A DNA stretch of 64,000 nt from Planctomycetota bacterium (GCA_965223845.1 CBDCXR010000004.1:6784001-6848000); one strand, 5' to 3'; counted from the first letter of the stretch, positions 1-64,000 are shown. Program-made: numbers and translations. The notes: generated from the letters alone by a model not told the origin.

Positions 1-108
1 GCGCAGCTTCTCGTTCGCGGCGTACGCGCGCGAGATCCCGGCGAATCCGAGTCCTACGGCCGCGGCGCCTGACGTTTGGATGAACCGTCGACGGTTGAGC
101 TTATCCAT
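1..108 (-). CDS. 5' end of a Tat-exported protein, probably a Gfo/Idh/MocA oxidoreductase (runs off window)
   Basis: Manual translation from ATG at 108 gives MDKLNRRRFIQTSGAAAVGLGFAGISRAYAANEKLR, a twin-arginine signal followed by the ANEKLR start typical of Gfo/Idh/MocA proteins. GGAGG SD lies upstream. Not in the ORF track. Confidence 0.7.
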   Translation of the reverse strand, partial: MDKLNRRRFIQTSGAAAVGLGFAGISRAYAANEKLR

Positions 109-343
109 CGCTTCCTCCGGGACTTAAACTCGGTCCGTCCTCGGACCGATCGTGCTGCAACTTCGTACCCCGACAGACCTTATCCGATTCGCCGGAACCC
201 GCCAAACAGCAATCGCGCACTCCGCGCTCCGCACCGGATCGGGTGCACGGACCGGCCCGGGCGCGACGAGCCCCCCGCTCGTGCCTTAAACGACTTTGCG
301 GGAAGACCTTGGGGCGATGTTCCCCGGCGCTTGACGTCTTGTC

Positions 344-1144
344 TTAAGGTGCGTTCGCGACGGGATTCGTCAGGGTGCCGATCCGCTCGATCTCGATGGA
401 GACGCTGTCGCCGTCCCGAAGAAAAAGCGGCGGCTTGCGCGCGAATCCTACGCCCTGCGGAGTTCCGGTGAGGATCACCGTCCCCGGTAGGAGCGTCGTC
501 CCCTGGCTGAGGAAGGCGATCAGTGTCGGTACGTCGAAGATCATGTCCGAGGTCGTCCAGTCCTGGACGGTTTCGCCGTTCAGTACCGTCTTGATCCCGA
601 GCGCGTTCGGATCGGGGATCTCGTCGGTCGTCACGAGGTCCGGCCCTAGTGGACAGAACGTGTCGAACGTCTTCCCCCGGCACCACTGACTTCCGCCCTT
701 TTTGATCTGCCAATCGCGCCCCGAAACATCGTTCGCGCAGGTGTATCCGAGGACGCACCCGAGCGCGTCCTCGCGCGAGACGTTCTTCGCTTCCCGTCCG
801 ATGACGACTGCCAGCTCACACTCGTAGTCGACGGCGTCGCGCTCGACGGCGGGAAGCTCGATCGGATCGCCGGGATTCTGCACCGCGTTCGGCCCTTTGA
901 TGAAGAGAACGGGATACTCGGGCGGAGCGAGTCCCGACTCCTCCGCGTGCTTCCTGTAGTTGAGACCGATGCAGAGGACGATGCGCGGCTCGATCGGCGC
1001 GAGAAGCTTGTCGATCGGGACGACGTCGTCCGTGACGCGGTGCTCTCCGAAGAGATCTCCATCGATTCGCGCGGCCTTCGTCGCGTCGATGCGCTTTCCC
1101 CACTCCACCGCGCCGTCCGGCGTGCGAAATCGAACGATGTGCAT
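344..1144 (-). CDS. Fumarylacetoacetate hydrolase (FAH) family protein
   Basis: Motifs CIGLNYRKHA, DYECELAVVIG, GYTCANDVSGRD, GKTFDTFCPLGP and ILTGTPQGVG. Start moved to MHIVRF (1144). Confidence 0.92.
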   Translation of the reverse strand: MHIVRFRTPDGAVEWGKRIDATKAARIDGDLFGEHRVTDDVVPIDKLLAPIEPRIVLCIGLNYRKHAEESGLAPPEYPVLFIKGPNAVQNPGDPIELPAVERDAVDYECELAVVIGREAKNVSREDALGCVLGYTCANDVSGRDWQIKKGGSQWCRGKTFDTFCPLGPDLVTTDEIPDPNALGIKTVLNGETVQDWTTSDMIFDVPTLIAFLSQGTTLLPGTVILTGTPQGVGFARKPPLFLRDGDSVSIEIERIGTLTNPVANAP

Positions 1145-1573
1145 GATCTGAGTGCTCCTCGGAACCCGCGCGAGCCGGCCGGGCGGTGGAGAAACCCGAT
1201 TTTCTCCCGCGGCCGCCGCGCCGATGGGGGCGTTATCCCCGACGCTGCGAAAAACGGCGAGCAAAAACAGCGAAGAGAGCGCTGTCAGTGGCGTTTTCGA
1301 GCCGTGTCGCCACGCGGAGCATATTCGACCGTACGCGAGCGTTGGCGACGCGGGTCAAAACCCGCTGGCGGCGTGCTGCTCGCCGAGCGAAAGCGCTTTT
1401 TGCCGCCGGGCGCTTGCAACGTCGGGATCATCTTCACCGCCCTCTCAGCACGCCGCAAGAGGATCGTCGCGCTGCGCGGCTTGACACTCGGATCGAAACA
1501 TGCTCCGTAGGCATCGTCGCGTCCCGGGATTTGTATCCCGTTCCCGTTCCCGTTCCCCACAAACCAAGCGCTC

Positions 1574-2071
1574 GTGAAGATCTACCTCGCCGCGGATCAC
1601 GCCGGCTACCAGCTCAAGAAGTCGCTCCACTCCCATCTCAAGAAAAAGGGCTTCGAGGTCGAGGACCTCGGCACCGATTCCGAGTCCGTGCCGACGGACT
1701 ACCCCGATTTCGCGGCGAAGGTCTGCGAATCGGTGCGTGCAGATCCGGGTCCCGACGCGCGCGGGATCATCGTCTGCGGGAGCGGGGTCGGTGCGAGCGT
1801 CGCCGCGAACAAGTTTCCCGGGATCCGGGCCGCGGTCTGTCACGACGCCTACTCCGCGCACCAAGGCGTCGAGCACGACGACATGAACGTTCTCTGCTTG
1901 GGCGGCCGGATCATCGGCGTCGAGCCGGCGAAGGAGATCGCCGAGCAGTTTCTCGGCGCGCGCTATACCGGCGAGGAGCGACACCGCCGTCGCCTCGGGA
2001 AGATCAGTGCGATCGAGGGGCGCTTCCTCCGCGACCGGTCGGCGGCGAATTCCTCCGACGAGGAGGAATAG
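1574..2071 (+). CDS. rpiB: Ribose-5-phosphate isomerase B (RpiB/LacA/LacB family)
   Basis: Motifs AADHAG, DYPD, CGSGVGASVAANKFPGIRAA, HDDMNVL and RHRRR. Confidence 0.9.
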   Translation: MKIYLAADHAGYQLKKSLHSHLKKKGFEVEDLGTDSESVPTDYPDFAAKVCESVRADPGPDARGIIVCGSGVGASVAANKFPGIRAAVCHDAYSAHQGVEHDDMNVLCLGGRIIGVEPAKEIAEQFLGARYTGEERHRRRLGKISAIEGRFLRDRSAANSSDEEE

Positions 2072-2073
2072 AG

Positions 2074-2529
2074 ATGCCGGAGGGCGTCTCGTTCTGGGAG
2101 TTCATCCGTGCGAGTGAGCTTCGCTTCTACCAGCAGCGCGACCTCGGGCTCGACCTCTATTCGACGGGGTTTCCCGGAGTCGCGCTCTTCGCGCTCGCGG
2201 TCGCCTCGGTGCTCATTTTTCTCCTCGCGATTTTCCACGTCATCCCGGTCAAGCGTCACGTCGTCGCGCTCCTTCTCGGAATCGGGATCGCGGCGGGATC
2301 GACGGGTTTTCTCACGAGCTACTGGAACGCGACGCGCTTCGCGACGCTCGAATCGTCAGTAGTTCCGGCCGCGGGTGCCGCCCCGGCAAACGACGCGCAG
2401 CTCGCCGCGGTCCTCGCCCTTCCGCTCGTCGTCGGCGGGCTCACGCTCGTCGCCGACATCCTCGGGTGCGTCTACATGGCACTCTTCTGGAGCTCGAGCG
2501 CGATTTCGAAGCGAGCGCGGAAGGCTTGA
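2074..2529 (+). CDS. Hypothetical membrane protein (about 3 TM segments)
   Basis: ATG lies 2 nt after the rpiB stop with GAGGAGG upstream. Protein begins MPEGVSFWEF and has three hydrophobic stretches. Confidence 0.7.
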   Translation: MPEGVSFWEFIRASELRFYQQRDLGLDLYSTGFPGVALFALAVASVLIFLLAIFHVIPVKRHVVALLLGIGIAAGSTGFLTSYWNATRFATLESSVVPAAGAAPANDAQLAAVLALPLVVGGLTLVADILGCVYMALFWSSSAISKRARKA

Positions 2530-2579
2530 AGTGTGGCCGCAGAACGAGCCGCAGGCTCGCTCGCCCGAGTGAAGCCTAG

Positions 2580-3371
2580 TCAGCGCTTGATCGGGGTCAT
2601 GAACTCCGAGAGCGATGGAAGCGTCTCGTTCGCTTTCCCGAAGATCGTGATGCTCGGCGCGGAGTCGACCTCCATCGCAGCGATGTCGAGTGACTCCCAC
2701 GGCGGGTCGCACTCCATCACTCCGCCGGCCTCTCGGGCGATCAAGAGACCGGCCGCGATGTCCCAGACGTGCGCTTGGCAGAAGCACGCGGCAAACGTCC
2801 CTGTCGCGAGGTAAGCCGCGTTCACGACGAGACTCCCGAGGATGCGCTGCTTCGCCGGAACCGTGAGCTGATAGAGACGATGGCAGCTCGATGTCGTGGT
2901 GATGCTGCAGAGCTTCGAGTACTCGGTCACGCGCGAAGTTTCGATGGCGTGGCCGTTCATCGTCGCCCCTTCGCCGCGCTTCGCGTGAAACATCTCGTCG
3001 AGCGCGGGAAAGTAGATCCAGCCCTCCACGGGTCCTTCCGCATCGCACAGGGCGAGTGTCGGCCCCCAGTAGGCGACGCCCTGCGTGAAGTTCGTCGTTC
3101 CGTCGATCGGGTCGAGGAGCCAGTAGCGGGACGGATCGCGGCGCACGTTCCCGTGCTCCTCGCCGAGGAAGCTGTCCTCCGGGAACCGATCGGAGATGAA
3201 CGCGTAGATGCGGCGCTCGCTCTCGACGTCGTACTCGGTGACCACCGACTTGCCGTAGCCGGTGTCGTCCTTCACCTGGATCTCCGACTGCTGGAGGCTT
3301 CGGTAGCCCTCGAGTTGATACGCTCCGATCTCGCGCAGGAGGTTTTCGATGTCTTGCCGATTCTGGTCCAT
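2580..3371 (-). CDS. Inositol monophosphatase family protein
   Basis: Motifs VTEYD, LGEE, WLLDPIDGTTNF and WDIAAGLLIAREAGG. Confidence 0.9.
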   Translation of the reverse strand: MDQNRQDIENLLREIGAYQLEGYRSLQQSEIQVKDDTGYGKSVVTEYDVESERRIYAFISDRFPEDSFLGEEHGNVRRDPSRYWLLDPIDGTTNFTQGVAYWGPTLALCDAEGPVEGWIYFPALDEMFHAKRGEGATMNGHAIETSRVTEYSKLCSITTTSSCHRLYQLTVPAKQRILGSLVVNAAYLATGTFAACFCQAHVWDIAAGLLIAREAGGVMECDPPWESLDIAAMEVDSAPSITIFGKANETLPSLSEFMTPIKR

Positions 3372-3397
3372 GCGAACTTCCTAGGATGATCGTCCGG

Positions 3398-5272
3398 TCA
3401 TTTGTATTGGAGCTCGTGGAGTCTGGCGTAGACGCCCCCGCGGCGGATGAGCTCCTCGTGGCTCCCCTGCTCGCGAATCTCGCCCTTGTGAACGACGAGG
3501 ATGCGATTCGCCCGGCGAATCGTCGACAGGCGGTGCGCGATGACGAGCGAAGTGCGGCCGGCGAGCACGCGCTCGAGGGCCTTCTGAATGAGAACCTCTG
3601 TTTCTGTATCGACGTGTGCGGTCGCTTCGTCGAGCACCAAGAAGTCGGGGTCGTGCGCGAGCACGCGCGCGAAGGCGAGAAGCTGCTTCTCGCCGACGGA
3701 CAGCGAGCCGCCTCGCTCGGTCAAAACGTGGTCGTAACCGGCGTCGAGCCGGCCGACCATCCGATCGGCCGCGACGTTTCGCACCGCTTCGGCGATCGCA
3801 TCGTCCGAGATGTCCTCGCGACCGAGCCGGATGTTATCGGCGATCGACCGCGTGAAGAGGAACACGTCTTGAAGGACGATGCCGATTCGAGCTCGAAGCT
3901 CGCGCTTGTCGTAGGCGCGCACGTCGACCCCGTCGACCTCGACGCTCCCTTGGCGAACGTCGTAGAGCCGGCTCATGAGATTGATGAGGGTGCTCTTTCC
4001 GCTGCCGGTCGCACCGACGATCGCGACGACCTCGCCCGGGTTCACGGTGAAGTTGATGTCGCGAAGGACGTACTCTTCGTCCTGATAGGCGAACCACACA
4101 TTGCGGAACTCGACTTTGCCGCGAAGGCGCGGAGCGCGAGCATCCTCGGACGCACGGATGGGGACGGACGCGGACTCCGAACCGGGGGGCGCTTCTAGGC
4201 GCGCCATCCCCGGTTCGGTATCGAGGATCTTGAACACGCGCTCCGCGGCCGCCATCGCCGATTGCAAAATGTTGTACCGCTCCGCCATGTCGCGAATCGG
4301 CTGGAAGAACCGTCCGAGGAAGATCCAGAAGTAGTAGAAATCGCCGTAGGACACCTCGCCGCTCACGATCATTCGGGCGCCGAACCAGATGATCGCGACG
4401 AGTGCGAGATTGCTGAGAACCTCGACCGCCGGGAAATAGAGCGCGTAGGCGAGCACCGTGCGGAGGAATGCGCGCAGGTAGCGGTGATTGATCGATTCGA
4501 AGTGCCGTAGATTCTCGAGCTCTCGGTGGTAGAGCTGAATCACGCTCATCCCCTGGATCGATTCCTGCGTGAACGCGTTCAGGTGCGAGAGATGTCGGCG
4601 CTGCTCGCGGTAGAACCGCCGCGCCTTCTGACGGAAGATAAACGTCGCGGCGAGAAGGAACGGAAGCGCGGAGAGAGTGACGAGCGCGAGCTCGAAGTTC
4701 ATGGCGAGGAGTGCGGCGGCGATTCCGATGAGGACGAGAACGTCGGCGATGAACGTCACGACGCCGCTCGCGAAGACTTCGTTCAGTGCTTCGATGTCGC
4801 TCGTGATGCGCGTCACGAGCCGGCCGACGGGATTCCGGTCGTAGAAGGCGAGCGGGAGTTTCTGAAGGTGCGAAAAGAGCCGCATCCGAAGATCGAACAT
4901 CACGCGCTGCCCGACTTGCGCCATCAGGTAGACCTGTGCGAAGCGGAGCGCGGCGAGCACCACCGTCACGCCGACGAACACTCCGGCGAGGACACCGAGC
5001 GAGCCGAGCGCATCGCGGTCGAGCTCACCGGTCTGCCGATAGTGAACGGCGCCGCTCGAGATCGGACCGTCGATCGCGAGCTTCCCGATGTAGGGCCCGA
5101 CGAGCCCGAGCAGAGTCACCAGAAGGATCGTGACGAGCGCGATTCCCGTGCGAACGCGATACGGCCTCGCATACCCGAGCAGACGGCCGAGGAGGTGGCG
5201 GTCGAAGGCCTTGCCGACGATGACTTCGTCTTGAAAAGCGTCGCTCGCGACGCGGGACGGGCGCGCCATCAC
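3398..5272 (-). CDS. ABC exporter TMD+NBD half-transporter (consensus-site subunit of heterodimer)
   Basis: N-terminal TM domain, Walker A GATGSGKS, signature LSVGEKQ, Walker B VLDEATA and IAHRLST. Overlaps the partner gene at ATGA/GTGA. Confidence 0.93.
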   Translation of the reverse strand: MMARPSRVASDAFQDEVIVGKAFDRHLLGRLLGYARPYRVRTGIALVTILLVTLLGLVGPYIGKLAIDGPISSGAVHYRQTGELDRDALGSLGVLAGVFVGVTVVLAALRFAQVYLMAQVGQRVMFDLRMRLFSHLQKLPLAFYDRNPVGRLVTRITSDIEALNEVFASGVVTFIADVLVLIGIAAALLAMNFELALVTLSALPFLLAATFIFRQKARRFYREQRRHLSHLNAFTQESIQGMSVIQLYHRELENLRHFESINHRYLRAFLRTVLAYALYFPAVEVLSNLALVAIIWFGARMIVSGEVSYGDFYYFWIFLGRFFQPIRDMAERYNILQSAMAAAERVFKILDTEPGMARLEAPPGSESASVPIRASEDARAPRLRGKVEFRNVWFAYQDEEYVLRDINFTVNPGEVVAIVGATGSGKSTLINLMSRLYDVRQGSVEVDGVDVRAYDKRELRARIGIVLQDVFLFTRSIADNIRLGREDISDDAIAEAVRNVAADRMVGRLDAGYDHVLTERGGSLSVGEKQLLAFARVLAHDPDFLVLDEATAHVDTETEVLIQKALERVLAGRTSLVIAHRLSTIRRANRILVVHKGEIREQGSHEELIRRGGVYARLHELQYK

Positions 5273-7014
5273 ATGCTCTCCAGCTCGTCGGAGATGCGCT
5301 GCAGGCGATGGAGCTCGGCGTAGAGGCCATCGTTTTGGATGAGCTCAGCGTGTGTTCCGTGCTCCGTGATGCGTCCCTCTTCGAGGACGTAGATCCGATC
5401 CGCCGACTGAATGCTCGAGATGCGGTGCGAGACGACGATCGTCGTCAAGTTCTCCGTGTGACGCCCCAGGTTCGCGAGAATCTCGTCTTCGGTTTCCGTG
5501 TCGACCGCCGAGAACGCGTCATCGAGGATGAGGACGCGCGGCGACGCGAGGAGGGCTCGCGCGATCGCCGTCCGCTGGCGCTGCCCGCCCGATAGGGTCA
5601 CTCCGCGCTCCCCGACCAGCTCCTCGTATCCGCGCGGGAACTGGTCGACGTCCTTGTCGATCCGCGTGACTTCGGCCGCCTCGAGAACACGCGGATCGTC
5701 GGCGTTTCCCGAAGCGAACGCGATGTTCTCCGCGATGGTCCGCGAGAAGAGGAAGCTCTCCTGCTGCACGAACCCGACCGTTTCGCGAAGGTCCTTGAGT
5801 GAGAGCTGATTGACGTCGATGCCGTCGAGAAACACCGTGCCGTCGGGTACGGGATAGAGGCGCGCGAGGAGTCCGATGAGCGTCGACTTCCCCGCACCCG
5901 TGCGTCCGACGATCGCGATCGTCTCGCCCGGTCGAGCTTCGAGGGCGACATCGTGGAGGACCTCCGTCGCGCCGTAGGAGAAGCTGAGCCCGCGGATCTC
6001 GACGTGTCCGGCGAATCCCCCGCCCGGTTTCGTCCGCGGTGCGTCCGGCGACCGAACGTTCGGTTTGAGTGCGAAGAGCTCCCGGATGCGCTCTACGCTC
6101 GCGGCGCCGCGCTGAAACTGGTTCACCACCCAGCCGACGGCGAGCATCGGCCAGAGGAAGACGAGGAGATAACCGGTGAACTTGACGAGCTCGGCGAGAC
6201 TGATCTCCGCCGTGAGGACGAGCCAGCCGCCGACGAAGAGAATGAACACCTGCCCGAGATCGCCGATCGCTCCGATCACGGGATGCATCCACGCCGAGTA
6301 GCTCGCCGCTTTTTGGTTCTCCTTCGCGTATCGCTCCGCCGTTTTCTCGAAGCGCGCGCGCTCGCTCGGCTCCTGAGCGAAGGCCTTGACGACGCGAACG
6401 CCGGCGAAGTCCTCCTGCGCGTGAGAGCTGAGCTCGGCGAGCGTCTGACTCGCCTTGTACATCTGCCGGTGGACGAGGGGCCCGATGATCCGAACCGACA
6501 CCGTCATGAGGACGAGCGGGACCATCACCATCGCGGTGAGGATCGGATCGACCTGGAGCATGAGCGGGATGCCCCCGACGAAGAGGCAGAGCGTCTGGAT
6601 CGAGTACATCACCACCGGTCCGATGATGAGGCGCGAGCGGTCGACGTCCGCCGACATCCGCGCCATCAGATCACCCGTGCGCGCGTGGTCGTAGTGAACC
6701 TTGTCGAGGCTCTGCAAGTGGCTGAAGAGCGCGTTGCGGAGATCGAACTCGGCGCGGCGCGACGCGCCGATGATGAACTGGCGGGTGAAGAAGAGCGTGA
6801 TCCCGCGTACCGCGGTTACGCCCAGGATCCAGACGAGGATCTCGGCGATCTCCACCATCGGTGCGTCGCTCGTCTCGAGGACGTGGATCGCCTCGCCCGT
6901 AAAGTACGGGATCGCGAGCATCGCGGCGATCGAGACCGGGACGAGCAGGCCGCCGAGCAGGTAGGCACGGAGGTGAGGGCGGCAGAAGCGAGAGAGGAAC
7001 CGGAGGATCGGCAT
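5269..7014 (-). CDS. ABC exporter TMD+NBD half-transporter (degenerate Walker B subunit, YheI/TM287-like)
   Basis: GRTGAGKS, LSGGQRQ and ILDDAFSAVD (Asp instead of the catalytic Glu). Forms a heterodimeric pair with 3398-5272. Confidence 0.93.
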   Translation of the reverse strand: MPILRFLSRFCRPHLRAYLLGGLLVPVSIAAMLAIPYFTGEAIHVLETSDAPMVEIAEILVWILGVTAVRGITLFFTRQFIIGASRRAEFDLRNALFSHLQSLDKVHYDHARTGDLMARMSADVDRSRLIIGPVVMYSIQTLCLFVGGIPLMLQVDPILTAMVMVPLVLMTVSVRIIGPLVHRQMYKASQTLAELSSHAQEDFAGVRVVKAFAQEPSERARFEKTAERYAKENQKAASYSAWMHPVIGAIGDLGQVFILFVGGWLVLTAEISLAELVKFTGYLLVFLWPMLAVGWVVNQFQRGAASVERIRELFALKPNVRSPDAPRTKPGGGFAGHVEIRGLSFSYGATEVLHDVALEARPGETIAIVGRTGAGKSTLIGLLARLYPVPDGTVFLDGIDVNQLSLKDLRETVGFVQQESFLFSRTIAENIAFASGNADDPRVLEAAEVTRIDKDVDQFPRGYEELVGERGVTLSGGQRQRTAIARALLASPRVLILDDAFSAVDTETEDEILANLGRHTENLTTIVVSHRISSIQSADRIYVLEEGRITEHGTHAELIQNDGLYAELHRLQRISDELESM

Positions 7015-7357
7015 CGACGAGAGCGCGGTTGGGTTCGGTGGAAGTCCGGGGGTGGGCGACGATCGTCCTCGAGGCCGACCGAGTCGGGCTTCGTCCGCGG
7101 CCGTTTGCGGGTCGAGCGACGCTGTTCGGGTGGCCGGGTAGGCTCGACGGAGGCCGGATTCTAACTCGGGCCCGGTGGAGATTCGACTCCGCCGCTCGGC
7201 CGCTCGAACTCGTGTCGCGGGCGGGAGAAGAACCGGCGCGGTCGGCCCTCGGCGGGTGATGTTCAGCGCGCCCGCGCGCCCGCGATGACCCCGTTTTCTC
7301 CGGCCTTGGGGACGCCGCCGGGGCGGCGATTTCGTCGGGACGCGATCCTTCCCGGTG

Positions 7358-7366
7358 TGTTAGGAT
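7358..7366 (+). promoter_or_regulatory. Possible extended -10 promoter (TGTTAGGAT) for the cohesin/dockerin gene
   Basis: TG-n-TAGGAT in the divergent intergenic region. Confidence 0.35.
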
Positions 7367-7557
7367 CGATAGCTCTTGTGCCGACTCGGAGGCGGGCTCC
7401 GCATCCGGGTTCGACGGGTCGAGGGTTGTTTCTCCTGCCGAACTGACGAAGGCGGCCGCTTCCGGCCGCGGGCTCGCGAGATTCCGGGGCGCGACTCGGT
7501 GCGCCCTTGAAGTTCGGGCTCAGCCCATCGGTGGTTTTCTTGTTTCTCGAGGTTCCC

Positions 7558-8892
7558 ATGTCGAACGTCGTTCGATCGTTCTCCTGGGCGGCGCTTGTGG
7601 GTTGTTTCTTCTCGGCGGTCTCCGTCGAGGGCGCGAATCGCTTCTACGTCGAGGATCAAACCCTCCTCACCGGTTCGACGGACAACGTGATCCCGATCCT
7701 CGTCGACCTCGACGAGGATGCGTACGCACTCTCCGTCTATGTCGAATTCAACTCGAGCCTGCTCACCGTGACTGCGGTCGAGCTCGGGAGTGACGTCACG
7801 GGCCTCGATCCGGAGTACGAGAATGGAATTCTCTCGAACAACCCGGGACAGGTGACGCACGGCTTTCTCTTCGATCTGAGCGATCCGATCACGAAGCATC
7901 TTCAGGCCGGCGTCGGCCGTGAGGTCCTCCGTCTCGTCGTCGATGTCGACGCGAGCTCGAGCACGACGACGACGATCGATTTCAAGAACGTGAACGGTGC
8001 GCCGAATCGCTTGAATGTCCTGGCCGACGTCAACGGCGATCCCATCTCGCCCACACCGACGCTCGACGACGGTCTCCTCACGCTCTCCGATCTGAAGCCG
8101 ATCATCGACACGATCAGCCCCGCGACCGGCGAGCCGGACGACCTCATCACGATCTCGGGTCAGAACTTCGATCAGGCCGACCTCACCGTCTCGATCGGCG
8201 GTCGCAACGCCGAATTCACCCCCGCGGGGAACGACCTCGTGGTGACCGTTCCGGCGTGTCCGACAGCCGACGCGATCGGGCCCGCCGACGTCGAGGTTTG
8301 CACCGTGCGCGGCTGCACCGTTGAGACGAACGGGTTCAACTACGAGAGCTGCGGCCCGGTTCCGCCGCTCATTCAGCTCCTCGTCAACAACTCCGGAATG
8401 GCGGGCAAGGACTTCTTCGTCTCCGGCCTCAACTTCGACGAGAACGGGCTCGTCGTCCGCGTCTGCGGCGTCGTCGCCGACTTCGAGCTGAGCGGAGCCG
8501 ACCTCGTCGTCACGGCACCCGAGTGCGCGACGGAGGGATGGGCGGAGATCGAGATCTGCACGGACATCGGCTGCGACTCCGAACCGCAGGGATTCTTCTA
8601 TGAGCCGAAGGCCGTCCCCGGTCAGTTCCTCCGCGGCGACGTCAATCACGACGGCGGCGTCGACGTCTCCGACCCCATCGCGTTCCTGAACGAGCTCTTC
8701 GTCGGAATCGACGCGCTCGCTCCGTGTCAGGACGCGCGTGACTTCAACGACGACGGCGGCCTCGACATCTCGGACGGAATCTACGGCCTCCAGTTCCTCT
8801 TCGGCCCCGGCCCGGCGATTCCCGAGCCGTACCCGAATGCCGGCGTCGATCCGACGCCGGACGATCTGGACGATTGTCCCGAGGACGTCTGA
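7558..8892 (+). CDS. Secreted protein: cohesin-like domain + 2 IPT/TIG domains + C-terminal dockerin-like domain
   Basis: Signal peptide ending VEGA. Beta-rich domain VIPILVDLDEDAYALSVYVEFNSSLLTV...DGLLTL resembles a cohesin. Two repeats of the form P.I....P......ITISGQNF are TIG-like. Paired EF-hand dockerin FLRGDVNHDGGVDVSD / DFNDDGGLDISD. Confidence 0.8.
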   Translation: MSNVVRSFSWAALVGCFFSAVSVEGANRFYVEDQTLLTGSTDNVIPILVDLDEDAYALSVYVEFNSSLLTVTAVELGSDVTGLDPEYENGILSNNPGQVTHGFLFDLSDPITKHLQAGVGREVLRLVVDVDASSSTTTTIDFKNVNGAPNRLNVLADVNGDPISPTPTLDDGLLTLSDLKPIIDTISPATGEPDDLITISGQNFDQADLTVSIGGRNAEFTPAGNDLVVTVPACPTADAIGPADVEVCTVRGCTVETNGFNYESCGPVPPLIQLLVNNSGMAGKDFFVSGLNFDENGLVVRVCGVVADFELSGADLVVTAPECATEGWAEIEICTDIGCDSEPQGFFYEPKAVPGQFLRGDVNHDGGVDVSDPIAFLNELFVGIDALAPCQDARDFNDDGGLDISDGIYGLQFLFGPGPAIPEPYPNAGVDPTPDDLDDCPEDV

Positions 8893-8929
8893 TTGCGAGG
8901 CGCGTCGCGGCGCCTCATGAACGACAGCG

Positions 8930-8966
8930 AGCGGGCCGGCGTTTCGTGCTGAAACGTCGGCCCGCT
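8930..8966. terminator. Hairpin between convergent genes, probable terminator
   Basis: GCGGGCCGGCGTTTC (8931-8945) pairs with GAAACGTCGGCCCGC (8951-8965). The U-tract is weak. Confidence 0.5.
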
Positions 8967-9078
8967 TCGTGTAGTCGCCCGCGGAGTCCTCGTGTCGCTG
9001 GCGAGAGCTCGCCGACGGACGTCCAGTCCTCGCTCTCAGTCAGAGTTCCGACCGAATGTTGATCGGTTCTTCATCGGA

Positions 9079-9471
9079 CTATTTGACGATTTCGGCTGCG
9101 CGTCCGTTCCGAAAGACCACCTTGAACGCCACCGTCTCGTCCGAACCGAACTGAGTCCGATTGCTGAACCGTAGCGTGATTACGATCTTGTCGCTGGGAT
9201 TCTGGCGTTGAGAGAAGATCACGTCGGGTGGGAACACCCCCGCCGGCGCATCTCTCAGCTCGTACACGAACGCCCCCGCGGCATGATAGGCTTCGTCGGG
9301 GTACATCCCGATGAGTACCCTGCCTTCGAGGATCGCCTGCTTGACCTCCGGCGAAATGTCCGGCCTCGAATCGACGTACTGCTGAGCAGCCTCGATCCGT
9401 TTCTCCTCTTCTGACTGACAACTCACGAGTGCAGCGAGATTCATCAGGAGGAGGATGCTCCGATGCCTCAT
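9079..9471 (-). CDS. Hypothetical lipoprotein
   Basis: MRHRSILLLMNLAALVSC gives a lipobox-like Cys. The ILEGRVLIGM segment recalls SmpA/OmlA-like small lipoproteins. Confidence 0.7.
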   Translation of the reverse strand: MRHRSILLLMNLAALVSCQSEEEKRIEAAQQYVDSRPDISPEVKQAILEGRVLIGMYPDEAYHAAGAFVYELRDAPAGVFPPDVIFSQRQNPSDKIVITLRFSNRTQFGSDETVAFKVVFRNGRAAEIVK

Positions 9472-9537
9472 GATCGCCTCGGGGTCTCGGTGTGGCCGTG
9501 CGCTCATCCGGCGCTTCGACGATCGCGCGTTCGGTGA

Positions 9538-10944
9538 CTACGACCCGTCGTCCTCGCCTCCATCCTCCTTCTTCCGCGGCTGGCGGAAGAAGATCGTAAA
9601 GAGGATGAGAACGATGGCCGCGCCGGCGGCCGGGTAAGTCCAGATCGAAACCCAGTCGAGCTGCCGGAGTGCTTGGACTTGGACTTCGTCTCTCCGCGTC
9701 TCCAGCGCCGAGATCTGCGTCTCGACGTCGGCCGGACTCGCCGCGTCGGCTCGGCTCGCTTTGAGCGCCTCGATCTCCTCGTTCATGGTTTGCACCTGCG
9801 CGTTGAGCGGTCCCGCCTCTTCGCCGGTATAGTCCGTTTCCACCTTGCCCGCGATCTGCGCCCCGATGAACATCCCGAGCCCCAGCGTAAACAGAACGAG
9901 CATGCCCTGTGCTTGTCCGCGGATCTTTGTCGGCGCGGTCTGATCGGTGTAGATCTGACCCGTAACAAAGAAGAAGTCGTAGCAGATACCGTGGAGGATG
10001 ACTCCGATGAGAAGAAGCGAGATCACCTCGTTCTCCGTGCCGAGCGCGAAGAGCACGTAGCGGACGACCCAGGCGAGCATGCCCACGAAGAGCATCCACT
10101 TGACGCCGAGGCGCCGGAAGAAGAACGGCATCGCGACCATGAAGAGAATCTCGGACATCTGCCCGAAGCTCATCGCGGTCGCAGGTTTCACGACCGATCC
10201 GACCCCTCCGGCGGTGATCGTCCGCTCGGCGAGCTGGTAGTAGAACGCGAGGGGGATGCAGATGAGGAACGAGCTCGCCATGAAGATCGCAAACGACGGC
10301 TTCTTGAGGAGAACGAGCGCGTCGAGACCGAGCACCTCCCCGACAGAGAAGCGCTGGCCGGCGGCGGGGGGCGGGACGTGCGGGAGGAAGAGGCTGAAGA
10401 CGGCGAGTATCGCTCCGGCACCCGCGGCGAGGTAGAACATGTCGATCGAGGCGGTCCAGCCGAACCACGAGAGCGTGAGGTTCGCCACGATCCAGCCGAT
10501 CGTCCCGAAGACGCGGATGAGCGGAAACTGCTTCGCCGAGTCCGTCATCGTGTGCATCGCGAGCGTGTTCGTGAGCGACAGCGTCGGGAAGTAGCAGAGC
10601 ATGTGAAGGAAGAAGAGCAGGTTGATCGTCGTCGGTGATGGCTCGGCAGCCCGCATTTGATCGATCGCCCCGAACATCGCGGCCGCCCCCAGCAGGTGCA
10701 TGACCGCGAGAACCCGCTCCGTCGAGAAGAACCGGTCGGCGATCATCCCGACGAAGAAGGGCGAGATCATTCCCGCGATCGGTCCGACGGAATAGGTCCA
10801 GCCGAAGTCGCCTCCGTCGAACCCGAGCGGACCGAGCACCTTCGGCGCCGTGACGTACCACGCTCCCCAGATGTAGAACTGGATGAACATCATCACCGAG
10901 AGGCGGGTCGAGACCGAGGCCGAGAGTCGTGCGGGTTCGTTCAT
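9538..10944 (-). CDS. MFS nucleoside:H+ symporter family (NupG/XapB/YegT-like)
   Basis: Motifs RLSVMMFIQFYIWGAW, GMIADRFF, FPLIRVFGTIGWI, GQMSEI and LHGICYDFFFVTGQIY. Confidence 0.9.
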   Translation of the reverse strand: MNEPARLSASVSTRLSVMMFIQFYIWGAWYVTAPKVLGPLGFDGGDFGWTYSVGPIAGMISPFFVGMIADRFFSTERVLAVMHLLGAAAMFGAIDQMRAAEPSPTTINLLFFLHMLCYFPTLSLTNTLAMHTMTDSAKQFPLIRVFGTIGWIVANLTLSWFGWTASIDMFYLAAGAGAILAVFSLFLPHVPPPAAGQRFSVGEVLGLDALVLLKKPSFAIFMASSFLICIPLAFYYQLAERTITAGGVGSVVKPATAMSFGQMSEILFMVAMPFFFRRLGVKWMLFVGMLAWVVRYVLFALGTENEVISLLLIGVILHGICYDFFFVTGQIYTDQTAPTKIRGQAQGMLVLFTLGLGMFIGAQIAGKVETDYTGEEAGPLNAQVQTMNEEIEALKASRADAASPADVETQISALETRRDEVQVQALRQLDWVSIWTYPAAGAAIVLILFTIFFRQPRKKEDGGEDDGS

Positions 10945-11161
10945 GAGCGCTGCTGAGCTCCGCTGCGGGCTGGGAAATGAAGGGCTCAATTAGAGCGGAG
11001 GCGCCGCGCGGATGGAACCGTGGAACGCTCGCGATCCCCGTGCGCGCGCTTCCAATCTCGCGCTTCATCGAGATTACCGGCCGAGCTACAATCCCCCGCT
11101 TCGCGCTCGCTCATTCGAGCCTCTTCTCGCCGAACTCGAACTAAGCCCTCCGGAGACCCGC

Positions 11162-12271
11162 ATGCCGCTCGTTCTCGATTACGAAGAAACCAAGGATCTC
11201 TACCGCGTCTGCGCCGACGCGGACCTCTGCATGGCGAGGATCGGCTACAGCGATCAAGACCAAATCCAGGGCATTGTCCGCGGCGCGGCGCGCTTCGCCT
11301 CGGACCACGGAATCCGGCGCCTTCCGATCGGCATCTTCGCGACCGTGGGGCACTACATCCTCCAGCAGCTGCCGCGTTACCTGTCGGCCGACCACGTGCT
11401 CCCCTCGGTCGGCGGCGATCCCGCCGAGTACCGGCGACGGCTCTTTCGGAACGTGCGCCTCTCGCGGAGCTTCATGGAGATCCTCCTCGATCCGTCGGAC
11501 AGCGACTTCGGCGCGATCCACGCGACGCATCACTACGACCACGGCCATCACACGCTCCCGGGCGGCGGCCGATCGCAGAACGAGATGCTGCGCGAGCCCG
11601 AGTTTCTCGCGCACTTCTCGAGCGTCATGTTCGACGACACGCATTCGCCGTTTCCGGAGAACGTCACGAACTCGATCGCCTACCGTGAGTTCCTCGAGCA
11701 GAACGGTGCGCGGAAGGTCCTCGAAGGTTGCCTCGAGGAAGTCGGCGCCGCGGGACTCGGGAAGGGCGAGACGGCGTTCACCGACCCGTCTCAGATCGAG
11801 GAGTATCTCGAGCGAACGGGCTTCGAGCTCGTCGTTCCGAACATCGGAACGGAGTCGATTCACGCGAAGCCAGTCGGAGTACAGTGGGACATCCTCGAAG
11901 CGCTCGACCGCCGCGGCGTCGGGCACCGGCTGATCGTCCACGGGTTCTCGTCGATTCGAACGCTCAGCACGGATGAGCAGCAGAAGCTCGGGGCTCTCGG
12001 CGTCGTCGGCATGAACGCGTTCAGCTACATTCCGCAGACCGTGGGGCCGCAACTCCTCGAGCGATCGGAGCTTCTTCGTCGTCACCACGACGATGCGAAG
12101 GGTTATCCGGTCGATTTCGCAGCGGACGGCACGCCCGTCTACAACCCTTCGAACGACGCGAACATCTTCTTCGGCCCGCTCCTCGATCAGGTGCGCGACC
12201 TCAAGGTGAAACTGATCGGGGACGGGGTCTACGAGATCCTGAAGAATCTCGGGTACGCTCGGTTAGCTTAA
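11162..12271 (+). CDS. Divergent class II fructose/tagatose-bisphosphate aldolase-like protein
   Basis: HYDHG, SSVMFDDTHSPFPENV, FTDPSQIEEYLERTG, NIGT and LIVHG match the class II aldolase scaffold. TACAAT at 11087-11092 lies upstream. Confidence 0.7.
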   Translation: MPLVLDYEETKDLYRVCADADLCMARIGYSDQDQIQGIVRGAARFASDHGIRRLPIGIFATVGHYILQQLPRYLSADHVLPSVGGDPAEYRRRLFRNVRLSRSFMEILLDPSDSDFGAIHATHHYDHGHHTLPGGGRSQNEMLREPEFLAHFSSVMFDDTHSPFPENVTNSIAYREFLEQNGARKVLEGCLEEVGAAGLGKGETAFTDPSQIEEYLERTGFELVVPNIGTESIHAKPVGVQWDILEALDRRGVGHRLIVHGFSSIRTLSTDEQQKLGALGVVGMNAFSYIPQTVGPQLLERSELLRRHHDDAKGYPVDFAADGTPVYNPSNDANIFFGPLLDQVRDLKVKLIGDGVYEILKNLGYARLA

Positions 12272-12350
12272 GGCCGGTGAGGCGACGAGGAACCGGACAA
12301 CGATGCTCAGCGAGTTTCGTAGTCCTCCTCGGGTGCTGGTGTCCTCCCAC

Positions 12351-12519
12351 GAAGAGGTTCACACGAAGGGTTTGGGAAGAAGCGCGAAGGAAGACGAAGA
12401 ACCGAGGATTTGAGGCGAAAGAGCTCGAGTGGTCGATTCGTCCCGCAAACTCTCCCACCTAGATTCTTCTCGTCTTCGTCTTCCTTCGTGTCCTTCGCGC
12501 TCTTCGTGTGAACCTCTTC
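12351..12519. repeat. Long imperfect inverted repeat (REP/MITE-like) with periodic CTTCG/CGAAG units
   Basis: Perfect 18-bp IR at 12351-12368/12502-12519 and perfect 16-bp IR at 12385-12400/12473-12488. CTTCG occurs at 12474, 12484, 12493 and 12502. Confidence 0.8.
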
Positions 12520-12535
12520 ACGAGAAGACCCGAGA

Positions 12536-15500
12536 TCAGCGAGCGCACCCGAGCGCGTCTCCGCTCGGATCGACGTCCGCCGCCGGGAACGGCGCCGGCA
12601 TCGCCGGTCCGTTCTGGAAGAGATACGCGAGAATGTACATCGCGTCGGCGATGTTCGCCGACTCGTCGTCGTTCGCGTCGAGTGCGTCCTCGCAATCGAT
12701 CGGCACCCCGCCGAAGAGGTTGAGGAGCACCTTCAGCGGATCGGAGACGTCCACGCGGCCGTCCCCGTTTGCGTCGCCGCGGACGAAGGTCGGCGGTGGT
12801 GGCAAGTACGTGAACGTGACGGCGTTCGAGGTCTGACCGTCGATATTGCGGACGGTGACCGAAACCGGCCCCTCCGTTCCTGCCGGGACGAGTGCGGTGA
12901 GGCTTGTCGGATCGACGCCCTCGTCGAACTCGACGCCCGTCGCCTCTTCCGTTCCGAAGAACACGCGGATTCCGTCGCGGAAGTCCGCGCCTTCGATCGT
13001 GACCGTCGTTCCGAGGGCCGCGGTGTCGGGCGAAATCGTCGTTAGGCTCGGCGGATCCCAGTCGACCGTCGTCGTAACGGTGATCGTGTCGAGCGCGACG
13101 AAGTCGCCCTTCAGCGTGAACGCGAGGAGCGTGAGCTCGTTCGCCCCGCCGTGGAGCGCGATATCGTCGATTCTCCAGCCGGTCATGCTCGTGAACCGAA
13201 CCGGGTAGGCTTCGTCGTTGACGGTGATGACCTGAACGTCGATCGGAGCGTTCCCCGAGAGATCGACCGTCACCTCGTCGGTCGAGAAGTCGTTCCCCGA
13301 ATTCGTCGAGATCCGGAACGCGACGTTCTCCTCGCACACCGACTCGATTCTCGTCTTGAGGCGAGAGTGCCGCTGGTCGATGTAGCCGCCGGGGAGACCG
13401 ACCTGAACGTTATTCATCCCGAGCGCTCCGAGCCGCTCCATGTAGGGAGACAGATAGTCGGAGTGGAACCACGGGTCCGAGCCGCAGACCATCTCGGCGA
13501 GTATCCCGTAGTACATGCGCTTCACGGGCAGGCGACTAAAGAGGCGCTGCACTTCGGCGAAGCCGCCGGGGCTGTAGGTCGAGTTCGGATTACTCGGGAT
13601 CATGAACGCGTCGACGTTTCCGTACGTGAGCTCCATATCCCAGGCGATCGTGTTCCAGCGCCGATCTTCCTCCGGCTCGTAGAGGTAGCAGTTCTTTCCG
13701 CGATTGGCGCCCCAGTGGTCCCAGTCGTCGGTGTTCAGCCGGACCGCCCACATGCGGAGCATCTCTTCGACGTTCGCGACGTCGAAGATCACGTTGTCGT
13801 ACGCCGTGTTCCCAGTCGCACCCGGGTCCATGATGCGCGCGAACTCGATCAGGCGGGAAAAATCGTCGGCGCCGTTGTTCATGCGGAGACCGAAGAACCA
13901 GCGGTAGTTTTCCTTGTTCTCGCCGTTTCCATCCCCGCGCGAGCTCGGCGGGGGATAGAGAACGCGGGCGTTCGTGTTGCCGGCGCGACTCCCGTCGTCG
14001 CGAATCACGAAGCGATCGTCGACCTCGAAGAACGCGCCGTCGCTGTCGCCCGGGAACCAAAGCGAGATGTACTGCGAATCCGGAACCCAGACGTGCTCGC
14101 GGACCGCGCTCCCGCGCGAGTTCACCTTCCACCGCGTCATGGTCTGGACTTCGGAGTAGGGGACGCGCGCGCTCGGCGATTGCTGCTGCCGGAGGAGATA
14201 GTGCGAGATGCGCTCGCGCGCGTTCGCGCCGTTGCCGTGGTGATCTTCGAGGTTGAACTTCCGGATCCACCCGTGGAGAGGGTCGTGCCGCGGCATGGCG
14301 ACACGGAAGCTCCCGCCCCAACTTCCGCGCGCGAACGGGCTGCCGGAGAAGCGGGTCTTCGACTCGTAGTAGATCTGTTCGGAGCCGAACACGAAGGAGC
14401 CCGGAATCAGCGCGTTCGAGAGCCGGCGCCGATTCGTGAGATAGCTCTCGTCGTTCGACGTCATCCAGAACCGGTAGTTGTGATAGCGACCGTCGATCAT
14501 CTTTTCGTCGTGCCCGTAGATGATATGGCGCTGCTCGCTGAGGCTGGCCGAGCTCGGGTCGATGATCAGGGGGTGCGTCCGCTCGGTGATGTCGACCGGG
14601 TACCGTCCGTCGCGGCCGGTGTTGTCCGATGACTCGATGTGATAGACGACACGCGTGCCGAGCGGCCGGCCGGGGAGCGTCGCTTCGTAGATTCCTCCGC
14701 CGATGTGAGTCATCGTACGCGAGCTCGGCGAGCTCGACGGATTGCTCGTCGAGTAGCGAACGGTGACGTTCGCGACGCCGTCGGTATCGCTCACGCGCGC
14801 CCAGACCGTGACGGACTCGTTGTCGCCCGGCACCGCCGGATCTTGTCGGACGTCGGTGATCACCGGCCCGAGATTCGAGCTGCCGCTCGCATCGATGAGC
14901 CGCTGGGTCACGCTGTTCCGCGCGCCCGGCGTTCCGAGATTCTCGGGGACGATGAGCTCGTGCGACTTCGCCATCGCGTGGCGGTAACCGTGCGTAAGGA
15001 TCGTCTGTGACCCGACGACCCAGCGGGCCTTGAGCGAGATCTGAAGGTCCTCGTTCGTATTCAGAGCGCCGATCCCGGAGTTCGACGTTTCGATCCGGTT
15101 GACCTTGTTGTCGCCGCGCCCGGTCGCGATCACCTTGAGCGATCCGGCCCCGGTGATCGGGTCGATCGTCGTCACGTCGCTTCGGTCGTGCGTCCCTTCG
15201 ATGATCCATCCGCTCGTGTTGCTGTTGAACGTCCCGTTCGAGATCTGCTCGCTACCGCCGCTGAAGATCGTCGTTCGGTCGACGAGCGCCGGATCGAAGG
15301 AGAGGTCGCTGCTGCTGATCCCCGCGTTGTGCACCTGGACGGCGAAGACGTTCGTCCCGGACACGAGAAGATTCTTGAACGACGAGATATCGACGGTTCG
15401 CAGCTCCGGCTCGCCGGCGCTCGGAGCGGCATCGTTGTAGTTCTTCCCGCTCACGTTGTGGCTCGCGACCTGTGTGCCGTTCAGGTACGCGTAGAACCCG

Positions 15501-18097
15501 TCGTCGATGACGACCGTGAACACGAGCTCGTCGATGCCCGCGGGGTTCGCGACATTGAACTCGCGGCGACAAAAGATCGACATGTAATCGTCTTCCATGT
15601 CGCTCAAAACGGTAGCGTCGTCGTTATCGCCGTAGCCGATTCCGGTCGCTCCCGAGAGCCAGCTGCCGTCGTTGAAGTCGATCTCCGTCCAGTCCGCCGG
15701 CGGATTCGAGCGCCCCTTGAAGTAGCGCCAAATGGCGCCTTCGGCGATGAGCGGCGTGTCGTCGAAGGTGGTTCCGCCGCCGATCACCGAGACGTCATCC
15801 ACGATGGTGATTCCGCGGGCGAGGAGCGCGATGTGGAGCTCCGATTCTTCGCCGCCGTGGCGTCCGATGTAGTCGATCTCGGTCACGGGGGCCTTCGCGG
15901 AGTCGTCGCTCGCGTCCCAGGCTTGGCCGAAGCGATTGTCCTGTTCGGGATCGATGAGCTCGAGCGACGAGCCGAGGCCGTCCGTCCACCGCGGCCACTC
16001 GCCGCCGTCGTAGTAGCGGATCGTGTCGACGGTCCGGCCGAGAGTGTCCTGGAGGGTGACGCGCTCGCCGCGGTCGCTCAGGCTCCCGAAATCGTCGCGC
16101 TCGAGCTCCGTCTCGGGCCCGATGACTTCCCCGCCGAGACCGTAGATGCTTCGAATGAGATCCGGGTCGCGCGCGACGACGAGGTAGTCGCCGGCACCGA
16201 GCGAGGTTCCCGGCGGAAAGACGAAATCGACGCCGTTCGTGAGCGCCCATCCCGACATGTCGACCCCGGTGGAGCCGCGGTTGTAGAACTCGATGTACTC
16301 GCGGTTCCTCGACTGATCGATCGGGTGGAACATCACTTCGTTGATCACGATGTCGTCGTTCACCGACATCTCGTTCGCCGCGCCGGGCGTCGGGTCGCTG
16401 GCGTCGGAAAACTCCGTGTCGCCATCGGGGACGCGCGCCTCGCTCATATCGTCGTAGTCGGGGCGGAAGTTGTAGGCGTCGAGCACCTGATCGCCGGTGT
16501 CGTTCACGAACGCGATGAAGACGTTGAGTCCCGAGAGCGCCGGGGAAAGATCGAAGCCGAGATCGCTGCCGTTAAACGTCCGGTATCCGCCGCCCGGGAT
16601 GTTCGTCCCCGCAGGGATGGTGTACTTCGTGAGATCGGTTTGCTGATCGGTGAGATGGAATCCGCTGATATCGACGTTTTGGCTCGACGTGTTGTGGAGC
16701 TCGATCCAGGGCTCGTCTCCCGTGCGGAGGAGCGCCTCGTTGATGAGCACCGGGAACCGCGGCGCCGGACCGCCGCCCGTCGGTGGGGGCGGGGGCGGAT
16801 CGCCGGGCTCTTCGATCGGATCGCCGCCGCCGCCGAAATTCATCCCGAGCGTGTGGTCGAGAGTGACCTGGATTTCTGAATTGCTCGCGAGAGGAGTCCC
16901 GGTGTTGCGTCGTTCGAAGCGAAATCGGAACGACCAGCCGCCGCCGTTCTCGAACACCTTGACGACGACGAGATTCTTACCCGGCTGGAGCGTCGCGGGA
17001 GCGCGATCCTGCACTTCACCGCTTCCGCCGACGCCGCGGCACGCGTCGTTCGAGTGTACGTAGTCTCCGTTGAGGAGGACGGAAATCCCGTCGTCGCTCG
17101 CGACCGCCACGTCTACCGCGAGCGCGGTGTCGGCGATGTTGTCGACGTAGCAGAACGCGTACGCCATCACGTTGTTGGGATCCGGCGGCCATACGGCGTC
17201 GTTGTAGTTGATCGTGTCGCCGAACGACGAGTAGGCCGCGATCGTGGGCGTGTTCGTCGGCGAGTTGGGATGGAGGCCCGTCGATTCGGCGAGCGAGTAG
17301 TTCGTGTTGACGACCCGATCGTCCTCCCAAAGGAGGTCGGTCTCGACGTCTCCGCCGGCGCTCTCCCGCAGCCAATCCTCCGTGAGTCGGCCGCCCAGGT
17401 TGCACGACGATCCCTGGTACGGACCGAGAACGAGCCACTTCGTGATGAAGCCGTTCGGATCGACGCCGTCGCCGGTGTCGCCACCTGGGACGCCGACCTC
17501 GAAGAGTCCCGAGTTCGCCTCTCCCGGAGTCCCGCCGATCTGGTCGCTCAGCGTCCAACTGTCGCCGTCATCGTTTTCGAGATACGGCTGAACGAGCGCG
17601 AGTGTGTGACCCGTTCCGTCGGCACCGACCCGCCACTTGCCGCGGTCGTTGTACCGAACCTCCGCGATCGTGATTCCGGCCGGGTTGCAGATCTCGACGC
17701 GCTCGCCGCCGTTGGAGAGTGCACCCGTCCAATCGCCGACGGTATTCGTGATTCCGTACTCGGCCTGGATGGCGGCCTCGTTCGAGCAGATGACGAGAAA
17801 CGACTTTCCCTCGAGAAAGAGTCCGTCCGGAAACTCGAAATCGACTCCGTTACAGATCGTGTAGCCGGTGAGATCGAGTGGGTCGGGGTTCTCGTTGTAG
17901 ACCTCGATGAATTCGAGGTTCGGGTTCTCGGGTTCGGTGACGTGGTAGTGGATCTCGCTGATGACGAGGCCCATCGCGGGCGCGGACAGGGCGAAGATCA
18001 GGGCCCCGATGGCGAAGGCTCCCACAAGCGGGCGGACGGAGCGGACGCACGGAGCAGCACCACAACGGACCCGACGACTGCCGGACCGAGTTTTCAT
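12536..18097 (-). CDS. Large secreted protein: lamin-tail domains + jelly-roll modules + CotH kinase domain + IPT/TIG + dockerin
   Basis: Three LTD starts (VISEIHYH, VLINEALL, VINEVMFHP). CotH motifs DDWDHW..NRGKNCYLY and IAWDMELTYG. Dockerin FVRGDANGDGRVDVSD. Start moved to MKTRS (18097) because an extended -10 lies at 18226-18234. Confidence 0.85.
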   Translation of the reverse strand: MKTRSGSRRVRCGAAPCVRSVRPLVGAFAIGALIFALSAPAMGLVISEIHYHVTEPENPNLEFIEVYNENPDPLDLTGYTICNGVDFEFPDGLFLEGKSFLVICSNEAAIQAEYGITNTVGDWTGALSNGGERVEICNPAGITIAEVRYNDRGKWRVGADGTGHTLALVQPYLENDDGDSWTLSDQIGGTPGEANSGLFEVGVPGGDTGDGVDPNGFITKWLVLGPYQGSSCNLGGRLTEDWLRESAGGDVETDLLWEDDRVVNTNYSLAESTGLHPNSPTNTPTIAAYSSFGDTINYNDAVWPPDPNNVMAYAFCYVDNIADTALAVDVAVASDDGISVLLNGDYVHSNDACRGVGGSGEVQDRAPATLQPGKNLVVVKVFENGGGWSFRFRFERRNTGTPLASNSEIQVTLDHTLGMNFGGGGDPIEEPGDPPPPPPTGGGPAPRFPVLINEALLRTGDEPWIELHNTSSQNVDISGFHLTDQQTDLTKYTIPAGTNIPGGGYRTFNGSDLGFDLSPALSGLNVFIAFVNDTGDQVLDAYNFRPDYDDMSEARVPDGDTEFSDASDPTPGAANEMSVNDDIVINEVMFHPIDQSRNREYIEFYNRGSTGVDMSGWALTNGVDFVFPPGTSLGAGDYLVVARDPDLIRSIYGLGGEVIGPETELERDDFGSLSDRGERVTLQDTLGRTVDTIRYYDGGEWPRWTDGLGSSLELIDPEQDNRFGQAWDASDDSAKAPVTEIDYIGRHGGEESELHIALLARGITIVDDVSVIGGGTTFDDTPLIAEGAIWRYFKGRSNPPADWTEIDFNDGSWLSGATGIGYGDNDDATVLSDMEDDYMSIFCRREFNVANPAGIDELVFTVVIDDGFYAYLNGTQVASHNVSGKNYNDAAPSAGEPELRTVDISSFKNLLVSGTNVFAVQVHNAGISSSDLSFDPALVDRTTIFSGGSEQISNGTFNSNTSGWIIEGTHDRSDVTTIDPITGAGSLKVIATGRGDNKVNRIETSNSGIGALNTNEDLQISLKARWVVGSQTILTHGYRHAMAKSHELIVPENLGTPGARNSVTQRLIDASGSSNLGPVITDVRQDPAVPGDNESVTVWARVSDTDGVANVTVRYSTSNPSSSPSSRTMTHIGGGIYEATLPGRPLGTRVVYHIESSDNTGRDGRYPVDITERTHPLIIDPSSASLSEQRHIIYGHDEKMIDGRYHNYRFWMTSNDESYLTNRRRLSNALIPGSFVFGSEQIYYESKTRFSGSPFARGSWGGSFRVAMPRHDPLHGWIRKFNLEDHHGNGANARERISHYLLRQQQSPSARVPYSEVQTMTRWKVNSRGSAVREHVWVPDSQYISLWFPGDSDGAFFEVDDRFVIRDDGSRAGNTNARVLYPPPSSRGDGNGENKENYRWFFGLRMNNGADDFSRLIEFARIMDPGATGNTAYDNVIFDVANVEEMLRMWAVRLNTDDWDHWGANRGKNCYLYEPEEDRRWNTIAWDMELTYGNVDAFMIPSNPNSTYSPGGFAEVQRLFSRLPVKRMYYGILAEMVCGSDPWFHSDYLSPYMERLGALGMNNVQVGLPGGYIDQRHSRLKTRIESVCEENVAFRISTNSGNDFSTDEVTVDLSGNAPIDVQVITVNDEAYPVRFTSMTGWRIDDIALHGGANELTLLAFTLKGDFVALDTITVTTTVDWDPPSLTTISPDTAALGTTVTIEGADFRDGIRVFFGTEEATGVEFDEGVDPTSLTALVPAGTEGPVSVTVRNIDGQTSNAVTFTYLPPPPTFVRGDANGDGRVDVSDPLKVLLNLFGGVPIDCEDALDANDDESANIADAMYILAYLFQNGPAMPAPFPAADVDPSGDALGCAR

Positions 18098-18225
18098 TGA
18101 GACGAGCCTCTGACGGGAAGAAAAACCGGCGACGCGGCGCAGAGGACGCGCGGCCCAGCCGGAACGGAGGGAGTCTCGCTGCGGGCGAGACCGGGTGTCG
18201 AACCAACCCTGTGTACGAATTCCCG

Positions 18226-18234
18226 ATTGTAGCA
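18226..18234 (-). promoter_or_regulatory. Extended -10 promoter TGCTACAAT
   Basis: TG-n-TACAAT on the minus strand about 130 nt upstream of the proposed start. Confidence 0.5.
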
Positions 18235-18316
18235 CAGATGTGTGGGGAGAACGGGACGTGCCCACGCTCCGTCGAGCGCCCCAGGTTCGCCCAATGTTTG
18301 GGGGCAGCGTCGTCGG

Positions 18317-19303
18317 TCAGTCGATCAGGTCGATCTCGACGCCGAGTTCGCGGGCGAGCGGTGAGGTGAGGCGCTGGATCTCGTGGTCAGCGTGGCGAAA
18401 CGCGCGGACGAGCGCGGCGATGCGCCCGAAACGAGATTTTGGCCCGGTGCAGGCGAGGCCTCCCACGAAGTGGGCCCACGCGTTCTCGGGGTGGTCGCGG
18501 AGCACGCTGGCGATGCAATCGAGGGCTCGACCCGGCACTCCCGTCGTCACGAGTGCGTAGCCGTAGTAGACGTCCAGGATCGGCTCGCTCCAGTCGGCGC
18601 CCTCGGGCGCGCATTCGTACACTCGGATGAGCTCCGGCATATCCGCCGATTCGAACGCCCGGTCGAGCGCGGCCGCCCAATCCGCACGGGTGCCGGGGGT
18701 GCCGGGACGCGGCTCCCTGGAGCCCGCCGGTTCACTCGACGATCCTCTCGCGGCGTCCGGCTGAGAGGTGAGCTCCCGATGGTGGAACGAGGCGAAAGCG
18801 TCCCGGCCGCGCGCTTCGAGTCTCGTCTCGAGCGCGGCGAGGAGGCGTCCGCCCGTCTCGGCGATCCAGAGCGCGCCGCGATGGAGCGAGAGCCGAGAGG
18901 GCTTTCCGTTCGTCTCGATCTCGTCCGCCTCTCGTCTCTCCGGCGTCTGTTCGAGCCGGATGAGCGCGCGGAGCGTGTGCGCGATCGCGTTCTCGCCCTC
19001 GAGCTCGCTCGCGAGCTCGTCCGCCCGGTCGATGTCGCCGTAGTCGTAGTGACCCAGAGCGCCGAGGAGAGTCGCCGCTGCGTTCGAGCCCGGGTGGGCG
19101 GCCGCGGCCGCGGCGAGCATGTCCCGCGCCGCGTCCGGCTCGCCGCGCTCGAAGAGGACGCGCGCGAGGGGAAACAGGATCTCGGGACGATCCCCGCGCG
19201 CTTTCCGCAATCGCTCGAGCGCGGCGTGCGCCTCCGCGAGCTCACCTCGGGCCCAGTGGGCTTCGGCGCGTGAGAGCTGGCGTTCGGCGGCGATCGAGGT
19301 CAT
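18317..19303 (-). CDS. Tetratricopeptide-repeat protein
   Basis: TPR-like helices EILFPLARVLFERGEPDAARDML and ENAWAHFVGGLA. Start taken at MTSIAAE. Confidence 0.7.
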   Translation of the reverse strand: MTSIAAERQLSRAEAHWARGELAEAHAALERLRKARGDRPEILFPLARVLFERGEPDAARDMLAAAAAAHPGSNAAATLLGALGHYDYGDIDRADELASELEGENAIAHTLRALIRLEQTPERREADEIETNGKPSRLSLHRGALWIAETGGRLLAALETRLEARGRDAFASFHHRELTSQPDAARGSSSEPAGSREPRPGTPGTRADWAAALDRAFESADMPELIRVYECAPEGADWSEPILDVYYGYALVTTGVPGRALDCIASVLRDHPENAWAHFVGGLACTGPKSRFGRIAALVRAFRHADHEIQRLTSPLARELGVEIDLID

Positions 19304-19769
19304 CGAAAAGGCGATCGGGAGATGTTCAGCTCGCCCCCCGGGCGGGAGGATACCGGAACTATCGGCCGGGCCGCCCGCGATCTGAACCGGGCGGGTCGGA
19401 TCCCCGGGCCGGGAAAAACTTCGCGATCGAATTTGCAACCGTCCGGAGATTGCCCGAAACTGAGCCGTGGGACGAGACGTCCGTCGACCTCGACGCGAGG
19501 TTCTGTCCGAGAAGACCTCGCAGCCAGATTCGGGTAGAAATTTCTAGTGGAACGGGGAGCTCGGACGTCTCTGATAGAGAGAGGGGATTCGCGTTTGTCC
19601 GCGAACCGAATCCTTCCGAACGGGGTTTGTACGAGTACGGTCCGTCGGCCCGGCGCTCGCTAGAGCGAGGGGCCATCGCAACGGGCCAATGCAGATTGGC
19701 GATCACTCGGAGTCGGGGTCCGGCCGGGCCATCGACCCTCAAGGCAGGACGTTTGTTGGAGGTTGAGTC

Positions 19770-20675
19770 GTGAAATACCACCGAGTTCTCGGCGTGTTAG
19801 CCGTGCTCGTGCTGGTGATTCCGACCGGAACGTGTCTCGAGGCCGGCGAGAAGAAACCGCCGTCCCCGCGAAAGGTGCTCGTGAAGGCTCTGAAGAACCT
19901 TCAGAAGAGCGGCAGCTATCGCACGCGAGTCCGAGTTTCCGGTGGAGTCACGGAGCGGAAGGATCACAAGGTCCTGACGCCGACGGTGGCGCGGAGCTAC
20001 GAAGGCGAGGTTTTCGGCCGCGTCATGAAGGTCTCGCATCCGTCGGTGTTCCGCACCGCAAAGCAGGGTGCGATCCGTACCGGCGGGACCTGGAAGTCCC
20101 TTCTCGCCGCCCGCGAGGGCGTGACCCTCGATCGCCTCTTCCTCTTCCCCGACCAGATTCTCGCGAAGGCCGTCAAGCATTCGAAGACGGCTCAGTGGGT
20201 CGAATCGAAGTCCGCGAAGTCGAAGAAGAAGAAAAAGGAGTCCGACGCGGACGAGAAGGACGGAGACAAGAACTCCGGCCGCACCGTGGTCGTCAAGAAG
20301 AAGGGCGATTCGGTCCCGTTCCCGGGTCGGATTCGCGTCGAGGCGCCGGCCAAGGAGTCTCTCCAGCACGTCCTTACGGTGCAGAACTCCAACTGCTTTG
20401 GCGCTGGGTGAGGCGTCCCCGCTATCTTGTCCAGTATGGACAAGACCCTCACCAACGCGATCTACGATATCGAAATCGATGAGAAGACGTACCTCCCGAC
20501 GAAGATCCGCGTTCTCGTGATGGCCGGGACCCGCGATGGGACCGAGCGCGAGGGACGGAAGATCGTCGGCGGGAAGCACGTAGCGATGCACTTCACCTAC
20601 GACCTGAAGGATTTCGGCGAGATCGAGAAGCCGGAGATCCCGAAGCCTGCGGCGAAGCTGATCGCGGCTCGCTGA
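19770..20675 (+). CDS. Candidate selenoprotein (in-frame UGA at 20409-20411, C-x4-U): secreted LolA/LppX-like protein, 301 aa
   Basis: ORFs 19770-20411 and 20427-20675 are in the same frame with only the TGA between them (NSNCFGAG-U-GVPAILSSMDKT). SECIS-like hairpin at 20425-20445, GGAGG SD, signal peptide, and a terminator only after 20675. Confidence 0.75.
20407..20453 (+). promoter_or_regulatory. Putative bacterial SECIS element
   Basis: Perfect 9-bp stem TCTTGTCCA-GTA-TGGACAAGA starts 13 nt after the UGA, with loop G at +23. A lower stem GGTGAGG (20407-20413) / CCTCACC (20447-20453) includes the UGA. Confidence 0.7.
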
Positions 20676-20717
20676 GCCGCCCAAATTCGCTAGCCCTCAG
20701 AGAGGGCCGGCCCTCAG

Positions 20718-20762
20718 AGAGCACTGGTCGCTCGAGAAATCCTCGGGCGGCCAGTGCTTTTT
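20718..20762 (+). terminator. Rho-independent terminator
   Basis: AGCACTGGTCGCTCGAG / CTCGGGCGGCCAGTGCT stem (two G-U pairs) ending in a run of five T. Confidence 0.75.
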
Positions 20763-21063
20763 CGTGGGTCATTCTGCGGGAGGAACGACGCTCTCGGCGG
20801 TAGTACCGTCCGTGTCCGCAGCCCGCCGCCGGGCCGTTTCGAGCTGGAAATCCAGGGGTTTCCGCGGCCGATGGGCGAGAATACTCGGGAAAAACAGGGA
20901 AAATCGCGTTCTCGGGCTTGACGTGCTCGATGGAAACGCGGTATGTACCATTCCGCTCAAGCTTACATACAGTCACCGAAGGGTTTTGGCGACGGGCCCG
21001 ATGGAGGGGTCTGCGGGCCCGGTAGGTGAAGGGAAAGCGTCCTTCTCGAAAGGAAGAGGAGAC

Positions 21064-21399
21064 ATGGCGAAGAAGAAAGCCACGAAGGCGGCTGGGACGA
21101 AGCCGATGACGAAGAGCGAGATCCAGACGCAGATCGCGGAGAAGACCGGCCTCACCAAGAAGGAGGTCGCTTCGGTCTTCGAGGCGCTGACCGACGTCGT
21201 CGGGAAGAACCTCGGCCGCCGCGGTCCGAAGGTCTTCACGATTCCGGGACTCGTGAAGTTCAAGGTGCAGCACAAGAAGGCGACGAAGGCTCGAAAGGGC
21301 ATCAACCCGTTCACGGGCGAGCCGACCGTCTTCAAGGCGAAGCCGGCGCGGAACGTCGTGAAGGCGCAGCCGCTCAAGGCGCTCAAGGACATGGTCTGA
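21064..21399 (+). CDS. HU family DNA-binding protein with basic N-terminal tail
   Basis: Motifs MTKSEI, FTIPGLVKF and ARKGINPFTGE. AGAGGAG SD upstream. Confidence 0.93.
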   Translation: MAKKKATKAAGTKPMTKSEIQTQIAEKTGLTKKEVASVFEALTDVVGKNLGRRGPKVFTIPGLVKFKVQHKKATKARKGINPFTGEPTVFKAKPARNVVKAQPLKALKDMV

Positions 21400-21445
21400 G
21401 ACGGTTCGTCCGCCCCCGCGGCGGATGACGAGATCTCGGTCTTGG

Positions 21446-21495
21446 AACCACCGCTCAGCGACTCGGAATACGGAGTCGGAGCGGTGGTTTTTTTT
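21446..21495 (+). terminator. Rho-independent terminator
   Basis: AACCACCGCTC / GAGCGGTGGTT outer stem and CGACTC/GAGTCG inner stem, ending in T8. Confidence 0.85.
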
Positions 21496-21766
21496 GCGTC
21501 GTCGATTTCGCGCAGACCATCGCGCGCGGATCGTCCGAAAACGCGCTTTCCCGCCGCGGCGCGCTCCGCACGGAGACGACGGGCAGCACTATCGGCCATA
21601 GTTCGCCGGTCGCGTTCGCGTGGCGTAGTCTTCTCTGGCCCCCGAGCTCCGCTCCGAACCGTTTGCGTGCGGTCGATCGAGCCGGGGGGGGACAGCCGAC
21701 CTTCTGGTCTCGCGAGGCGGGATCGGGGGAGGACATCCAGTCGCGCGGAGAAATGCGCCGAATCCG

Positions 21767-23287
21767 ATGTTGCGCTTGAACGGGCTCCACGGTTGCCGAG
21801 CGGGTGAACAGCTTCAGTTCTCCGGTGACGCGACCATCCGCCTCGGTCGAAGTGAGGACTGCGAAGTCGTGCTCGACGACTCGGGCTGCTCGCGTCATCA
21901 CGCCGAGATCGAGTCGCGTCCGAACGGGTACGTCATTCGGGATCTGAGGAGCACGAACGGCCTCTACGTCAACGGCCGCAAAGTGACCCAGTCGGCACTC
22001 GTGAGCGGCGATACGTTCACGATCGGTCGCAATCAGTTCTCATTCATCGTGGGTACGGCGGAGGAGTCCGACGAGACGCACGTCTTCGGCGATACGTTGG
22101 AGGTCGAGGAGCTCGACACCCTGTTCATCGACGACACCCACTTTGCCGGACTCATGGGCGGAGTCGACGCCGACGAGCTCGCTTCACTAAAGCGCGCGCA
22201 CCGTCAGATGAAGTTCGTGGTGGAAGTGAGTCGCGCGCTGAATAGCACGCTCGACAAGGACAGCCTCTTCCCGCTGCTCATCGACGCGGTGTTCGAAGAG
22301 TTCAAAGTGGCCGGCCGGGCCTCGATTTTTCTCACGACGGACGACGATCTCCAGTCGTTCTCCGAGGTCTACTGGCGCACGCGTTCGGGCGAGGAGCCCC
22401 GGACGGTTAGTCTGCCGCTTCTCCGCGATGTCGTCGCGCGCCGGGTCGCCGCGATCCTGAGCCCCGACGAGGAGGCTCCGGCCGCGGTTCCGGCGTGGCT
22501 GAAGGGCAAGGCAATGTGCGCACCGCTCGTTATCGGAGAGCGGGTGCTCGGGGTGATCTACCTCGAGAGCACCTCGGTCTCGGCCGAATTCGAGAAGCAC
22601 GACCTCGAGCTCTTCAGCGTGCTTGCGCATCAGAGCGCCGCGTCGATCGGGAACTCGCTGCTCTACGAAGAGCTCGAAGTATCGTTCTTCGAGACGGTGC
22701 GCAGCCTGAGCAACGCCCTCGAGGCGAAAGACCAGTACACTCGCGGACATAGCGACCGCGTGGCGCGATACGCCGTCGGGATCGGTCGGCGCCTCGGGCT
22801 CTCCGACGTGCAGCTCCGGACGCTCCGCGTCGCCGCGGAGCTTCACGACATCGGGAAAATCGCGATTCGTGAGGCGATCATCGGGAAGAGCGGAAAGCTC
22901 TCGGACGAGGAGTTCGAGATGATCAAGCGTCACCCGCAGCTCGGCGTGAACATTCTCCGCCCGATCAGTTTTCTCAAGCCGGCGCTCCCGATCATCCTCC
23001 ATCACCACGAGCGCTACGGCGGAAACGGCTATCCGAGCCAGCTCAGAGGAGCGGAGATCCCACTCGAAGCGCGGATCCTCAATCTCGCCGATGCGTTCGA
23101 CGCGATGACGACTCAGCGTTCGTACAACTCGCCGCGCAGCGTGATCGATGCGATCTGCCACTGTCGCGACGAGGCGGGGGTGAGCTTCGATCCGGACTGC
23201 GTCCAGGCGCTCATCGAGTTCATCCAGTCGGAGTTCGACTCGTTGGAACCCGACGGCACGCATCGGTTCGAGCTGGAGCGGGTGTAA
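21767..23287 (+). CDS. FHA-GAF-HD-GYP c-di-GMP phosphodiesterase
   Basis: FHA (LGRSEDCEVVL, SRHHA, DLRSTNG), GAF (MCAPLVIGERVLGVIYL) and HD-GYP (YTRGHSDRV, LHDIGK, HHHERYGGNGYP, ADAFDAM). Confidence 0.92.
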   Translation: MLRLNGLHGCRAGEQLQFSGDATIRLGRSEDCEVVLDDSGCSRHHAEIESRPNGYVIRDLRSTNGLYVNGRKVTQSALVSGDTFTIGRNQFSFIVGTAEESDETHVFGDTLEVEELDTLFIDDTHFAGLMGGVDADELASLKRAHRQMKFVVEVSRALNSTLDKDSLFPLLIDAVFEEFKVAGRASIFLTTDDDLQSFSEVYWRTRSGEEPRTVSLPLLRDVVARRVAAILSPDEEAPAAVPAWLKGKAMCAPLVIGERVLGVIYLESTSVSAEFEKHDLELFSVLAHQSAASIGNSLLYEELEVSFFETVRSLSNALEAKDQYTRGHSDRVARYAVGIGRRLGLSDVQLRTLRVAAELHDIGKIAIREAIIGKSGKLSDEEFEMIKRHPQLGVNILRPISFLKPALPIILHHHERYGGNGYPSQLRGAEIPLEARILNLADAFDAMTTQRSYNSPRSVIDAICHCRDEAGVSFDPDCVQALIEFIQSEFDSLEPDGTHRFELERV

Positions 23288-23332
23288 GCCGCGGCGAGCT
23301 CGCGCTCCATGCGGTCGGACTCCTCCGCCGCT

Positions 23333-24019
23333 TCAAGTTCGGTCCGTGCTCTCCTTCACCGCCGAGAAGAAATAGCGGTGGCGGTGGAAGGGATGAAACT
23401 CCGCCTCTCTCACCGGGAGGCCCGAGAGGATCCGGCGGCAGTCGTCTTCCGAGTGGTAGAAATTGACGTGGTCGGCGTCGCCGCCCGAGCACGCGGTGCC
23501 TTTCGGTACGCTGATGATCAACCTCCCTCCGGGACGGAGTACGCGGAGCGCTTCGCGCGCGACGGCGGTGTCGTCGTCGAGATGTTCGAGCACCTGCCCT
23601 ATGTACGCCGAGTCGAACGCCGCATCGCGAAACGGGAGGTGGTACCCGTCTCCCGCGACGAACACCGAGGGGATGCCGAGGCGACGGCACTCGCGGAGCG
23701 CGTAGCGAACGCCCGGGAACGCGAAGTCGATGCCGACGTTGAACCCGCGCTTCGTGTAGCCGCGGAGCGCGGCGCAGGAGCCGAGTCCGCACCCGACGTC
23801 GAGAAACCGTCCCTCGGCGAGCCCGGCGACCGGGTGATGGTAGGACTTTCGGATCTTCGTCTGCATGGCCCAACGCGGGAACACGAAAGAGAGCGACCGA
23901 TAGCGAGGCTTGCGAAACCAGCCGCTCCGGAGCCGCTCGCGAAACTTGCGCTCCCAGTTGTCGCGCGTGTTCGGGTTCGCCTGCTCGTCCACCATCCCGT
24001 CGTCGCTTCGCGTGATCAT
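23333..24019 (-). CDS. Class I SAM-dependent methyltransferase
   Basis: Motifs FLDVGCGLG, LPFRDAAFD, VLEHL and RVLRPGGRL. Start is uncertain (24019 or 23995). Confidence 0.85.
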   Translation of the reverse strand: MITRSDDGMVDEQANPNTRDNWERKFRERLRSGWFRKPRYRSLSFVFPRWAMQTKIRKSYHHPVAGLAEGRFLDVGCGLGSCAALRGYTKRGFNVGIDFAFPGVRYALRECRRLGIPSVFVAGDGYHLPFRDAAFDSAYIGQVLEHLDDDTAVAREALRVLRPGGRLIISVPKGTACSGGDADHVNFYHSEDDCRRILSGLPVREAEFHPFHRHRYFFSAVKESTDRT

Positions 24020-24030
24020 CCGGGTCGCCG

Positions 24031-24435
24031 CTAGTCCGCGTCGGTGACGATCGGGAGATCGCGCCGCGCCCAACCGGGGTAGACGAGCTGGCCCGAAGAG
24101 TCGACCTCGCCGTCGTAGCCGCCCCGCATGTCGACGACGTTCGTGTAGCCCGCGTCGAGAAGAATCCGGACGGCGCGCATCGAACGTCCCCCGCGGAGAC
24201 ACCCGACGATGAGCTTCGCGTCTTTCGCGTACTTCGCTTCGACCTCGCTCAGAAACTCTGCGTTCGGCACCATTCCCGGCCCGGCGGGATTGCGGTGCAT
24301 GAGCGGAACGCAAGCCGCGCCGGGAGCGTGGCCCGCCGCAAACTCCTCGCGCGAACGTACGTCGAGATACTCGTGACCGTCGCCCGAGTCGAGGCGTCGC
24401 TTCGCCTCTTCCGGTTCGATGCGTTGAATGTCCAT
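24031..24435 (-). CDS. Rhodanese-like domain protein
   Basis: YLDVRSREEFAAGHAPGA and active loop CLRGGRS. Confidence 0.9.
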   Translation of the reverse strand: MDIQRIEPEEAKRRLDSGDGHEYLDVRSREEFAAGHAPGAACVPLMHRNPAGPGMVPNAEFLSEVEAKYAKDAKLIVGCLRGGRSMRAVRILLDAGYTNVVDMRGGYDGEVDSSGQLVYPGWARRDLPIVTDAD

Positions 24436-24599
24436 GGATTCGCTTTCGATTGTACTCGGCTCGCTCGAGCTCGGCGCCGTGAGCCGAATCGCACGGCGCT
24501 CCGTCAGCCTCGAGCTCGGGCGAGGCGCACATTATGCGGGGACTCCAGTCGGGCGACAACCGCGCGCGTTCTCTCGGCGGGAGAACTCGAACGTTCGAA

Positions 24600-25736
24600 C
24601 TAGCGCTGGTAGATCGGCAGGCACTTGAACTCGACCGCGAGCGCGAGGATCGCCATCGCGGTCGTGTACGCCGGCCCCGCTTCGCGTTCGTGGACGCCGG
24701 GCGGAAGCTCCCAGCTCCCGTCGTCCTTTTGTCGCTCGAGCAGCCGCGCGAAGCTCGCCGGCCGCCACTTCTCCCAGTAGGCGTCCCCGAGCTGGTACAT
24801 CGCCTGCGTCGCGTAGTACATGCTGTAGTAGTAAAACGGCGCGTCGCCCTCGATCGGGTGGGCGAGCAGCCAATCTCCGCCGCGCCGCGCTTCCGGACTC
24901 CCGAACTCGCCGCAGAGCTCCAGGGTGAGGACGCCGGTTCCTGTCATCGCGGCGTTCGGGGCTCGACTCTGAAGCGGATCGTAGAGAAAACCGCCGTCCG
25001 GCTGGGCGCAGCGCTTCACGTAGAGGATCGCGCGGTCGATGCTCGTCTGCGGCACCGGAACGCCCGCGTTTTGCGCCGCGCGGAGAGCGAGGATCTGCCA
25101 GCCGCTGACCGAGAGGTCCGACTGATCGGACGACGGCGTGTACCGCCAACCCCCGGCCGAAGTGCTGTCCTTCGGTGCGCGCTGCGCGCGAAGGAGGACG
25201 TCGACCGCGGCGCGATGCGTTCGGCGAAGGTTCTCGAATCCGGGTTTTCCCGTCGGGATCATTCCGAGCACTTCACCGAGAACGAGGGTCGCGATTCCGT
25301 GCTCATAGAGTGGGCCGTGCGAGGTGTCGCGTCGCCGAACGAGGAGACCGCGATCCCGGCTCGAGAGCAGAAACTGCACCGCCCGATCGACCGCTTCGCC
25401 GAACGGCCCGCGACCCGGTTCGGAACGGCCCGCGAGAAACGCGAGCACGGCGAGACCCGCGACGCCGGTGTTCTTTCCTTCTTCGCCGTACCCCGAGATC
25501 CAGCTTCCATCGGGTCGCTGCGCGCTGCGGAGATACCGGAGCCCGCGGTCGACGGCACGCGTGATCGGGTTCGGCTCGTAGAGCTTGCGCGGATCGGTTT
25601 CGGCGGGCGTCTTTCCTGCCTCGGGCTCCGCGCCGTCGCGCTCTTGAGCGAGCTCCTGGCGCGGCGGAGCCGTCGCAAGAACGGCGAGAAGGAGAAGGAG
25701 CGTGCGTTTCGGAGGGAGTCGAACCAATCCGCGCAT
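24600..25736 (-). CDS. Prenyltransferase/squalene-cyclase repeat protein (secreted)
   Basis: QW repeats QRPDGSW, GGWRY, QPDGGF and QKDDGSW, plus a signal peptide. Confidence 0.85.
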   Translation of the reverse strand: MRGLVRLPPKRTLLLLLAVLATAPPRQELAQERDGAEPEAGKTPAETDPRKLYEPNPITRAVDRGLRYLRSAQRPDGSWISGYGEEGKNTGVAGLAVLAFLAGRSEPGRGPFGEAVDRAVQFLLSSRDRGLLVRRRDTSHGPLYEHGIATLVLGEVLGMIPTGKPGFENLRRTHRAAVDVLLRAQRAPKDSTSAGGWRYTPSSDQSDLSVSGWQILALRAAQNAGVPVPQTSIDRAILYVKRCAQPDGGFLYDPLQSRAPNAAMTGTGVLTLELCGEFGSPEARRGGDWLLAHPIEGDAPFYYYSMYYATQAMYQLGDAYWEKWRPASFARLLERQKDDGSWELPPGVHEREAGPAYTTAMAILALAVEFKCLPIYQR

Positions 25737-25738
25737 CT

Positions 25739-28700
25739 TTACCAGCCTCGCTCTTCGAGGGCCCGGAGGTACGCGCGCACCAGCGGGCGAAACCGGGGGG
25801 AGTACGGCAGCTCGAGGACGCCCCGTGGAGTCGAAAACCGAAGCTCGTGGGCGATGTGGTCGCCGCGCGGAACGACCTCCCAGCCGTGCGCGACGTCAGT
25901 TCGAACTTCGCTGTCCGCGGCACTCGAGAGCGCGTCGAAATGTCCGCCGCCCTCCAGCGCTCGCGTCGCTTCGGCGAGGGAGCGCATCGCGCGCCGATGC
26001 GACTCGCGGGCGCCGCGGAAGTCTCCGCTTTCGAGCCGCTCGAGCGCGTCGCGGGTTTCGCGCACCGCCGCTTCCATTCCCTGGAGGCGCTGACTCGCCC
26101 CGCCGATTCCGCTCTCGGCTTGGGTCATCGCTTCGAGGGCGCGTTGGCGGACGGCGCTCACTCGATCGGAGAATCGAGTCGCGGCGAGTCCCGCTGCTCG
26201 CGCGGGCTGGTTCGCTGTCGATTCCGAGGGGGTGTCGGTCGCAGCCGGCTCGCCCCCTCGTCCGGGCGCTTCCGAGCCGGCGGGGGTCGACGCCGGCGTG
26301 GCGCGGAGGATCGCATTGAGCTCCTCACCCGCACGGAGCGCGCTCCAGTACGCGGTGAGGATCTGCGGGAGGCTCGCCGAGATGCGGAATCCGGCCTCGG
26401 TGAACTCGCGGACGATGCGCGTCCCGTCGGCTCGATCCTCCGCGTCGGGCGCGGGATCCGCGGCGCGGAGCTGCGCCGCGAGCGATCGACCTTCGCGTTC
26501 GATGACGAGGAGGCGAGCGACGAGGTCGACCAGCTCCTCTATGGTAATCGCGCTCTCCTCGAGTGCGTCGAGGAGCGACTGCTCGTTCTCTGCGACCGTT
26601 CGGGCATCGTCTTCTGAGACGTCGTCGCCACCGAGCAGGGCCTCGAGTGCCCCGTCGATTTCGTCCTGAGTTCGCGCGAGTGCCGCGAGACGGGCGAGTT
26701 CCGCTTCGATCTCGCGGTGGAGTCGGTGTCGACTCTTCTCGGCCTCCGAAGCTTCATCCGACGGATCTTCCGCGGCGAGCTCGGCGCTCGCGCGCTCGCT
26801 CTCGTCGGTCGCTCGTTCGCGGAGAGCCGCGACGAGCTGCGCCGCCGCGAGGAGTTCCCCGCGCCCGCGATCGAGCGCCGCGACGGTGGTGAGGCGGTCG
26901 CCGCTCTCCGCCGCGCGAACCGCCGCCCGAAACGCGTCGCCCGCGCGGCCCAGCCGCTCGAGGGCGGGGAGGACGCGCTCGTCACCGCGTGCTCGCTGTG
27001 CGATTTCGCTCGACGCGTGCTCCGTCTTCTGGACGAGGTCGCGCGCCGTGGCGAGGAGCTCTTCGATCGGTCGATCGTCGTCGATGTCTCCGAGCCGCGC
27101 GGCGAGATCGCTCACTGCCGCTTCCGCGTGGATCGCGATCGCTTGGGTCTCGTCTGCGGCGAGCGCGGTCGCGATCGCCTCGATCCGCCGGGCCGCGCGC
27201 GACTCGAGATCGGCGGCCGCGCGGATGAGCGGCGCGAACTCGCCCGGCGGTGCCTCTTCTGCGGCCGCGAGTCGTTCGGACGCCCGGAGCATGTCACCTC
27301 GCGCGAGCGCGAGAAGCTCGCCGGCGCGGCGATCGAGCCGCCGGGCGAAGTCGACCTCGCGGGTTCGGGTGAAGCGCGCTTCGCGCCGCAGAAGGCGCGC
27401 GAGATCGATCACGTCGAGTCGGATACGCTCGTGCGCGATGGTGAGCTCGGTCGACGGCGACGCTTCGGGCGATGGAGCTCCGGACCCCGCCGCGCGTTCG
27501 AGAAGAGCCGCGAGCGACGCCGCGTGTGCCGCTTCCCTGCGCGCCAGCTCGCGTACGCGCGAGGAGATGGCGGCCGCGGCCCGCTCGAGCCATCCGCGGC
27601 TTCCGGCGCGAGCGGCGACGCCCTCGCGGTAGCGGCCGAGGGACTCGACCACCCGATCGAGTTGGTCGACAGCGGTGCGCGCGTCGGCGACGACCGGGCT
27701 CCGATCCGTCGACTCCTCGCCGCGGGCGGCGTCGACCCCATCGGCGAGACGAAAGATCCCGTCGCGGACGCGAGCGCAAGCCTCTTCGGCCGCTGCGCCG
27801 TCGCGTGCGGCGCTTCCGAGGAGCGCTCGCTCCTCGTCGCGTGTTGCGACGCGCTCGAGCGCATCGATGCGCCGGCGGGCGAGAGAGAGCGAAGCCGCGA
27901 CGTGCTCGGCCGTGCGCCGAAGGTTCTGGAGCGCGCGGCGGTTCCACGCCGGTGCGCGCGCTAGGCGAGTGGCGACTCGTTCCGATCCGGTAGCGGCATC
28001 CGCGGCGAGCTGGGCGGCGAGCGAAGCCTCGTGCGCGGGGCGAAGCTCCCGGTACACGCGGGCGATGCGCCGGCCGCGCTCTGCGCGGGACTCCTCGTCT
28101 CGTTCGGGAAACGCGTGTCCGGCGTCCGTGTCGAGCCCGGCGGGCGGAGCAGCTCCGCTCGCGAGACCTCCGGCCGGACTCGACGCGCTCGCGATCTCGT
28201 CCTTCTCCCCGGTCGCTCCCGGCGCGCTCGCGATCTCGCTTCGCCATTCTTCGACGACCCGAGCAAGGAGCTGAAGCTCGCGCTGAGTTTCGAGATCCGC
28301 GTTCGGCTCGCCCGCGGAGAGTGCACTCTCCTGCTCGATCTCGAACGCGGCGCGCGCGACCGCGCGAGCGGCGGTCGCGGCGGGATCGGATTCCGCCGCC
28401 GCCGCGGCGTCGGTGAGAGCGTCGAGGAGCGGGTTGAGCTCGAGGGTTCGATCCTCCGCGCGCCGGCGGACCTCGGCTTGGCGCCGCTGAGCGGAATCGA
28501 GGTCTCGCCGCGCCCAGTCGAGTGCGGTGACGGCGGCGGCTCCGAGCGCCGCGATGTCTTCGCTCTCGTCTCCGGCCGCGAGCCGATCGCGTATCGCGGC
28601 GAGCGCGGGGATCACCGTCTCTTGGTAGGCGCGACTGAGCTTCTGCTCGGATTCCGCCGCGGGAAGATTCCGCGCTGCGCCGGCGATCGCTCCAGCGAGG

Positions 28701-30853
28701 CGCGTTCCGCGAACGAGGAGGCGCCGTGCGCGGGTAGCGAGGCGGTCGCCGTTGTCTCTTCTTCCCGCGAGCGTTGCGGCAAACGATCGAGCGTCGCGGG
28801 AGAGTGCGAGCACGGCTTCGCTGAGTCGACTCCACTCCTCCGAGCGAGCCGTGCCGTTGACGGTGATTCGCACTGCATCGAGCGCGCCGCCGAAGCGGTC
28901 CGCCTCGTCCGCGGGCGAAACCTCGTCGCCGGCCCCCGGCTCGGCGAGCGTGCGAAGATCGCTCCAGAACGCGGAGCCTGCGCCGCGCGCGATCGTACGG
29001 AGCTCGCGCGCGGCGCGCACGAGGACGATCCGCGTCGTCCCGACGTTCGGAAGGGAACGCGCCGAAGCGTCGAGCTCGCCGGCGATTCCCTCGAGCTCGA
29101 CGAGAATCGCGCGCAGACGGCTGGCGTCGTCGCGCGCACTTTCGGTCGTCGTCGATCCCGCGCGCCGCGCGATCGCTTCGCCGTCATTCGCGGCGAGCTC
29201 GAGAGCAGCAGCGGCGCGCGCGAGTCGCGCGAGCCAGGCTCGGCTCCTCGACCGCTCCGGCGTGTCGACGACTTCGAGCCGGCGCGGCGTCGAGGCACCC
29301 GAATTGCCGCGGAGATCGATCGCGACGAGCTCGACGGTCACCCCGTCGCCTGGCTGGAGCTCGAGCGCCGCAAGGTCGAGACGAGCGCGTCCGGTGATGG
29401 CTCGCGCCGGTTCCGTGTCCGCACTCGGCGGCACGGCCGACTCCCTTCGAACTCGGTGTTCGATCGATTCGTCTTCGAGTGCGATGCGGAGCCGGATCTC
29501 CGCGATGCCGACGTCGTCCCGCGCCGAGTACTCGAACGTGAGAACGGACTCGGGCTCGACGGGAATCGATCCCGGTCGCGGCGAGCGCAGCGTGATTTCC
29601 GGCGGGCGATCGGAGTCGACCTCGATCGCGACGACGTGGCGCCCGCCGTTGCCGACGCCGCTCTCGTCGACGAGAGTGAGCTGAACGCGAGAGAGATCGG
29701 CCGCGACTGTGAATTCCTCCGTGCGAATGACGCGTCCCTCGATCCGAAGCGGAACTTCGAGATGCGGTGGCGACCCGGTCGACTCCGGCGTGCCCGAAGG
29801 TTCGCGTATGAGGGACAAGCTCGCTGCGCCGAGCGCTGCGTCGGACTCGATCGCGAGCGCGACTCCACTGCCGGCGAGCACGCGAAATGACCCGTCCGCA
29901 CTCTCGATCGTGCGCTCCCTCGCGCCCGTGTAGGCCGGTTCGCGGACCCGGATTTCAAAGCGCTTCGCGCGCGGAGGAGCGCGCGTTTCGATGCGGTACC
30001 AGGGACTCGCGGCGTCTCCGGCGAAGATGCGGTAGGACAGCGAGCGCGTGAGCGCGCGGAACGTCTTCGTCGCCGTGCGTCGCTCACCGCCCGCGACCGA
30101 GCTCCGGAATTCGAGGAGTTCGTTCCCGCTCGAGTCCGCGTCGGATCGCCACGCGATGGTCGCGGATTCGGGCGTACCCGCAACCGCGTCGACGATCACT
30201 GCGACCTCACTCCCTTCGGCGACCGTCGCGTGCCCCGGCTGGACGGCGATGACGACCGTCGAGGGACGGGGGAGCTCTGTCGCCGGGTGGATGAACCGAT
30301 CGAAGAGGAGCTCGAACGAACGGGGCGACGCGGCCGCGAATGCCGCGACGGAGAAGAGCGTGACCGCTCCGGCGAGAACCGCGGCGACGGCGCGCCCGCG
30401 AGGAAGCGCGCGCATCGGATCGCTCACGGCGAGAATCGAGTGCGTTTCGGCTTCGAGAGCGGAGAACAGCTCGGCCGAGACGCGGCGGCGTGCGTTGGGG
30501 CACTCGCCGATTTCGACCAGAGTGCGCAGGCGGCCATCGAGCGAGGGTGCTGCGCTCTCGGCTCGTTCGGCGACGGCTAGAGTCGCCCGGGCTCGCAGCG
30601 CGCGCGCGAGGAGTGCGATCGCGACGACGCCCGTCACTGCGACCGCGCTCGTCGTCAGCAGGACGCGCTCGGTGACCCCGAGAACGAACCAGCGATCCAG
30701 TCCGAATGCGATCGCGGTCGAAACACCGGCGGCGAACGTCGTCCAGCCGATCGCGACCGCGGCGTCGATCGCGAAGCCGCGCCGCCGGAGCGAGGCTAGC
30801 GAGCGGAGGACTTGATCGGCAAGCAGCGGGGGTTCAGAAATCGACGAGCGCAT
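25739..30853 (-). CDS. Large membrane-anchored Ig/coiled-coil protein (DUF4175-like) of the MoxR/BatA set
   Basis: N-terminal TMs, then SLSYRIFAGDA, EPAYTG, DRPPEI and ARDDVGI, a long helical region, and C-terminal PRFRPLVRAYLRAL. Confidence 0.75.
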   Translation of the reverse strand: MRSSISEPPLLADQVLRSLASLRRRGFAIDAAVAIGWTTFAAGVSTAIAFGLDRWFVLGVTERVLLTTSAVAVTGVVAIALLARALRARATLAVAERAESAAPSLDGRLRTLVEIGECPNARRRVSAELFSALEAETHSILAVSDPMRALPRGRAVAAVLAGAVTLFSVAAFAAASPRSFELLFDRFIHPATELPRPSTVVIAVQPGHATVAEGSEVAVIVDAVAGTPESATIAWRSDADSSGNELLEFRSSVAGGERRTATKTFRALTRSLSYRIFAGDAASPWYRIETRAPPRAKRFEIRVREPAYTGARERTIESADGSFRVLAGSGVALAIESDAALGAASLSLIREPSGTPESTGSPPHLEVPLRIEGRVIRTEEFTVAADLSRVQLTLVDESGVGNGGRHVVAIEVDSDRPPEITLRSPRPGSIPVEPESVLTFEYSARDDVGIAEIRLRIALEDESIEHRVRRESAVPPSADTEPARAITGRARLDLAALELQPGDGVTVELVAIDLRGNSGASTPRRLEVVDTPERSRSRAWLARLARAAAALELAANDGEAIARRAGSTTTESARDDASRLRAILVELEGIAGELDASARSLPNVGTTRIVLVRAARELRTIARGAGSAFWSDLRTLAEPGAGDEVSPADEADRFGGALDAVRITVNGTARSEEWSRLSEAVLALSRDARSFAATLAGRRDNGDRLATRARRLLVRGTRLAGAIAGAARNLPAAESEQKLSRAYQETVIPALAAIRDRLAAGDESEDIAALGAAAVTALDWARRDLDSAQRRQAEVRRRAEDRTLELNPLLDALTDAAAAAESDPAATAARAVARAAFEIEQESALSAGEPNADLETQRELQLLARVVEEWRSEIASAPGATGEKDEIASASSPAGGLASGAAPPAGLDTDAGHAFPERDEESRAERGRRIARVYRELRPAHEASLAAQLAADAATGSERVATRLARAPAWNRRALQNLRRTAEHVAASLSLARRRIDALERVATRDEERALLGSAARDGAAAEEACARVRDGIFRLADGVDAARGEESTDRSPVVADARTAVDQLDRVVESLGRYREGVAARAGSRGWLERAAAAISSRVRELARREAAHAASLAALLERAAGSGAPSPEASPSTELTIAHERIRLDVIDLARLLRREARFTRTREVDFARRLDRRAGELLALARGDMLRASERLAAAEEAPPGEFAPLIRAAADLESRAARRIEAIATALAADETQAIAIHAEAAVSDLAARLGDIDDDRPIEELLATARDLVQKTEHASSEIAQRARGDERVLPALERLGRAGDAFRAAVRAAESGDRLTTVAALDRGRGELLAAAQLVAALRERATDESERASAELAAEDPSDEASEAEKSRHRLHREIEAELARLAALARTQDEIDGALEALLGGDDVSEDDARTVAENEQSLLDALEESAITIEELVDLVARLLVIEREGRSLAAQLRAADPAPDAEDRADGTRIVREFTEAGFRISASLPQILTAYWSALRAGEELNAILRATPASTPAGSEAPGRGGEPAATDTPSESTANQPARAAGLAATRFSDRVSAVRQRALEAMTQAESGIGGASQRLQGMEAAVRETRDALERLESGDFRGARESHRRAMRSLAEATRALEGGGHFDALSSAADSEVRTDVAHGWEVVPRGDHIAHELRFSTPRGVLELPYSPRFRPLVRAYLRALEERGW

Positions 30854-31098
30854 GATGGACCCGATTGTCGACGCGCGAGGCCGCCGAGCCCCGAGAAAAT
30901 CCTCTCGACGGCGTCAGCCGAGTAGGATCCCCGGATCGGGAACGCGCGTCGCGCACCGTTTCGGCCTCATGGATTTCACCTTCGCGCCCGACTTTCGATC
31001 CGAGCTTCCGGCGGAGCTCCGAACCCGGTGCACCGGGCCGCCAGATCTCCATCTCTCTTCTCCCTTCGTGCCCTTCCAGACCCTTCCTGGTGCAATCT

Positions 31099-32544
31099 CT
31101 AGCCCGTAGCCGCGCGTTGCCACTGCGCAAGGAAGAACCCGTCCGTCCGCGAGCGAACTGGGTCGAGGCGGATCCAATCGCCGACGAAGCACTCGGAGGG
31201 AAGTCGCTTCGCAGCCCACACCGAGCGGTACGGCGTGAAGTGTGCGTGCGCGGAAGCAAACTTCTCCGCGACATCCTCGTTCTCCTCACGAAGAAGCGCG
31301 CAGGTCGAGTAGGCGAGCCGTCCGCCGGGTTTCACGAGAGGAGCGAATCGCGTGAGGATCTCGAGCTGGAGCGCCGCGAAGCGCGCGACATCGTCCGGTC
31401 CGTAGCGACGCTTGAGATCGGGATTTCGGCGGAGAGTGCCGAGGCCGCTGCAGGGTGCGTCGACGAGAACGAGGTCCGCCGCGGGGATGCGATCCTCGAC
31501 GCACGTCTGTCCTTCGCCCGAATCCGCTTCGTCGAGCGGGACGATATCGACCCACGACTCCATCTCTGCTTCGCGCACGCGGCGCTCGAGCTCGGTGAGC
31601 TTCCGTCTGTCGATGTCCGCGGCGTAGAGCCGCGTGCGGTTCCATGCCCCGAGGGGATCAGCTTCGCGTGGCGCACCGAGGAGCAGATCACCGAGGATGA
31701 GGCACTTTCCGCCTGCGCCTGCGCACGCGTCGACGATCGTCGTTCCCGGCGCGGCGTCGAGGGCCAGCGCGACGACTTGACTCCCCTCGTCGGCGATCTC
31801 GATCCAGTGACGCCGATTGGCGCGAGTTCCCGTGAGATTCTTCCGCGCGGCGAGACGAAGTCCGATCGGGCTCCAGGGCGTCAGCTCTACGGCGACGTCG
31901 AGCTCCGCTTCGAGACTCTCCTGCACGCGCGAGCGTTCCGTGCGGCGCCGGTGGATCCTCAGGTCGACCGTAGCTTCGGCGGCGAGCGCGGCGGCGAGCC
32001 GAACTGCGTCCGCTTCACCGAAGTCGCGCACGAGGGCATCGGCGAGCCACACGGGGAGACTCATCTCCGCCGCGCGTCGGGCGTTCGGTTCGTCCGGCCA
32101 GCGGGCGTCCCCATCGGGTGGCGGCGTCGATCGAATCGCCTCGAGGAGGGGCTCGACGATCGCCTCTTCTTCGTCGGTCCACCGCGCGTCCGTCGCGGCC
32201 TCGATCGATTCCTCGAGGGACCAGCCGGTGAGCCCGTCCCGCGAAAGGACGAGCAACTCGCCCAGTACCTCGACGCGCTCGGCGACGCCGCCGGCGCGAT
32301 GTCCGGCGCCGAGCTCCGCCCGGCCGAGCCGGTCGGCCCACACCCGCCAGCCGGCTTCGCTCCGGGGGTGATGTCGGAGCCACGCGTAGGCGAGGCGACT
32401 CACGGTGCGGCGATCGTGGCTGCCGAGGAACCGTCGCGCGCGGACGAATCGTCCGACCCGCGCGTCCGCGGGGAAAGGATCGCCGGGACGGGCGAGCTCG
32501 ACGATGAGGTCGATGGCGACGCCGAGGAGAGATGCGGGCTTCAT
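31099..32544 (-). CDS. RsmB/NOP family RNA m5C methyltransferase
   Basis: Motifs DEGSQ, VDACAGAGGK, VLVDAPCSGLGTLRRNPD, YSTCAL..ENE and DGFF. Confidence 0.9.
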   Translation of the reverse strand: MKPASLLGVAIDLIVELARPGDPFPADARVGRFVRARRFLGSHDRRTVSRLAYAWLRHHPRSEAGWRVWADRLGRAELGAGHRAGGVAERVEVLGELLVLSRDGLTGWSLEESIEAATDARWTDEEEAIVEPLLEAIRSTPPPDGDARWPDEPNARRAAEMSLPVWLADALVRDFGEADAVRLAAALAAEATVDLRIHRRRTERSRVQESLEAELDVAVELTPWSPIGLRLAARKNLTGTRANRRHWIEIADEGSQVVALALDAAPGTTIVDACAGAGGKCLILGDLLLGAPREADPLGAWNRTRLYAADIDRRKLTELERRVREAEMESWVDIVPLDEADSGEGQTCVEDRIPAADLVLVDAPCSGLGTLRRNPDLKRRYGPDDVARFAALQLEILTRFAPLVKPGGRLAYSTCALLREENEDVAEKFASAHAHFTPYRSVWAAKRLPSECFVGDWIRLDPVRSRTDGFFLAQWQRAATG

Positions 32545-32820
32545 GGCTTTCGGCCGACTCACGAGGGAAACGGCGCATTATCGGGATCGCCGCGATTCCG
32601 AGCAAGCGCATCGCTCAGCTCGAGTCGGCGAAGGTATCCAGCTCCTGGACGATGCTTCGCCGCCTTCGCGTCTTCTCCCGCCCGACCGGAACGTCCCCGC
32701 TGAGCGTGATAGACTTCTTCGGCAATCCCAAGGCCGACCGGGGTATCACCGACCCGGTGCGTCGATCCGACTCCATCCAACTGGTCCCAGAGCCTGGCCA
32801 CGACTCTCCGGGGAACGCGA

Positions 32821-33729
32821 GTGACGCTAGAGACCGAACGGTTCGAAGAGCCGGACACGAAGACGCTCATCCTTCAGAGAAAGGACCTGAACGCCGTACT
32901 CGAGAAAAAGAGTCCGGCGCTGATCGTGCTTCGCGGATCGGAGACGGGGCTGCGGATTTCGATCAAGAAGGATCGGGTCACTCTCGGACGAACAGTCGAC
33001 GCGGATATCGTGCTCAACGACAGCCGCGTTTCGCGACGCCACGCCGAGATCCGCTGGGACAACGAGGCGGGAGGCTACGTCGTCGAGGATCTCGGCAGCA
33101 CGAACGGCACCGGCGTCAACAATCGCGTGATCAGCTCCTGCCTCCTCGAGGACGGCGACAAGATCTTCGTCGGGGGGACGATCCTTCGCTTCGCGCTCCA
33201 GGACGAGGTCGACAGTCAGAGCAGCGATCTCTTCGATCAGCTGATGTTCCAGGACGATCTCACCGGGCTCGTCGTACGCCGCCGATTCGACAACGATCTT
33301 CGTGTCCTCCTTCAATCGGCGCGGGTGCAAGGCGAGTCCGTCGCGCTCCTCATGATGGACATGGATGGCCTCAAGAAGGTGAACGACAGCCACGGGCACC
33401 CCGTCGGAGCCTTCGTCATCTCTGAAGTCGGAAAGACGATCGGCGCGATCTGCAACACACGCGGGGCCGCGTGCCGCTACGGCGGCGACGAGTTCATCGC
33501 CTACATCGTCGGCGCGGATCGCAACGCGGGCATCGAGGTCGGCGAGCAGATCCGCGACGCGATTCGCTCCACCGTCCACCGGAAGGACGGAGTCGAGCTG
33601 CGCGTTTCGATTTCGATCGGGGTCGCGGTCTATCCCGGCGACGCGCAAACACCCGAGGACCTGACGCGCGCGGCCGACGAGGCGCTGTACCGCGCGAAGG
33701 AGCGCGGGCGCGACGCCGTGAGTATCTGA
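32821..33729 (+). CDS. FHA-GGDEF diguanylate cyclase
   Basis: FHA (LGRTVDAD, VSRRHA, DLGSTNG), followed by DDLTGL, DMDGLKKVNDSHGH, RYGGDEF and ADEALYRAK. Confidence 0.92.
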   Translation: MTLETERFEEPDTKTLILQRKDLNAVLEKKSPALIVLRGSETGLRISIKKDRVTLGRTVDADIVLNDSRVSRRHAEIRWDNEAGGYVVEDLGSTNGTGVNNRVISSCLLEDGDKIFVGGTILRFALQDEVDSQSSDLFDQLMFQDDLTGLVVRRRFDNDLRVLLQSARVQGESVALLMMDMDGLKKVNDSHGHPVGAFVISEVGKTIGAICNTRGAACRYGGDEFIAYIVGADRNAGIEVGEQIRDAIRSTVHRKDGVELRVSISIGVAVYPGDAQTPEDLTRAADEALYRAKERGRDAVSI

Positions 33730-33899
33730 GACCGAGCCCTCGCGCACGGCGCTCAGAGCGTAGAGAGCAGATCGTTTTCGCGGTGGTTCGCGAGCGCGAT
33801 GAACCGCCGTGCCGCCGCCGGAACGACCTGGCTCGCCGCCGCGCCGAGCGGTATTCTTGGGATCTTCACACTGGACCCCAAGAGTGCGGAGTACGGTTC

Positions 33900-36800
33900 A
33901 TGATATGTGCGGGATGGGGGCGGGCGGGGCGAGCGTATCTCGTCGGCGCGATCATTCTTGCCGGCGCGCCAGTCTTCGCGCTCGCGTTCCTTTTCGAGCG
34001 AGTGTTCGCGACTCGCCCTCTTCGACTCGGCATTCGGCGGCCGGCCGCATCCCGGCGAAATCGCTTTCGCATCTCGACTCTCGTCGGAGCGATCGTCCTC
34101 GCCTCGTCGCCGAGCTACGCACTCACGATCACCGAGGTCATGTACCACCCGTCGGCGGCGGCGACGGCGGCGGTTGGAGGGCGCAGCCTCGAGTGGTTCG
34201 AGCTCTACAACGAGACGCCGACGACGCTCAATCTTTCGGGTTACCGCGTCGTCGACGGAGTGGAGTTCGTCTTTCCCCACGATACGTATCTCCTCCCGTA
34301 CTCCTACCTCGTCGTTTGTGCCGACGCGGATGCCGTGCGCGAGCACTACGAGATCGACAACGTGATCGGGAACTTCACCGGTCTCCTCGACAACGGCGGC
34401 GAAGAAATCGAGGTCGCGATCTTCGGCGGCGGAACGGAAGTCCGGGTCGACTACTCCGACAGCGGTCAGTGGCCGCACGCCGCCGACGGCACGGGGCATT
34501 CGCTCTCGCTGAAGAACGTCTTCGCCGACACGCGCTCGAACGACAGCTGGGAGGCGAGTCTCGTCTTGGGCGGGACCCCCGGCGGGCCGAACACGGACGA
34601 GCCCCGGGTCGTCGACACGATTCTCATCGACGACGATGAGGAGTGGCGCTACCGCAAGGGCACGAGCGCGTATCCGTCTCAGTGGCGCAACCAAGGCTAC
34701 GACGACGGCTCGTGGTCTCGCGGACGAACCGGGATCGGCTACGGCGACGGCGACGACACCACCGTGCTCAGCGATATGTCCGGCGGATACTGGTCATTCG
34801 CGGCGCGGAAGGTGTTCAGCCTCTCGCAGAGCGAGATCGACGACATCGACGATCTCGTCTTTCAGATCAACTACGACGACGGCTTCGCCGCCTTCTTGAA
34901 CGGAACCGAGGTCGCGCGCGGGGCGCTCCCGGGTGCTTCCCCGCCGCCCCACAACCAGGCGGCGGATCTTCACGAAGCAGGAGGCTTCGAGGATTTCGTC
35001 ATTCCGACGGGACTTCTCGATGAGGGCGAGAACGTCCTCGCGGTTCAGATTCACAACAACACGCTCGGAAGCAGCGACGCGACCTTCATCCCGCGCCTCG
35101 CGAGTCGAAAGACGATCGTGCCGACGCCGACCGGGTCGCCCGTGCCGGTCGTCATCAACGAGTTCTTTGGACGCGCGGACACAGGCGGTTGGGTCGAGCT
35201 TCACAACCTTTCGAATGCCAGCGTCGACATCGGCGGATTTCACCTGAGCACCACTCGCTCCGTGCTCGACGAGTGGACGATCCCCGCCGGGACGATGCTC
35301 GGTTCGAAGGGTTTCGTCTCGTTTACGGCCGAGGAGACCGGCCTCGATTTCTCCGCCGATTTCGTTTCCGTGTTCTTCTCCCGGGGCGACCTCTCGCAAG
35401 TCGTCGACGCGCAGATCTTCGAGCGTGGCCTCGGCCACGTGCCGTCGCTCGAAGGGTACAGCGAGGCGCGATCACCGGATGGCACCGGGCGGTTCGCCGT
35501 CTCGACGATGCCGACGCCGGGGGCGGCGAACGAGGTCGAGGTCGAGACGGGCGTCGTGATCAATGAGATCCTCTACAATCCGCCGGCCGGTCGCGAAGGT
35601 CAGGAGTTCATCGAGATCACGAACATCGCCCCGGTGGCGATCGACCTCACCGGGTACCGCTTCAACCGCGGCGTGACGTACGAGTTCGAGCCGGGCGCGC
35701 AGATCCAGCCGGGCGAGTTCATCGTCATCGCGCGCGATCCGCCCGCGCTCGAGGCTGCGCACGGCATCGGCGGGGTGCTGGGGCCGTACGAGGGTGGGCT
35801 CTCCGACGGCGGCGAGCGCATTCGGCTCGTCGATCCCCTCGGGAACATCGCCGACGAGGTCCGGTACTTCGACGGCGGCGAGTGGTCGCGCTGGGCCGAC
35901 GGCGGCGGATCGAGCCTCGAGCTTCTCGATCCGCGCGCGGACAACTCGCTCGGAAGCGCGTGGACCGCGAGCGATGAATCGCCGAAGGCGACCTGGGAGA
36001 CCGTGAACTACTCGTTTACCTACTCGAGTCAAGCGGCGTCTGAGTTCCACATCATGATGCTCGCGGCCGGTGAAGCGCTCATCGACGATATCGAAGTGCG
36101 GCGCTCGTCGACTCAGTACATCGCGAACGGCAGCTTCGAGTCTTCGACGAGCGGCTGGATCATCGAGGGGAATCACGTCCAGTCTCACCGGACGACCGAC
36201 GACGCGTTCGACGGGAACGCCTGTCTTCGCATCGTCGCGACGGGAGACGGCGACACTCGCGTCAACCGCATCGAGCGCGAAACGTCCCCGAGCATGTCGA
36301 GCGGGTCGTACCAGGTCTCTCTCGCGCTCAAGTGGCAGCGCGGCGGGAATCTCATCTACTTCGGCAACTACAATCAACTTCCTAGTGCGCAGCACACTCA
36401 CTGGATGGAGTATCCGGCGGCGCTCGGCACGCCGGGGGCGCGGAACAGTACGGCCGTCGACAACCTCGGACCCGTGATCGGCGATGTGATGCACTCGCCC
36501 GCCGTGCCGACGGGAGGTCAACCCGTTCAGGTGGTTGCGCGCGTTGCGGACGCCGACGGCATCGATTACGTCCGCGTCCGCCATCGTACCGGTTCGGCGA
36601 GTGGGTCGATGTCGACGGTGGAGCTGTTCGACGACGGCGCTCACGGAGACGGGGAAGCGGGCGATGGGATTTTCGGCGGCGAGATCTCGGCGCGGTCGAG
36701 CGGCAATCGCGTCGTCTACTTCATCGAAACACGCGACGATCTCGGCGCGACCTGGCGGCATCCCGTCGAGGCGAACCGAACTCACGTCTACGTCCACGAT

Positions 36801-38705
36801 TCGCCGTTCGCCGCGTCGAGCTTCCGCGTCCGCATCGTGCACGACGATGCGACCTGGAACGAGCTCAACTCGCGCCGGCTGCACTCGAATGAGCTTCTCG
36901 ACGCGACCTTCATCTTCAACGAGAGCCAGGTGTACTACAACGTCGGCACTCGTTTCCGCGGTAGCCCCTGGAACCGGCCGCCGTCCGCGCGGATGTACCG
37001 GGCGAAGTTCCCCGCAGACAGGCACCTCCACGGCGATCGTCGCGCGGTCAACATGAGCCGCTACGGGAACGAGCACGACGAGCGAGCGGCGTACTACTCG
37101 GTGTGGCGAAACTCGACGCCCTCGTCGACCTCGCCCATGAGTCGTGGATCGTTCGCGCGCTTGAAGACGAACAGCCGAACGGACTCGATGGAGATGGTCG
37201 ACCCGGTGAACCGCGACTATACGCGCCTGTGGTTCCCGGGCGACAGCGACGGAATCGCTTACAAGATCACCGGGAAGATCCTCTTCAACGATTCCGGCGA
37301 TCAGATTCCCCCGCCGGCGTGGGCGACGTATTCGAATCGAGGGTCGAACCCCGCCAGCTACCGGTGGAACTACAACCATCGCACGCGGGAGCTCGAGAAC
37401 GACTACACCCCGATCGCGCGCCTGATGGCGCGAATCAACGGGGGGACGACCGTTCTCGACGAGACTCTCGAGGAGATCATGGATGTCGAGCAGTTCTTGC
37501 GCGTGTACGCGGCGCGCTGCGCGCACGACGACTGGGACACGATTTCGATCGGGAACGGGCAGAACGCCTACTTCTACTGGGCGTCGAACGAAGGGCGGAT
37601 GAAGCTCCTGCCCTGGGATCTGGATCACAGCTGGGGAAACACCGGCAGTCGCATTTATCCCGACGCCGACGGTTCCTTCGCGCGGATTCTCGCTCGCCCC
37701 AAGTACCGCCGCATGTACTGGGGCATCCTCAACGAGATGGTGAACGGGCTCGACGGGAAGCCGGGCTACTGGACGGCAAGCGAGCTCGTCTCGAAGTTCA
37801 TCGTGCCTACGCACGACGTCGTGGGCGGCGACGGAGTCTCGAGCGGCTCGGTCTCCAAGGTGAGAAACTTCATCAACTCTCGCCGCGGCAGTCTCGCGGG
37901 CCAGCTTCCGGCGCAGCGGGAGTTCCGCGTGACGACAGCGGATGGACAGACAGTGAACGACACCGAGATGGAGGTGAACGGCGAAGCCTGGGTCGACGTC
38001 CACGCGATCGTCGTGAACGGTGATCCCGCGGTCCTCAGTTGGCCCGGGACGACGCGCTGGCGGACGACGATCCCGCTCGGCCTCGGTGAGAACGAGCTCG
38101 ACTTCGTCGCGTTCGATGCCGAGGGGAACTTCATCGCGACCGACTCGATCACGGCGACGAGCACGGCGGGTTGGAATCCACCGGAGATCAGCGCGATCCA
38201 GCCGGGAGCGGCGATGCCGACGACCGAGATCACGCTCACCGGTACCGAATTCCACGACGGCATCCGCGTCTACTTCGACGGCTTGGAAGCCGACGCCGTC
38301 GTCTTCGACGAAGGGACGAACCCCAGCGAGGCGACGGCGGTGATTCCGCTGATCGATCCGGGGGTCGTCGCGGTGACGGTGCAGAACGTCGACGGGCGGA
38401 CGTCAGCGCCGTTTCAGTTCACCGTCGATCCGCTTCCTCCCCTCTTCGTTCGAGGCGATGCGAACTTGAGCGGTCTCGTCGAGATCGGAGATCCGCTCAA
38501 GATCCTCCTCCACCTGTTCGCGGGCGTCGCGATCGGCTGCAGGGACGCAGCGGATGCGAACAACGACGAGGCTCTCGATATCTCCGACGCGATGATGCTG
38601 CTCGAGTTCCAGTTCCAGGAAGGTCCGGCACCGAGCGCTCCGTTCCCGGACGCCTGGTTCGAACCGCTGGCGGAGGGGCCTCTCGATTGCGCGAGCGGCG
38701 AGTGA
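33900..38705 (+). CDS. Large secreted lamin-tail/CotH kinase/IPT/dockerin protein (paralog of 12536-18097)
   Basis: LTD starts ITEVMYHP, VVINEF and VVINEILYNP. CotH motifs DDWDT..NGQNAYFY and LPWDLDHSWG. Dockerin FVRGDANLSG. Start is uncertain. Confidence 0.85.
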   Translation: MICAGWGRAGRAYLVGAIILAGAPVFALAFLFERVFATRPLRLGIRRPAASRRNRFRISTLVGAIVLASSPSYALTITEVMYHPSAAATAAVGGRSLEWFELYNETPTTLNLSGYRVVDGVEFVFPHDTYLLPYSYLVVCADADAVREHYEIDNVIGNFTGLLDNGGEEIEVAIFGGGTEVRVDYSDSGQWPHAADGTGHSLSLKNVFADTRSNDSWEASLVLGGTPGGPNTDEPRVVDTILIDDDEEWRYRKGTSAYPSQWRNQGYDDGSWSRGRTGIGYGDGDDTTVLSDMSGGYWSFAARKVFSLSQSEIDDIDDLVFQINYDDGFAAFLNGTEVARGALPGASPPPHNQAADLHEAGGFEDFVIPTGLLDEGENVLAVQIHNNTLGSSDATFIPRLASRKTIVPTPTGSPVPVVINEFFGRADTGGWVELHNLSNASVDIGGFHLSTTRSVLDEWTIPAGTMLGSKGFVSFTAEETGLDFSADFVSVFFSRGDLSQVVDAQIFERGLGHVPSLEGYSEARSPDGTGRFAVSTMPTPGAANEVEVETGVVINEILYNPPAGREGQEFIEITNIAPVAIDLTGYRFNRGVTYEFEPGAQIQPGEFIVIARDPPALEAAHGIGGVLGPYEGGLSDGGERIRLVDPLGNIADEVRYFDGGEWSRWADGGGSSLELLDPRADNSLGSAWTASDESPKATWETVNYSFTYSSQAASEFHIMMLAAGEALIDDIEVRRSSTQYIANGSFESSTSGWIIEGNHVQSHRTTDDAFDGNACLRIVATGDGDTRVNRIERETSPSMSSGSYQVSLALKWQRGGNLIYFGNYNQLPSAQHTHWMEYPAALGTPGARNSTAVDNLGPVIGDVMHSPAVPTGGQPVQVVARVADADGIDYVRVRHRTGSASGSMSTVELFDDGAHGDGEAGDGIFGGEISARSSGNRVVYFIETRDDLGATWRHPVEANRTHVYVHDSPFAASSFRVRIVHDDATWNELNSRRLHSNELLDATFIFNESQVYYNVGTRFRGSPWNRPPSARMYRAKFPADRHLHGDRRAVNMSRYGNEHDERAAYYSVWRNSTPSSTSPMSRGSFARLKTNSRTDSMEMVDPVNRDYTRLWFPGDSDGIAYKITGKILFNDSGDQIPPPAWATYSNRGSNPASYRWNYNHRTRELENDYTPIARLMARINGGTTVLDETLEEIMDVEQFLRVYAARCAHDDWDTISIGNGQNAYFYWASNEGRMKLLPWDLDHSWGNTGSRIYPDADGSFARILARPKYRRMYWGILNEMVNGLDGKPGYWTASELVSKFIVPTHDVVGGDGVSSGSVSKVRNFINSRRGSLAGQLPAQREFRVTTADGQTVNDTEMEVNGEAWVDVHAIVVNGDPAVLSWPGTTRWRTTIPLGLGENELDFVAFDAEGNFIATDSITATSTAGWNPPEISAIQPGAAMPTTEITLTGTEFHDGIRVYFDGLEADAVVFDEGTNPSEATAVIPLIDPGVVAVTVQNVDGRTSAPFQFTVDPLPPLFVRGDANLSGLVEIGDPLKILLHLFAGVAIGCRDAADANNDEALDISDAMMLLEFQFQEGPAPSAPFPDAWFEPLAEGPLDCASGE

Positions 38706-38724
38706 GTTTCCGTCGGCCCGTCGC

Positions 38725-39462
38725 TCAGGACTTCACCCAGCGTCGCGAATCGACCTCGTAGCGAAGACTCGGAGCCTGTTCACCCCCCGAGTCGACCGTG
38801 AAGGTGCCGGGCGGAGCATTCATCTCCGACGGGGCATCGGGCGTCGTCGAGGGAGTCGACGCCAGCGAGGTGCTCGGGGCTAGGTGGACGACACCGTCGG
38901 CCGTTTCGAGTCGAACGGGGAGTGGAAACACCGCCGCGTCCGGCTCTCCGAGGACGACGAGCGAAACCTCGCCTCGCCGCTCTCCCGCCTGCGCGACGAC
39001 GAGTCGACCGAGGTGGTCGTCGCCTTCGCTTCGCTCGAGAAAGAAGACGGCAGCTCGGGGAAAGATCTGCCGGAGCTCGCCGCTCTCCGCGAACACGAAG
39101 AGATCGCTGAGGAGCGGGGCGTCGCCTCGATCGCGCGCGCCGCGGACGACGTGCCACGTCTCGCTCTCCGTTTCGGAAGCCCCCGTCTCCTCCCGCCGGC
39201 GGGCGATGCGCGTCTGCGCATACGCGGCGCCGTGAGCGTTGTCACGCGCGTCGGTCACGTAGTCGCGCGCGCGACCGTAGCTCTTGTTCGCGCGCAGGAG
39301 ACCGAGAAAAGCGGCGAGGCGCGGACCGGGTCCCGCCGCGAGATCCTCGACGAAACGCGGCGTCATCTTCGTGTAGAACGTCGCGTTGAGAATGACGCCA
39401 CCCACCGCGAGCGCGACGAGGATGACGACGATGATCGGACCGGAGAAGGAGCGTCGGGACAT
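38725..39462 (-). CDS. Hypothetical membrane-anchored protein
   Basis: MSRRSFSGPIIVVILVALAVGG gives a single TM. It follows the vWA gene on the same strand. Confidence 0.6.
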   Translation of the reverse strand: MSRRSFSGPIIVVILVALAVGGVILNATFYTKMTPRFVEDLAAGPGPRLAAFLGLLRANKSYGRARDYVTDARDNAHGAAYAQTRIARRREETGASETESETWHVVRGARDRGDAPLLSDLFVFAESGELRQIFPRAAVFFLERSEGDDHLGRLVVAQAGERRGEVSLVVLGEPDAAVFPLPVRLETADGVVHLAPSTSLASTPSTTPDAPSEMNAPPGTFTVDSGGEQAPSLRYEVDSRRWVKS

Positions 39463-39494
39463 GCAGAACGGATTCGAGGGCGGACGAACGTCGC

Positions 39495-41873
39495 TCAGAT
39501 GAGAACGCTGCGTTTTCTGAGCACCCACTCGGCGAAGAGTAGAGACAGTATGACCGCCGCGATGATCTCGGGAAAGTCCCAGAGGGCGACGGTGATGGTT
39601 CGTTCGCGCGTGACGGGCGACGAGTCGACGAGGCTCGGGAGCTCGTCGAGACTCGAGAGCGGGATCGTGACGCCGCCCCCGGCGCTCGCGAGTTGCTCGA
39701 GCGCCGCGCGGTCGCACCACGCATCGAGTGCCTCGGGATCCGTCTCGGGGTGGATCGTGAACTCGAGCTCCGCGGCGCCGGTTCGTTCGTCGTATCCCTC
39801 GAGGTGAGGAAGGCGCAGCCTCACGCGCACTGCCCACGCTTCGGCGAACGGATCCGGGGCGACGGCCAGAAGCTCAGTCGCGTCGATTTCGGCGCGGTAG
39901 CGATGGCTCGCCGCCGGACGGAGGTCGATCGAACGCGTCTCCGGCGCCGCCCCTTCGCTCTCTGGTTCGTCCCCGCGAACAGTGACGATCGCCTCGATCG
40001 GGACGCGCGGTTCGGGAAGTCGAGCGCGAAGGGCGGTCTCGATCACGATCGTCTCCCGCGCGCCGTAGCTCGCGCGAGACGCGGCGATCCACGCCGCGTC
40101 GTCGCGCGCGCTGGCGGGTTCGCCGAGTCCCCAGCGGACGACGCGGCGCCAGAACCGCTCGAACAGCTCATCGCCGACGCGGTACCGCCAGCGCCAGGTC
40201 GAGTCGATCCCGACGTAGAGAACTCTTCCCGCGCCGAAGGGCTTCTCGACGACGACGGCTCCGCGCTCGGAGAGAAAGCTCTCCGCCGCGCGCGTGTCAC
40301 CGCCGGACTCCGAGCCGATGACCGCCGCGCCCGGAAGACGCGGGAGCGAGGTTCGCCCGACGGTCGCGAGAGTGCGAGCGCCCTCGGCGACTCCGCCGAT
40401 CGGTGAAAACCAGTAGTGCTCGGGGAGGAGCTCCCAGAGCTCCGCGTTGCGTTCGACATCGGGAACGAGGCGCGCGAGCGCGGCGGCTTCGCCGGCTCGA
40501 GTGAGCGCGAGCGAGATTCCCGGTCGGGCGATCGAAGCTCCGAGCTGAGCGGCGGGAAGCGGCGTCGCCGGTGCCACCGGGAGGAGCTCGGCGAGCGGCG
40601 TGTCGAGCCACGCGTACGGGAGGTACTCTTCGCCGGCGATGAGAACGAGCGCGTTGCCGTCGAGTTCGATCGAGCGGGAGAGCGATTCGATCCAGTCTCG
40701 CGGGACACTTCGAGGCGAGACATCGCCGAGGATGACGACGCGGTAGGGCGAGAGCCCCGCTGCACTCGCGGGGAAGCCCTCGGGGACCTGCGTCGCGCTT
40801 TCCTCGGTGAGCAGAAACTCGTGTGCGATGATCGTCTCGTCTCTGCGCCAGCCATCGCGGAGGTAGCGCCACTCCCAGCGGGGGCGGCCATCGAGGAGGA
40901 GAACTTGCGCCGCGCGCGGGCGGACGTGCGCGCGAACGCGTCGCTGATCGACGACGGGGGACGCGTCGCCGGCGAGGAGCTGGACGTCGTAGTCGCGAAC
41001 GCCCGGTACGCCAGCGACGAAGTCGAGATGCACGACGGCCCCTTCCCGCCGGTCGGAGATATCGACGGATCGTTCGGCCACCGTCGCTCCAGCGGAGTCC
41101 GTGAGTCGAAGCCGTCCGGCGGGCGGCGCGTCGCCCGTGCGCCGGATCCGTACGACGAGCGTCGCGGGCTCGTGCTCGAACGGGTCGCGGAGAACGCGGA
41201 CCGAGAGGATCCTCACTTCGCTCGGAATCTCCGCGGGTCCGCACGCGACGGCGACGACGCGAGCCCCGAAGTCCCGGAGAACCGCCGCGCGGTCCGCCAT
41301 CGGTTCCGCGCCGTGATCGTGACCATCGGAGAAAACGACGACGGTATCGAGCGCACCGCTCCGGGCAGGTTCGTCAAGCCCGGCGAGGCTCGCCGCGAGA
41401 TCCGTCGATTCTCGCGGGCGCGGCAAGGCGCGGAGCGCGTCGGCGAAGCGGGGGACGGTGTCCGATGTCGCGACGGGACGGAGGCGATCCGACGCCGCGT
41501 GGAGCGACCAGCGAAAGTTCCCGAGCCACGACGCGATGGGCTCGTTGCCGAGCTGCGCGCGAACGCGCTCGAGCCGCGGCTCCGCGCCCTCCGTCGCGCT
41601 CTCCGGCAATCCCATGCTCCGCGACGTGTCGACGACGATCGCGAGCGGACGCGGTTCCGGTCGCGTCTCTGTCCAAGTTCGCCGCATGTCGCAAAGGAGG
41701 ACGACGATCGATGCGCAGAGCGTGAGGCGCAGCGCGAGGAGGATTCGACCGACCAGGGGTGAGACGCGCCGCCGGTCACTCCGGTAGAGCGCGACGATGA
41801 AGACCGCGCAGACGACGAAGAGCCCCGCGGCGAACGGCGCGGACAGCAAATGCGACGAGAGACCGGGAATCAT
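39495..41873 (-). CDS. vWA + glutamine-amidotransferase-like membrane protein (MoxR/BatA set)
   Basis: LLALRL TM, MIDAS VDTSRSM and FSDG, then PRWEWRYL, GAGRVLY..DSTWRWR and C-terminal LLFAEWVLRKR. Confidence 0.82.
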   Translation of the reverse strand: MIPGLSSHLLSAPFAAGLFVVCAVFIVALYRSDRRRVSPLVGRILLALRLTLCASIVVLLCDMRRTWTETRPEPRPLAIVVDTSRSMGLPESATEGAEPRLERVRAQLGNEPIASWLGNFRWSLHAASDRLRPVATSDTVPRFADALRALPRPRESTDLAASLAGLDEPARSGALDTVVVFSDGHDHGAEPMADRAAVLRDFGARVVAVACGPAEIPSEVRILSVRVLRDPFEHEPATLVVRIRRTGDAPPAGRLRLTDSAGATVAERSVDISDRREGAVVHLDFVAGVPGVRDYDVQLLAGDASPVVDQRRVRAHVRPRAAQVLLLDGRPRWEWRYLRDGWRRDETIIAHEFLLTEESATQVPEGFPASAAGLSPYRVVILGDVSPRSVPRDWIESLSRSIELDGNALVLIAGEEYLPYAWLDTPLAELLPVAPATPLPAAQLGASIARPGISLALTRAGEAAALARLVPDVERNAELWELLPEHYWFSPIGGVAEGARTLATVGRTSLPRLPGAAVIGSESGGDTRAAESFLSERGAVVVEKPFGAGRVLYVGIDSTWRWRYRVGDELFERFWRRVVRWGLGEPASARDDAAWIAASRASYGARETIVIETALRARLPEPRVPIEAIVTVRGDEPESEGAAPETRSIDLRPAASHRYRAEIDATELLAVAPDPFAEAWAVRVRLRLPHLEGYDERTGAAELEFTIHPETDPEALDAWCDRAALEQLASAGGGVTIPLSSLDELPSLVDSSPVTRERTITVALWDFPEIIAAVILSLLFAEWVLRKRSVLI

Positions 41874-41908
41874 CGCGAGACGCCGACCCGCGCGCCCCGG
41901 TTCGGTGC

Positions 41909-41937
41909 TTCACATCGCGCGGGTGAGCCTATAGGCT
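41909..41937 (+). promoter_or_regulatory. Sigma70-type promoter for lgt
   Basis: TTCACA-17 nt-TAGGCT, ending 32 nt before the lgt ATG. Confidence 0.5.
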
Positions 41938-41969
41938 TCTCGCGTTCACCGCCCGCGCGTCGAGGATCC

Positions 41970-42992
41970 ATGCACTCTCTCTTCATCGCCGAAGCGTATC
42001 TCCACCGACTCGATCCGTTCGCGATACAGTTCACCGAGACGTTCGGGATTCGCTGGTACGGACTATCGTACCTCGCGGGGTTCGTAGCCGGTTGGGCGAT
42101 CATTCGGTGGCTGGCTCGCACCGGGCGCTGCGCTCTCTCGCCGGCGGACGTGGGCGACTTCATGTTCTATCTGATCCTCGGCGTGATCGTCGGCGGGCGA
42201 CTCGGCTACTGCATCTTTTACGATCCGAGCCTGTTCGTCGACCCGCCGCTCCTCGGCGTGGTTCAGGTCTGGAAGGGCGGGATGGCGAGTCACGGCGGGA
42301 TGCTCGGCGTCGTCGCGGCTTCGTGGTGGTTCGCCCGAACGAGGAAGCACTCGATCTTTCATCTCTTCGATATCACGGCGCTCGCCTGTCCGCCCGGGCT
42401 CTGCCTCGGGCGCCTCGCAAACTTCATCAACGGCGAGCTTTGGGGCAAGGCGCTGCCGGCGGAGATGCAGGCAAACCCGCCGTGGTGGAGCCTCAAGTAT
42501 CCCGAGGAAATCCTGCAATCGCCGCGCTCCTGGGAGCCGCGACTCTCGGGACTCGAAGGTCATTTGTCGGATCGGGTGGACACCCTCCCCGCTGCGGTCG
42601 TGGGCGCGCTTCGCGAGGGCGACGAGGTCGTGACGGAGGCGGTGGCTCCTCTCCTCACGGCGTACTATCCGTCGCAGCTCTACCAAGCTCTCACGGACGG
42701 ACCGATTCTCATCGCGGCGGTGGCCGCGGCGTGGTGGTTCCGACTGAAGCCCGGCGTCGCGGGCGGCTGGTTCCTGATCAGCTACGGAATTCTCCGCGTC
42801 GTCACCGAGGTCTTCCGGCAGCCGGATCCGGGGGTCGCGGTGCTCGGGACGCCTCTCGGTGATCTCTCGCGCGGACAGCAGCTCAGCCTGCTCATGATCG
42901 GGTGCGGCCTCGCGATGATGATCGGATGCGCGAGGAGGCGGGTGGCACCCCTCGGATCGCTTCGGCGAACGAGGGAACCCGACGCCGATTGA
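41970..42992 (+). CDS. lgt: Prolipoprotein diacylglyceryl transferase
   Basis: Motifs IRWYGLSY, GGRLGY, WKGGMASHGG, GRLANFINGELWG, PSQLY and EVFRQPD. Confidence 0.95.
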   Translation: MHSLFIAEAYLHRLDPFAIQFTETFGIRWYGLSYLAGFVAGWAIIRWLARTGRCALSPADVGDFMFYLILGVIVGGRLGYCIFYDPSLFVDPPLLGVVQVWKGGMASHGGMLGVVAASWWFARTRKHSIFHLFDITALACPPGLCLGRLANFINGELWGKALPAEMQANPPWWSLKYPEEILQSPRSWEPRLSGLEGHLSDRVDTLPAAVVGALREGDEVVTEAVAPLLTAYYPSQLYQALTDGPILIAAVAAAWWFRLKPGVAGGWFLISYGILRVVTEVFRQPDPGVAVLGTPLGDLSRGQQLSLLMIGCGLAMMIGCARRRVAPLGSLRRTREPDAD

Positions 42993-43892
42993 CTACGGAG
43001 TCGGCGCGACGTCGAGAGCGGCTTCGACGAGAGGGTTTTTCGGCTCGCCTCCCCTCCACGCCGCGACGACGGGAAACTCCGAACCGGCGACGGTCAGCGG
43101 GTACGCGTCGACTCCGGGCGCCTTCGGTCCCTTCGAATCGAGGTGCGGCACCAGCGAGTAGCCGAGACCCGCGCCGACGAAACCGAGGATGGTTTCGGCG
43201 GACGTCGCCGAGATCGTTCGTTCGGGCGTGATTCCGTGCTCGCGAAGGGCTTCGAGCTGAAGGAAGTGCGCGCGAAGGCCGGCGGGATAAGCGACGAACG
43301 GCTCGCCCGCGAGCGAGGCGAGTCGATCGGCGATCGACCCTGCACTGTCGCGCGTGCGGCTCGCCGTCCGATCTCTCGGCGCCACGAGAAACGTCGAGAG
43401 TCGTCCCACCGGACGAGACTCGGCGACGCCCGAGCCTAGCTCGGGGAGGTACCCCACGATGAGGTCGCACTCGCCGCGGGAGAGAGCGGACGCGTTCGGC
43501 TCGTGACGTTCCCGTAAATCGATGCGAATGCTCGGCCGCGCCCGCTGGAGCCGGCGAAGCCAGGCGGGCAGCAGCCGGCGAATCAGCATCGGCTCGGCGA
43601 CGACGACGAGCTTGCCGGCGAACTCGCCTGCGCGGAGGCCGCGGACGACCCCGGGGAGACGCTCGAAGAAAGGCGCCACGAACTCGAACAGGTTTCGCCC
43701 GGCCGGCGTTGGAAGCATGCGGTCGCGGCCTTCGCGACGGAAGAGCGCCGTGCCGAGCTCGCCCTCGAGCTTCTTCACCTGTTGGTGCACGGCGGGCTGC
43801 GTAATCGGATAGGGAAACGCGCGGGCCGCTCGGGCGTAGCCCCCGGTCTTCGCCACCCAGTAGAAGCCCTCGAGGCGGTGAAGCTGAATCAT
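42993..43892 (-). CDS. LysR family transcriptional regulator
   Basis: HTH ITQPAVHQQVKKLEGELGTALFRR, followed by a substrate-binding domain ending GAGLGYSLVP. Confidence 0.9.
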   Translation of the reverse strand: MIQLHRLEGFYWVAKTGGYARAARAFPYPITQPAVHQQVKKLEGELGTALFRREGRDRMLPTPAGRNLFEFVAPFFERLPGVVRGLRAGEFAGKLVVVAEPMLIRRLLPAWLRRLQRARPSIRIDLRERHEPNASALSRGECDLIVGYLPELGSGVAESRPVGRLSTFLVAPRDRTASRTRDSAGSIADRLASLAGEPFVAYPAGLRAHFLQLEALREHGITPERTISATSAETILGFVGAGLGYSLVPHLDSKGPKAPGVDAYPLTVAGSEFPVVAAWRGGEPKNPLVEAALDVAPTP

Positions 43893-43929
43893 TAAGCAAA
43901 GCTTATTGATTGGATAAAAAACAATCAAT
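43893..43929. promoter_or_regulatory. LysR-type operator(s) in the AT-rich divergent promoter
   Basis: Palindromic T-N11-A box TAAGC-AAA-GCTTA (43893-43905) and IR ATTGATTG-N9-CAATCAAT (43905-43929). Confidence 0.65.
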
Positions 43930-43982
43930 GGCTGTGAAGTAGTTTTCGGGCGATCATTCTTAGGGCCCTAAGAAGACAGCCG

Positions 43983-46900
43983 GTGCGGCGAACGGAGGAG
44001 CAGAGCGGGGTCGCTCTGGTCCGAAGAAGTGAAGAAGAGAGAGCGCCGCGACCGAGGCCGCGGCATCGGCGGAGGAATCGACCCTTGTCCGAAGCGAACC
44101 GACACCCGCTCCGTGGTCTTCTCACGGCTCAGTTCTTCGGCGCGTTCAACGACAACGCGTGGAAGATCGTCGTCGTGCTCCTCGGAATTCGCGCGGTGGC
44201 GGCGGGCGCTGATTCGGCCGGCGCGGCGAAGCAGGAGGTCGCTACGATCGCGACGCTCGTCCTGCTCCTCCCGCTTTGCCTCCTCTCGCTGCCCGGAGGA
44301 ATCCTGGCGAATCGCATCTCGAAACGGAGTGTGATCGTCGCGCTGAAGGGAGTCGAGACCGCGCTCATGCTCGCGGGGACGCTCGTCCTACTCTTCGCTC
44401 CGAGTCAGCAGATCCTTCTTCTCGTCGTTCTCGGCGGCATGGGCGTACAGAGCGCTCTCTTCGGTCCCGCGAAATACGGCATCCTGCCGGAGATCCTCGA
44501 TCACGAGCGCCTCTCGCGAGGCAATGGGCTCCTCGAGCTGTGGTCGTTCTCGGCGATCGTTCTCGGCACCGCCGTCGGTGGCTTTCTCCTCGAGCAGTCC
44601 GGCGGGCAGCTCTGGTTCGTCGGCGCGCTCCTCACGTTCCTCGCCGGCGTGGGCTGGTTCGCCGCGCGATCGATTCCTCCGGTCCCGCCCGCGTGCCGCG
44701 AAAAGCAGTTCGGCGAATCGATCGTCGCGGCGTGGCGCTCGATCCGTGGACAGCGAGTGCTCTGGCTTACGGTGCTCGGATCGACGCTCTTTTGGTCGGT
44801 CGCGATGCTCGTCGGACAGGAAGTTCTCGTGTACACCGAGAACACGCTCGGCCAGCCCGAGAGCACTGCGAGCGTGCCCCTCGCCGTGCTCTCGATCGGC
44901 GTCGGGATCGGGAGCGTAATCTCCGGACGACTCTCCGGTGACAAGGTCGAGTACGGACTCATTCCCTTCGGTGCCGCCGGACTCGCCGGTTCGCTCATCC
45001 TCTTCGGGATCGTCGAACCGGGGATCGCCGGAACGATCGCGTTCATGATCCCGGTGGGTCTCTTCAGCGGCTTCGTCCTCGTCCCTCTCAACTCACTTCT
45101 TCAGTGGCGCTCGCCGTCGGAGTGTCGCGGCGGCGTCATCGCGATCGCGAATGCGATCGCCTTCGCGGGCATGATCGCGGGAACCCTCGCCGCCCGTGCT
45201 CTCGCCGGGTGGGGGCTCACCGAGACGCAGGGAATCGCCGCTGCCGGCGCTCTCACGGCGCTCGGGACGATGTGGGCGCTGTGGCTTCTCCCAGACGCGT
45301 TTCTCCGGTTCCTCCTCATTCTCCTCACCCACAGCCTCTACCGTCTGAAGGTCATCGGTCGCGTCAACGTGCCGGGCGACGGCGGGGCGCTTCTCGTTCC
45401 GAATCACGTTTCCTTCGCCGACGGACTCTTCCTCATCGCGAGCGTCGATCGACCGATCCGGTTCATCGTAGACGCGAACTACTTTCACCACCCGCTCCTC
45501 AAGCCGTTCATGAAGTCGCTCGGCGCGATCCCGATTTCGACGGCCGGCGGACCGCGTGTCGTGCTCCGCGCCCTCCGTGCAGCGGGCGACTATCTCGATC
45601 GCGGGCACCTCGTCTGTATCTTCGCTGAGGGGCAGATCACTCGTACCGGAATGCTGCTTCCCTTCCGGCGTGGACTCGAGCGCATCGTCAAGGGACGGAA
45701 AGCGCCGCTCATACCGGTTCACCTCGACGGCGTCTGGGGAAGCGTGTTTAGTCACGCCGGCGGGCGCTTCATGACGAAGATCCCGAAGCGGATCCCGTAT
45801 CCCGTGACGGTGACCTTCGGTGAATCGCTCCCCGCGGGCACTCCGGTGTTCGACGTGCGCAAGGCCGTTCAGGACCTCAGCGTCGTCGCGTGGGGTGCGC
45901 GTCAGGACGAGCGCCGGCCGCTTCACCACAGCTTCGTCCGGCGGTGTCGTCGTCGGCCGTTCAATCTCCTCTTCGCGGACGCGTCGCGTCCGCGGGTGAG
46001 TCGATTCGCGGGACTCACCGGTGCGATCGCGCTCGCGCGCGCCCTGCGCGAGAAGTGGCGCGGGCAGGAGACCGTCGGCATTCTCCTTCCCTCGTCGGTC
46101 GGCGGTGCGACGGTGAACCTCGCCGCGGCATTCGCCGGTCGCACGAGCGTCAATCTCAACTTCACGAGCGGCGCCTCGTCGTTCGCGTCTGCAGTGCAGC
46201 AGTCCGATCTCCGAACGATCGTCAGCCATCGCGAGTTCGTCGAGAAGCTGGGAATCGAGATCCCATCCTCCGTCGAGACGATTTGGATCGAGGACATCAG
46301 CGCTCGCATCGGAACGGTTTCGCGGTGTGTCGCGTCGCTTCTCGCACTAGCGGCGCCGGTGCGCTTCATCGAGCGGGCGTGCGGCGCCGAACGAAGAATC
46401 GTCGCGCGCGACACGGCGACGATCATATTCTCGAGCGGGAGCACCGGTGAGCCGAAGGGGGTGATGCTCAGTCACGCGAACGTCGACGCGAATGTCGAAG
46501 GCGTCGCCCAAGTGACGCGGGTCGACGAGCACGATCGTCTGCTCGGAGTCCTTCCGCTCTTTCATTCCTTCGGATACATGGCGCTCTGGTTCGCGGCCAA
46601 CCGAGACCTCGGGACGATCTTCCATCCGAATCCGCTCGACGCAGGCAAGGTGGGCGAGCTGACTCACCGCTACAACGTGACCCTTCTCATCGCGACTCCG
46701 ACCTTCCTTCAGCTCTACCTGCGTCGATGCACCCCGGCGCAGTTCGGGTCGCTTCGCATCGTTCTCTGCGGCGCGGAGAAGCTCTCCGATCGACTCGCCG
46801 CCGCGTTCGAGGAGCGCTTCGGAATCCGGCCGCTCGAAGGCTACGGCGCGACGGAGTGCTCTCCGGCGATCACTGTGAGCGCGCTCGACTATCGGGCGCC

Positions 46901-47501
46901 GGGGTTCTACCAGCCGGGTTCACGCCGCGGGTCGGTGGGGCAACCGCTTCCGGGGGTCGCCGTTCGCATCGTGAACCCCGATACGGGCGAAGCGCTCGCG
47001 GCGAACGAGCCCGGGCTGATCCTCGTGCGCGGACCGAACGTCATGCAGGGCTACCTCAAGCGCCCGGAGCTGACCGCCGAAGCGATGCGCGACGGCTGGT
47101 ACGTGACGGGAGACATCGGGACGATCGACGACGACGGTTTCCTCCGCATCACGGATCGTCTGTCGCGCTTCTCGAAGATCGGCGGCGAGATGGTTCCGCA
47201 CGGGAAAGTCGAGGAGTCGCTCCAGACCGCAGCGGGCGAAGAGCTGCAGGTGTTCGCCGTCACGTCGGTCTCGGACGAGAAGAAGGGCGAGCGCCTCGCG
47301 GTTCTCCACACGATCGAGGAGGAGCGCATCCCGGAGATTCTCTCGGCCCTCCAGTGCGAGGGGCTTCCGAATCTCTTCATCCCCAAGGTCGAGCAGTTCG
47401 TCCGCGTCGAAGAGCTCCCCGTGCTCGGTACGGGCAAGCTCGATCTCCGCGCCGTGAAGAACATCGCGAGCGAAACGTTCACTCGCGCGACGTCGACGTG
47501 A
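43983..47501 (+). CDS. aas: LplT(MFS)-acyltransferase-acyl-ACP synthetase fusion (acyl-[ACP]-phospholipid O-acyltransferase)
   Basis: MFS (QFFGAFNDN, FGPAKYGILPE), PlsC (NHVSFAD, FAEG) and AMP-binding (FSSGSTGEPKG, EGYGATE, YVTGD, SRFSKIGGEMV). Start is approximate. Confidence 0.9.
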   Translation: MRRTEEQSGVALVRRSEEERAPRPRPRHRRRNRPLSEANRHPLRGLLTAQFFGAFNDNAWKIVVVLLGIRAVAAGADSAGAAKQEVATIATLVLLLPLCLLSLPGGILANRISKRSVIVALKGVETALMLAGTLVLLFAPSQQILLLVVLGGMGVQSALFGPAKYGILPEILDHERLSRGNGLLELWSFSAIVLGTAVGGFLLEQSGGQLWFVGALLTFLAGVGWFAARSIPPVPPACREKQFGESIVAAWRSIRGQRVLWLTVLGSTLFWSVAMLVGQEVLVYTENTLGQPESTASVPLAVLSIGVGIGSVISGRLSGDKVEYGLIPFGAAGLAGSLILFGIVEPGIAGTIAFMIPVGLFSGFVLVPLNSLLQWRSPSECRGGVIAIANAIAFAGMIAGTLAARALAGWGLTETQGIAAAGALTALGTMWALWLLPDAFLRFLLILLTHSLYRLKVIGRVNVPGDGGALLVPNHVSFADGLFLIASVDRPIRFIVDANYFHHPLLKPFMKSLGAIPISTAGGPRVVLRALRAAGDYLDRGHLVCIFAEGQITRTGMLLPFRRGLERIVKGRKAPLIPVHLDGVWGSVFSHAGGRFMTKIPKRIPYPVTVTFGESLPAGTPVFDVRKAVQDLSVVAWGARQDERRPLHHSFVRRCRRRPFNLLFADASRPRVSRFAGLTGAIALARALREKWRGQETVGILLPSSVGGATVNLAAAFAGRTSVNLNFTSGASSFASAVQQSDLRTIVSHREFVEKLGIEIPSSVETIWIEDISARIGTVSRCVASLLALAAPVRFIERACGAERRIVARDTATIIFSSGSTGEPKGVMLSHANVDANVEGVAQVTRVDEHDRLLGVLPLFHSFGYMALWFAANRDLGTIFHPNPLDAGKVGELTHRYNVTLLIATPTFLQLYLRRCTPAQFGSLRIVLCGAEKLSDRLAAAFEERFGIRPLEGYGATECSPAITVSALDYRAPGFYQPGSRRGSVGQPLPGVAVRIVNPDTGEALAANEPGLILVRGPNVMQGYLKRPELTAEAMRDGWYVTGDIGTIDDDGFLRITDRLSRFSKIGGEMVPHGKVEESLQTAAGEELQVFAVTSVSDEKKGERLAVLHTIEEERIPEILSALQCEGLPNLFIPKVEQFVRVEELPVLGTGKLDLRAVKNIASETFTRATST

Positions 47502-49647
47502 CGCGGTCGGGCGTTAGCCGGCGCAAGACGACGAGCTCGAGGAGGAGCAGCGCGAGCGCCGCGCTGAGACAAAGCGGCCAGAGGTCGCGTCGCGTCACGA
47601 CTTCGATCGGCTCCTCGCCGAGGGGCGATGAAGGCGAGACGACGGCCAAATCGAATCGTGTGCTCAGCTCGTTCGCCGTCTCCTCCGCGACCCGGGAAAG
47701 ATCCGATTCCGCCGCCGGCACGTTCACGGCGTACGTCGCGGCTGCGCCCGTCGATCCGTCTCGCCGGCCGAGGCGATAGAGCCCCGGCGTTCGCGTCCTC
47801 GTGAACACGCCCACCGCGCGGCCATCGCGCAGCTCGGCCTTCAGCGCCAGCGTCTCTCCGGTGGGTGCGATGACGTGCAGATCATCCGCCGCGCGAAGAT
47901 CCTCGAGCGAAGTGACAATCTCCTCTCCGACGTGGAGATTGCGACTGGATTCGCGTGGCGCGAGGAGGGAGCGCGCGAGCTCGTGGAGGAGAGGAACGAA
48001 GAGCGTACTGCGCGGCAGGGTCGTCGTCTCGGCGCTGGCGGAGGTCGCGACGAGAGTGACCCGGCCCCGACCGTAGCGTTTCTCGACGATCCACGGCGAT
48101 CGTCCGTTTGTTCCGGCGAGTGACGCGAGAATCTCGGCGCCCCGCGCGACCTCGGTGAATTCGATCCAGCTGCGGACGTCGATGCGCGAGAGGTCGCCAC
48201 TCCCGGGTCGACCGAAATGTTCGAGGGCGGGGTGCGAGAAGGATAGATCCGCGGGATGGGCGCTCCCGCTTTCGGCCGCAGTTTCCCCAGTCGAAAGGCG
48301 CGCGGGCAAGAGTCCGTGCTCTCCGCGGTAGAGTTCGTCGTTCCACGCGTCCGTGTTCGTCGCGGGACCGAGGAACACGAGGAGTCCGCCGCCCGAGGCG
48401 ACGTAGCGCTCGAGTCGGCGCGCCGTCTCACCCTCGATCCGCGCGACGTCGGCGAAGACGATCACCGCGTAGCGCTCGAGTTGTTCGGCGGAGAGGTCGC
48501 GCGCGAGTTCGGGCTCGAAGAGTGTCGGCGTTCCCGCGGCGTCGGTCCTCGCGGGAGCGAACGCGAGATCGACGAGCCGCGCCGAGCTCGAATCGCTCGT
48601 CCCGTCGCCGACGACGAGAATGCGCGTCGCGTCGAGGACATCGACGATGAGGTAGCGGATGTCGTCGATCGGGAGACCGTCGGCGGGAATCCGCGCGCGG
48701 ACGACGTGCTCACCGGGCGTCTCGAATCTCCGGGAGACCGCGATCGACGCGCTGGGCTCCCCGCGGAAGTCGGCGCGCTGGCGGGCGAATTCCTCTCCCC
48801 CGTCGAAGAATCGAACGAGCAGCGACTCGAGCGGCTCGGCCGCGGGCGACGCGATCGTCGCCGCGACATCGGCGACTCGGTCCGTCCCGGCCAGGCGTCC
48901 GGCGCTGAGTCTCACCACGGCCGAGTTTCGAGTGCTCGCGGGTCGGCACTCCACGATGCGGATCTTCGCTCCTCCGCGCGAGTTTCGAGAGGGTTCGGTC
49001 TCACGAAGGCGCTCGAGACCGGACGCGTCGATCGTCGACGCCGCGAGATCGGTGAAGACGAAGATCTCGCGGAGGGGCGAGTCGAGCCTCCCCGCCGCCG
49101 CGATCGCGCGGTCGAGCTCCCGGTCGAGGTGAAACACCGCGGGCCCGGGTTCGAGAGCGCGAATTTGGTCGTGTGGATCCCTCGGTGCGTTCGCCGCCTG
49201 CGCTCCTCCGTCCGAATCCGCGAGAACGACGATCTCGTCTCGGCTCGACACCGAATCGAGAAGACGAAACGCTGCAGCGCGCGCGAGCTCGAGGTTCGAC
49301 GGCTCGCCCGGTGTGGCGCGGTAGGCCATGCTGAGCGACGTATCGAATACGAGAACGAATCCGCGCGCGGACTCGCCCGGAGCTCCGAGGACGTGCCGGC
49401 GCTCGCGGAGAAACGGCTGGACGACCGCGGCGACGAGCGCGACGACGACGAGCGTCCGGACGGCGAGGAGTACGACCTCGAGCCAGTGAAGGCGCCGGAG
49501 CTCGCGCGGACTCGCCTTCGTCAGGAAGCGCAGCGCCGGCCAGTCGACGACTCGCGCGCGGCGACGATCGAGAAGGTAGAGAACGACCGGGACGAGCGCC
49601 GCGGCGAAGAGAGGCAAGAGGTGAAGGTGGTCGACGAACGTGGGCAC
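47479..49647 (-). CDS. BatA/vWA domain membrane protein
   Basis: N-terminal PVVLYLLDRRRARVVDWPALRFL, MIDAS DTSLSM, FTD, and AVNVPAAESDL followed by a C-terminal TM. Confidence 0.85.
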   Translation of the reverse strand: MPTFVDHLHLLPLFAAALVPVVLYLLDRRRARVVDWPALRFLTKASPRELRRLHWLEVVLLAVRTLVVVALVAAVVQPFLRERRHVLGAPGESARGFVLVFDTSLSMAYRATPGEPSNLELARAAAFRLLDSVSSRDEIVVLADSDGGAQAANAPRDPHDQIRALEPGPAVFHLDRELDRAIAAAGRLDSPLREIFVFTDLAASTIDASGLERLRETEPSRNSRGGAKIRIVECRPASTRNSAVVRLSAGRLAGTDRVADVAATIASPAAEPLESLLVRFFDGGEEFARQRADFRGEPSASIAVSRRFETPGEHVVRARIPADGLPIDDIRYLIVDVLDATRILVVGDGTSDSSSARLVDLAFAPARTDAAGTPTLFEPELARDLSAEQLERYAVIVFADVARIEGETARRLERYVASGGGLLVFLGPATNTDAWNDELYRGEHGLLPARLSTGETAAESGSAHPADLSFSHPALEHFGRPGSGDLSRIDVRSWIEFTEVARGAEILASLAGTNGRSPWIVEKRYGRGRVTLVATSASAETTTLPRSTLFVPLLHELARSLLAPRESSRNLHVGEEIVTSLEDLRAADDLHVIAPTGETLALKAELRDGRAVGVFTRTRTPGLYRLGRRDGSTGAAATYAVNVPAAESDLSRVAEETANELSTRFDLAVVSPSSPLGEEPIEVVTRRDLWPLCLSAALALLLLELVVLRRLTPDRVTSTSRE

Positions 49648-49660
49648 GGGCAGGTCTGCG

Positions 49661-50575
49661 TCAAGCCGGAAGGCGCTGGCGACGCTCGAGGAATGAGCTG
49701 AGCGACTGCTCGAACGGAGTCGACGTCCGAACGAGCGCGTAGTCGACGCCGGCCGAGCGGCAGCCTCGCGCGAGACCTTCGCGATGCGCGAGAAGCTTGT
49801 CTTGGTAGATCGCGCGCACTTGACGAGCGTCGTAGCGGACCGTTGCCGCCGGGCGTTCGGGGTCGCGGAAGATCGTCCAGCCGGCGAAGGGCAGCTGTTC
49901 TTCGGCCGGGTCGAGTAGGTGGAACGCGATCACGTCGGAGCCGCGGTGGCGGAGCTGCGCGATCGCACGAAGTGCCGCGTCGAGATCGACGAGAAAGTCG
50001 GACACGACGACGACGAGCCCCCGGCGCATCGTCGAGGCGACGGCTTCGAGCCCCCGCCCGAGCTCGGTCGTCCCCTGCGGTTCGGTGGTTTCGAGGACGT
50101 GGAGGAGACCGTTCAGATGCTCCGCGGTCGACTTCGGCGGGAGACGTCCGCGCACGCCGCGGTCGAGAATCGTCAGCCCGACGGCGTCGCGTTGGCGGTG
50201 GAGAAGATACGCGAGCGCAGCGACCAGGAAGCGGCCGTAGCGAAACTTCGAGACCGGCCCGTCGGGATGGGCCATCGACGCCGACGCGTCGAGGACGAGG
50301 TCACAGCGCACGTTCGTCTCATCGTCGTACTCCCTCAGGTAGTAGCGATCGGTCCGGGCGTAGCTCCGCCAATCGATGCGCTGGACGGGGTCGCCCGGTG
50401 CGTACGCGCGGTGTTCAGCGAACTCGGACGAAGACCCTCGCTTCGGGCTCCGGTGGAGGCCGCGGAGAAATCCGTCGACGAGCTCGCGCGCGGCGAAGTC
50501 GATCGGTCCGAGCCGCAGCACTTCGACGGGGTCGAGCCAGGCGCCCAAGGGCGACGGCGACTCGTTCGCGCTCAT
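49661..50575 (-). CDS. DUF58 protein
   Basis: GLHRSPKRGSSSEFAEHRAYAPGD, IDWR, DASASM and VVSDF. Confidence 0.9.
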   Translation of the reverse strand: MSANESPSPLGAWLDPVEVLRLGPIDFAARELVDGFLRGLHRSPKRGSSSEFAEHRAYAPGDPVQRIDWRSYARTDRYYLREYDDETNVRCDLVLDASASMAHPDGPVSKFRYGRFLVAALAYLLHRQRDAVGLTILDRGVRGRLPPKSTAEHLNGLLHVLETTEPQGTTELGRGLEAVASTMRRGLVVVVSDFLVDLDAALRAIAQLRHRGSDVIAFHLLDPAEEQLPFAGWTIFRDPERPAATVRYDARQVRAIYQDKLLAHREGLARGCRSAGVDYALVRTSTPFEQSLSSFLERRQRLPA

Positions 50576-50657
50576 GACGCTGAGCCGAGGGATTCGAACC
50601 CCACTCCGACCGCGCCGCCGCGCTCTTCGACGCGCGGTGTCTCCGCGCGGGCTCCGC

Positions 50658-51734
50658 TCACGTCCGCGCTCCGACGTTCCGGTCATCGAGAAGTCGAGCG
50701 ACGATCCCGGCGCCGCTCAATCCGTCGACCGCTGCGTGAAAGTTCGTCACGATGCGGTGCGCGAGCACGGGGTCGGCGATCGCCCGGATGTCGTCGGCCG
50801 TGACGTGAAATCGTCCGCGGACGAGGGCCCGAGCCTTCGCCGCCTGGACGAGATTCTTCGCCGCGCGCGGGCCGGCGCCCCAAGAGACGTTCGTGCGGAC
50901 GTAGTCGGGTGCCTCGTCGTGATCGGGACGCGTCGCGCGCACGAGCTCGAGGGCCGTGCGGCAGACGCTCTCGGCGATCGGAACTCGCGGTACGACGGCT
51001 TGAATCTCCTGAATCGTTTTCGCATCGAGCACTTCGTCGATCGCGACTTCCTCGGGACGCATCGTCTGCTGCATGATGTCGAGCTCGTCTTCGGACGACG
51101 GATATTCGACGCGAAGCCCGAAGAGAAATCGATCTAGCTGAGCCTCGGGCAGGTTGTACGTCCCCTCCTGCTCGATGGGGTTTTGCGTCGCGATGACGAA
51201 GAACGGTGACGGAAGGTCGAGGGTCCGCTCGCCGACGGTGACTCGATGCTCCTCCATCGCCTCGAGGAGCGCCGATTGAGTTTTCGGCGGCGTGCGGTTG
51301 ATTTCGTCCGCAAGGAGGATGTGTGTGAACACGGGGCCGCGAATGAAGCGGAATGTCCGTTCGTCGGTCGCCGGATCGCGCTGAAGCACCTCGGTGCCGG
51401 TGATGTCAGACGGCATCAAGTCGGGCGTGAACTGCACGCGCCGGAACGAGAGAGAGAGGGCGCGCGCGAGCGTGCTGACGAGGAGCGTTTTCGCGAGTCC
51501 GGGAACGCCGGTCAAAATGCAGTGCCCGCCGGCGAAGAGAGCGATGAGAAGCTGATCGACGACCGCTCGCTGGCCGACGATGACCTTCTCGATTTCGCCG
51601 GTCAGTTGCGTGTAGGCACGACCGAGTCGCTCGACGCATTCGACGTCGGAGGCGCCCGGTGCTTCGGGTGGAGACGTGGGGCGGTCGTTCGGTCTGCGCG
51701 CGGGTTCGGGTGCGGTTTCGAGCGCTTCGGTCAT
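50658..51734 (-). CDS. moxR: MoxR family AAA+ ATPase
   Basis: GVPGLAKT, RVQFTPDLMPSDITG, LADEINRTPPKTQSALLEAM, ATQNPIEQEGTY and LDRF. Confidence 0.95.
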   Translation of the reverse strand: MTEALETAPEPARRPNDRPTSPPEAPGASDVECVERLGRAYTQLTGEIEKVIVGQRAVVDQLLIALFAGGHCILTGVPGLAKTLLVSTLARALSLSFRRVQFTPDLMPSDITGTEVLQRDPATDERTFRFIRGPVFTHILLADEINRTPPKTQSALLEAMEEHRVTVGERTLDLPSPFFVIATQNPIEQEGTYNLPEAQLDRFLFGLRVEYPSSEDELDIMQQTMRPEEVAIDEVLDAKTIQEIQAVVPRVPIAESVCRTALELVRATRPDHDEAPDYVRTNVSWGAGPRAAKNLVQAAKARALVRGRFHVTADDIRAIADPVLAHRIVTNFHAAVDGLSGAGIVARLLDDRNVGART

Positions 51735-51740
51735 GGCGGC

Positions 51741-51746
51741 ATTGTA
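51741..51746 (-). promoter_or_regulatory. -10 element TACAAT 6 nt upstream of the moxR ATG (leaderless-type)
   Basis: Minus strand reads TACAAT-GCCGCC-ATG with no SD. Confidence 0.45.
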
Positions 51747-51799
51747 ACCGCCGGTGACGTCGTTCTCTCGGTTCTCTCTCGCCCGAATGAGACGCTCGT

Positions 51800-52876
51800 C
51801 TACCGGCGATCCGGTGCCGCGTCGGTTGAGCGTTCGGACCTTTCTGGTTTCTCTTTGGGTGCGGCGTCGCTCCCGCCGCCGGAAGATTCGTCGTCCGCCG
51901 CGAAGTACTCCGAGCTCGGATGGAACCGCTTCCAAGCGCGCCGGTACGACACGAGCGCGGGCAGCATCCGCAGTTGCGCGCCGCGAAGTCGTCCGCTCGT
52001 TGCTCGTCCCGTCGTTCGGTCCCATTCGCTCTTCGTTTCGCGGTCGCGAAGTCGGTCGCCCTCCACCGCGAAGGAGAGCACCCGGGTCTTCTCGTCCGCA
52101 CCCGAGATCTCGCGCGAGTAGAGAACCGCGCTCGTCGACTCCGAGTCGAAGACGACGAGCACGGGTGATTCCGCGATCACGTCGTCGACGACGGGACGTC
52201 GCGTCAGTGCGTCGAACGGATACGCCTTCGCGTGTCCATCGACGACGGTTCCGAACACGAAGCGCGCAGGGTCGCGATAGAAACTCCTCTCATACGCCTT
52301 CGCCGTGCGGCGAAGGGCGAGAACCGTCGTCTGGGGATGGCGTTTTCGCCAATCTTTCCAGGTCGTCATCACGGCAGGCAGGATCTCGAGCTGTGTCCCC
52401 TTCAGCTCGCCGTCCATGCACTCGCCCAAGATGTGGCTCCAAAGGGAGCCCGTTTCGAGATCGCGCATCACGAGACTTCGATTCCACAGCATGCCGGAGA
52501 CTTGAAACGTCAGCTTTCGACCTTTGACCTTGCTGGCGTAGACCACGCCATTGTGACAGAGGTGTCACCAGGTCGCGGCGATCGCGGTGCCGGCGAGGAC
52601 GTCGTTGATGATCTCGCGCGTCGGCTGCGTGAGCTGGTTGATCGGGTAGGCTCGCGCGCGTCCGTCGACGACGACGCCGAGAACGAGCTCCGTGTCGCGG
52701 ACCTTGTCGCCGATCGTCTCGGCGGGGAGAGTCGGCGCGTCGGTGATCGCGGGGAAGGGCGAGACGACTTTCCGCGGCTTGAACTCGCGTTCGCCGGCGG
52801 CGAGCGGTGTCCCGACCGCAGTGAGGGCGAGGATCGAGGCGGCGAGTGCGCCGAAGCGGTCTCGGGTGCTGATCAT
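51800..52876 (-). CDS. DUF3179 selenoprotein (in-frame UGA at 52565-52567, U-x-x-C), 358 aa
   Basis: ORFs 52565-52876 and 51800-52546 join in frame: AYP...EIIND...IAATW-U-HLCHNGVVY...SGMLWNRSLVMRDLETGSLWS. U sits at the first Cys of the family TxCPLC motif. Signal peptide and a SECIS-like hairpin are present. Confidence 0.88.
52534..52550 (-). promoter_or_regulatory. Putative bacterial SECIS element
   Basis: TGGCGT-GGTCT-ACGCCA hairpin starts 14 nt after the UGA. Its GGUCU loop matches the loop sequence of the E. coli fdhF SECIS. Confidence 0.75.
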
Positions 52877-53188
52877 GAGCAGTCTCCACGGAGGGAAAGA
52901 TCGGAAACGTCTACGGTAGCCGCGCGTCTCCTTCGGGGGACAACCGATCTTCCATCGAACGGAGATCCTTGTCGTCGAGTTCCCGAAGATCGGGCTCGGG
53001 CAGCCCGGCGCGCGAGAGGCGTCGAGCTAAAAAGAAGCTCAATCGTACGACAAGCCACCCCTCGTGAGAACGCGGGTCGTCTATACTGTCGGTCATCTGT
53101 GTCCTTCCCCGAGCCTCTCATCGCTCGTTGAGACATCGGTCGACTCGAAGTTCCCGCCGACCAGGGCCGCGCGCAAGGAGTCGCGATC

Positions 53189-54673
53189 ATGATCAGCTTT
53201 CAATGTGCAGAATGTGGTGCGAAGTACCAGGTTCCCGAGCAGCACGCGGGGAAGCGAACGCGGTGCAAGAAGTGTGAAGCAGTGCTCGTGATTCCGGCGG
53301 TCGAGGCCGCGGTCGACGACGAACCGGCTGCGCCGCCCCCGCCGCCGCGCGCGCGAAGGACTAGCTCGGCGCGCCGCTCGAGCGCCGCGCGTCGCGGTTC
53401 GAGCGCTCGCCGAGCGGCGGCGCAGAGCGAGAAGACGGGCGGGTCGAACAAGGCGATCGTCGCGGTGCTCGTTCTCCTCGTAGTCGGCGTCGGCGGATAC
53501 TTCGCGTACGACCACTTCATCGCCGGTTCTGGGGACGGGCCGGCGGTGACGGACTCACCGAGCGACGGTCCCGAGTCCGCTCTGCCGTCCAGCCCGGATG
53601 GCGTGTGCGCCATCGAGCTCGCGAATCTCGAGCCGTTGCTGAATCAACTCCCGCGCTTCGTACCGCCGCCGGTTGGCAAGCCGATGAGCGTCGCCGATGC
53701 CCTCCCGGAAGCGGTGAAGAGCTCGCTCGACCCTCTCAAGGGGAGAGTTCTCGTCGCGTGGAAAACCGACGCCACGCCGCGACCGAATCTCGCCCCGAGC
53801 ATCGCACTCGTCTACGACGGACCGTTCGATCGCGACGGGCTCGTCCAGGCTCTCGAGAGCGAGGAACTCATCGGTGATCCGAAGGAGACGGACGGTCTCA
53901 CGGTCTACGCGGCGTACGAGACGGGAAGCGAGGCCCTCGCCGGAATGGGACTCCCCGTGCCGCTTCCCGGCGGGGCGGGAGCTGCCGACGCGGACGCGGA
54001 CGCTGCGCCCGAACCATTCGGCTCGTTCGCCGTGCTTTCGGATGGTGTGTTCTTGGTCGCGACGGACGATCTCTTCGACGATTGCGTTGCCGGCTACGGA
54101 GGGAAGAAGGCGAGAACGGAGAGCTACGCCGAAAAGCTCTTCGGTGAACCCGAAGCTTCCGCGGCGATCGTCGCCGCAGCGAATCTCAGTGGGGTCGGCG
54201 ACGATTCCTTCAAGCTCGACGGCGGCCGACTCGCTCTCGAGTACGACGGCGACTCGTCCGTTCTCGGTCTCAGCTCGACGCTCGATTTCGGCGACCGCTC
54301 GGAGCAGCTCGAGAAGTTCAAGAGCATGATTTCTCCCGAGGCGCTCCCGCCCCCGATGCAGCAGACGCTAAAGCCGATCCTCGACAAGCTGAAGCTCGAG
54401 GAAGACGGCGGCAAGGCCAAGCTCGCGATCGATTTGACGCCCGCTGACATCGCGCCGCTGCTCATGATGGCGACGATGTCCATGCGGCTAGGCGGACCCG
54501 AGGGACCCGGGGGGGCCCCGCCCGGCTTCCCCGGCGGAGAAACGCAGGGATTCGGTACGGCGGAACTCGATGAATCGAGCATCGAGATCGAATCCGATTC
54601 CGAAGTCGGTTTCGATGCCGGCGGGGAGGAGGACGGCGTCGAGATCGATCTCGACTCAGACGAAGATCTTTGA
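53189..54673 (+). CDS. Zinc-ribbon (MJ0042-like) single-pass membrane protein
   Basis: CAECGAKYQV...RCKKCEA, an Arg/Ala linker, one TM, a periplasmic domain and an acidic tail. AAGGAG SD upstream. Confidence 0.8.
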   Translation: MISFQCAECGAKYQVPEQHAGKRTRCKKCEAVLVIPAVEAAVDDEPAAPPPPPRARRTSSARRSSAARRGSSARRAAAQSEKTGGSNKAIVAVLVLLVVGVGGYFAYDHFIAGSGDGPAVTDSPSDGPESALPSSPDGVCAIELANLEPLLNQLPRFVPPPVGKPMSVADALPEAVKSSLDPLKGRVLVAWKTDATPRPNLAPSIALVYDGPFDRDGLVQALESEELIGDPKETDGLTVYAAYETGSEALAGMGLPVPLPGGAGAADADADAAPEPFGSFAVLSDGVFLVATDDLFDDCVAGYGGKKARTESYAEKLFGEPEASAAIVAAANLSGVGDDSFKLDGGRLALEYDGDSSVLGLSSTLDFGDRSEQLEKFKSMISPEALPPPMQQTLKPILDKLKLEEDGGKAKLAIDLTPADIAPLLMMATMSMRLGGPEGPGGAPPGFPGGETQGFGTAELDESSIEIESDSEVGFDAGGEEDGVEIDLDSDEDL

Positions 54674-54839
54674 GGCGTGCTCGGACGAAGAAGAGCTAGA
54701 ACCTCGAAGGGTTGCGGGTGGAGCGCGACCGAGCCTCGCGCGGCTCGGCGGCTCCACCGAACGCGAACTCGGCCGTGGTCGTTTCTATCGCGGGATGGCG
54801 AACCGGCGCGGCGATCACGCTAGCGTACGTGATCTGCGC

Positions 54840-57146
54840 CTAACGCCGCTCGAGCTCTTCGGCGCCGAAGTGGAGCTCCGCGATTCCGCGGTAGACCTCC
54901 GGGACGTCGATCTTCCGATCCTCGCCCGAACGAAACGACTCGAGAATCGCGCGCTGGAGTTGCCGGTCGTCTTCGTACGGAGCGATGATCTCGTCGTCCC
55001 GTCGATCGGCGACGTAGAGCCGAAAGAGCGCGCGCAGAGCCCGCTGCAGTTCGCTGCGTGACATCTCGCTGCTGAAGCGCTCGTAGAGGCGGTCGAAATC
55101 CTCGCCCGCGAGACTCGGGTCCCACAGCTCCCCTTCGTCGTAGCGAAGAAGCACGGTTTGGAGATGGCGACGGACGAACTCGTTGACGTCGCTCGAGAAG
55201 AGGATGTGCGCGTACTCAACGACATCCTCGAGCTCAAACTCTTCGCGGTAGCTCTGCACCGCGACGTCCGGCGTCAATCCACCGCGACGCCGCGTGAGGT
55301 ACCGTCCCCTCGCCGTTCGCGCCGCGTGAAACGAGTCACCGCTGGGGAGACGGATTTCGTGAGTCGAGACGATGATCTTCGCGGGGCCACCGAGTAGATC
55401 GGAGCCGCGCTGGAGCTGGATCTGCGTCTGCTCGAGCCCCTTGCCGTACGTCTGTTCGCCCACGAGGCGCGCGACTCCGAAATCGCGGAGTGCGCCCGCG
55501 ACGAGCTCGGCCGAGCTCGCCGTGTAGCGGTTGACGAGGATCACCACGGGGAGCGAGAACCGAGGCGGATCGTCGCCCGGATAGACGACGTCCTCCACCT
55601 CGCCGCCTGGTCCGTGCAGAGTCGCGATCGGAAGACCCTGCGCCGAGTCGACGAACAGCTTGATCAGCGCGACGGCCGAAGCGCGGAGTCCGCCGCGGTT
55701 GTCCCGCAGGTCGAGAACGAGTCGCTCGGCTCCGTTCTCGATCGATCGCGCGAGCTGCGCCGCAAACTCGTCGCCGGTCTCGTTTCCGAACGCGACGACG
55801 CGCACGTACGCGACGTTCTTCGGCAAGAGGCGGTGCATCACGTAAGGGAACCCGACGCTGCTCCGCGCGAGCGTCACCGTCCGCCGCGGTTCGGACGCGT
55901 CGAGCGGTTGAACGTCGAGCGTGAGCTCGTCCGCCGAGGCCAGCAGGCGCTCGAATGGAGCCTCGGAGAACTCCGCGGTGGCGACGTCGTTGAGGAAGAG
56001 CAGCCGATCTCCGGTGTGGAGCGCCGCCTCAGCGGCCGGGCTCCCCCTTCGCACGGAGACGACGACGAGTGGATCGGTCTTCCCCGGCTTCGTGACTCGA
56101 AGACCGAAGCCGCGGTAAAAGCCCGCGTGGAGCTCCTTCTGTCGCTCGACTTCCTCGGGGCCGAGGTAGCGAGAGTACGGTCCGAGGAGCGCGAGAACTC
56201 CCCGGATCGCCGCCACGTAGAGTTTGCCGCGGTCGAGACGGTCGCGCTGGACGGCGTGGCGAAGAACGCGGGTCGCGACTTCATCGAGGAGCGCCGACCA
56301 GCCCTCCCGGGGCACCGAGCTGGGACGGCTCCGCCTCAGCGCTTCGAGCTCGCGCTGCTTCTCGCGCAGCCGCTCCTCGAGCTGACGGATCGGAGTGGAG
56401 CGCTGGCGCAGAAACAAGGCTGCCTCCTGTCCGCGCGCGGTGGGCTCCTGGCTCAGTTCGCGGAGTACATCCTCGACGAGGGGGAACTCCGTGAATCCGA
56501 TGCGCGCGAGGGCGAGGGCGGCTTTCTGCTTCCGCTCGAGGTCATCGTCTCCGAGAAAGTCGAATAGAGGGCGCACGAGGCGCCGGTCGTTCTCGAGCGC
56601 GTAGAGCGACACGGAGGCCTGAATACGAATGTCGTCGTCCCCGGACTCACGCGAGAGTGCGCGGAGCGTGAGAAACGCGAACGAGTCGTAGCGCTTTCGG
56701 CCGAGGAGTCGCATCGCGGCGATGCGATTCTGCTTGTCGCGACCGTTTCGAGCGATTCGGACGAGCGTTTGGTGCCCGCGGCGATAGAGGCTCTCCTCTT
56801 CGCGATCGGTGAGCAGCTCGGCGATCAGAAGACGGGCCGTCTCGTCGGCGGACTCGATGGCGGTCGCGAGTGATTCGGCGAGTTCGACCGGACCTGAGCG
56901 CACCGACGCGCGCAGAGGTCGCAGTTTGGGCCAGGACGTCTCGAGCGGAAGGAGCGCGAGCGCGCCCACCGTCCCGAGAATCTCCTGCGCGGAGACCGTC
57001 GTCGTCTCCTTCGACGGAGTGAGGCGCCCGCCCTGATCGCTCGGAGCGGCGGCCGCGTCCGCCGCGATCCCGCTGAGCGCGACGACGACGCCGGCGACCG
57101 CCGGGGCGAGCCCGAACGGTCGGCGTCGGAACACCGTCGTCCTCAC
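54840..57146 (-). CDS. S41 carboxyl-terminal protease with N-terminal HEAT repeats and PDZ
   Basis: LVLDLRDNRGG, catalytic Ser TASSAELVAG and Lys TYGKG, PDZ GFGLRV...GSPAAEAALHTGD. The GTG start overlaps the upstream TGA (GTGA). Confidence 0.85.
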   Translation of the reverse strand: MRTTVFRRRPFGLAPAVAGVVVALSGIAADAAAAPSDQGGRLTPSKETTTVSAQEILGTVGALALLPLETSWPKLRPLRASVRSGPVELAESLATAIESADETARLLIAELLTDREEESLYRRGHQTLVRIARNGRDKQNRIAAMRLLGRKRYDSFAFLTLRALSRESGDDDIRIQASVSLYALENDRRLVRPLFDFLGDDDLERKQKAALALARIGFTEFPLVEDVLRELSQEPTARGQEAALFLRQRSTPIRQLEERLREKQRELEALRRSRPSSVPREGWSALLDEVATRVLRHAVQRDRLDRGKLYVAAIRGVLALLGPYSRYLGPEEVERQKELHAGFYRGFGLRVTKPGKTDPLVVVSVRRGSPAAEAALHTGDRLLFLNDVATAEFSEAPFERLLASADELTLDVQPLDASEPRRTVTLARSSVGFPYVMHRLLPKNVAYVRVVAFGNETGDEFAAQLARSIENGAERLVLDLRDNRGGLRASAVALIKLFVDSAQGLPIATLHGPGGEVEDVVYPGDDPPRFSLPVVILVNRYTASSAELVAGALRDFGVARLVGEQTYGKGLEQTQIQLQRGSDLLGGPAKIIVSTHEIRLPSGDSFHAARTARGRYLTRRRGGLTPDVAVQSYREEFELEDVVEYAHILFSSDVNEFVRRHLQTVLLRYDEGELWDPSLAGEDFDRLYERFSSEMSRSELQRALRALFRLYVADRRDDEIIAPYEDDRQLQRAILESFRSGEDRKIDVPEVYRGIAELHFGAEELERR

Positions 57147-58372
57147 CCGCTCCGGCCGCCCTGCTGTGCGAGGACGTGGCGGAACGACGTCAGCTCGTCG
57201 CGTCGCGGCGTCAGCCACTTCCCAGTGGTCGTCCGCTGCCGAATGGTCTCGCCTTGGTAGACAATGCTCGTTACGTGAAACGCTCGGTCGTTGAAGATAT
57301 GGACTCGATTCTTCGGGCCGAGGACGACCCACGTGCGCTCTTCCACGTCCCGATAGAACGCGTCCGTGGTCGCTCGCTGCGCGTCGTTGAGCGCGGTGGC
57401 GGCGGGACGCCGACGATCGAGATGGCGCGCTTCGGAGTGCTGCGTTCGGCGGGCGCGCTGGCGGAAGATGCGTTCGAGGTTGCGCGCGAGTCGCTGGAGT
57501 GCGGCGAGGCTCTTTTGGCGAACGAGCGCTGCTCGCCGCCGCTTCGACACGCGGAGGAGCGCGAGGTCACGGAGACGCTGGCGCGTCGCGCGGAGCGCGT
57601 TCGCGATACGCGGATCCGGCTGCGCTTCGAGCACCTCGTGTGCGGGCGTCCCGCCCGGAAGCGTCCCGAGGATATTCAGCACCGGCGCGCGCGCACCGGC
57701 GATCCGCACTGCTTGGAAGCAGAGCGCGACGGGGACTTGCTCGGACGAGCGCGTTCGCTTGAGCGGAAGGTATCCGAGCATGACCTGACCGAGCGCCTGG
57801 TACTCCGGGGAGTGCTTGCCGTAGACGGTGAGCTGAATCTCGTTGAGCGCTCGCGCGTCCTTCACGAGCGTCACCGGACGCGGCGGCCGCTTGTAGAGCT
57901 CGTCGATACGCGGGTCCTTCTCGTCGAGGAGGACGGACGCGAACTCGCGCCAGGTCGGCTCGCCCGTCTGCGAGTAGCCGGTGAACACCGTCCGCGGGTC
58001 GGGTGCGCGTCCGTGCTCGCAGCCGAAGGCCTCGCAGCGGTAGCAGAAGACGCGTCCGCGCGGAAATCGAGCCTCCTCGGCGGCGAGCTGCTCGACCGAT
58101 TCGCGCAGTTGCTCGTAGAGCTCCGTCGTTCCGGGGACGCGGTTTCCGCTCGCGGAAATGTCGAGTCGGAGCTCGAGCGCGTGGGCGGCCGGGAGCGACG
58201 GAAGGGCGCCCGAACCACGCTTCGCTTCGACGAGCTCGGCATAGACGCCGAGGAGCTCCTGCTCGAGCCGCTCGGCGCGGCGGCGCAGCGCACCGCAATC
58301 CGATGCCGCGCGAGTGGGACGGCGACCCTCGTGGACGAACGGTCCAGAACTCCTACCGTTGGTCGAAGCCAT
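57143..58372 (-). CDS. Hypothetical protein with CxxC-x3-CxH metal-binding motif
   Basis: Long ORF with GGAGG SD and the motif VFCYRCEAFGCEH. Confidence 0.75.
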   Translation of the reverse strand: MASTNGRSSGPFVHEGRRPTRAASDCGALRRRAERLEQELLGVYAELVEAKRGSGALPSLPAAHALELRLDISASGNRVPGTTELYEQLRESVEQLAAEEARFPRGRVFCYRCEAFGCEHGRAPDPRTVFTGYSQTGEPTWREFASVLLDEKDPRIDELYKRPPRPVTLVKDARALNEIQLTVYGKHSPEYQALGQVMLGYLPLKRTRSSEQVPVALCFQAVRIAGARAPVLNILGTLPGGTPAHEVLEAQPDPRIANALRATRQRLRDLALLRVSKRRRAALVRQKSLAALQRLARNLERIFRQRARRTQHSEARHLDRRRPAATALNDAQRATTDAFYRDVEERTWVVLGPKNRVHIFNDRAFHVTSIVYQGETIRQRTTTGKWLTPRRDELTSFRHVLAQQGGRSG

Positions 58373-58515
58373 GGCCGTACCTCCGTGTCGTTCGCGGTGA
58401 GCGCGGAATGCGGCGCTTGAGGCCGCCTCGGTGCGTCTCCCGAACGTCGGGCGAGACGACCGGGGTCGTCGCCGCCATTCGGTGTGCGCTCCGGAAAGCC
58501 AGCGCGCTCAAAGTG

Positions 58516-58544
58516 AGTTTAACTCGTGTTCCGGGTCAAGTAAA
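58516..58544 (-). promoter_or_regulatory. Sigma70-type promoter for the hypothetical-CtpA operon
   Basis: TTTACT-17 nt-TAAACT on the minus strand. Confidence 0.45.
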
Positions 58545-58742
58545 CGCGAGCTGCGAGGCACGCGGGAGGGCCTGTGTCGTAGGTGGTTGAGCGACCGGGA
58601 ATTGCGCCTCGTGCCGGTCGAGTCGTCCGCGCTCTGACCGTAAGCTCAATGTATGCCGGATGCCAGTGACGGATGAGCGCCGCACCGCCGCGCGCACGGG
58701 TGCGATCGAGCGGAGCGCCCGCGCCGCGGCCACCGATCGCCG

Positions 58743-59327
58743 CTACGACCCGATGCTGACCAGCTCCACGTCGATTTTGACGTCGCTCGCCGGTGGGACG
58801 ACGAAGGCGTAGCCGTCGTCTCCCCACGCCTGGGACGCCGGGATGTGAAGCTCCCGCCGCTCGCCGACTCGCATCGTGACGAGCGAATCAACGAGACCCG
58901 AGATCAAGTCGTCGTAGTGGAGGGTTTCCTCCTGCGGTACGCCGACCTTGCGCGTGTCCCAGAACTGCCGTCCGTCCGGGAGCCAGCCCGTCCAGTGAAT
59001 CTTGATCGTCTGGCCGAGTTTCGGGCTCGGGCCGTCTCCAGGCGCGATGATCGTGAACCGAACTCCGGTCGGGAGGCTCCCGCCGGTGAATCGTTCGGCC
59101 GGATTCTCGCGCTCCCGGGGGGCCGCTTTGACCGTCGCCGGCTCGCCGGCGACGGCACCGTTCGGCGAGGAGGCGTCGGGCGTTCGCGCCGCCGGCGTTT
59201 CGGCCGGAGCCTCGTCCTCGGGCGCCGGCGGCTCCACGCCAGCCTTCTCCCCCGAGCACCCGGTGAGGACGGTCGAGATCGAGAGAGCGATGATCAGAAT
59301 GCGGGGTGAGCGGGAGCGGATCGTCAT
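58743..59327 (-). CDS. FKBP-fold lipoprotein (degenerate PPIase site)
   Basis: Lipobox LTGC, then GDGPSPKLGQTIKIHWTGWLPDG, MRVGERRELHIP and VPPASDVKIDVEL. Confidence 0.85.
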   Translation of the reverse strand: MTIRSRSPRILIIALSISTVLTGCSGEKAGVEPPAPEDEAPAETPAARTPDASSPNGAVAGEPATVKAAPRERENPAERFTGGSLPTGVRFTIIAPGDGPSPKLGQTIKIHWTGWLPDGRQFWDTRKVGVPQEETLHYDDLISGLVDSLVTMRVGERRELHIPASQAWGDDGYAFVVPPASDVKIDVELVSIGS

Positions 59328-59777
59328 GGGAGTACCTCACACGTGATCGATTCCGTGCGGCCGCCTGGGATCCGGGGAGGTCGACCGGCGATCGGAATCG
59401 ACGTTCAGAAGATCCGGCTAGAATACCCGGCGCGTCCCCATGGCGACAGAACGGTCCGGCTCGACGACGACCGCCGATGGCGGAGCGGCGCGCTTCCGAC
59501 CGCGAGCTTCTCTGTCCGCGCCGCGCTCGAGCGGATCGAGAAACGCGTTCCCTCGACCGCATTCGGCATGGTAAATCCTAATCGGAGCAGACGACGAGCA
59601 CGGGTCCCGCTCGGCGGTCGTTCTCGCGCCGGAACGGATCGGGGAATCACCGCCGCCGCGGATCGGCCGATCGACCGGGCGCGGTGTGGGCGTACCCGGC
59701 GATGGGACTTCGGCGAGGCGACGCGCGACGGCGTTCGCCCGCGCGTGCTCGGCACGGACGACGAGAGGTGAGAGACG

Positions 59778-60491
59778 GTGGTAGGATCGCGATCTCGACC
59801 GACGGAGTCGCGACGAAACGTCGTGATGTTCGGTCCACCCGGAGCGGGGAAGGGAATTCAGTCGCGAATGCTCTGCCGCGCGTTCGGCCTCGGGTATCTC
59901 TCGACGGGAGATGCGATTCGCGAGGAGATTCGTCGTTCGACTTCGATCGGTCGGCGAATCGAGGTCGCGATCGCCGAAGGTCGCTTCGCGGACGACGAGA
60001 GTATCTTCGCGATCGTCCTCGATCGACTCGATCGCGACGTCTACGCCGGCGGGTTCGTGTTCGACGGGTTTCCCCGGACGCTCGCGCAGGCGCGGCGCTT
60101 CGACGAGCTCCTCGACTCACGCGGCCGCCGCGTCGATGCGGCGCTCCTCCTGTCCGCGTCGGAGACGACGCTGCTCGAGCGGCTCGCGGGTCGAGTGGCC
60201 TGCACGGACTGCGGCGCGCCGTTTCATCTCCAACTGCTCCCGCCGAAGAACGTCGACGTTTGCGATGATTGCGGCGGCGCGCTCGAGCGGCGGATCGACG
60301 ACGATCCGATGTACCACCGACGAAAGCTCGAGATCTACGACGAGTGCACCGCCCAGCTCGAGGAGTACTATCGCCACCGCGGCGTGCTCCTCGAGGTCAA
60401 CGCCGATCAGCGCTTCGCCGCCGTCTCGGCCGAGCTGATGGCCGCGGTGCGCGGGCCGCGTCTCGCCGGCAGGCGGTGGGCGGTCGAGTGA
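59778..60491 (+). CDS. adk: Adenylate kinase family protein with Zn-binding LID
   Basis: GPPGAGKG, STGD, DGFPRT, CTDC...CDDC and RIDD. Confidence 0.85.
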   Translation: MVGSRSRPTESRRNVVMFGPPGAGKGIQSRMLCRAFGLGYLSTGDAIREEIRRSTSIGRRIEVAIAEGRFADDESIFAIVLDRLDRDVYAGGFVFDGFPRTLAQARRFDELLDSRGRRVDAALLLSASETTLLERLAGRVACTDCGAPFHLQLLPPKNVDVCDDCGGALERRIDDDPMYHRRKLEIYDECTAQLEEYYRHRGVLLEVNADQRFAAVSAELMAAVRGPRLAGRRWAVE

Positions 60492-60662
60492 AGCGGTGAC
60501 GGGGGAGCGGATCCCACCCGCTCGGCCGGTCGCGGCGAACGTCGCGTCGCCTGGACGGGGCGGGAGCGAGGCCCTCGGGATCCGGGACGCGCTCGAGCGC
60601 CACGAAAGCTCTGCGCGGGAGGATTCCGCGCGCCTCGGGGAGCGAACGAGCGGGGGGAAACG

Positions 60663-60697
60663 AAAAAAGGGCGCCCCTGAATAAACAGAGGCGCCCT
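60663..60697 (-). terminator. Rho-independent terminator of minus-strand polarity with no upstream CDS
   Basis: Minus strand reads AGGGCGCCTCTG-TTTATT-CAGGGGCGCCCT-TTTTT. The single non-Watson-Crick pair is G-U only on the minus strand. Confidence 0.75.
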
Positions 60698-60854
60698 GGG
60701 GCAGTTGTGGGGACGTGAAGGGTAGCGCTTGGCGCCGTTCTGCGTCAACCCTCGAACGTCGATTTCTCGCCAGATTCTCGTCTCCCGGCGTAGGATCCGA
60801 CCGAAGGAGCGGTGGGGGGACGAGTCCTCCTTTTCACGAACGTCGAGAAACCTC
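60663..60854 (-). ncRNA. Candidate structured small RNA (~190 nt)
   Basis: TTGACA at 60884-60889, two abutting stems, a C-rich linker and a terminator. The -10 match is poor. Confidence 0.4.
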
Positions 60855-61037
60855 ATTCCCTGTCCACGCGAGCTCCACCTCTTTGTCAATTGCTGACTTA
60901 CAGCGGTCCTTCACCGCCCGGACCGTCCGTGGTGAGACATTCGGGCTACTCTCCTCCAGCTACGGAGAATCCTCGATGTTAGGTTCGGATTCGAGATTTG
61001 TGCCCCCCTGGCGGCGACAGCGGGTAAAGGGGCGAGC

Positions 61038-62411
61038 GTGAAGAGGCTCGTCGTCCTCGACGTCGTCGGTCTGACCCCGGGTCTCCTCGGCGCCGACACT
61101 CCGCACCTGTCCGCGCTCGGCGAGGAGGGCTTCCGCGCTCAGCTCGATCCCGTGCTGCCGGCAGTCACGTGCACTGCGCAGGCGAGCATGGTGACCGGCC
61201 GACCTCCGAGCGAGCACGGCATCGTCGCGAACGGCTGGTATTTTCGCGATCTCGCGCAGGTGTGGCTCTGGCGCCAGTCGAATCACCTCGTCCACGGCGA
61301 GCGAGTTTGGGAGACCGGACGCGGGCGCGATCCGGCGTTCACCTGCGCGAAGCTCTTCTGGTGGTTCAATCTCTACTCGACGGTCGATTGGTCGGTCACG
61401 CCTCGACCCGCCTACTTCGCCGATGGCCGGAAGCTCTCCGACGTCTACACGGAGCCGCCCGAGCTTCGCGACTCGCTGACCGGAGCTCTCGGCGCGTTTC
61501 CCCTCTTCGAGTTCTGGGGGCCGAAGGCCGGAATCGGATCGTCGCGCTGGATCGCCGCCGCGGCGAGCCGGGTTCTCACGGAGAAGAGGCCGACCCTATC
61601 GCTGGTCTACCTTCCGCACCTCGACTACGACCTCCAGCGCTTCGGCCCGGACGATCCGCGGATCCCCGCCGAGGTGCGGAGGATCGACGCGGTATGCGGG
61701 GAGCTCATCGCCGCCGCCCGGCGCATCGATGCGGAAGTGATCGCTCTCAGCGAGTACGGAATTACACCGGTGCGCGGGAGCATCTCCCTCAACCGCATTC
61801 TGCGCGAAAGCGGATTCCTGCGCGTCCACTCGGCGCTCAACGGCGAGCTCCTCGACGCGGGGGGGTCGCGCGCGTTCGCGGTGTGCGATCACCAGATCGC
61901 CCATGTCTACGTCGCCGACTCCGCCGATCGTCCGGCGGTCCGGCGGCTACTCGAATCCGTAGACGGGATCGCCGAAGTGCTCGACGAAGACGCGCAAGCG
62001 AGCGCCGGCCTCCGGCACGATCGCAGCGGCGAGTTCGTCGCGATCGCGGCGGCGGATCGGTGGTTCGACTACTACTACTGGCTCGACGAGCGCCGCGCTC
62101 CCGATTTTGCGCGGACGGTCGACATACACCAAAAGCCGGGATACGACCCCGTTGAGCTTCTCATCGATCCGGCGAAGAAGATGCTCGGTGGGCGCGTCGC
62201 CGCGAAGATCGCCGCACGTCGGCTCGGGTTCCGTACACTGTTCGATGTGATCCCGCTCGATTCGAGTCTCATTCGCGGTTCCCACGGAAGGCTGCCCGCC
62301 TCACCCGAAGAGGGTCCCGTTCTCCTTTCGAGTTCACGCGCGGCGGCGGCTTCGCGACTCGCGATGACGGACGTCGCGAATGTCATCCTCGAGACGATCT
62401 TCTCGCCCTGA
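61038..62411 (+). CDS. Alkaline phosphatase superfamily nucleotide pyrophosphatase/phosphodiesterase (EboF-like)
   Basis: VVLDVVGL, PAVTCTAQ, HGIVANGWYFR, YLPHLDYDLQRFGP, LSEYG, VDIHQKPGYDP and GSHG. Confidence 0.88.
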   Translation: MKRLVVLDVVGLTPGLLGADTPHLSALGEEGFRAQLDPVLPAVTCTAQASMVTGRPPSEHGIVANGWYFRDLAQVWLWRQSNHLVHGERVWETGRGRDPAFTCAKLFWWFNLYSTVDWSVTPRPAYFADGRKLSDVYTEPPELRDSLTGALGAFPLFEFWGPKAGIGSSRWIAAAASRVLTEKRPTLSLVYLPHLDYDLQRFGPDDPRIPAEVRRIDAVCGELIAAARRIDAEVIALSEYGITPVRGSISLNRILRESGFLRVHSALNGELLDAGGSRAFAVCDHQIAHVYVADSADRPAVRRLLESVDGIAEVLDEDAQASAGLRHDRSGEFVAIAAADRWFDYYYWLDERRAPDFARTVDIHQKPGYDPVELLIDPAKKMLGGRVAAKIAARRLGFRTLFDVIPLDSSLIRGSHGRLPASPEEGPVLLSSSRAAAASRLAMTDVANVILETIFSP

Positions 62412-62423
62412 GGAGGACTCGGT

Positions 62424-64000
62424 TCACGCGCGATCGTCGCGGGCCAGGAACTCGCGCGCTTCTGCGACTACGTCCGACGGATAGCCTTGCTGCTCGAGCA
62501 CCCGAACCGCGTTCGTCGTCGGCGACGGTCCTTCGCGCAAAATGTAATCGAAGGTCATGACTCCGTCGTCGACGCGATCGCGCAGATGGTAGTTCGCGAT
62601 CGCCTCCTCGCCGGCTTCGGCGGCGAGCTCGGTCAGACTGAGATCGTGCGTGGCGACGATCGCGAGCGCTCCGCTCCGCCGGAACGCGCGCACGACGGAG
62701 CGCGCGATCGCCAGTCGCTCCGTGGAGTTCGTCCCCCGAAACATCTCATCGCAAAGGATGAGAACGCGCGGATCGTCGGCGGCGAACGCGATCGTCTGCT
62801 TGATGCGCTCGACTTCGACCTGAAAGTAGCTCTTCCCGTCGTCGAGCGAGTCGCGGATGTTGACGTCGGTGTGGATCGCAACCGGAGTCCAGCGCATGCG
62901 CTGGGCGGAGACGGGGCCGCCGGCGCCCGCGAGGAGAACGTTCAATCCAATCGCGCGAAGGTAGGTCGACTTGCCGGACATGTTCGATCCGGTGAGGATC
63001 CAGACTGTCTCGTCCGTCCCGAGGCGAACGTCGTTTCGAACGCAGTCGCCGGGCTCGAGGACCGGGTGTCCGACGGCTTCTCCTTCGATCTGCGGGTGAC
63101 CGGCATCGATCGCCTCGGGAAGAACGAACTCGGCCTGCTCGGCGAGCGGAAGCGCCAAGCAGAGAAGAGCGTCGAGCTCGCCGAGTGCGCCGGTCGCCGC
63201 CTCGAGCTCACCGCTGTGCTCGGCGAAGCGGCGCTCGGTCGGTGGCAGGAGTCTCAGCTCCCACAGCGTGAGGATGTTGATGATCTCGAAAATCGGTCCG
63301 TAGCTATGGAACGCGAGGAGGGCGAGTCGCCTCCGGAGACGCTTCACCGTCGGCGCGACGGACGCGAGAGCCGCCGCGATGTCGCGACCGATCCGGCTCT
63401 CCCACTTCGCCGCTCGGACCTCGTTCTCGAGGTTCGCCATCGCGACGAGCAGCGGATCGAAGAGGAGGAGGCGGTTCCGAATCTCGTTCGAGTCCTTCAC
63501 GTTCCACCCGATGACGAGAAGGTGAAGGGCGACGAGAACGAGGACGGGAGCGAGGAGCGCGTACGAGCCAAACACGAAAAACGCGATGAGGAGCGCCGGT
63601 GCTGCCGTCCCCGAGAGGTGGGCGAAGAGATGGAGGCCGCGGCGATGGGCGAACCTTCCCGGTGCGGCAAACTGTGCCCCGAGTGGCGAGAGGTCGTAGC
63701 GTCGAAGCGGAAGAAGCGCGCGGAGGAGCTTCTCGCGCGCGTCGCTCCCCGCCGCGAGCTCCGCGACCAGCTCCTGACGCTCGCGGATGTCCGCGGCCGC
63801 GCGCAGGGGACGGCGCAGAAGACGCGCGAGACGGCGGGCGCCGAAGGTGCTGCTCGTCCAGTCGAGAAAGCCGAAGAGGCTGCGCACCCCATCGAAGATC
63901 TGAAGATCGTCGACGACTCCGGAGTCGAGAGGCTCGTCGTCGGGCTCCTTGCGGTAAACGCACTCGCCGCCTTCGAGGCGCGAGGCCGTCGCTCCCGTGC
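62424..64000 (-). CDS. MutS-like ATPase (MutS domain V with membrane segments), 5' truncated by the window
   Basis: LTGSNMSGKSTYLR, GKSYFQVEV, LCDEMFRGTNS and ATHD, with a hydrophobic stretch upstream. Confidence 0.88.
   Translation of the reverse strand, partial: TGATASRLEGGECVYRKEPDDEPLDSGVVDDLQIFDGVRSLFGFLDWTSSTFGARRLARLLRRPLRAAADIRERQELVAELAAGSDAREKLLRALLPLRRYDLSPLGAQFAAPGRFAHRRGLHLFAHLSGTAAPALLIAFFVFGSYALLAPVLVLVALHLLVIGWNVKDSNEIRNRLLLFDPLLVAMANLENEVRAAKWESRIGRDIAAALASVAPTVKRLRRRLALLAFHSYGPIFEIINILTLWELRLLPPTERRFAEHSGELEAATGALGELDALLCLALPLAEQAEFVLPEAIDAGHPQIEGEAVGHPVLEPGDCVRNDVRLGTDETVWILTGSNMSGKSTYLRAIGLNVLLAGAGGPVSAQRMRWTPVAIHTDVNIRDSLDDGKSYFQVEVERIKQTIAFAADDPRVLILCDEMFRGTNSTERLAIARSVVRAFRRSGALAIVATHDLSLTELAAEAGEEAIANYHLRDRVDDGVMTFDYILREGPSPTTNAVRVLEQQGYPSDVVAEAREFLARDDRA

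Follow-up and report, generated by a model that had tools for sequence, protein, structure and literature searches.

A predicted selenoprotein gene encoding a probably exported protein with a putative LolA/LppX-type carrier fold in uncultured Planctomycetota

The window analyzed here, a stretch of 64,000 nucleotides from a Planctomycetota bacterium, contains open reading frames of 213 and 82 residues that lie in one frame and are split by a TGA triplet, and the question it raises is whether this triplet ends a gene or is read as selenocysteine (Sec) in the middle of one. The latter had been proposed in a preliminary interpretation of the DNA itself (hereafter the sequence-only reading), in which the joined halves were expected to form a secreted protein with a Cys/Sec pair. 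According to our analysis, positions 19770-20675 very probably represent a genuine selenoprotein gene, and it is likely that the predicted product is one exported protein of a carrier-type fold, with UGA codon 214 specifying Sec and with the Cys/Sec pair as a reactive centre. Once the in-frame UGA is read as Sec, two 'hypothetical' fragments become one secreted protein.

All features of the locus described below lie on the + strand. A Shine-Dalgarno-like GGAGG, found by direct reading of the sequence, occupies 19758-19762, at a distance of 7 nt from the GTG that opens the 213-residue frame (19770-20411), which is closed by the TGA at 20409-20411. After this TGA the frame stays open up to a second TGA at 20673-20675, giving a joined product of 301 residues and confirming that the two open reading frames belong to a single frame. 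With homologues spanning both halves and holding one in-frame TGA, the complete gene is placed at 19770-20675 and comprises 301 codons followed by the TGA at 20673-20675 as the true stop, with Sec as codon 214. The junction of the joined protein reads ...QNSNC-FGAG-U-GVPAILSSMDKT. Cys209, encoded by TGC at 20394-20396 five codons ahead of the TGA at position 214, would form with Sec the motif C-F-G-A-G-U, that is C-x4-U, and this Cys, regarded as the conserved partner of Sec, is invariant in an alignment of 16 homologues (A1). The sequence-only reading had further stated that the downstream half has no ribosome-binding site of its own, and direct reading agreed, no Shine-Dalgarno-like motif such as GGAGG being present upstream of the TTG at 20427.

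Residues 1-26 (MKYHRVLGVLAVLVLVIPTGTCLEAG, 19770-19847) form a probable signal peptide with a putative cleavage site, as a basic n-region followed by a hydrophobic run is found in 16/16 aligned homologues. Some of the homologues in A1 have a Cys close to where the signal peptide ends, others do not, and a lipoprotein anchor is unsupported because this Cys is not conserved. Within the mature part, a Lys/Glu-rich insertion (residues 148-180, 20211-20309), which varies in length and is predicted to be disordered, ends in a conserved G-R/K-T-x-V motif whose G170, T172 and V174 do not vary in A1.

The family was detected in 33 out of 41 related genomes by a six-frame search, and the best match holds one in-frame TGA in 33/33. 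Strong full-span matches each contain exactly one TGA, at the Sec position, and 20/20 loci have [NK]-S-[GN]-C-x4-U at the same place. Furthermore, one genome per species was scanned with a 10-residue peptide pattern ending just before the Sec codon. The loci found in this way share 28-47% identity with the query and have TGA as the next codon in 45/45, a count independent of the feature counted, since the pattern excludes the Sec codon. In a sample of the phylum the family was found in 34 of 401 genomes, among them 7 of the 11 genomes of a second lineage (f27), with about 25-30% identity and again with TGA. The internal TGA is constant among homologues and the terminal stop varies (TAA, TAG, TGA). 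The prediction that homologues would align across the UGA with TGA or Cys at this position was therefore borne out in its first part, by the 33/33 and 45/45 counts and by the second lineage, while a Cys form was not found. Loci from the pattern scan belong to Planctomycetota or Planctomycetia metagenome-assembled genomes (MAGs), except for five otherwise labelled records, four of them named 'bacterium' or 'uncultured bacterium' (L053, L059, L064, L077) and one assigned to Bacillota (L081). As far as sampled, the family is confined to uncultured Planctomycetota.

Substitutions downstream of the UGA follow the reading frame. In the 76 codons past the hairpin described below, compared in 7 homologue pairs, in-frame codon differences amount to 147 synonymous versus 80 non-synonymous, and the corresponding ratios in the other two frames are 20:207 and 12:207. 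Judged by these comparisons, the frame after the UGA is evolving as coding sequence under purifying selection. Conservation continues to the C-terminus: past the hairpin, A1 shows no variation at L242, P291 and A294 and almost none at D237, T240, G267, H270, F273 and Y277. In one group of homologues (family f6), CTG stands where the others have TTG or GTG, leaving no internal start common to the homologues. The proposal that the two halves are one gene is thus upheld by the shared frame, by the coding-type substitutions downstream and by the single domain predicted by AlphaFold.

The putative SECIS hairpin (20425-20445) begins 13 nt past the UGA and consists of a 9-bp stem (20425-20433/20437-20445) with an apical GUA closed by an A-U pair. 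Its folding energy is -11.7 kcal/mol for the hairpin alone and -26.7 kcal/mol for the surrounding 76 nt (z = -2.2). The rules given for bacterial SECIS elements (bSECIS; PMC13188914 section 5) are a loop of 3-9 nt, a stem of 4-16 bp, a spacing of 16-37 nt, a minimum free energy (MFE) no higher than -7.5 kcal/mol and a G within the first two loop positions, in the pattern N1-G-[G/U]-N-N2. The 9-bp stem, the loop A-GUA-U, the UGA-to-loop spacing of 22 nt and the MFE of -11.7 observed here all agree with them. Covariation of the hairpin was inspected in a gap-free alignment of 47 distinct homologous segments of 75 nt (A2), where stem columns 30-36/42-48 form standard pairs in 95.1% of cells and the position of the hairpin is fixed in the 47 sequences. 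Two-sided changes were found at three stem pairs (CG/UA 38:3, CG/UA 23:11 and GC/CG 43:1). The observed pairing and covariation score was reached by 0/500 shuffles, and partner columns slid out of register pair in 32-47%. At one pair the stem is mismatched in 12/47 hairpins, and the MFE is <= -7.5 kcal/mol in 44/47 and weaker in 3/47. The loop motif NGU/GGU is present in 47/47, with CGUGC, GGUGC, AGUGU, CGUGU, AGUAU, AGUUU and AGGUU as the apical loops among these sequences. Being part of the coding sequence, the hairpin specifies L-S-x-x-D-K, and the Ser codon within the stem is TCC in 47/47. Some of the compensatory stem changes are not silent, as they replace Lys by Arg and, in locus L084, Asp by Glu, and this speaks for selection acting on the RNA. 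The perfect 9-bp hairpin with a GU loop 13 nt past the UGA, as described in the sequence-only reading, was accordingly found as such, and the three two-sided pairs speak for it as well.

A 7-bp lower stem sequestering the UGA had also been described. It exists in this sequence (20407-20453, with 20407-20413 paired to 20447-20453) and is not conserved, as the corresponding positions pair in 43% of cells across the 47 homologous sequences; as a feature of the family it was consequently rejected. Downstream of the gene, direct folding revealed an intrinsic-terminator-like hairpin followed by U5 (20721-20762, arms 20721-20736/20742-20757) with an energy of -40.2 kcal/mol and z = -7.9 for 20721-20757. 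This agrees with the terminator expected after 20675, despite the fact that a simple consensus terminator scan did not list the hairpin. An Rfam scan of the whole window at gathering thresholds gave 0 matches, a result that is uninformative in regard to the SECIS, since bacterial SECIS elements are poorly covered by models of this type.

The genome examined (7.93 Mb in 4 contigs, 91.7% complete) carries the machinery for Sec insertion. The tRNA-Sec scores 68.1 bits, above the cut-off, and is called tRNA-SeC with anticodon tca by ARAGORN, while selB (320 bits), selA (536 bits) and selD (308 bits) each exceed their curated cut-offs. Likewise, selA was found in 40 of the 41 related genomes. The window itself holds a DUF3179 gene on the opposite strand (51800-52876, -) with one in-frame TGA in a W-U-H-L-C motif, matching the UxxC/T motif listed for the DUF3179 selenoprotein family (Table 1, PMC13188914). 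The suggestion that this gene points to the decoding of UGA as Sec is in line with the in-frame TGA of its U-H-L-C motif and with the complete machinery.

An AlphaFold2 model built on the 16-sequence alignment has a mean pLDDT of 80 and a pTM of 0.74. Values exceed 90 on both sides of U214, the mean drops to 61 for the 10-residue block 211-220 that includes the Sec loop, and residues 1-26 and 148-180 are below 50. In this model, the strands encoded past the UGA (223-236, 243-261 and 264-280) share a sheet with the N-terminal strands, and the Gly-rich C209-x4-U214 loop connects helices 194-205 and 216-222. Structural comparison by VIA-align matched the model with LppX (2byo, Z 10.9, 153 residues aligned of a 183-residue chain, rmsd 3.3), LprG (3mh8, Z 10.9), LprF (4qa8, Z 10.2), LolA (4mxt, Z 9.9; 8cgm, Z 9.5) and RseB (2v42, Z 8.5), and the alignments with LppX, LprG, LprF and LolA cover model residues 28-301. 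The best PDB matches found by Foldseek were LprF, LprG, LppX and LolA (probability 0.99-1.00, E 3e-5 to 5e-4, with the top ones at 3e-5 to 1e-4), with ApoB-100 chains falling in the same E range. The likeness is at the superfamily level only, with TM values of 0.3-0.47 (0.38-0.47 on the target for the best Foldseek matches) and 7-14% identity. The joined protein matched 0 Pfam families at E up to 10, and a sequence-profile search of the PDB returned two chance-level matches and nothing relevant. The joined protein is therefore modelled as a single LolA/LppX-type carrier-fold domain that is a member of none of those sequence families, and the guess of a LolA/LppX/LprG-like fold for the joined halves is supported by both Foldseek and VIA-align.

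The closest structural counterparts are the mycobacterial LppX, LprG and LprF, exported half-barrels with a hydrophobic cavity which, according to their entry titles, carry glycolipids or triacylglycerides. Together with LprA, these lipoproteins are presumably the ones described by the Pfam family LppX_LprAFG. In contrast to them, the planctomycete family shows no relationship at the sequence level, its lipobox Cys is not conserved, and it adds the Lys/Glu-rich insertion and a helix-loop-helix bearing C-x4-U, where proteins of the LppX/LprG type are not known to have Sec or a redox loop. The same fold superfamily includes LolA/LolB and RseB/MucB, which are periplasmic acyl-chain binders. LolA and LolB differ from the planctomycete protein in having no sequence similarity to it and no known catalytic Cys or Sec, and no conserved Lol genes were found near the planctomycete gene.

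When 1.84 billion cluster representatives were searched with a profile, 214 proteins were retrieved, 94 of them at E <= 1e-30. Among the 151 representatives examined, 95 stop exactly at C-x4 and 19 are pieces of 64-95 amino acids that begin right past the UGA, which indicates that gene callers cut the family in two; in terms of annotation, 95/151 representatives are thus truncated in error at the UGA and 19/151 are C-terminal pieces. Names of the family proteins are blank or 'hypothetical', and a word-indexed protein search similarly gave only 4 proteins, each truncated at the UGA and either nameless or 'hypothetical'. Variants with C-x5-U also exist, frequently as a tandem second copy.

Aligned with the family were 17 full-length relatives without TGA, most of which lack the Lys/Glu-rich insertion. 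At the Sec column they have Arg, Glu, Trp, Leu, Ser, Thr or a gap, and Cys in 0/17. Arg occupies this column in P0029, a fairly close representative, and in P0086, Trp occupies it in P0125, and in P0037, whose loop is longer, a Cys precedes it by one position. Cys209 is kept in 9 of the 17 (P0029, P0037, P0120, P0086, P0092, P0093, P0116, P0144 and P0145). The sequence-only reading had named Trp, Gly or Arg at the Sec position of homologues as evidence against its proposal. This objection mostly failed, as the TGA is kept, and what stands of it is Arg in P0029 and other residues in divergent paralogues, which are a small minority. From the relatives aligned, among which a Cys form was not found, the family appears to be obligately Sec. 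This would be unusual, given that Cys homologues exist for almost all selenoproteins according to the part of PMC12013277 that deals with them.

Other meanings of the UGA can be weighed against these data. It could serve mainly as a regulated stop, with the 213-residue protein as the usual product and Sec read-through as a rare or selenium-conditional event, so that the gene would have two products. In bacteria, release factor 2 is a competitor of Sec insertion, and in this genome the lower stem does pair the UGA. However, the truncated form would be left without the three long sheet strands, the frame downstream is under purifying selection and the lower stem is not conserved, which makes a predominantly regulatory role improbable. 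A model of two genes, or of a pseudogene, in which the TGA is a true stop, a nonsense mutation or an assembly error and the 82-codon frame from TTG 20427 is separate or untranslated, is favoured by the public gene calls, with their 95 truncated and 19 C-terminal forms among 151 representatives, and by the presence of this TTG 6 codons past the UGA. It is nevertheless very hard to reconcile with TGA at the same codon in 45/45 loci of 28-47% identity to the query, with the replacement of the TTG by CTG in the f6 group, which removes a common start, and with one predicted domain that needs both halves, and we give it hardly any credence. As for an assembly error, four assemblies made run by run from one sample show 0 differences from 19700 to 20750; they do not count as independent support since they may be the window's own source.

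Alternatively, the UGA could be recoded as an amino acid other than Sec, by reassignment to Trp or Gly or by near-cognate read-through, and the Trp in P0125 and the Arg in P0029 and P0086 at the aligned column of divergent paralogues could be seen as traces of this. Yet TGA also ends the same gene, and homologues end with TAA, TAG or TGA, so that TGA is not reassigned genome-wide. Moreover, a SECIS-type hairpin with GU in the loop stands at the canonical distance, the Sec machinery is complete, and a conserved Cys partners the position, as in known CxxU and UxxC selenoproteins. Recoding of this kind is accordingly extremely unlikely. Selenocysteine at codon 214 is the reading retained in what follows.

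In its general organization, the planctomycete gene resembles catalogued bacterial selenoproteins, having an in-frame UGA, a SECIS directly downstream, SelA/B/C/D in the genome and a Sec near a Cys. The Cys/Sec motifs catalogued so far are CxxU, UxxC, CU and UxxxxU, and many such proteins are exported (Table 1, PMC13188914). This table, from a 2026 review, lists 119 prokaryotic selenoprotein families and subfamilies, and there is neither a LolA-like entry nor a C-x4-U motif among the 119 families. The NCBIfam release that we scanned, which includes the NF04xxxx selenoprotein models cited in the same table, gave 0 matches. Most characterised selenoproteins have thioredoxin-like folds (PMC13188914); the planctomycete family differs from the catalogued ones in its predicted LolA/LppX-type fold and in that Cys-form homologues were not found. 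In full-text literature searches, planctomycete selenoproteomes included and the candidates of supplementary Table S9 of PMC4807772 excepted, no description of the family was met among the papers listed. It represents a selenoprotein family absent from the catalogues checked, on a modelled fold that is new for selenoproteins. This accords with the earlier remark that a Cys/Sec pair on a carrier fold is not known among described selenoproteins, as no counterpart was met in the 119 families, in Pfam or in NCBIfam. Selenium chemistry would in this way be placed on an architecture otherwise known for passive lipid or lipoprotein carriage only. Every new selenoprotein family of the GOS paper had Cys homologues, according to its relevant portion, and the corresponding portion of the deep-Sep paper describes Sec/Cys-pair methods as dependent on such homologues. 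With no Cys form and with presence only in MAGs of uncultured organisms, the family would escape Sec/Cys-pair methods, which points to a gap in selenoprotein discovery.

In regard to how the protein could be made and what it might do, the following course of events can be envisaged. The SECIS hairpin at 20425-20445 would recruit SelB carrying Sec-tRNA(Sec), and the UGA at 20409-20411 would be decoded as Sec by the standard bacterial route. Cleavage of the signal peptide upon export would leave a mature protein of about 275 residues, predicted to fold into a half-barrel of the LolA/LppX/LprG type, a carrier fold for hydrophobic cargo, whose sheet would be completed by the strands encoded past the UGA, with the Lys/Glu-rich insertion probably remaining flexible. 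By analogy with LolA and LppX, helices 194-205 and 216-222 would cover the concave hydrophobic face, in which case the selenol/thiol pair would sit at the cargo site. As a reactive centre, the Cys/Sec pair could alternate between selenol/thiol and selenenylsulfide, or could capture soft-metal or electrophilic ligands.

Our preferred guess is that the protein may reduce or scavenge hydrophobic peroxides or electrophiles in the periplasm and be reduced again by exported proteins of the thioredoxin fold. A functional parallel is offered by lipid hydroperoxide reduction of the glutathione peroxidase 4 type, in which a Sec centre acts on hydrophobic peroxides and a Cys resolves; glutathione peroxidase 4 differs in having an unrelated fold, and the planctomycete protein has no GPx motif. 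Taken to its full extent, this proposal would make the protein the first selenoenzyme on a LolA/LppX fold, with obligate Sec and with a selenol/thiol pair at the mouth of a hydrophobic pocket; in the periplasm of the planctomycete, this pair would reduce or covalently capture a hydrophobic compound originating from the membrane, for instance a lipid hydroperoxide, an electrophile resembling a quinone, or an organometal. We put this forward as a tentative possibility. If true, it would represent a new selenium-dependent route for the protection or trafficking of envelope lipids, and it suggests a specific hypothesis on redox processes in the cell envelope of Planctomycetota from the sea and from groundwater.

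The main functional rival is a His2/Cys/Sec metal site. The same selenoprotein could use the Cys/Sec loop together with H66 and H270 to bind a soft metal or metalloid (e.g. Cu, Hg, Ni or Zn) and would then be a periplasmic metallochaperone or scavenger instead of a lipid-directed redox enzyme. Almost complete conservation of H66 and H270 extends from the Sec family to the non-Sec paralogues, several catalogued bacterial selenoproteins bind metal (Table 1, PMC13188914), and a LolA-like haemophore (8xjc) is among the structural matches found by VIA-align, with Z 6.0. On the other hand, no conserved metal-transport or metal-resistance genes adjoin the gene, and the strongest structural matches are carriers of lipids or lipoproteins, which makes a metal site appear doubtful.

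The genomic neighbourhood was compared across 17 loci by all-against-all comparison of open reading frames, and no neighbour gene is shared across families. The gene context consequently gives no functional support and cannot decide between the redox centre, which we prefer, and the metal site. A link to giant surface proteins was considered and dropped as unsupported, and apparent fusions in the f27 lineage, seen as long open frames, proved on inspection to be nothing more than open, GC-rich stretches upstream of signal peptides of the usual kind. At individual loci, the gene comes after a giant PQQ-propeller/LamG/malectin protein in family f2, and in the window's genome a giant LTD/TIG/CotH protein is located nearby on the opposite strand. 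The same genome holds one non-Sec paralogue elsewhere, and the non-Sec paralogue comes after a CotH protein.

In the window, the selenoprotein gene is preceded by two genes on the minus strand. The more distant of them (12536..18265) encodes a giant secreted protein of 1909 residues that contains three Lamin-tail domains and one TIG domain and matches CotH weakly. It is followed by a gene for a TPR protein (18317..19438), divergent from the selenoprotein gene. On the other side, on the plus strand, lies a 211-codon ORF (20764..21399) with an HU/IHF-type DNA-binding domain at its C-terminus, the true start of which may be internal. In f2, a family-level group of relatives, the selenoprotein gene is located directly 3′ of a gene for a large protein, on the same strand (L088, large-protein gene at 1547..7693, plus strand; L091, 9084..14411, minus strand). 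This neighbour has about 1800-2050 residues and contains PQQ-type beta-propeller, Laminin_G_3 and malectin domains.

The genome from which the window derives also holds a 321-aa paralogue devoid of Sec (locus L040, 1941..2906, minus strand; contig C4 at about 3.10 Mb), in which Q-C-C-S-G-A-V replaces C-x4-U. Its gene overlaps by 4 nt with the end of a gene for a 683-residue CotH-domain protein (2903..4954, minus strand), which suggests that the two are translationally coupled. Within the selenoprotein, an invariant G-x-T-x-V motif (G-R/K-T-x-V; 20277..20291, residues 170-174) is embedded in an otherwise variable, Lys/Glu-rich insertion predicted to be disordered (20211..20309), and this segment is absent from most non-Sec paralogues.

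In two small marine genomes, family members are organized in tandem arrays of two to four copies (L097, G027 contig C4 at about 14.1-18.5 kb; L098, G030 contig C43 at about 246-249 kb). Besides copies lacking the TGA, these arrays contain a single C-x4-U copy and a single C-x5-U copy that has a SECIS hairpin of its own.

A full-length, fairly close homologue, P0029, carries Arg at the Sec position (…NSGCMSRG-R-GVSRF…), a residue that could have arisen if TGA mutated to CGA in a lineage abandoning Sec. The family is otherwise planctomycete, but L081, a record whose title names a Bacillota MAG, carries a typical member; this record may be mislabelled or misbinned.

The DUF3179-family gene of the window (51800..52876, minus strand) has a single in-frame TGA, which falls in the motif W-U-H-L-C, and belongs to a selenoprotein family that has already been catalogued (PF11376, UxxC/T).
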